IMG/VR virus record: IMGVR_UViG_3300029448_000008
Length of the DNA: 25,001 bases
DNA from: an uncultured virus (IMG/VR IMGVR_UViG_3300029448_000008)
Taxonomy: Duplodnaviria > Heunggongvirae > Uroviricota > Caudoviricetes
Reading direction: 5' to 3' (one strand)
Shown here: positions 1-25,001 of the stretch, one piece after another
How the letters are laid out: each line of letters starts with the position of its first letter
How positions within the stretch are numbered: position 1 is the stretch's first letter
Position numbers and translations under genes: made by a program
Notes under the pieces: model-generated
What the model was told of the DNA's origin: nothing
Database searches by the model: none
Seen by the model: the letters and a program-made list of their open reading frames with translations, nothing else

Positions 1-3000
1 CAGAAGCTTCATCTTGAAATACAAACATTACAACTTTAGAAGCATTAGGAAATGCGCCACTGCTTCCTGTAGTAAATCCATTACCTCCATTATTTAACAT
101 ATGAAAAGTTCTTTCAGTACCTGCAGAACCACCATGACTTGAAAAGTCTGCTATTGTAACTTTAGCTGCGTATTGAGTTGCCCCGTTAGTAGCTGCATCA
201 GAATTTCCTTGTCCTTCTGTTTGACCTGTAGCATAAAAATCTTGCAGTAATCTTCTAAGCCCATGCGTATTACTGTAAGCCGCATTTTTCATAGCATTTA
301 AATCATCTTCAGTACTACTCATAGATCCAGAATCATCAAAATATATTTTTATATATGTATTTACATCTACGTTTATTACAGATAAGTTAACTGTAGCATC
401 ACTACTACAAGGTCCTTTTGTAACTGTATACTGGAATGAACCAGTTAAAGCAGCACTACTAGTATGACTAAACTTAATAGTATTACCACTTAATGTAGAA
501 CCTACACTAAGAACAGCATCACTGTTATTAGGATCTTTAAGAGTACCTATTACATTATTACTACTATCTTTAGGTAAGGTTTTAATTGTAACTACAGCAT
601 TAATTCCTGAAACCGTAGATCCCATACTATCATTAGTAATTATATTAAATGTACTGTCTCCTCCATTTGTTATACCTTCTACGCTATCATTAACTAATAC
701 AGGACAATCTAAAACTGTTAAAGTTTGAGCTCCTGATAAATCTGTACCAGCAGCTGAAACAGTTATAGCATTGCCTTGATTGTTAGTACCAGGTTTAGTT
801 ATAGCAGTTATAGTAGCTATAATAGTTTCTGTAGGAGATAATTCTATTACAGTATCTGTAGGTATAGCTTGTGATGGTTCTACATAAGCAGAGAGAGCCC
901 CAGCAGGCACTACAATAGTAGTAGGTGGTACACCGGTTCCTTCATTATAAGTTCCCGTGTACGCTACAGTAATTGTAAAATCTACTATTTGTGCAGATGT
1001 TAATGTAGCTGTAAGTCTAGGTTTTTCTCCTTCCCATACATTACCATTCCAGTTTAAAGAAACTCCCGGTTTTTGCGGACATACAGTAAGATCAATATAA
1101 GGAGCTACATAAAAAGAAGCATATGTGCCACTGTTTTGATTAACAACAGTTTCTATAATTTCTCCATATTGATCTAATATTTCTAAATTAGCATAACCCA
1201 CTTGACCGTTAGGATTACCATCACTTCCTATAATACAATAAGGATCAATAGGTCTAGCATCAGTAGGAACTTGTACATTACTAAACAAAGAAACTTTTAG
1301 TTTTAAATCTTTTTTAGATAGTAAAATTCTATTATTTTCTTCATCAAAAGCAGTGGTAAATCCAGATCCACCTATATTAAACGCTGTATCATTATTTTCT
1401 ACAGCCGTATTTAAGAATGTTAGATTATCTCTAAACCATTTACGCATTCCTTTATTAGATATTTCATTAAGATCTTTACCGACTAAAAATACTTTACCTT
1501 GTTCTACATCTACAAAACTATATCCTACTTTACTAATCAATGTTGAGGATAAGTGTTGTGTACCGGCATACCCGTTTTCTGTAGTTATAAGTTCAGTAGG
1601 AGCAAAATTAAATATATCTCCTGTTCCTAAAGTAGCTGTTGCACTGTCTGTAGCAATAACATCTTTAGTAGTAGTTTTAAAGATTGCATGCTCATGATGT
1701 ATAAGAAGTTCTTTTCCTATACCTTCTACATTTACTAGTTGCCCTCTATTTTTAGGCATTTCATAGTAGTCGTTTGTTTTAAACTCTTTAAGACTCATAG
1801 TTTTATCCTCTGCTCCATATGCTTGACTACGTATAACTCTATAAGGAAAAGAGCCTAAGAACTGATCTCTGTTGTCATATGCTATTACAGTGTTATAATT
1901 ATTAACAGCATTATAATCAGAGTTATAATTTAAAGAATTAGTATTAGTTATATCTACAGCTCTTGCTCTCCAGTTATGTAAAGCTTGTTTCTTCTTATCA
2001 AGTGTGGAATTAGCTGTAGTAGTTTCTCCCGTGCTTGCCATAGATCCAATACCACATCTAGGATAATAGCTATCTATAATACTAGTTTTAGCATGTCTAA
2101 GACCTACATTAGAAGTAGCGTATGCTGGGAAAAAGAATATATTTTTAGCTGCTTTAAACTGATTATCTGATTGATACCAAGGAGTTTGTTTACCTTTAGA
2201 ATAATATATAGGAGCTGTAAGTCTAATTCCATACATACTAACATATGTATCTCCACCATAAATAGGTGCAGTTTCTTTAATTATAAAGTCGTTATATCTT
2301 AAGTTTAGTTTATCTACAGTGCTTATTGAATAGTATCCATTAGTAGATATAAATTTTTGATCATAAAAACTATTATAAACATTTGTTTTATACGACTTTA
2401 AATCAACTAAATTATAATAAGGTCCTTTTGTTTGATCTATAATATCTGTACCATCTTCTTTTTGATAATGAGATTTTATCTCTCTCCATCCTTGAGGGTG
2501 AGTATAAGTAGTTACACCACTACTTACAGCAGATGATATAAAACCGGTATGATGATTTATTTCACTCCAAGTTTTTTCATTATCATAATGTACAATAGAT
2601 GCGTGGAAACATTCTTCTCCATATGTATTATTAACAGTAATACTTTTTTTGTTAACTACAGTATCTCCAGGAACATAAGAAGGTTGTTGTAATTGCCTTA
2701 ATTGTTTATAATGATTTGTAGCAAGAGAAAAAGAAGGGTTTCTAGCAACTGTAGTAGAAGTTGCAAATCTATTCCATATTTGATTATAACTAGCTTGTAC
2801 TGGAGTATCTACTGTAGAATTTAATCCTACTACATTTCTGTAGACTCCTAGTGCATCTGCATTAGCCGGGTCTGCAGTAAAGCTTACACTATCATCATAC
2901 TCACTAGCAGATCCTGTACCATTTTCTGCTGTAATTCTAGATAAACTTAATACATCTGAATAATCTGTAGATCCTAAAGTAGCCACAGTTTTTATATAAG

Positions 3001-6000
3001 CAGATTGTATAGTAGGTTTATTATTTAATACATCAAATCCATGAAAACGAAAAGACGTAGGTATAATTCTATGTTGTTTAGATAATGCGTGTACATCTAA
3101 ACTCATACCTCCTCCTGTTGTAGTATCTGTAGCATTATCTGTTTGAGTCCAGTCAGAACCAGTATATCCAGTTCCTGCATCTCCATAAGCATTATTACCA
3201 TCTTTTAAATACAAATTACCTAATGGTATAAGATGTCCTGCATATGATCCTTCTTGATTAGGATACAAAGCATGAGGAGCACCATGAAAAGCAATAGATT
3301 GATCAAAAGTTTGTTGATTTCTATTATCTCTTTCTGCATAATATATTTGATATCCTTGTACTTTATCTTTTAATTCATTAGGAATTTTTATGTTACTAAA
3401 TTTAATACCTAATATAGCCGCATTCATTGAGTATGGACTATAAGCAGGCTCAGGAAACACGTAGTTATAAGTTAATCCTTGTAAATTATATTCATAAGTA
3501 ACAGTAGTTTTATAATCAGAAGCGGTATGAGAAATAGTACTAGGACCAGTAATAACTGTTTCATGATAAAATTGTAATACATCTCCTGCTTGTAAGCTTA
3601 TAGCTATATGAGGATCAGGTCTAAACACATCTTCTGTTTCTTCAGTAGTAAAGTTACCACCCATAGTAGATGTAACTATATTATCATTTGTAGCTTTTAA
3701 TACTTTTGTTTTTGTTTCTGTATTTCTGTATACATCTTCTCTTATCCAAGTATCAGTATCTGATATATCTAGCTTTCTTACTTTACGTATACCTGATATC
3801 ACTTGATGTTTTACAGTAAGATCTCCTGAAGCTGCTCCTGATAGTCTGTTAGTTTTAACTTTTATACCATGTTTACCAGTAAAATATAAAGTGTGTGCTA
3901 TATTAGCAGTGTAAGTATAATTACCATTAGACCAAACTCCTTTGGAAAAATTACCTGTAACTGCTGCAGCAAAATTATTATGTGAAGTTAAAGGAGCTTG
4001 AGCTACTTGATTAGCTAACCCACCAGAATGAAAATGAAAAGAATCAAATGTTACACTTGCCATAGTGCTAGTATCAATAGCAGAAGGTGTATTACTTTGT
4101 TTTACAGTACCATTACCTATAGCTCCATACGGTTGACTTGTTATAAAACTTGGTTGTAAATAATTACCTAGTGTAGCAGTAAATTCAAACTCTACTCCTT
4201 GTCTAATAGTTTTTATACCATTACCATTATTAGATCCTGCATTATATGAACTATTATTCCAAAAAGAGTTTATAATAGCAACTTGAGGATCTTCTTCTCC
4301 AGATATAATTGGATCAGATTTCATAGTGTAATCATAACTACTATGTACTCTGTTACATCCATTTTTATGTTCTCCCTCTCCCCAGAATCTTGCGTATACT
4401 TGTGATTTTTTAGCTGCGTTTAAACAAAACTTTTTATACCATTTCCACCAGTAACATCCTATCATTTTACCTTCATAGTTACTAATATCTGCACCGTTAA
4501 CATAATAAAAAGTTTGTCCTGTTCTATAAGGTAAAGAAGATATAGGAGTAGCTAAGTTTTTACCCATACCAGCTCCTTCATATTCAAAATCAAATCCATC
4601 AGCTAATGTATCTGCATTTTCTGGAGATAACATATTAGGATATAATTCATTTATAGGAATACTACCTCCAGAAATTTGACTAGGAGCTACAACAGAATGT
4701 TGATATCCTCCAGATCTCATGTCTCCATTTATTTGTATTTTAGAATCTGTTAAATAATGATAATAAGGTTTGCCATTAATAACAAATTCTCTTGGATCTC
4801 TAGACTTTGCTAAAAGATAATATCCAGCAGCAGCTTGTCCGTTAGAGTTAGATACATATAAATATAAATGATGCCATACACGTTGTCTTTTAAATATTTG
4901 ATTATGGTCTGATCTACTACCTCCTGTATCATCATCATTTTGACCATAGATACTTATTTGTGTATCGTCATTTTCATTAGGAAGATCAGGTCTTAAATCT
5001 ATATCACATTCATCCATGTAAGCCATTACGACTAAATCTCCTGTACCTGTAGCTTGTTGAGATCCACCAGAGGTATCTACAAACGTAGTGTTTAATCCAT
5101 TCATTGTAGCATAAGATGGAAACTTATGATGTCTTACTGGAGTGCCTGCATTAGATCCAAAACTATTCTCATCGTCAGGATATTTCTCAGTTTCATTTTG
5201 CCAAAACCCCATTTTACCATCAACTTTAGCAGTGTCTCTTGTTTGAAACCATCTGACATCATCATTTATTCCTATGTCGTGTTGAAATATTTCTTCGTAT
5301 TTTATTCTATCTGTAGCTGTAATAGTTCCAGAAGCTACATCTCCTAATACAACATCACCTAGTTTTATATCTTCTTCTACTGTTATAGGAGTTAGATAAT
5401 TGTTTTGTGAGTCTTGTAATGCTATTGTAACAGATTCTTTCTCTCTTCCTGGTATATGATAGGCTCCCGACCAAGTTCCATCATTGTATAAAAAGGATAT
5501 ATAAAAAGCGTAAACTTCATCAGGTCTGAATCCACGTTTGTTGTAGACCATAAGTTCGTCTTTATAAGATCCTTTTACTGAGTTTACATCTACAAAATCT
5601 CTAACCCATTCAGATTTAATATCCATAGCATAAGCCTGGTAATTAAAGTCTTCATGAGATGTAAGATTACCTAGATATAATTTGCTTTCAAAGTAAGTCA
5701 TACTTTTAGCTGTACTATAAGTATCATTACCTACAGTTATATCTTCTAACAATAATGTGCTAGAGGTTTCTTTCCCAGTATAAGTTATACTAAATGTATC
5801 TCTATCTTCGTCTCCTGTTTGTACTCCTACATATTCTAAAGAGTCATCTGTTAATTCATCAATGCTTGCAGTTGCTATTTCTAACTTTTTAATAAATTCA
5901 CTTGTTGTAACACCTCCTATTTTTTTGTACACAGCAAAATAAACATATTTATATCTTGTATCTACATCTGATAATGTAAATTTTATAGACTTAGAAGTAG

Positions 6001-7054
6001 CGCTGTCTGGTTCACATCCATCATACATTGATACTGTTTCAAAGTTATTTTGCATGTCTTTTCTAAAACTACCAGAAAGTTCTAATGTAGAATTAGTAAC
6101 AATAAACGGTCCGTCTAAAGGTGTATAATTAGTCACACTGCCGTCTTCCATTTCGTAAGCAAAAGAAAAGAAATATGTACCAGATCTTAAAGCTCCTCCA
6201 CTATCTAGTATTTCTTTATATACAATTTTAGGTCTTTTATATTCTGGGAATAAATAAGACAATACAATGTTTCTTTCATCTAATATTTTTTTAGATGTAC
6301 TATCTACCTTAAAAGGTAAAGTATCTATGTTTAATATTTTTGGAGGGGTTTTATTATCCGTAAATGCAATAATGACTTCTTTCTTAAAATTTAATACAAA
6401 ACATCCTTTAATAAAACTATCTGAAACAAACTTTAATGATTTAGATTTTAAAATAGGAGTATATGTTCCTGTTTTATTTAGTCTACCAATCTCTGATTCA
6501 TATTCTTCATCGTTTATTACGACAGCGCTATTTGCAATTAATGCTACTGTTAAACCGGAAACTACATTATCAGAATCAGTAGATGCTGCTATACTAAAAG
6601 TAAAAGTAAAATTACTAGCAGGAGTAGAAGCATTAGTTTGTAATACAAGTTCTTGATTATTTATATATACAGTGTGAGTACTAGCACTTGAATAAACAGT
6701 ATTAAGTTCTGTAATATTTACCGTGGTAGTACCTGCTATACCATCTACATCTGTATAACCTATTGTTAAAACACCAGACATAGCTCTAGGTACAGTTACT
6801 TTGTACTTAGCATAAGTTCTTGTTATTGTTTGATTGGTAGAGTCATCGTCTCTTGAGAATATAATAATCTCATCATTTATAATAGGTATAGATCCTATTA
6901 TTTTTTTATTTAAATCTGTAATTCTATCAAAGCCAAGTTCATTAGCTACAGCTCCTTGTATTTTATTAATAAGCACATTTCTAGCATTAGGGTACGTACC
7001 CTGCAACTGATCAATTGGATCCGTATCTTTATATAACCCTTGTGTAAGCTTCAT
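1..7054 (-). CDS. Tail stabilization / muzzle protein (crAss-like Tstab), 3'-truncated by the window edge, >2350 aa, with large insertions
   Basis: Not in the ORF track. The ATG at 7054 overlaps the upstream TAA (TAATG). Manual translation starts MKLTQGLYKDTDPIDQLQGTYPNARNVLINKIQGAVANELGFD. Internal motifs: KRGFRPDEVYAFYISFLYNDGTWSGAYHIPGRE (~5440-5540), VRHHKFPS (~5115-5138), ILGIKFSNIKIP...VQGYQIYYAER (~3330-3417), GYAGTQH...EISNKGMRKWF (~1430-1575). The same frame is still open at 2-360 (...VVMFVFQDEAS). Absence from the track is consistent with no in-frame stop. Confidence 0.85.
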   Translation of the reverse strand, partial: MKLTQGLYKDTDPIDQLQGTYPNARNVLINKIQGAVANELGFDRITDLNKKIIGSIPIINDEIIIFSRDDDSTNQTITRTYAKYKVTVPRAMSGVLTIGYTDVDGIAGTTTVNITELNTVYSSASTHTVYINNQELVLQTNASTPASNFTFTFSIAASTDSDNVVSGLTVALIANSAVVINDEEYESEIGRLNKTGTYTPILKSKSLKFVSDSFIKGCFVLNFKKEVIIAFTDNKTPPKILNIDTLPFKVDSTSKKILDERNIVLSYLFPEYKRPKIVYKEILDSGGALRSGTYFFSFAYEMEDGSVTNYTPLDGPFIVTNSTLELSGSFRKDMQNNFETVSMYDGCEPDSATSKSIKFTLSDVDTRYKYVYFAVYKKIGGVTTSEFIKKLEIATASIDELTDDSLEYVGVQTGDEDRDTFSITYTGKETSSTLLLEDITVGNDTYSTAKSMTYFESKLYLGNLTSHEDFNYQAYAMDIKSEWVRDFVDVNSVKGSYKDELMVYNKRGFRPDEVYAFYISFLYNDGTWSGAYHIPGREKESVTIALQDSQNNYLTPITVEEDIKLGDVVLGDVASGTITATDRIKYEEIFQHDIGINDDVRWFQTRDTAKVDGKMGFWQNETEKYPDDENSFGSNAGTPVRHHKFPSYATMNGLNTTFVDTSGGSQQATGTGDLVVMAYMDECDIDLRPDLPNENDDTQISIYGQNDDDTGGSRSDHNQIFKRQRVWHHLYLYVSNSNGQAAAGYYLLAKSRDPREFVINGKPYYHYLTDSKIQINGDMRSGGYQHSVVAPSQISGGSIPINELYPNMLSPENADTLADGFDFEYEGAGMGKNLATPISSLPYRTGQTFYYVNGADISNYEGKMIGCYWWKWYKKFCLNAAKKSQVYARFWGEGEHKNGCNRVHSSYDYTMKSDPIISGEEDPQVAIINSFWNNSSYNAGSNNGNGIKTIRQGVEFEFTATLGNYLQPSFITSQPYGAIGNGTVKQSNTPSAIDTSTMASVTFDSFHFHSGGLANQVAQAPLTSHNNFAAAVTGNFSKGVWSNGNYTYTANIAHTLYFTGKHGIKVKTNRLSGAASGDLTVKHQVISGIRKVRKLDISDTDTWIREDVYRNTETKTKVLKATNDNIVTSTMGGNFTTEETEDVFRPDPHIAISLQAGDVLQFYHETVITGPSTISHTASDYKTTVTYEYNLQGLTYNYVFPEPAYSPYSMNAAILGIKFSNIKIPNELKDKVQGYQIYYAERDNRNQQTFDQSIAFHGAPHALYPNQEGSYAGHLIPLGNLYLKDGNNAYGDAGTGYTGSDWTQTDNATDTTTGGGMSLDVHALSKQHRIIPTSFRFHGFDVLNNKPTIQSAYIKTVATLGSTDYSDVLSLSRITAENGTGSASEYDDSVSFTADPANADALGVYRNVVGLNSTVDTPVQASYNQIWNRFATSTTVARNPSFSLATNHYKQLRQLQQPSYVPGDTVVNKKSITVNNTYGEECFHASIVHYDNEKTWSEINHHTGFISSAVSSGVTTYTHPQGWREIKSHYQKEDGTDIIDQTKGPYYNLVDLKSYKTNVYNSFYDQKFISTNGYYSISTVDKLNLRYNDFIIKETAPIYGGDTYVSMYGIRLTAPIYYSKGKQTPWYQSDNQFKAAKNIFFFPAYATSNVGLRHAKTSIIDSYYPRCGIGSMASTGETTTANSTLDKKKQALHNWRARAVDITNTNSLNYNSDYNAVNNYNTVIAYDNRDQFLGSFPYRVIRSQAYGAEDKTMSLKEFKTNDYYEMPKNRGQLVNVEGIGKELLIHHEHAIFKTTTKDVIATDSATATLGTGDIFNFAPTELITTENGYAGTQHLSSTLISKVGYSFVDVEQGKVFLVGKDLNEISNKGMRKWFRDNLTFLNTAVENNDTAFNIGGSGFTTAFDEENNRILLSKKDLKLKVSLFSNVQVPTDARPIDPYCIIGSDGNPNGQVGYANLEILDQYGEIIETVVNQNSGTYASFYVAPYIDLTVCPQKPGVSLNWNGNVWEGEKPRLTATLTSAQIVDFTITVAYTGTYNEGTGVPPTTIVVPAGALSAYVEPSQAIPTDTVIELSPTETIIATITAITKPGTNNQGNAITVSAAGTDLSGAQTLTVLDCPVLVNDSVEGITNGGDSTFNIITNDSMGSTVSGINAVVTIKTLPKDSSNNVIGTLKDPNNSDAVLSVGSTLSGNTIKFSHTSSAALTGSFQYTVTKGPCSSDATVNLSVINVDVNTYIKIYFDDSGSMSSTEDDLNAMKNAAYSNTHGLRRLLQDFYATGQTEGQGNSDAATNGATQYAAKVTIADFSSHGGSAGTERTFHMLNNGGNGFTTGSSGAFPNASKVVMFVFQDEAS

Positions 7055-7848
7055 TATTTAAGAATCTGTTCTGTTGTTTGATTACCCATAAAAAAGTCTC
7101 TATGCGCATTTATATTTGGTATCAATCTAACCCACATGTTTTTAAATGCTTCTGTTTTATCTATTGATGGGAATGCTAAATCATTTTGTGCACTTACACA
7201 ATATTGACCCCATTTTTGATCTGCAACTTCCCAAGTAAATAAAGGATGTGCATATCCGCCCATAAGCATTTGTCTAAGTATATACCACTCTAATGCTTGC
7301 TTTACATATACATTATCAGGAACCATAGGGTATCCATCATCATCTGTAGGGTAAGCATTATAGTGTATTTTAAGAGTTCCTTTTTCAAAGTTTGTTTGTA
7401 TGTTACCATTATTTATTATATAGTAATCACCTCCATAAGGACTATTCTTTGTACTCCTTAATGTTAAATTACTAGAATTATTACTAGTATTATTAACATC
7501 TGTAGTCCAAGCAGAACTAAAAGTTTCACTTGTTGTTCCATTCGGAGTCATACCCGTAGTTCTAGCAGCATTAGGTAAATCATACCCAGCTGTATCAGTA
7601 CCATACATTAACGCAGATCCATTATATTCTACTTGTATTATATTTAATAAATCCGCAGGAAGTGCTGCTTTATGACTAGAAATAGTTACAGTTGATGCTT
7701 TTCTTTCTGTAGTAGAAAGAGTTCCTATATAATCTAAAGCTTCGCCTATCCATTCCATGGCATCTAATACCCATGTTTCATCATTAATACGTAAGTCTCT
7801 AAAGACTTTAGAAATTACATGCTTTGCGCTAATTATTTTATAGTTCAT
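7054..7848 (-). CDS. Tail tubular / ring protein (crAss-like Ttub)
   Basis: 264 aa. Motifs ISAKHVISKVFRDL, EWIGEALDYIG, HKAALPADL, IQTNFEKG..KIHYNAYPTDDDGYPMVPDN...ALEWYI are recognised from crAss-like tail tubular proteins, and the gene lies directly upstream of the Tstab-like gene. Confidence 0.75.
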   Translation of the reverse strand: MNYKIISAKHVISKVFRDLRINDETWVLDAMEWIGEALDYIGTLSTTERKASTVTISSHKAALPADLLNIIQVEYNGSALMYGTDTAGYDLPNAARTTGMTPNGTTSETFSSAWTTDVNNTSNNSSNLTLRSTKNSPYGGDYYIINNGNIQTNFEKGTLKIHYNAYPTDDDGYPMVPDNVYVKQALEWYILRQMLMGGYAHPLFTWEVADQKWGQYCVSAQNDLAFPSIDKTEAFKNMWVRLIPNINAHRDFFMGNQTTEQILK

Positions 7849-8282
7849 TTTTTTATATAATTTAAAAATGCAAACTCATCACTTTGTATTAAGTTTGAGA
7901 GTGCTCGTTTTATACCATTTGGTCCACTGGTCGGAGAAAATTTGTACACACTTTTGTTTGGTACTTTACATCTTCTTTTAGCCCAATACCATCTGAACCA
8001 GTGATCATCTGTATAATATACTACTTTATCTATACCTTGTGCTTTTAACTTTTTTGTTTCAAAGTAATTAACACTTTTCTTATCAAAATTTCTTTCTATT
8101 CTTCTTATGCTTATTGTACCTAGTTTATATCCTAAGTAAAACTCACTTCCTTCTAAAACTTTTGCTACTAATTTTTTATTAAATTTTGATATAATATACT
8201 TATAAAGAGTATATGTTACATCGGTGTCTGGATACTTTTTTTTATAGTATGCAAACATATCTTTTGCTCCATGTCTATTCAT
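7845..8282 (-). CDS. Basic IHF/HU-like protein of the crAss-like tail gene block
   Basis: 145 aa, K/R/Y-rich. FNKKLVAKVLEGSEFYLGYKLGTISIRR resembles the HU/IHF helix + LGxF/I strand. Position matches the IHF-like gene upstream of Ttub in crAss-like phages. ATGA overlap with the next gene. Confidence 0.65.
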   Translation of the reverse strand: MNRHGAKDMFAYYKKKYPDTDVTYTLYKYIISKFNKKLVAKVLEGSEFYLGYKLGTISIRRIERNFDKKSVNYFETKKLKAQGIDKVVYYTDDHWFRWYWAKRRCKVPNKSVYKFSPTSGPNGIKRALSNLIQSDEFAFLNYIKK

Positions 8283-9261
8283 CTGGTTCTACTTCTTCGT
8301 TTTTGTTTAATTGATTTTCTATTTGATATTCACCCGCTAATATAGATTGTGTAATCATCTGTATCATATCAGCTGTTACTGGGTAATCCATGTCATCATT
8401 ATAACACGGTTCACCTAAGTATGTAAAGCCTCTTAAGTCGTTTACATCTTCAAATATCGCTCTAACAAACAATTTAGGAAGTAGATAATCTGTTCCTAAT
8501 ACAATATCTGCAGTAGGAATATTTAATGTATAGATTCTATCGTTTTGATAGAAGTACTTAGGGTTAGCTTGATTGTACTTTGTAAAATATGCATACTTTG
8601 AATTTCCCGGGGTAATTGGTATAAGATCTACTTTTTCTACAATTTTCTTTGTAGGATCAATATCTCCTGTAACAAGAGTAATAACCACATCTGCACTACC
8701 TCCTATAGTAGCTTTAGGTATTGTTATAGTATCTCCTATTAAATATCCAGATCCTATTCCTGTAACAGTTATAGCAGTTACAGCACCACCGGATACAGTT
8801 AAACTAAGAACAGCTCCTGTTCCTTTACCACTTGTAGTAGTAGCAACGTTTGTATAGTTATTATTTGTACCATCACTTGTATTTGTAGTAATAGATGCAA
8901 CTAATTCATCAGCTGTTACTGATAAAGATCCGTCGTATATATTTTTAAAATACGCAACCTGAAAAAAAGGAAGTCCCCTTTTTAATCTTACAGGATCTGG
9001 TACTTGACTGTTTGATTTATGTAGTCCTTGACCGTTTATAGCTGCAGAAAACTCTATAGAGTCATTAATGTTTACAATAGAGATAGGAATTTCTATTGTT
9101 TGTATAAATTGATCAGGTAGATAAGTGTTTCTTTCTTGGTCTCTTCTAATTAACAAAGACCTATAATATTTAATTTGAAACTTAAGACGCTCTATGTATG
9201 CCGCATTCGTACCTCTGCCAGCAGCATCAGCTATATTATATGCGATTTCATTTAGAGTCAT
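8275..9261 (-). CDS. Structural ring-type tail protein with an internal G/T-rich beta-module insertion
   Basis: 328 aa. The N-terminus MTLNEIAYNI...IKYYRSLLIRRD and C-terminus PKYFYQNDRIY...VRAIFED...CYNDDMDYPVTADMI resemble crAss-like ring proteins. A compositionally distinct segment lies at ~8656-8925. Confidence 0.65.
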   Translation of the reverse strand: MTLNEIAYNIADAAGRGTNAAYIERLKFQIKYYRSLLIRRDQERNTYLPDQFIQTIEIPISIVNINDSIEFSAAINGQGLHKSNSQVPDPVRLKRGLPFFQVAYFKNIYDGSLSVTADELVASITTNTSDGTNNNYTNVATTTSGKGTGAVLSLTVSGGAVTAITVTGIGSGYLIGDTITIPKATIGGSADVVITLVTGDIDPTKKIVEKVDLIPITPGNSKYAYFTKYNQANPKYFYQNDRIYTLNIPTADIVLGTDYLLPKLFVRAIFEDVNDLRGFTYLGEPCYNDDMDYPVTADMIQMITQSILAGEYQIENQLNKNEEVEPDE

Positions 9262-9283
9262 TGTCTTATTGTTTTAAATTATT

Positions 9284-9910
9284 TCATGCACTTTTCTTTT
9301 TGTTTACTTTAATGTCTTTTGATTCTATAAGTGTGTAAGTAAAACTGTTACTCCACACATTTTTAGCAATATTAGCTAACTCCATAAACTTTTTAAAGTC
9401 ATCAGCAGCTGCAATTACTTGGCATCCAGCAGACCATTTATCTATTTGTTTAGATTTTTTGCCTGCATGTTTAGTAGCTCTATGGATATTTATTCCAAAT
9501 AATCCAATCTCTACTGAGTCTTCATTTTTATCATACACCCCATCTTTATTCTGATCTCTGTAGACTTTTACTGGTTTCATTTGTCTAAGAGCTTCGTACT
9601 TTCCTTGATGCAATCCTATTTTATGAGACCCTCTATATTGACCAGGTTTAAGTATTGCTACTCCTGATTTTTTGAGTATATTTTTTACCCAATGTGTACC
9701 AGGATCTGTTGTACATTCAAACTCCTCATACTTCCATTTTCCTTTTAATTTATAAGAAAGTGTTAGTATATCATCAAAGGCATTAGTTACTTTGTTTTTA
9801 GTATTAGAGTTTCTAATTCCTACAATGTTTAAATTATAGTCTCCGTTGCTAAACCATTTATAACCTTTAGCTTTTACTGCTTGTTCAAGTATAGAATTAT
9901 TGTACTGCAT
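9284..9910 (-). CDS. Putative peptidoglycan-active enzyme, L,D-transpeptidase (YkuD-like) fold; candidate endolysin or virion lysin
   Basis: 208 aa, basic. GINIHRA-(x)-WSAGCQV gives H-x16-SAGC, matching the L,D-transpeptidase His/Cys motif HX14-17[ST]xGC. Also has LNIVGIR, FDD, TTDPG and FTYTLI motifs seen in phage members. Confidence 0.7.
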   Translation of the reverse strand: MQYNNSILEQAVKAKGYKWFSNGDYNLNIVGIRNSNTKNKVTNAFDDILTLSYKLKGKWKYEEFECTTDPGTHWVKNILKKSGVAILKPGQYRGSHKIGLHQGKYEALRQMKPVKVYRDQNKDGVYDKNEDSVEIGLFGINIHRATKHAGKKSKQIDKWSAGCQVIAAADDFKKFMELANIAKNVWSNSFTYTLIESKDIKVNKKKSA

Positions 9911-10217
9911 CTTCTCCTTCTTGCGGAGCTACTGGAGGAGCTTCAGTAATAAGTCCTGTATTTTTATCTACAGACACATTACCGTATTTTTCCTGCAAAG
10001 AGTCTCTCATTTTATTTTGATCTTCTCCTGCTTTTTCTAATTCACTCCATAAACTGTCTTCTCTTTTTTCCCAGTTTTTTCTTAATATTGCAATCTCTCC
10101 TAAAGCAAATTGTATTTGCTGAAATTTTTGATCATAAGATTGAACTTCTTTTAATTCATCAGCAGTTAATTTTTTTTCTTCATTAACTGTGATATCTTCC
10201 ATTTTAGTTTCTGCCAT
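9897..10217 (-). CDS. Small acidic coiled-coil phage protein (LQEKYGxxxVDxxTG motif), function unknown
   Basis: 106 aa, E/K/Q-rich helical pattern. AT-rich leader. Overlaps the downstream gene by 14 bp. Confidence 0.75.
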   Translation of the reverse strand: MAETKMEDITVNEEKKLTADELKEVQSYDQKFQQIQFALGEIAILRKNWEKREDSLWSELEKAGEDQNKMRDSLQEKYGNVSVDKNTGLITEAPPVAPQEGEDAVQ

Positions 10218-10248
10218 TTTATTTAAATTTAATTGTTTAATTATTTAA

Positions 10249-10605
10249 TTACTCTTCTACAGGTGTTTCAGGTGCAGGTGCCCAAGGCATATCTGCGTCT
10301 ACACTTTTAGGAGTTTCTTGGTCTGCTATCTGTTTAGCAATCACTTCATTCATGTGTTCTACTGGGTGACTAGCTTTTGCCCATACAATTACATCTGCTT
10401 CTTTTAAATCTGCAAGCGCTGTAAAATTATCTTTGTCAGGAGCAGCTATAGGACAAGCTCCATTAAAAGTGCCTTCTACAGCACTAGCTCCTGTTCCTTT
10501 TACTCCTTTATATTCGAAATTTATTCCTGTGATCACATCGGACAAATCGTCCATCGATGGTGCTTTTTTCATAGCCGTGATCTTCCATGTGTATTTTATA
10601 GCCAT
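10249..10605 (-). CDS. Conserved phage hypothetical protein typically found beside tail fibre genes
   Basis: 118 aa. Pattern MAIKYTWKI...DVI..I.F.Y.G...NFTALADL.E..V..W...PW is recognised from small fibre-associated proteins of aquatic phages. Function not assignable. Confidence 0.7.
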   Translation of the reverse strand: MAIKYTWKITAMKKAPSMDDLSDVITGINFEYKGVKGTGASAVEGTFNGACPIAAPDKDNFTALADLKEADVIVWAKASHPVEHMNEVIAKQIADQETPKSVDADMPWAPAPETPVEE

Positions 10606-10614
10606 AATATATAT

Positions 10615-10646
10615 GTATTTAATAAATACTTTTAGTTAAGTATTTA
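10615..10646. repeat. Overlapping inverted repeats (three TAAATAC/GTATTTA half-sites) in the largest intergenic gap
   Basis: TAAATACTT (10623-10631), 6-bp spacer, AAGTATTTA (10638-10646) form a perfect 9-bp inverted repeat. GTATTTA (10615-10621) can pair alternatively with TAAATAC (10623-10629). Confidence 0.6.
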
Positions 10647-10648
10647 CC

Positions 10649-10656
10649 CAAAGTTA
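10649..10656 (-). promoter_or_regulatory. Candidate Bacteroidota sigma-A -7 promoter element TAACTTTG
   Basis: The minus strand reads TAACTTTG (consensus TAnnTTTG) about 45 bp upstream of the ATG at 10605, in the correct orientation. No convincing -33 TTTG at the canonical spacing. Confidence 0.5.
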
Positions 10657-10670
10657 ATAAAAATTTTTAT

Positions 10671-11225
10671 TTATACCCACTGATTATTAATCAAAGTAAT
10701 ATAAATTATATCAATTGTATCTTCTTGATACCATTTTTTAGTATTCTCATCTAGTGATATAGTAGTGTAATTTGTTTTATTTCTAGCTATATCATTATCC
10801 ATTCCCCAAGAAGTTTGTACTAGTATACAGTTGTTATTACACAAGTTTTTAACATCACTGCTAAAAGACTCTAATCTTTCCGTAGTATCTGAATCAGCAT
10901 CATTATACACTCCATCAAATTTATCTGTTAAATTACCTATAGCATCTTTCCAATCAGCATGTATAACTTCAACATTAGATTTTCCATCTGCCCACTCTAC
11001 AGCTTTGTCATAAATATCTTTTTCTATTTCTACTATAACATGTTTACTAGGATTATGTGTTTGTATTTGTGTAGCAGATATTCCTAAACCAAAACCAATT
11101 TCTAATATATTACCACCTTTTTGTGCTACTATATCAGCAACAGAGGTTTCATACAAAGCAACATCATTATGCATAATAATGTTATTATTTTTATATATAC
11201 TATCTGTGTTTATTATTATTCCCAT
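10671..11225 (-). CDS. Class I SAM-dependent methyltransferase, guanidinoacetate-methyltransferase/RMT2-like
   Basis: 184 aa. KGGNILEIGFGLGISA...HVIVEI...EWA...DWKD...FDGVYND parallels GAMT/Rmt2 motifs (KGGRVLEVGFGM, HWIIEC, FDGILYDT). Confidence 0.8.
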   Translation of the reverse strand: MGIIINTDSIYKNNNIIMHNDVALYETSVADIVAQKGGNILEIGFGLGISATQIQTHNPSKHVIVEIEKDIYDKAVEWADGKSNVEVIHADWKDAIGNLTDKFDGVYNDADSDTTERLESFSSDVKNLCNNNCILVQTSWGMDNDIARNKTNYTTISLDENTKKWYQEDTIDIIYITLINNQWV

Positions 11226-11228
11226 TTT

Positions 11229-11861
11229 TTAACAACTTTCTGTAAATCCTATCGACCATAATGATCCTGTCCATCTTCCTTTATGATTACCATCTGAGTA
11301 AGATATTAAACCACTAGGCTGCCCAGAGTGATTAGGAGTTTCGCTTGTGTAAATTGCTGTTGCCAATTGTAAAACTAAGTTTGTAGAGTTTTGAGATTGA
11401 GCATATACAGTTACTGTATCAGTACTATTACAAACAAGAGAGTGACCAAACTTACCTGTAGCATATTTAAACGTATGAGGTCTACGAACTGTTTCAGCAG
11501 CATATACACTTGAGTAGGTAGTGCCAATACTATTTGTAGCATATACTCTAACATAATAAGTTGTAGAATTAGTAAGAACACCAGCTGCGGGTACAGTTAC
11601 TGAAAAATTTGATGTACCAGTTCCAGATGTTATTTGAGTAACATTAGACCCACCTATTGTTGGGCTAGTATTTGATGATGAATAAAGAACACCTCTAGCA
11701 GTAACGCTAGCTCCACCATTACTACTAATAGTTCCATCTGTTATAAAAGTATTCCATTGAATTCCTCTAACATTTATATTAACACCAGTAGGTGCTGTAG
11801 CACTAACGGTATCTTGATCGTACCCGTAAAAATCTCTAAATTGATATGGTATTGGTGACAT
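11229..11861 (-). CDS. Virion-associated protein with a fibronectin-type-III-like domain
   Basis: 210 aa, S/T/G-rich. GTISSNGGASVTARGVLYS...PT...LTNSTTYYVRVYATNSIGTTYS is the FN3-like signature common in Bacteroidota surface proteins. N-terminus is PYQFRDFYGYDQD. Confidence 0.65.
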   Translation of the reverse strand: MSPIPYQFRDFYGYDQDTVSATAPTGVNINVRGIQWNTFITDGTISSNGGASVTARGVLYSSSNTSPTIGGSNVTQITSGTGTSNFSVTVPAAGVLTNSTTYYVRVYATNSIGTTYSSVYAAETVRRPHTFKYATGKFGHSLVCNSTDTVTVYAQSQNSTNLVLQLATAIYTSETPNHSGQPSGLISYSDGNHKGRWTGSLWSIGFTESC

Positions 11862-12502
11862 TATCCTCCTAATTCATTTGTTTGTGTAGTTGTTGTGTTT
11901 GTTATAACAACTTTTATTTTTAAAGACTCATTACCAGGTCCTGTACAGATATACAAACCTTGTGAGTTAGCACCAGCAAAAGTTATATAATATGTACCAT
12001 TAGGAACTCTTGTGGTGCCAGTATTGTTTGAATAATATATATGACCATTAAAAGTGTTAACCTTAGCTAATCTTTCAAACTTATGTTCTAAAACTGCATT
12101 TCCTATACTAGCACTTAATCTAATTTCCATCCATGAATATTGTCTTGAATAATCACTTGTTGTTTTACCAGTTCCATCTAAATCAGATCTAACAAAGCAC
12201 GTTCTTGCTGATGATAGATTACTACTGTTATACATAATTAAATTAGTATTACAAGATCCAGGAGCTTCACCTCCCATGTTTACTTTTATATTTGTAATAT
12301 TTGTGTAAGTAGCATCTAATGGATGTAATGTACTAGCTGTATTTATAGCGGGATAACTTATTGTTGATCCTCCTGAGTTACCACCTTCCATTAAATCACG
12401 CATAGATATAGTGCCCATAGTTTGACCACCATTATAATCGCCATACTTAGCTTCTCTAGCTAATTTAACCATGCTTAATGTTCCACTAGTTGGTACTGCC
12501 AT
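11861..12502 (-). CDS. Putative tail-fibre-associated virion protein (MAVPxSGxLSM N-terminus)
   Basis: 213 aa. The N-terminus MAVPTSGTLSM resembles small adhesin/fibre-tip proteins encoded downstream of S74-type fibres. TAATG coupling to the next ORF. Confidence 0.6.
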   Translation of the reverse strand: MAVPTSGTLSMVKLAREAKYGDYNGGQTMGTISMRDLMEGGNSGGSTISYPAINTASTLHPLDATYTNITNIKVNMGGEAPGSCNTNLIMYNSSNLSSARTCFVRSDLDGTGKTTSDYSRQYSWMEIRLSASIGNAVLEHKFERLAKVNTFNGHIYYSNNTGTTRVPNGTYYITFAGANSQGLYICTGPGNESLKIKVVITNTTTTQTNELGG

Positions 12503-12505
12503 TAT

Positions 12506-12988
12506 TTATTTTTTATAAATTATACAAATAGCAATATATCTATTATTATTTGTAGTGTTATTGTAACCGTGTTTAAAATCAAAATTATTTAAATACATAA
12601 TACCTTTAGAAAGACTTGTTGGTGCTTGTCCTATTTTAACATTCTGGTTATTATAAAACTCAGTAGATGTTTTGCTGTCAATTAAATTTATAATTATAAC
12701 ACCAAGCATATTTGAATTATCATAATGAGGTATTAAATTAAACCCTGGTTCGTTTTTAATAATCTCCAAATGAATGTAATATGGAACAGATATTTTAGTA
12801 TCAATTACACTTGTGTCAAAACTATCTTTTACTTGATTTAAAGCATTTTCATCTGTACAAAAGTGTCTTCCCTTATCTTGTTCTTTATAACTTAAATTAG
12901 GATAATCTAAATCTGGTAATGAACTTAACGACGCTTGCCACAAATCTAAATCATCTATATAACTTGTGCTGTTAATTGTTAAACTCAT
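12506..12988 (-). CDS. 2OG-Fe(II) oxygenase superfamily protein
   Basis: 160 aa. PGFNLIPHYD (HxD), hydrophobic strand GVIIINL, STEFY, distal His in FKHGY and Arg in NRYIAI give the HxD...H...R triad plus 2OG-binding Arg. TAATG overlap with the fibre gene stop. Confidence 0.7.
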   Translation of the reverse strand: MSLTINSTSYIDDLDLWQASLSSLPDLDYPNLSYKEQDKGRHFCTDENALNQVKDSFDTSVIDTKISVPYYIHLEIIKNEPGFNLIPHYDNSNMLGVIIINLIDSKTSTEFYNNQNVKIGQAPTSLSKGIMYLNNFDFKHGYNNTTNNNRYIAICIIYKK

Positions 12989-15900
12989 TATTTAATTTGT
13001 TTTTTTAGTTCTTCTACCTCTGCTTTTAAATCTTTTATTGCTTCAATTAGATAACCTGTTATGTTACCATACGCTACCGCTTTATATTCATTATCATCGT
13101 TTACTAATTCAGGTGCTATTTTTTCTAACTCTTGAGCTATAACACCACTACCTTTTTTATCCTCTTTAGTAAAACTAACACCACGCATATCATAAACTTT
13201 AGAACCGTCTAATGTTTTTATATCTGTTTTTAATCTTTTATCTGAATAAGCTACAACATCTGAACTTGCTGTTACCGTACCTGTAATACTTATAGAAGAT
13301 GCAAAAGACGCTCCACCTAATACAGAACTACTAGCTGGATTTAAGTAATAATTAGTATCGTTTGAATCGTAAAATATCGGTGCTCTTACCGAGCCGCCTG
13401 CTAATAAAAAACCAGGTGTTCTTAATGTTTGTGCTCCAGTTGTGTTAAAGTTTGTTGATGGGTTTGCTGTAAAATAAGAACTACTTGTAGTTTGTGCTAC
13501 ATTCCAGTTTCCTAACCAATCTATACTATCAGAATAATAACAAGCACCATGTACTTTAGACACATGAACAGTAGCATAACTCCAAGATGAATTTACATCT
13601 CCAATTGCAATACATTTTCTTTCATTACTTCCATCATTCCTTCTACCAAGACGAACTGCTTTATTTAAAGAACCAATAATTTGAACACCAGGATTATGCC
13701 ATTGTGTATTACTTGTACCTGAATTACCACCACTATTCCAGTTGTGAGCACCAATTATAATTTTTGAACCTGCATCACCAGAATATTCGTATATGTCTAT
13801 TTCCATATACATCATATCATAATGAGCTAATGTTCCTGGTAAGTCGATTACAATTTGACCCGTTGTACCACCACTACCATCCCATGATGCTTCTTTACCT
13901 GGATATACTATTTTTGGATGTGTTATATCACCTAAACCTAATTGACCCGTTGTGCCTATAGATATAGAACCTGATGTAACCATAGATCTATCACTATTGG
14001 TGCCATCAAAGAAATAACTCGTATTATCAGAATCATAGAATACTGGTGCTCTAACACTTGTATTAGACTCAATTTTACCTAAATTACTTATTCTAGCTAC
14101 GTAACTACTACTGTTAGTATTTTTTATTACAAAAGCATTTTTTTCAACCGTGTTACCTAATCCATCTGTTGAATGAGTTTCTACAGACATTGTTTCAGCA
14201 TATAAACCAGAACCATTATCGCTATAACCAAGAATTACATAACGACCACTTGGAAATGACAATCGGTTTGGTGTTGCTGTAGCACCATACAAACCATCAG
14301 CTACATAACTTGAATTAGCACCTCCTCCTTCTAAAGAATAGCCACCCGCTGATCTTAGTTTTCTATTAGTAAGTGCTGTTGATTCGTTTAAAAGAACATT
14401 TCCACTAGTTACTCTAAAGTTACCAGCAACCTGAACAGAAGTATCAAAATTAAATTGATTACTAGCTATTTCTATACTATGATAACTATCACCATCATAC
14501 CAATATTCTTTATAAGGACCATAAGCACTACCAGTGTTGGTTCCTTTATATATTGCTGCATAACTACCGTTAGCTCTTGCGTCTCTATATGCAAATGCTG
14601 CGTCACCACTACGATATTGATTTAAGGTATGACCCCCTTTTATATGAATATTTTTTTGGTTAGATGTACCAGCTGGATCAACATAATAAGTTGTATCATT
14701 GCTATCATAAAACAATGGAGCTCTTACATCAGTGTTTACAATAAGATTACTTCTTGTAATATTTACTTGACCATTTTGCAGTATGTGCATGGCTGTTTTA
14801 GAACCTGTAGCGTATGAGTCAGTAGTTGAAAAATACATCCTAGTACCATAACTACCATCTGATCTTACATATATACCAGCGTGTGAAGTAGTTCCATTGC
14901 TACTATCTGATGCGCCAAAAGTTATTGCACCGCCCGCGTGATCAGTTGCGCTATTAGGATCTAAATGTAAAGCACCTTTTCCTGTGCCTTGCGTTGTTGC
15001 GTCCCAAACTGCACCTGAGTTTAAATCTAAATCACCAAGATTACTTCTACTTGCGGGATTTAAATAATAATTTGTATCATCTTTATCGTAGAATATTGGT
15101 GTTCTAATGCTATCGTCAACATTTAAATAATGTTTAATATTTGTTAAGGTATTACTACTTTGTACCGCCCATGAACCATCATTAGATAAAGTTCCAAAAT
15201 AACCACTTTCAGTATAAACTGATCCTTCAAAGTTTCCACTACCATCAAGAAATCTTATTTGACCATAACCCGTATCACCAAACTTATAATTTAGATCACT
15301 ATCATTACCATTGTCAATAAATCTTACATTATCCTGGAAATGTAATTGATTAACTTGATCAATATCTTTACCACTCATGTTAATATGAGCATTAAATGTA
15401 AACACAGGATCTGCTGAATCGGCTACACTTAATCTAGTTGTGCCTTCAAACACCATAGTAAAAGCATCATTTCCGCTAAATCCAAAATAAGTATGAGTAT
15501 CTCCTTTGTGTGAGATATAATCTTCAATTTGAAGGTTATTCATAACGCTATTACCAGCTGGATTTACATAATAATTTGTATCATCTAGGTCATAAAATAT
15601 AGGTGCTCTAACGCTTCCACCAACATCCATTACACCAGTACCCAGAACAAAAATCATTTTCTTATAAGCGGTTCTAGCGCTACCAGCGTTGTTGTAAAGA
15701 GTTTTTGACCCTAGACTGGGGCTAGATGTTCCCGATGTAAACTGTATTTCATTATTGTTATTTTCAGTACTTATACCCCACTCAACATGTGGCTCATAAT
15801 CTGCAAATATAATACTATCACCTTCACTTGTTTGTTGTTGTATTGCTATAGCAGAACCGCTATCAGCAGTTCCAGAAGAATATAATTCTATAGCTGCATG

Positions 15901-18900
15901 GTTACCATTAGTACCACCAGCAGTTTTCTTAATACTAGTGCTACCGCTACCTAAATCAACAGTTCCTGTAAAAGTAGCAGTATTATCGCCATCTAATCTT
16001 AATGCTGTAGTTACGTTTGATCCATCATATGTTTGGAAAGATAAACTATAGTTATTTGTATCACCTTCAATTATTCTTGCATCACCATTAGCCCAGTCTA
16101 GTTTACCGCCTGATGGTAAGTCAAACTCAGTTGCAGAAACTGTTCCTGAGAAAGCTGACGCCGCTCCTCCTGATTGTGTAAAGGCTGCGTCTACTGTTAC
16201 AGCACCATTAAAATAACTAGTACCGTCATTATAAAAATCATATGATGCATGAACAGCACTACTCATTACAGCAAACTTACCTGATGTATTACCAGTATCC
16301 ATATCCATGTGATTCACTACACTTGTGCTTGCTGGATCTAAATAAAAAGCTGTATTAGCCCAATCGTAATATTTATTTGCTATTACATCTCCGCCATTTG
16401 TGTGTAAACCTCTACTACCTCCACCAGTTAATAATTCAGCTAAGGAAGGTTCATCACCATTTATTTCAAAAAACCCTGGCTTTGCCCATTGCAATTTAGC
16501 AGAAGCATCAGTAGAATAATAATGGAAAAATCTATTACCGTTATTTAATGCACTACCAGCACTACCTAATTTCCAAAAATTGCTTGAATTAAGTATTTTT
16601 TGACCAGTGTCACATCTATATATCCCTTGTAAATCAGAGCTGCCAGTTAAAGCAGTTGTGTTACTATCATTGTTAGCTTGTATAACACCAATAGATATAC
16701 ACCATACATTTAAAGGAAAACTACCTAAATTAGGATAATGGAAATAAGGGTTTGTATTAGACGTACCAGATAAATCAGTAATTTGATTTGTTCCTGCGCC
16801 AGTACCATGGTAAACATTACCTGTTGTACCAGCTAATCTTTTTATGTAAACATAAGATAAGTGAGCTTTGTTTATATCTAAATTATTTATTGCTTTTACA
16901 TAACCACCATCATAATCATTATTAGTGTCACCAGTTGTCTCTGCTGCTAATGTTCTTTCTCCATGAGGACCCGTAACCCATTTAGTAGTAATTTCACTAC
17001 CATTAAAATTACCTCCATACCAGCCTGTTTGATTGCCAGTACCACCTTCAGTCCAAGATGATGATGTGGCTTTATTTAATCTATAACCTTTGAAAGATTG
17101 ACCATCAGTATCACCTGCTTCTTTAGCAACATAAAATTCAGCCATAGAACTAACTTGATGTGGACCATAACTGCCGTGGTCAGCGCCTAATCTAAATCCA
17201 TTAGCTCCGGAAAATGTTATTGCACCTATTGTTGAACCACTATCATGAAAACCTATAGAGGATTCATCAGAAGCTTCTAAACGTATATTGTATGTATTGT
17301 TACCATTGTTAACACCAGTGCTACCTACATATAATGATTTTAATACACTATTATTGTCAGCATGTATAAAATAAGCTGTATTATTTGAGTCATAGAATAT
17401 TGGAGCTTGCATATTGCCTGTTGCTAGAACAGTACCACTACCATATACTCTAAGTAAATGGTTGTTACTCCAATGACCAATTGTTACATAATTATCATCT
17501 GAACCATCTGCATGCCAATAATAACCTAAGTATCCAGAATTTTTTGCAGAAGTTGCTTTACCAACTACAAGTATTTCTGATTCACCTTGTGTAAGATTAG
17601 CGTTGATGGCTTCTAATGCATGGTTATATGTAGATGATGCGCTATTATTAAGTCTTAATAAAGGACTACTTGCAACACCAGAAGAATTTATTGTTACATC
17701 GCTATTAAAAGTTGTTGCGTTAGCTACTGTACCACCAGTAAATGTTGCTGAAACACCTGTTAAACCACTACCATCACCACTAATTACACCTGCTGAGTTT
17801 ATATATAAATGATTTGTCCACGTGCCACTTTCTCTTGATTGAATTGAAAAATCTCCACTACCTGATACTAATCTATGTGAATCATTTGTTGTAGCATTAG
17901 CACCAGAAGCACCTATATAAAATTGACCTCCAGATAAATAAACATTGTCCGTAAACCATCCTGTTACTGATTTTACTTGACCCGCAAAAATTGCATTTTG
18001 TGATGTATCAATCGTAAGAGCTAAAGTCTCAACATTACTAGCGTTGGGTGTTATAAATTTAATATTAGAGTTTGCATCACCACCGGATAACTCAATACTT
18101 GTTTTAGATGAAGAACCTGCTTCTATATAAGTTGTTGTTGCATTAGCTGTATGACCAACTGTCGTGTTGTAAGGATATGTAGTTCCTTGAAATCTTGTAG
18201 CTGATACAGTTCCTGCAAAAGTTGCATTTTGTGATGTGTCTATTTCTAAGGCGGTTGTTTCAGCGTTACTTGCATTTTTAGTTGCAAAAGTTAATTTGTC
18301 ATTTGAGTTATTCGCATAAATACTTGCGGCGAAATCTGGTGTTGAATCAGTCCAAGCTATTTTATTATTTACGCCTGAGCCTTGTGCTAAACTTAAACCA
18401 TAAGCAGGAGTTTTACCACCTACACCTACTTTTCCTGAAAAAGTTGCATTACCACCTTCTGACATATCAAGTTGTAAAGCATTAATAGCTGAACCTCCAT
18501 CATTTCCTTGTATAAAAAAGTCTGCATTTGAAACGCTACTTTTTATTGCAAAACCACCTGTTAAGTCTAAAGCACCAATGGTAGTACCATTATCTTTAAA
18601 TCTAATATCTCCACCATTAGCATCTAAGTTAATATCTCCCTCAGCGTCAACAACAAAATCATCAACTGTTGCTATTGTTAGAAGACCTGCGCCACTTTCT
18701 GTTAAAGTTGCATAGTTAGCATCATCACCACTTATTTTTAAAGCACCATTTAATATTTTTACGTCACCAGTTGAACCAACTTCGAATCTGTGACCAGCTG
18801 CTCCACCTGTTGTTGCATCATAAATATAAAATACGTTTTCAGCCCTGGAATTATTTGTGCCATCACCACCAGTACCAAGTCTAAACTCTCTAAGATCTGA

Positions 18901-21900
18901 TTTAATCGCTAGTTCTGCATAACTAGTAGTAACAGCTTGTTCAATCATTATTCCTCTTACATCACCTGAAGAATTTTTTACGTGAAGCTTGTGGGATGGC
19001 GAATCAGTTCCAATTGCTACTTTTCCAGACGCTTCTGCTTGAACAAAGAAAGCATGTGTGCTATGATTTGATTCCACCCTAAAATCAACATCACCACTAC
19101 CTTCATTTACTACAACCTCACTTTGTGTTCCATTTTGTTTAGCTGTTAGTAGTTGTACACCATCACCATAAAAATCTATGACACCATCAGAACTTTCTGT
19201 TATATAAGTATTACTTTGCCCATCAAGATATAGTTTTCTACCAGCTGGTATTGCAAAATCTGTAGCCCCTAAAACATGAACATCCCCACTAACTTTAAAT
19301 CTATCACTTCCACCTTGAACAAACTTTAAGACATTAGTTGAATGTATTAAATCTATGTCAGTTGAAAAGTTTATTCTACCTGAAGCCGGAAGTGTTATAT
19401 CACCAGTTACAGTTACGTGACCATCTTGTCCATCTACTGTGAATATCTGGTCTGAAGCTCCTATTGCACTAGCGTTACCACCATGTCTACCAATAAAGAA
19501 ACTAGAGTTAGCAGCTAAGGCTTGATTGTTATTTGAATCTAAGTTTACAATAAAAGAGCCGTAAGTATTTACTCTTATATCATCTCCAGTTCCACCATCT
19601 AATTGTCTAGATGTAATAGAGTGGTTTGTTTCACCACCACCATAAAAAGTAATATAGTTACCCATATTCTCTAGGTTCAACTGAGTTGCAGTTACTTGAC
19701 CTGCAAAAGTTGCGTTACCACTTCCATATAATGTCAATGGAACTACATCTGTACCAGCTGTCTTGGTTTTAAAAATTATATTACCAGCATCGTTGTTCCA
19801 TGTATTACTTATTATCAAACTACCTGAACTAGCGGCATCATAATCAATAACACCTCTATATGCAGCGGTGTTTCCAAGATATATTGATCCATTTGCATTA
19901 TTTGCACCATTAGAATCGCTCCATCCAGAAACCTGTAATTGAGCGCTGCTTGAACTACTAGCTGTTATTGATCCTGAAAAAGTTGCATTACCATCGTCTT
20001 CAACAACAAGTAGGTCTGTACCGCCTTTATTTAATGTAAGTAAATTACCAGTACCATCACCTCTAACATGAAGAACATCACCAGTAGAACTTGCGTGATC
20101 TGAGTATATTGAAACATGAGCTTGAGTATCTACTCCTGTGTGCTGTGCGTTTGTATAAAAATAACCACTAGCTTTAGTTGCGTTGGAAGTATTATCTATA
20201 TGTAAAAGTCTATTAGGACTAGTTGCGTTACCAAGACCAATATTTCCTGCAAAAGTTGCATTACCACCAGAAGCTATAGTTAATTTTGTGCCTGTTAAAC
20301 CACCTGTTGCAAATTTTAGATCTCCTTGATATGCACACAAAACTGTTCCATAATTATCTGCACCAGTAGTAGAATATAAAGCGGAAACATTATCTCCATC
20401 GTTTTCCACGAAATGTATTGCACCAGCACGACCATTTGTTGAGTTTGTTCCTTTAAAATATAAAGTTGGCACACCAGAGCCAAATGAAGCTGCAGCTGCT
20501 CCCAAGCCAATATTATCAGCTTGCACATCACCTGCAAAAGTTGCGTCACCATTTTCAAAACTATAAGTATTACCCCTGAATATAGTATTGTATGAATTAT
20601 TTCCTAGATAAAAACTACCACTTGACCAAATGTGATCACTTTGGAAATACATCGTTCTACCATCGCCGCTCGTAATTAACTCTAAAATAGTACCATTACT
20701 AGTTCCATTTTTTAATTGATGTGTTGAGGTTCCAGTATAAGTATTTAAAATTCTACCTGCAACAGTTAAATTATTTGTTAAATCCCATGTATCATCTGCA
20801 TCATCAAATATTAAACTTGCTTGTGTAACACCATCACCCCTATAAATAGATATACCAGACGTAGTAGCTGTAGCTGTATCTGGTGATCCCTGTGTTGTGT
20901 TAAGTTGTAATATATTGTCTTCAACTTCTACTGTTTGAGTATTAAGTGTTGTAGTAGTCCCGCCAACTGTTAAATTACCACTCACGGAAAAGTCACCAAC
21001 TACATTTGTTGTTTTTAATAAAGATATACTTGTTTCAGCTTGTATATTTGCGTTACCACTTGAGTGATTATAACCAATCCAACCGACGTTGTTAGCTGCA
21101 GCATCACCAAACATATAGTAAGCATCAGCTGTACTTGATTGTTGTACAACTGATCTTGTAGTACCTTTAACGTGTAAAAATGTTGTTGAGTCATAAGGAG
21201 AACCTGTAGTACCAGGACCTATAGTTAGAAGGCTTCCACCAGTAATATTACCTGTAGTTGTAATTGTATCTATATAAGCTGCTCTAAAATATTTACTTGA
21301 TGTACCTAAATCATAAGAGCTATCTACATAAGGACTAAAATTATCACTGTCCATTCTAAACCTATGACTATCTGATACTCTAAATATAATACTGTTATCA
21401 GTTGAGAACATTATTCTATTGTGATCATCTCTACCAATATCTGCAGTTGTTCTAATATTCCCTAAAAATGTTGCGTTACCATCTACATCTAAGTCTAAAG
21501 CTATTTTACTATCAGCAGTATTTTCGAATCTAAATCCAACGCCTGTAGTACCAGCTGTTGCATGCCATAAATTACCAAATGTTCTTACGTCTCCGTTAAA
21601 GTATAAATTAGCATAAGATTCTACACCGGCTTCAAATATTCTAGCTTTATGGCTTCCGTCAACTGAAAATTGTATTTGATCTTTAGATGTATCGTATGTT
21701 CCTTTTGATAATCCTGTATCAGTAAAACCTGCAAAATTTAATGATGGTGCACTTGTACTACCAATAGGTATAGTAATCTTACCTGCAAAAGTTGCGTTAC
21801 CTGAAGTATCAATCCAAAATCTTTTAGTAGCAGCGTTGTTAGCAAATACAATTTCTTGACCTGCATCTGTATCAGTTCCAAGCAAAGCACCATAAGTACC

Positions 21901-23073
21901 ACTATCATCATCTTGCACACTTATCCAAGCTTGGTTATCAGTACTTTTAAAGGCAGCAACAACATTAGTAGTACTTGAATCTACGCATAACGCTGAAGTT
22001 GAAAACTGCGTTGCACCGCCAACAAGCACATTCCCTGAAAAATTACCATCGTGAGCGTATACCGTGTGCCATCTTTTAGTTGAAGTACCTAGTGTTTGGT
22101 CAGATTGTTCATTACCTGATGGTTGAATACCTCTGTTAAATTGTATTTTGTTATCAGTTTCATTTAATGTTATTTCACCCCAGCCACTTCCAGCTGCATT
22201 ATACATTCTAAATGCTTTTCCAGTTGGAACAGAAACAATACCAGCAAAAGTTGCGTTACCATTAGCTTCAAAAGTAACTTTAGTAGAGTTACCTGGTTGA
22301 AATATCATGTCATCACTTGATCTAAGCATTAATTTAGTACCAGACGTAGCACCCTCTATATAAGAGCTAGCACCAAAGTTTACTTTCTTATCACTCGCTA
22401 ATGTAACATCTCCTGCAAAAGTTGCTGAGTGGTCAGTATTTAACGTTAATGTTAAACCACTATCAGTGTAAAATGCTAAAGGATGATTACTATAAGTTCC
22501 TATTACAGAGCTGTTGTCTTGTGTATACATTAATAACTTAGCGTCATTAGTTGTATCAAACAATTGTATTGTAGGTGAAGCCTCACCAATACTTAAACCT
22601 GTGCTAACCGAATCTACAGTACCAATAACAACATTTCCTGCAAAAGTTGCTGTGTTGTCTGCCGCTAACTTTAATACATGCGTACTTAAATTATCATTAA
22701 CATCGTCAATAATAAAATCAGTACCACTGATACCCATTGCCCATTTTTTAGTGCCAGGTCTTTCAAATTTTATATTTGGAGTTGTACCATCGGATATATG
22801 TAACTTGGCATCAATACTACTTTCATTAATTCCAACATTACCTCCAAAAGTTGCGTGTTTTGCATTGTTAATTATTAAAGCGTGATTATCATAAGCTCCA
22901 TTTACAGCAACTCTAAAATCAGCACCCCAACCTTGTAAGAATACAGATGTAGAATCTTTTAATTCTATCTGACCAATACTATTGGAGCCTTCTGATATTT
23001 TAACATAGTTGTTACCATCATTTACCTGAACTTCATCATTGAAAATAGCACCTGTAAAGAACTTCCTAGCCAT
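12988..23073 (-). CDS. Giant modular tail fibre / receptor-binding protein (3361 aa) with C-terminal intramolecular chaperone
   Basis: 10,086-bp ORF with G/S/T/N/D-rich beta-type composition, repeated GNATFAG and RAPIFYD junction motifs, and a C-terminal SDKRLK...GVIAQELEKIAPELV...VAYGNI...LIEAIKDL coiled coil. Confidence 0.9.
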   Translation of the reverse strand: MARKFFTGAIFNDEVQVNDGNNYVKISEGSNSIGQIELKDSTSVFLQGWGADFRVAVNGAYDNHALIINNAKHATFGGNVGINESSIDAKLHISDGTTPNIKFERPGTKKWAMGISGTDFIIDDVNDNLSTHVLKLAADNTATFAGNVVIGTVDSVSTGLSIGEASPTIQLFDTTNDAKLLMYTQDNSSVIGTYSNHPLAFYTDSGLTLTLNTDHSATFAGDVTLASDKKVNFGASSYIEGATSGTKLMLRSSDDMIFQPGNSTKVTFEANGNATFAGIVSVPTGKAFRMYNAAGSGWGEITLNETDNKIQFNRGIQPSGNEQSDQTLGTSTKRWHTVYAHDGNFSGNVLVGGATQFSTSALCVDSSTTNVVAAFKSTDNQAWISVQDDDSGTYGALLGTDTDAGQEIVFANNAATKRFWIDTSGNATFAGKITIPIGSTSAPSLNFAGFTDTGLSKGTYDTSKDQIQFSVDGSHKARIFEAGVESYANLYFNGDVRTFGNLWHATAGTTGVGFRFENTADSKIALDLDVDGNATFLGNIRTTADIGRDDHNRIMFSTDNSIIFRVSDSHRFRMDSDNFSPYVDSSYDLGTSSKYFRAAYIDTITTTGNITGGSLLTIGPGTTGSPYDSTTFLHVKGTTRSVVQQSSTADAYYMFGDAAANNVGWIGYNHSSGNANIQAETSISLLKTTNVVGDFSVSGNLTVGGTTTTLNTQTVEVEDNILQLNTTQGSPDTATATTSGISIYRGDGVTQASLIFDDADDTWDLTNNLTVAGRILNTYTGTSTHQLKNGTSNGTILELITSGDGRTMYFQSDHIWSSGSFYLGNNSYNTIFRGNTYSFENGDATFAGDVQADNIGLGAAAASFGSGVPTLYFKGTNSTNGRAGAIHFVENDGDNVSALYSTTGADNYGTVLCAYQGDLKFATGGLTGTKLTIASGGNATFAGNIGLGNATSPNRLLHIDNTSNATKASGYFYTNAQHTGVDTQAHVSIYSDHASSTGDVLHVRGDGTGNLLTLNKGGTDLLVVEDDGNATFSGSITASSSSSAQLQVSGWSDSNGANNANGSIYLGNTAAYRGVIDYDAASSGSLIISNTWNNDAGNIIFKTKTAGTDVVPLTLYGSGNATFAGQVTATQLNLENMGNYITFYGGGETNHSITSRQLDGGTGDDIRVNTYGSFIVNLDSNNNQALAANSSFFIGRHGGNASAIGASDQIFTVDGQDGHVTVTGDITLPASGRINFSTDIDLIHSTNVLKFVQGGSDRFKVSGDVHVLGATDFAIPAGRKLYLDGQSNTYITESSDGVIDFYGDGVQLLTAKQNGTQSEVVVNEGSGDVDFRVESNHSTHAFFVQAEASGKVAIGTDSPSHKLHVKNSSGDVRGIMIEQAVTTSYAELAIKSDLREFRLGTGGDGTNNSRAENVFYIYDATTGGAAGHRFEVGSTGDVKILNGALKISGDDANYATLTESGAGLLTIATVDDFVVDAEGDINLDANGGDIRFKDNGTTIGALDLTGGFAIKSSVSNADFFIQGNDGGSAINALQLDMSEGGNATFSGKVGVGGKTPAYGLSLAQGSGVNNKIAWTDSTPDFAASIYANNSNDKLTFATKNASNAETTALEIDTSQNATFAGTVSATRFQGTTYPYNTTVGHTANATTTYIEAGSSSKTSIELSGGDANSNIKFITPNASNVETLALTIDTSQNAIFAGQVKSVTGWFTDNVYLSGGQFYIGASGANATTNDSHRLVSGSGDFSIQSRESGTWTNHLYINSAGVISGDGSGLTGVSATFTGGTVANATTFNSDVTINSSGVASSPLLRLNNSASSTYNHALEAINANLTQGESEILVVGKATSAKNSGYLGYYWHADGSDDNYVTIGHWSNNHLLRVYGSGTVLATGNMQAPIFYDSNNTAYFIHADNNSVLKSLYVGSTGVNNGNNTYNIRLEASDESSIGFHDSGSTIGAITFSGANGFRLGADHGSYGPHQVSSMAEFYVAKEAGDTDGQSFKGYRLNKATSSSWTEGGTGNQTGWYGGNFNGSEITTKWVTGPHGERTLAAETTGDTNNDYDGGYVKAINNLDINKAHLSYVYIKRLAGTTGNVYHGTGAGTNQITDLSGTSNTNPYFHYPNLGSFPLNVWCISIGVIQANNDSNTTALTGSSDLQGIYRCDTGQKILNSSNFWKLGSAGSALNNGNRFFHYYSTDASAKLQWAKPGFFEINGDEPSLAELLTGGGSRGLHTNGGDVIANKYYDWANTAFYLDPASTSVVNHMDMDTGNTSGKFAVMSSAVHASYDFYNDGTSYFNGAVTVDAAFTQSGGAASAFSGTVSATEFDLPSGGKLDWANGDARIIEGDTNNYSLSFQTYDGSNVTTALRLDGDNTATFTGTVDLGSGSTSIKKTAGGTNGNHAAIELYSSGTADSGSAIAIQQQTSEGDSIIFADYEPHVEWGISTENNNNEIQFTSGTSSPSLGSKTLYNNAGSARTAYKKMIFVLGTGVMDVGGSVRAPIFYDLDDTNYYVNPAGNSVMNNLQIEDYISHKGDTHTYFGFSGNDAFTMVFEGTTRLSVADSADPVFTFNAHINMSGKDIDQVNQLHFQDNVRFIDNGNDSDLNYKFGDTGYGQIRFLDGSGNFEGSVYTESGYFGTLSNDGSWAVQSSNTLTNIKHYLNVDDSIRTPIFYDKDDTNYYLNPASRSNLGDLDLNSGAVWDATTQGTGKGALHLDPNSATDHAGGAITFGASDSSNGTTSHAGIYVRSDGSYGTRMYFSTTDSYATGSKTAMHILQNGQVNITRSNLIVNTDVRAPLFYDSNDTTYYVDPAGTSNQKNIHIKGGHTLNQYRSGDAAFAYRDARANGSYAAIYKGTNTGSAYGPYKEYWYDGDSYHSIEIASNQFNFDTSVQVAGNFRVTSGNVLLNESTALTNRKLRSAGGYSLEGGGANSSYVADGLYGATATPNRLSFPSGRYVILGYSDNGSGLYAETMSVETHSTDGLGNTVEKNAFVIKNTNSSSYVARISNLGKIESNTSVRAPVFYDSDNTSYFFDGTNSDRSMVTSGSISIGTTGQLGLGDITHPKIVYPGKEASWDGSGGTTGQIVIDLPGTLAHYDMMYMEIDIYEYSGDAGSKIIIGAHNWNSGGNSGTSNTQWHNPGVQIIGSLNKAVRLGRRNDGSNERKCIAIGDVNSSWSYATVHVSKVHGACYYSDSIDWLGNWNVAQTTSSSYFTANPSTNFNTTGAQTLRTPGFLLAGGSVRAPIFYDSNDTNYYLNPASSSVLGGASFASSISITGTVTASSDVVAYSDKRLKTDIKTLDGSKVYDMRGVSFTKEDKKGSGVIAQELEKIAPELVNDDNEYKAVAYGNITGYLIEAIKDLKAEVEELKKQIK
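12991..13245 (-). other. Peptidase S74 / intramolecular chaperone auto-cleavage domain of the tail fibre
   Basis: Y-SDKRLK (Ser-Lys dyad motif SDxRLK), GVIAQE, PELV and terminal coiled coil LIEAIKDLKAEVEELKKQIK. Confidence 0.88.
13334..17410 (-). repeat. Dispersed peptide repeat (V/I)RAPIFYDxxxTxYYxxPA, 7 copies
   Basis: Copies near 13334-13389, 14011-14055, 14671-14727, 15051-15108, 15556-15612, 16331-16380 (degenerate) and 17368-17410. Synonymous codons differ between copies. Confidence 0.85.
15965..22860 (-). repeat. Dispersed in-frame direct DNA repeat, consensus (+ strand) CCTGCAAAAGTTGC(G/A)TTACC, encoding GNATFAG, about 14 copies
   Basis: Exact CCTGCAAAAGTTGC at 18212, 19700, 20246, 20531, 21782, 22412, 22637. 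Variants at 15965, 17981, 18434, 19973, 21461, 22241, 22841. Confidence 0.9.
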
Positions 23074-23093
23074 ACTTATTCATTTTAATATTT

Positions 23094-25001
23094 TTATCCT
23101 ATCTTATTGATAAGAACTTTAATTCCATTAGTAGCAGGAGCATTTCCTGTAGCAAAAACAACTTGCACCCTACCTCCGGTTTTTCTAGAAACATCTGCAT
23201 GTACTGTATCACCTGATGATACTTCAATTAACTGTACCATAAATTGACTAGAATCGGTACCTAAGCCATGATTTATATGAGGTGAACTAGCACCAGAATT
23301 ATCAATATTGTATGATACAGCAGATCCATCTCCTATAGTTCCAGCAAACATTCTGTCTGTAGGTACTTCTATAGTTTTAGAAACTAATGCTGTAACGTGA
23401 CCATATGTATCTAATGTAACATCTTGTATAACTGCATTACCTGAATTATCTACAGATGCTTGTGATGATGTATCACTATGCGATATATTAACATCTTCTC
23501 CATTTTCAAAAGCTATAGTAATACCACCCCCTCCTACAAAGTCAACAGATTCTGTAGTGCTTATATTATCTACAGAAGTATTATTAACTTTTAAGTTCCA
23601 GTAGTCATAGTTATCAAGACCTGTAACACTAATTTCACGTGAGGTTCCTTCGCCTGCAGCATTACTAATAGATATATTAGTACCTTCAGTAATATTACCT
23701 ACGTAGTTACCAGAAGTATGAGTACCTAATGCTACATCATTTTGTTCTGTATGTAATTTATACTCTGTTCCTCCAGCTAATCTTTGTGACCATCTATCAG
23801 TTGATTCGTCCCAATATAAAATAGCATTAGTTGATGTTCCTCTTTCTATTTCAATACCTGAATCTTCACTAGGAGTACCAGTTTCATTACTGTTAAGAGT
23901 AATTATATTATCTTCAATTAATACAACTTCAGAATTTTTAGTTGTTTGGTTTCCTGATACAGTAAGATCTCCTTGAATAGTTACTGCTCCGCTAAAGTGA
24001 CCAGTACCATTAACATCTAAGTTATGTGTAGGAACTGATAAATCATTTGCAGGGTTAATAAGAAGTGCACCAGTACCGCTGTTGTTACTTCCTAGTAATT
24101 TAAATATAGCTGCTGATTTATATGCTCCAGATCCATTACCTTTATTTAAAGATAAACTCATAATAGAATCTTGATTAGATGCATCATATATTCTACTATA
24201 GAAACCAGCATAACTTATATCTGCCGTATTAGCACTGCCCATTGCATTTCTGCCTCTAAACTCAAGGACCCCTAAAGTGTCACTATCAACAGGAGTTCCT
24301 GCGTTTCTATAAAGAACTAAATCAGGTGCAGAAGCAGATGAAGTTTCTCTTCCCTCTAATAAAATATTTTCTGCTGTAGAATTAGATATAGATTTAATAA
24401 CAGGTGCATCTGTACCAGAAGCTGTACCAACAGTAAGCTGACTATTAATAGATACATCATTTGGTAAACCAATTGTTACAGTTACATCTGTTGATGCTTT
24501 ACCTACAGAAGTTTCTATTTCATTAGCTGTACCAACAATTCTTAAATCATCTGTAGCTAATGCAACGTCTCCGGTACCACTGTCTGCATCTACAGTTAAT
24601 GTGGTTGATATAGCATTAGTAGTTACTGCTGTTATTAAACCTTTTGCGTTAACCGTTATGGCTGGTATAGCTGTAGCAGATCCGTAAGATCCTACATTAG
24701 AGTTAACTGTAGCTAGAGTAAGAGCTCCAGCATCTGTTAGTGTAGCATCTCCAGACATTACATTATCAATCCATTTAGATGTGCCTGTATCATATAGAAG
24801 CATAGCTCCATCTGCAGGAGTAGTTATAGTAGTATCTGTAAGTTCAGCTAAAGTATCGTGAGTATCTACCTGAGCATCTACATAAGCTTTTATACTTTGC
24901 TGTGTTGCTAAGTGACTAGCGGAGTTGCTAGCCATATTATCTTCATCTTTTATAGCCGTACCACTTATGGATGTAGGTGATATTATTAGATTATTAACTA
25001 T
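23094..25001 (-). CDS. Tail fibre-like structural protein, 5'-truncated by the window edge (>635 aa)
   Basis: The frame of the 613-aa ORF stays open to 25001 (IVNNLIISPTSISGTAIKDEDN-MASNSASHLATQQSIKAYVD), so the tracked Met is probably internal. Contains fibre-type motifs IKDEDNMASNS..LATQQSIKAYVD, VGSYGSATAIPAITVNAKGLIT, IEDNIITLN, IQDVTLDTYGHVT and a C-terminal INHGLGT. Confidence 0.8.
   Translation of the reverse strand: MVNNLIISPTSISGTAIKDEDNMASNSASHLATQQSIKAYVDAQVDTHDTLAELTDTTITTPADGAMLLYDTGTSKWIDNVMSGDATLTDAGALTLATVNSNVGSYGSATAIPAITVNAKGLITAVTTNAISTTLTVDADSGTGDVALATDDLRIVGTANEIETSVGKASTDVTVTIGLPNDVSINSQLTVGTASGTDAPVIKSISNSTAENILLEGRETSSASAPDLVLYRNAGTPVDSDTLGVLEFRGRNAMGSANTADISYAGFYSRIYDASNQDSIMSLSLNKGNGSGAYKSAAIFKLLGSNNSGTGALLINPANDLSVPTHNLDVNGTGHFSGAVTIQGDLTVSGNQTTKNSEVVLIEDNIITLNSNETGTPSEDSGIEIERGTSTNAILYWDESTDRWSQRLAGGTEYKLHTEQNDVALGTHTSGNYVGNITEGTNISISNAAGEGTSREISVTGLDNYDYWNLKVNNTSVDNISTTESVDFVGGGGITIAFENGEDVNISHSDTSSQASVDNSGNAVIQDVTLDTYGHVTALVSKTIEVPTDRMFAGTIGDGSAVSYNIDNSGASSPHINHGLGTDSSQFMVQLIEVSSGDTVHADVSRKTGGRVQVVFATGNAPATNGIKVLINKIG

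Follow-up and report, generated by a model that had tools for sequence, protein, structure and literature searches.

The window analyzed here (the whole stretch of DNA, 25,001 nucleotides in length) contains homologs of CrAss_Ring_1 (E value, 6e-51) and CrAss_Ring_2 (E value, 8.5e-20), and its closest relative, G001, codes for a Crass_capsid (E value, 2.4e-90). Judged from these genes, the source is a marine crAss-like (Crassvirales-like) phage. The phage GenBank collection contained no close relative, with 9 records at a coverage of just 2 to 4%; among marine metagenomes, runs from 9 studies contained the stretch. A single ORF with PHROG and Pfam matches at its C terminus codes for a giant tail fiber, with the following layout:

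12988..23073, minus strand, giant tail fiber gene, 3361 aa (from the translation of the ORF)
22835..23073, minus strand, N-terminal anchor region (gene nt 1-239), which ends at the first copy of the junction motif
13102..13245, minus strand, C-terminal Peptidase_S74 intramolecular chaperone domain, aa 3277-3324 (Pfam PF13884)

The anchor region is 90% identical to that of another fiber locus, L001, and the likeness ends at the first motif. At the other end, PHROGs matches are confined to the C-terminal 115 aa (tail fiber protein phrog_25848; E value, 9.5e-30). The Peptidase_S74 domain was recovered above threshold (E value, 1.1e-10; 42.1 bits for a curated cut-off of 22), and its region reads YSDKRLKTD (S-D-K-R-L-K), which fits the SDxxxK catalytic motif as given in the relevant sections of PMC10769870. 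It was the only family in the Pfam scan of the fiber, which gave no gp37 or gp38 family, and a sequence search of the PDB gave no match at an E value of ≤1. A monomer model of aa 835-1135 (pLDDT, 71.7) has almost no intrachain secondary structure and had no Foldseek match in the PDB at an E value of ≤0.001. In a wide VIA-align search the same model had 10 weak matches (Z, 2.1 to 4.3), all of them to chains of triple-stranded beta-helices or spikes; a fold assignment from these was dropped, as the best Z of 4.3 is too weak. The long fiber is probably trimeric and beta-helical. Some of its adjacent modules resemble old tandem duplicates (for example, aa 1590-1620 and aa 1667-1697, with 32 nt at 87.5% identity).

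The fiber ORF is divided by 15 in-frame copies of the peptide A-[T/I]-F-x-G, listed here from the N terminus with the preceding residue and the codons used:

22840..22854, minus strand, junction copy 1, H-ATFGG, GCA ACT TTT GGA GGT
22636..22650, minus strand, junction copy 2, T-ATFAG, GCA ACT TTT GCA GGA
22411..22425, minus strand, junction copy 3, S-ATFAG, GCA ACT TTT GCA GGA
22240..22254, minus strand, junction copy 4, N-ATFAG, GCA ACT TTT GCT GGT
21781..21795, minus strand, junction copy 5, N-ATFAG, GCA ACT TTT GCA GGT, with 21 nt identical to copy 10
21460..21474, minus strand, junction copy 6, N-ATFLG, GCA ACA TTT TTA GGG, where a module common to the fibers L005 and L010 has its left edge
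20530..20544, minus strand, junction copy 7, D-ATFAG, GCA ACT TTT GCA GGT
20245..20259, minus strand, junction copy 8, N-ATFAG, GCA ACT TTT GCA GGA
19972..19986, minus strand, junction copy 9, N-ATFSG, GCA ACT TTT TCA GGA, where a module common to L010 has its right edge
19699..19713, minus strand, junction copy 10, N-ATFAG, GCA ACT TTT GCA GGT
18433..18447, minus strand, junction copy 11, N-ATFSG, GCA ACT TTT TCA GGA
18211..18225, minus strand, junction copy 12, N-ATFAG, GCA ACT TTT GCA GGA
17980..17994, minus strand, junction copy 13, N-AIFAG, GCA ATT TTT GCG GGT
17734..17748, minus strand, junction copy 14, S-ATFTG, GCA ACA TTT ACT GGT
15964..15978, minus strand, junction copy 15, T-ATFTG, GCT ACT TTT ACA GGA, where a module common to L005 has its right edge

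The original prediction had described about 14 copies of this repeat, all direct and in one reading frame; the repeat, its orientation, its frame, and the spacings given are reproduced, with a peptide count of 15. The plus-strand 14-mer CCTGCAAAAGTTGC, searched with up to 2 mismatches, has 13 matches between 15965 and 22854, all on one strand, when 0.12 are expected from shuffled sequences and none of 100 shuffles reaches 13. Two of the peptide copies lie beyond this search (21460-21474 and 17734-17748). Exact copies of the 14-mer number 7, as had been claimed. Copies 10 and 5 (19700 and 21782) are indeed an identical pair, and the length of the identity is 21 nt (GGT AAC GCA ACT TTT GCA GGT) rather than the 20 first given. 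The blocks between copies are, as proposed, mostly unrelated: when the gene is compared with itself by blastn, likeness spans just 21 to 46 nt at each motif copy, and the protein gave no self-match by blastp at an E value of <1e-3.

The codons of the motif vary much less than codon usage in the gene. GCA encodes the first Ala of 14 of the 15 copies (gene-wide frequency, 0.45; the original prediction gave 13/14); Thr is ACT in 11 of 14 (0.43), and Phe is TTT in all 15 (0.84). The exact GCA ACT TTT, previously put at 11/14 copies, has that frequency among the copies that read A-T-F and 11/15 over all of them. As the original prediction had suggested for a check, we permuted codons with a null drawn from the fiber gene's own usage (5,000 runs), and the modal 9-mer, found in 11 of the 14 A-T-F copies, exceeded a null mean of 4.1 and a maximum of 9 (P < 2e-4). 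By column, the P values were 0.0008 for the first Ala, 0.0046 for Thr, 0.058 for Phe, and 0.10 for the second Ala. The flanking Asn, Gly, and Val codons vary in the same test, and the lock extends over about 12 to 14 nt.

This conservation might be thought a matter of the protein only. The motif would then be a seam at the protein level, recombination would be untargeted (illegitimate or through long homology), selection would keep the chimeras joined at domain boundaries, and the codon bias would reflect translational accuracy or speed over a critical stretch of residues, with no function of the DNA itself. The capsid gene of the closest relative agrees with this in part, as its preferred Thr and Asn codons are ACT (17/26) and AAC (22/31), and AAC is enriched at the Asn before the motif (0.57 versus 0.24 to 0.31). 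Since ACT and AAC match the capsid preference, part of the codon bias may be translational. However, the same capsid gene prefers TTC for Phe (11/19) and has no preference for Ala (GCA, 16/30), while the motif keeps TTT throughout and GCA at both Ala positions. Another repeat of the same gene, VRAPIFYDxxDTxYY, which is equally conserved and serves as a control, has free codons, with its Phe as TTC in 3 of 6 copies in the window and in 3 of 3 in L001. The lock is therefore not simple translational optimization. Nor is it a codon-context effect, since A-T-F that is not followed by x-G reads GCAACT in only 4 of 25 cases, and A-T before a residue other than F in 97 of 512, compared to 91 of 125 in the full motif of the same AT-rich marine fiber ORFs. 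An avoidance of TpA as the reason for GCA before Thr was also considered and rejected, as Ala before codons starting with A is GCT at a frequency of 0.63 in the window genes. Conservation at the synonymous sites is thus genuine and goes beyond what codon usage, context, or translational preference would give. We regard the protein-only reading as rather unlikely, and we return to it with the breakpoints.

The same spelling was found in a wider set of AT-rich marine fibers (119 distinct motif sites from 40 fiber ORFs with a GC content of ≤0.39), which clustering by flanks reduced to 73 independent contexts. Over these contexts, the first Ala is GCA at 0.79 (background, 0.44 to 0.50), Thr is ACT at 0.82 (0.40 to 0.49), the second Ala is GCA at 0.82 (0.44 to 0.54), and Phe is TTT at 0.96 (0.89), with the Gly, Asn, and Val codons beside the motif unfixed. 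Exact GCAACTTTTGCA occurs at 35 of 56 GNATFAG sites in ORFs with a GC content of ≤0.39, at 2 of 29 between 0.39 and 0.46, and at none of 17 above 0.46. In a 98%-complete phage of 63 kb, the 12-mer occurs 7 times, always within the fiber gene. Phages of all GC classes conserve the peptide but spell it according to their own codon usage, which fits a seam at the protein level. The codon lock is thus specific to the AT-rich marine phage fibers and absent in GC-richer phages with the same peptide. A different lock in the mid-GC phages (GCC ACA TTT GCT) was entertained and dropped, as codons vary among its 17 contexts and 22 sites.

The shared spelling could also come from common descent, with the motif copies as recent duplicates of each other, or from homogenization by short-tract gene conversion, with no role in the exchange of modules. 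Apparent old tandem duplicates such as aa 1590-1620 and aa 1667-1697 are what this would produce, as is the identical 21-nt pair within the gene. We think it improbable, because identity ends within 21 to 46 nt, the Asn, Gly, and Val codons are free, and the same spelling occurs in the 73 unrelated module contexts over many contigs; at such divergence, inherited synonymous sites would be expected to be saturated.

The original prediction had further pointed to an inverted repeat in the core of the motif as a functional or protein-binding element. A dedicated site-specific system could work in this way, with a recombinase or nuclease that binds the dyad GCAA-N3-TTGC and cuts and rejoins the seams like a shufflon or a cassette, and the short conserved core, its partial symmetry, and the single orientation and reading frame of all copies are features that such a system would have. 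The dyad itself (GCAA-CTT-TTGC) has arms of 4 bp, or 5 bp in the 6 of 15 copies in which a T precedes it. Its hairpin is weak (-2.1 to -3.1 kcal/mol; z, -0.3 to -1.9), no better than that of shuffled sequence, and the symmetry leaves ACT and the second GCA unexplained. The weak dyad follows merely from what the DNA encodes, and the functional role once given to it is not supported. The spelling also changes freely in GC-richer phages. As for the enzyme, Pfam families of integrases, resolvases, and invertases are absent from all 13 ORFs of the window, in agreement with what had been noted of it, from the 52 of 54 ORFs scanned in G002 (a 98%-complete record with the same fiber pool), and from the 43 of 44 ORFs scanned in G001. 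A dedicated system therefore seems to us extremely unlikely.

Comparisons between fibers place module edges at the motif. Six fibers have 29 segments of at least 100 nt in common, with 69 to 93% identity, and the positions and order of these segments differ from fiber to fiber; the common modules measure 170 to 420 bp and are shuffled, with abrupt edges at the motif. Of 108 internal homology endpoints, 27 are no more than 25 nt from a motif center; chance would give 5.9, and none of 10,000 permutations exceeded 15. Several of the edges that the window has in common with other fibers are at copies not spelled as the consensus (copies 1, 6, and 15), and no link between spelling and exchange was shown among the window module edges. 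In a search of 1.84 billion proteins, homology segments had 108 internal starts, of which 66 fall near the motif, and 91 internal ends, of which 49 do, as a protein-level seam would also predict: edges at the motif are expected as well if recombination is random and only the chimeras joined at domain boundaries survive.

One recent event was found. The fiber genes of the contigs L003 and L004 are 99.93 to 99.95% identical over 5,974 and 1,980 nt, and they differ by one in-frame indel of 348 bp (116 aa, two modules) with both ends in motif copies. The crossover lies inside the 13 nt ACTTTTGCAGGAG common to both, which argues against a seam that works only as protein, and the flanking modules are unrelated. 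An all-against-all megablast at ≥95% identity, in which 317 locus pairs matched, gave no second recent event in a fiber gene; its other pairs belong to an unrelated group with a GC content of 0.55 that fits the degenerate pattern within ORFs of 43 aa.

Metagenome contigs point the same way. Among the 24 loose ends listed for contigs of 4 marine runs, each from a different one of 4 studies (280 further ends were present), 10 are within 25 nt of a motif center, with about 1.7 expected, which lends weak support to crossover at the motif. Contigs of two studies part from the window sequence at 17990, in junction copy 13. Apparent motif-to-motif joints in these data (for example, 18235>18433, 19723>20238, and 19726>21782) were not used as evidence, since repeats and DNA of other organisms are a frequent source of joints like these; their sides are only 20 to 30 nt long with 90% likeness.

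The comparisons as a whole support the motif copies as the places where related phages appear to have gained, lost, and swapped modules. The module shuffling of the original prediction thus stands as far as gain, loss, and exchange at the motif are concerned, given the 348-bp indel and the sharp edges, and is not supported as a dedicated system, with no site-specific recombinase family found in the ORFs scanned. The other option it offered, in which the repeat records recurrent recombination at the junctions, coincides with the simpler reading that we adopt. Codon bias as a full explanation, free codons in homologs, and breakpoints not enriched at the motif had all been named as outcomes that would refute the idea, and none of the three checks refuted it.

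We think it rather probable that the junction peptide is structural and that its DNA provides the microhomology for general recombination. The peptide (S-G-N)-A-T-F-A-G-x-V would be a structural seam that starts each module of the fiber, and the DNA that codes for it, GCAACTTTTGCAGG, would be the sole stretch common to otherwise unrelated modules and would therefore act as microhomology for joining them in frame. Joining within one gene would produce deletions and duplications, and joining between the fibers of coinfecting phages would produce swaps. The likely route would be single-strand annealing by phage proteins of the Erf or Sak4 family together with a PDDEXK nuclease, or else slippage of replication from one direct repeat to another. 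Against annealing, 13 to 21 nt is short for the known annealing recombinases. Modules with the majority spelling would have the most recombination partners and would spread, and this spread could keep the three synonymous sites fixed in the AT-rich marine pool; recombination, rather than another constraint on the nucleotides, would then be what maintains the spelling.

Candidate enzymes are present in the related phages. ERF was found in both of the 2 records that are at least 98% complete (E values, about 1e-29 to 4e-31), and in G002, which has little in common with the window beyond fiber modules, it adjoins a PDDEXK nuclease of the DUF3799 family. G001 codes for DUF3799 and for AAA_24 (E value, 9e-29), which corresponds to the Sak4 family (PMC8093625). 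RecT was absent from the 5 related records.

A bolder extension, which we put forward tentatively as possible rather than probable, is that GCAACTTTTGCAGG works as a self-reinforcing connector standard of the marine gene pool, in which positive frequency-dependent, second-order selection fixes silent sites. As recombination needs identity, a module flanked by the majority spelling would have the most partners, and the silent sites would stay fixed even against translational preference, as with TTT where the capsid gene uses TTC, and the standard would act across lineages that have almost nothing but fiber modules in common. The idea of one spelling convention per pool is drawn from a single pool, with no alternative lock seen in the heterogeneous mid-GC phages (22 sites, 17 contexts). 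The connector standard, if real, would show directly from sequence that selection for evolvability acts on silent sites. More generally, silent-site conservation limited to 12 to 14 nt is a measurable signal for asking if recombination can constrain synonymous sites. As tail fibers set host range, it is also relevant that a very long fiber from an abundant uncultured marine group is built from interchangeable modules, with seams that can be read from the DNA; this would give a simple rule to parse giant ORFs and predict in-frame chimeras, natural or engineered.

The nearest precedent is found in the T-even gp37 and gp38 genes, in which variable segments are also parted by short conserved motifs. 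Our fiber fits this kind in its motifs between unrelated segments, in the conservation of these motifs at the DNA level, and in natural chimeras with exchange points at them. Duplications of small domains reportedly arise at such motifs (work of Tetart and colleagues from 1996), and a title of the same first author from 1998 is said to contain the phrase "swaps adhesin specificity." In the part of Trojet et al. (2011; PMC3157838) that covers them, the conserved boxes of gp37 and the glycine-rich motifs of gp38 are described as recombination sites, with reference to Tetart et al. (1996, 1998). Unlike these genes, the fiber studied here has a different motif (ATFAG), a marine crAss-like carrier, and no sequence relationship to gp37 or gp38, as Pfam and PHROGs show just a generic fiber C terminus. 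Instead of swaps of the tip, about 15 seams are found in one gene, with modules reordered along a shaft of 3361 aa, and our analysis puts numbers on the synonymous lock over a whole gene pool. As far as sequence comparison can tell, the fiber would belong with gp37/gp38 by mechanism and not by homology. The principle is therefore already known from T-even phages; what is new is the motif, its occurrence in this phage group, and the quantification. "NATFAG" was not found in a literature search, and none of the papers screened, judged by title and the start of the abstract, matched codon-locked fiber seams.

Shufflons and invertible fiber segments (Rci/sfx; Min, Cin, and Gin) rely on inverted repeats and a dedicated recombinase. 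In them, too, short repeats in a fiber or adhesin gene let alternative C-terminal segments join in frame. The copies in our fiber differ in being all direct and on one strand, and no such enzyme was found in the ORFs scanned from the window, G001, and G002. A further parallel is the relaxed homologous recombination by phage single-strand-annealing recombinases, described as a source of mosaicism in the relevant part of De Paepe et al. (2014; PMC3945230); these recombinases are also treated in Steczkiewicz et al. (2021; PMC8093625). Phages of our pool likewise encode Erf/Sak4-family proteins beside PDDEXK nucleases, and by analogy these could act at the seams.

Finally, the mosaic adhesive trimer (MAT) fibers of Bdellovibrio, trimeric beta-helices with an S74 chaperone (Caulton et al. 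2024; PMC10769870), resemble this fiber, in the sections of that paper that describe them, in the C-terminal Peptidase_S74 with SDxxxK and in being mosaics whose presenting end is conserved while the rest is diversified. Those sections deal with mosaicism of proteins in a bacterium and contain neither nucleotide-locked junctions nor a mapping of crossovers, whereas our fiber is carried by a phage and its mosaicism is followed in DNA. The MAT loop consensus as stated there, V-G-G/N-pi-x-x-P-x-x-x-L, follows 3 of the 15 seams, for example in NATFSG-KVGVGGKTPAYGLSL.

The window (GC 0.33) comes from a crAss-like phage, and all the motif copies under study lie inside a single ORF.

7054-9261: matches to CrAss_Ring_1 (E 6e-51) and CrAss_Ring_2 (E 8.5e-20), Pfam
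12988-23073, minus strand: giant tail fibre ORF, 3361 aa

We consider this ORF a giant tail fibre on account of its C-terminus, where PHROG tail-fibre families match and where Pfam places an intramolecular-chaperone domain, Peptidase_S74 (aa 3277-3324, 42 bits versus a cut-off of 22), with the sequence S-D-K-R-L-K. At 2-7054 (minus strand), running off the window edge, is an ORF of more than 2351 aa without a Pfam match; its PHROG match is to a virion structural protein (phrog_15100, E 2.2e-37). Further giant ORFs occur on related contigs (2049, 2224 and 4605 aa), one with a crAss muzzle C-terminal domain. Among the tail genes, a 208-aa ORF (9284-9910, minus strand) has PHROG matches to phrog_3000 and to an endolysin family (E 6.6e-15).

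The peptide A-[T/I]-F-x-G occurs 15 times in the fibre, one more than the original prediction had counted, and the junction 14-mer with up to two mismatches is found in 13 copies, all in a single orientation, against 0.12 expected, 7 of them exact. Self-blastn of the fibre detected 21 to 46 nt of similarity around the motif only, and self-blastp of its modules gave no match, with no detectable likeness between modules outside the motif, so the description of a repeated junction between mostly unrelated blocks is confirmed. The first Ala of the motif is GCA in 14/15 copies (gene-wide 0.45), Thr is ACT in 11/14 (0.43) and Phe is TTT in all 15 (0.84). When each codon was redrawn from the gene's own usage in 5,000 runs, the modal 9-mer, observed in 11/14 copies, had a null mean of 4.1 and a maximum of 9 (per column, P = 0.0008 for the first Ala and P = 0.0046 for Thr); the same test found no fixed codon for the neighbouring Asn, Gly and Val. 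Conservation at silent sites beyond the gene's own usage, as had been claimed, therefore held.

Regarding codon context, Ala before a codon starting with A is mostly GCT in the window genes (0.63), and within the fibre, away from the motif, Ala before Thr is GCA at 0.62. An equally conserved repeat with six copies in the same gene, VRAPIFYDxxDTxYY, served as a control; its codons vary freely, with Phe read as TTC in 3/6 window copies and in 3/3 copies of L001, a related fibre locus. As for translational preference, the capsid gene of G001, the closest relative of the window phage, favours ACT (17/26), AAC (22/31) and TTC (11/19) and has no Ala preference (GCA 16/30). Such a preference could therefore contribute to the ACT of the motif and to the AAC enrichment before it, and TTT and both GCA codons are not explicable by it.

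Relatives were gathered from 10 related loci and from a degenerate GNATFAG scan of viral contigs, the scan alone giving at least 125 stretches with at least 112 distinct sites. Among the matches listed, 119 distinct motif sites in 40 fibre ORFs with GC of ≤0.39 formed 73 clusters with unrelated flanks; cluster-weighted over these 73, again among the matches listed, the first Ala was GCA at 0.79 (background, 0.44 to 0.50), Thr was ACT at 0.82 (0.40 to 0.49), the second Ala was GCA at 0.82 (0.44 to 0.54) and Phe was TTT at 0.96 (0.89). GCAACT was present at 91/125 full-motif sites of the pool ORFs compared with 4/25 A-T-F sites lacking the following x-G. Exact GCAACTTTTGCA was found, among the matches listed, at 35/56 GNATFAG sites in ORFs with GC of ≤0.39, at 2/29 with GC of 0.39 to 0.46 and at 0/17 above 0.46, and at mid-GC sites (22 sites in 17 contexts) the spelling varies freely. 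Whereas the peptide is therefore structural and found widely, its spelling is particular to a single AT-rich marine gene pool. One member of this pool, a 63-kb phage (98% complete), carries the 12-mer seven times, with every copy inside the fibre gene.

The original prediction had also treated the dyad symmetry of the core as an element in itself, for which we found no support. The arms of GCAA-CTT-TTGC are 4 bp long, or 5 bp when T precedes (6/15 copies), and as single-stranded DNA the hairpin reaches −2.1 to −3.1 kcal/mol (z of −0.3 to −1.9 versus shuffles). Since the dyad requires only the first GCA and TTT, it leaves ACT and the second GCA unexplained, and in our view it is a by-product that arises when Ala-Thr-Phe-Ala is encoded with GCA for both alanines.

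Over 5,974 and 1,980 nt of the fibre gene, two related loci, L003 and L004, have 99.93% and 99.95% identity, and they differ by one 348-bp indel, equivalent to 116 aa or two 58-aa modules. To the left of the indel, L003 reads as motif copy 1 of L004 does, and to the right as copy 3; the switch falls within 13 nt common to both copies (ACTTTTGCAGGAG), amid unrelated modules. This is the kind of in-frame motif-to-motif event that had been predicted. A blastn comparison of six fibres (window, L001, L004, L005, L008 and L010) recovered 29 common segments of at least 100 nt with 69 to 93% identity, differing in position and order. Breakpoints were enriched at the motif: 27/108 internal endpoints lay no more than 25 nt from a motif centre, whereas 5.9 were expected and 10,000 permutations never exceeded 15. 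The 108 endpoints are not fully independent, as a module common to three fibres is counted more than once. Abrupt edges are seen at both sides of a module with 93% identity between L004 and L010, where the motif forms each border, and where the N-terminal anchor common to the window and L001 (90% identity) stops at the first copy. At the protein level, a 301-aa fibre segment had 302 relatives (E ≤ 0.001) among 1.84 billion representatives, and among the 150 of these 302 that were listed, the matched stretches tended to have their limits at motif positions (66/108 internal starts and 49/91 internal ends).

The control repeat, in its broader form (V)RAP[ILV]F[YF]DxxDTxY[YF]xxP, lies in the C-terminal half of the window fibre gene, on the minus strand:

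gene nt 5671 (Pro codon at window 17403), RAP-motif copy
gene nt 7471 (15603), RAP-motif copy
gene nt 7975 (15099), RAP-motif copy
gene nt 8356 (14718), RAP-motif copy
gene nt 9028 (14046), RAP-motif copy
gene nt 9694 (13380), RAP-motif copy

These copies have 59 to 70 nt in common at 74 to 81% identity. One mosaic edge between the window and L001, which has three copies, adjoins a copy, and the repeat could represent a seam of a second type.

The stretch was present in 20 metagenome runs (marine, aquatic or seawater) from 9 studies. In contigs of four runs (four studies), 10/24 listed loose ends fell no further than 25 nt from a motif centre, with approximately 1.7 expected, among them one variant whose divergence at 17990 recurs in two studies; this lends weak support because 280 more loose ends lie outside the count and contigs lose rare variants. 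Motif-to-motif joints in the metagenomes were set aside as evidence, as their sides measured only 20 to 30 nt. Approximately 100 nt at 16187-16290 (aa 2262-2296, ...TGNTSGKFAVMSSAVHASYDFYNDGTSYFNGAVTV) had raised contig depth in 4/4 runs, one position reaching a depth of 166 in 11 contigs of X1, and were the target of many contig joints starting at ATFAG seams; this appears to be a module common to many co-occurring phages.

Across 126 sites of the pool, the consensus surrounding the seam reads A-L-T-[L/I]-D-x-S-G-N-A-T-F-A-G-x-[V/I]-T. After the seam, 3/15 window copies have V-G-x-G-x-x-x-P-x-x-x-L, a loop consensus described for S74 fibres in a passage of PMC10769870. For aa 835-1135, the AlphaFold2 monomer model (48-row alignment, mean pLDDT of 71.7) had almost no intrachain secondary structure and gave nothing in Foldseek at E ≤ 0.001. 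VIA-align gave ten weak matches (Z of 2.1 to 4.3), every one to a chain of a triple-stranded beta-helix or spike protein. These results fit an intertwined trimer, without proving it.

No recombinase family was detected by Pfam in the 13 window ORFs, as originally noted, and no integrase, resolvase or invertase was found among the ORFs scanned in the window, G001 and G002, a related phage record, so a dedicated shuffling system is unsupported. RecT was found in 0/5 records. G001, which has a Crass_capsid gene and an ORF upstream of its fibre 86% identical in protein, encodes an AAA_24 protein (E 9e-29), a family equated with Sak4 in a passage of PMC8093625, and a PDDEXK DUF3799 nuclease. ERF is encoded in both G002 (98% complete) and G004, another related record (99% complete), and in G002 it adjoins DUF3799. 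At that position G001 has a 376-aa ORF (L143:7814-8944, minus strand) directly beside its nuclease and without a Pfam family, which could be an unrecognised annealing protein.

The indel between L003 and L004 and the mosaic edges at the motif support module shuffling in the form of general recombination at the motif, a reading that we consider fairly probable; recombination itself may be what keeps the silent sites locked. Its stronger version, a 'connector standard' in which the majority spelling reinforces itself in the gene pool by offering more recombination partners, strikes us as rather doubtful. The nearest precedent is T-even gp37/gp38, where recombination takes place at conserved motifs according to work of 1996 and 1998 as cited in Trojet et al. 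(PMC3157838); judging by that account the present fibre works in the same way and is of this motif-recombining kind, although it is not homologous. Repeat orientation and recombinase both separate it from shufflon-type systems.

G002 and the window share only fibre modules and a methyltransferase-like neighbour, which means that modules pass from one distinct phage lineage to another. Upstream of the fibre, a 613-aa ORF (23094-24935, minus strand; 86% identical to its G001 counterpart) lacks the ATFxG motif, and one 70-aa piece of it recurs at 50% identity within the G002 fibre; it may encode an adaptor or a second fibre protein. The methyltransferase-like ORF near the fibre gene (10671-11225, minus strand; weak RrnaAD and Methyltransf_25 matches) is the only non-fibre protein common to the window and the otherwise unrelated G002 (48% aa identity), where it also sits just downstream of the fibre gene, and it may travel with the fibre.
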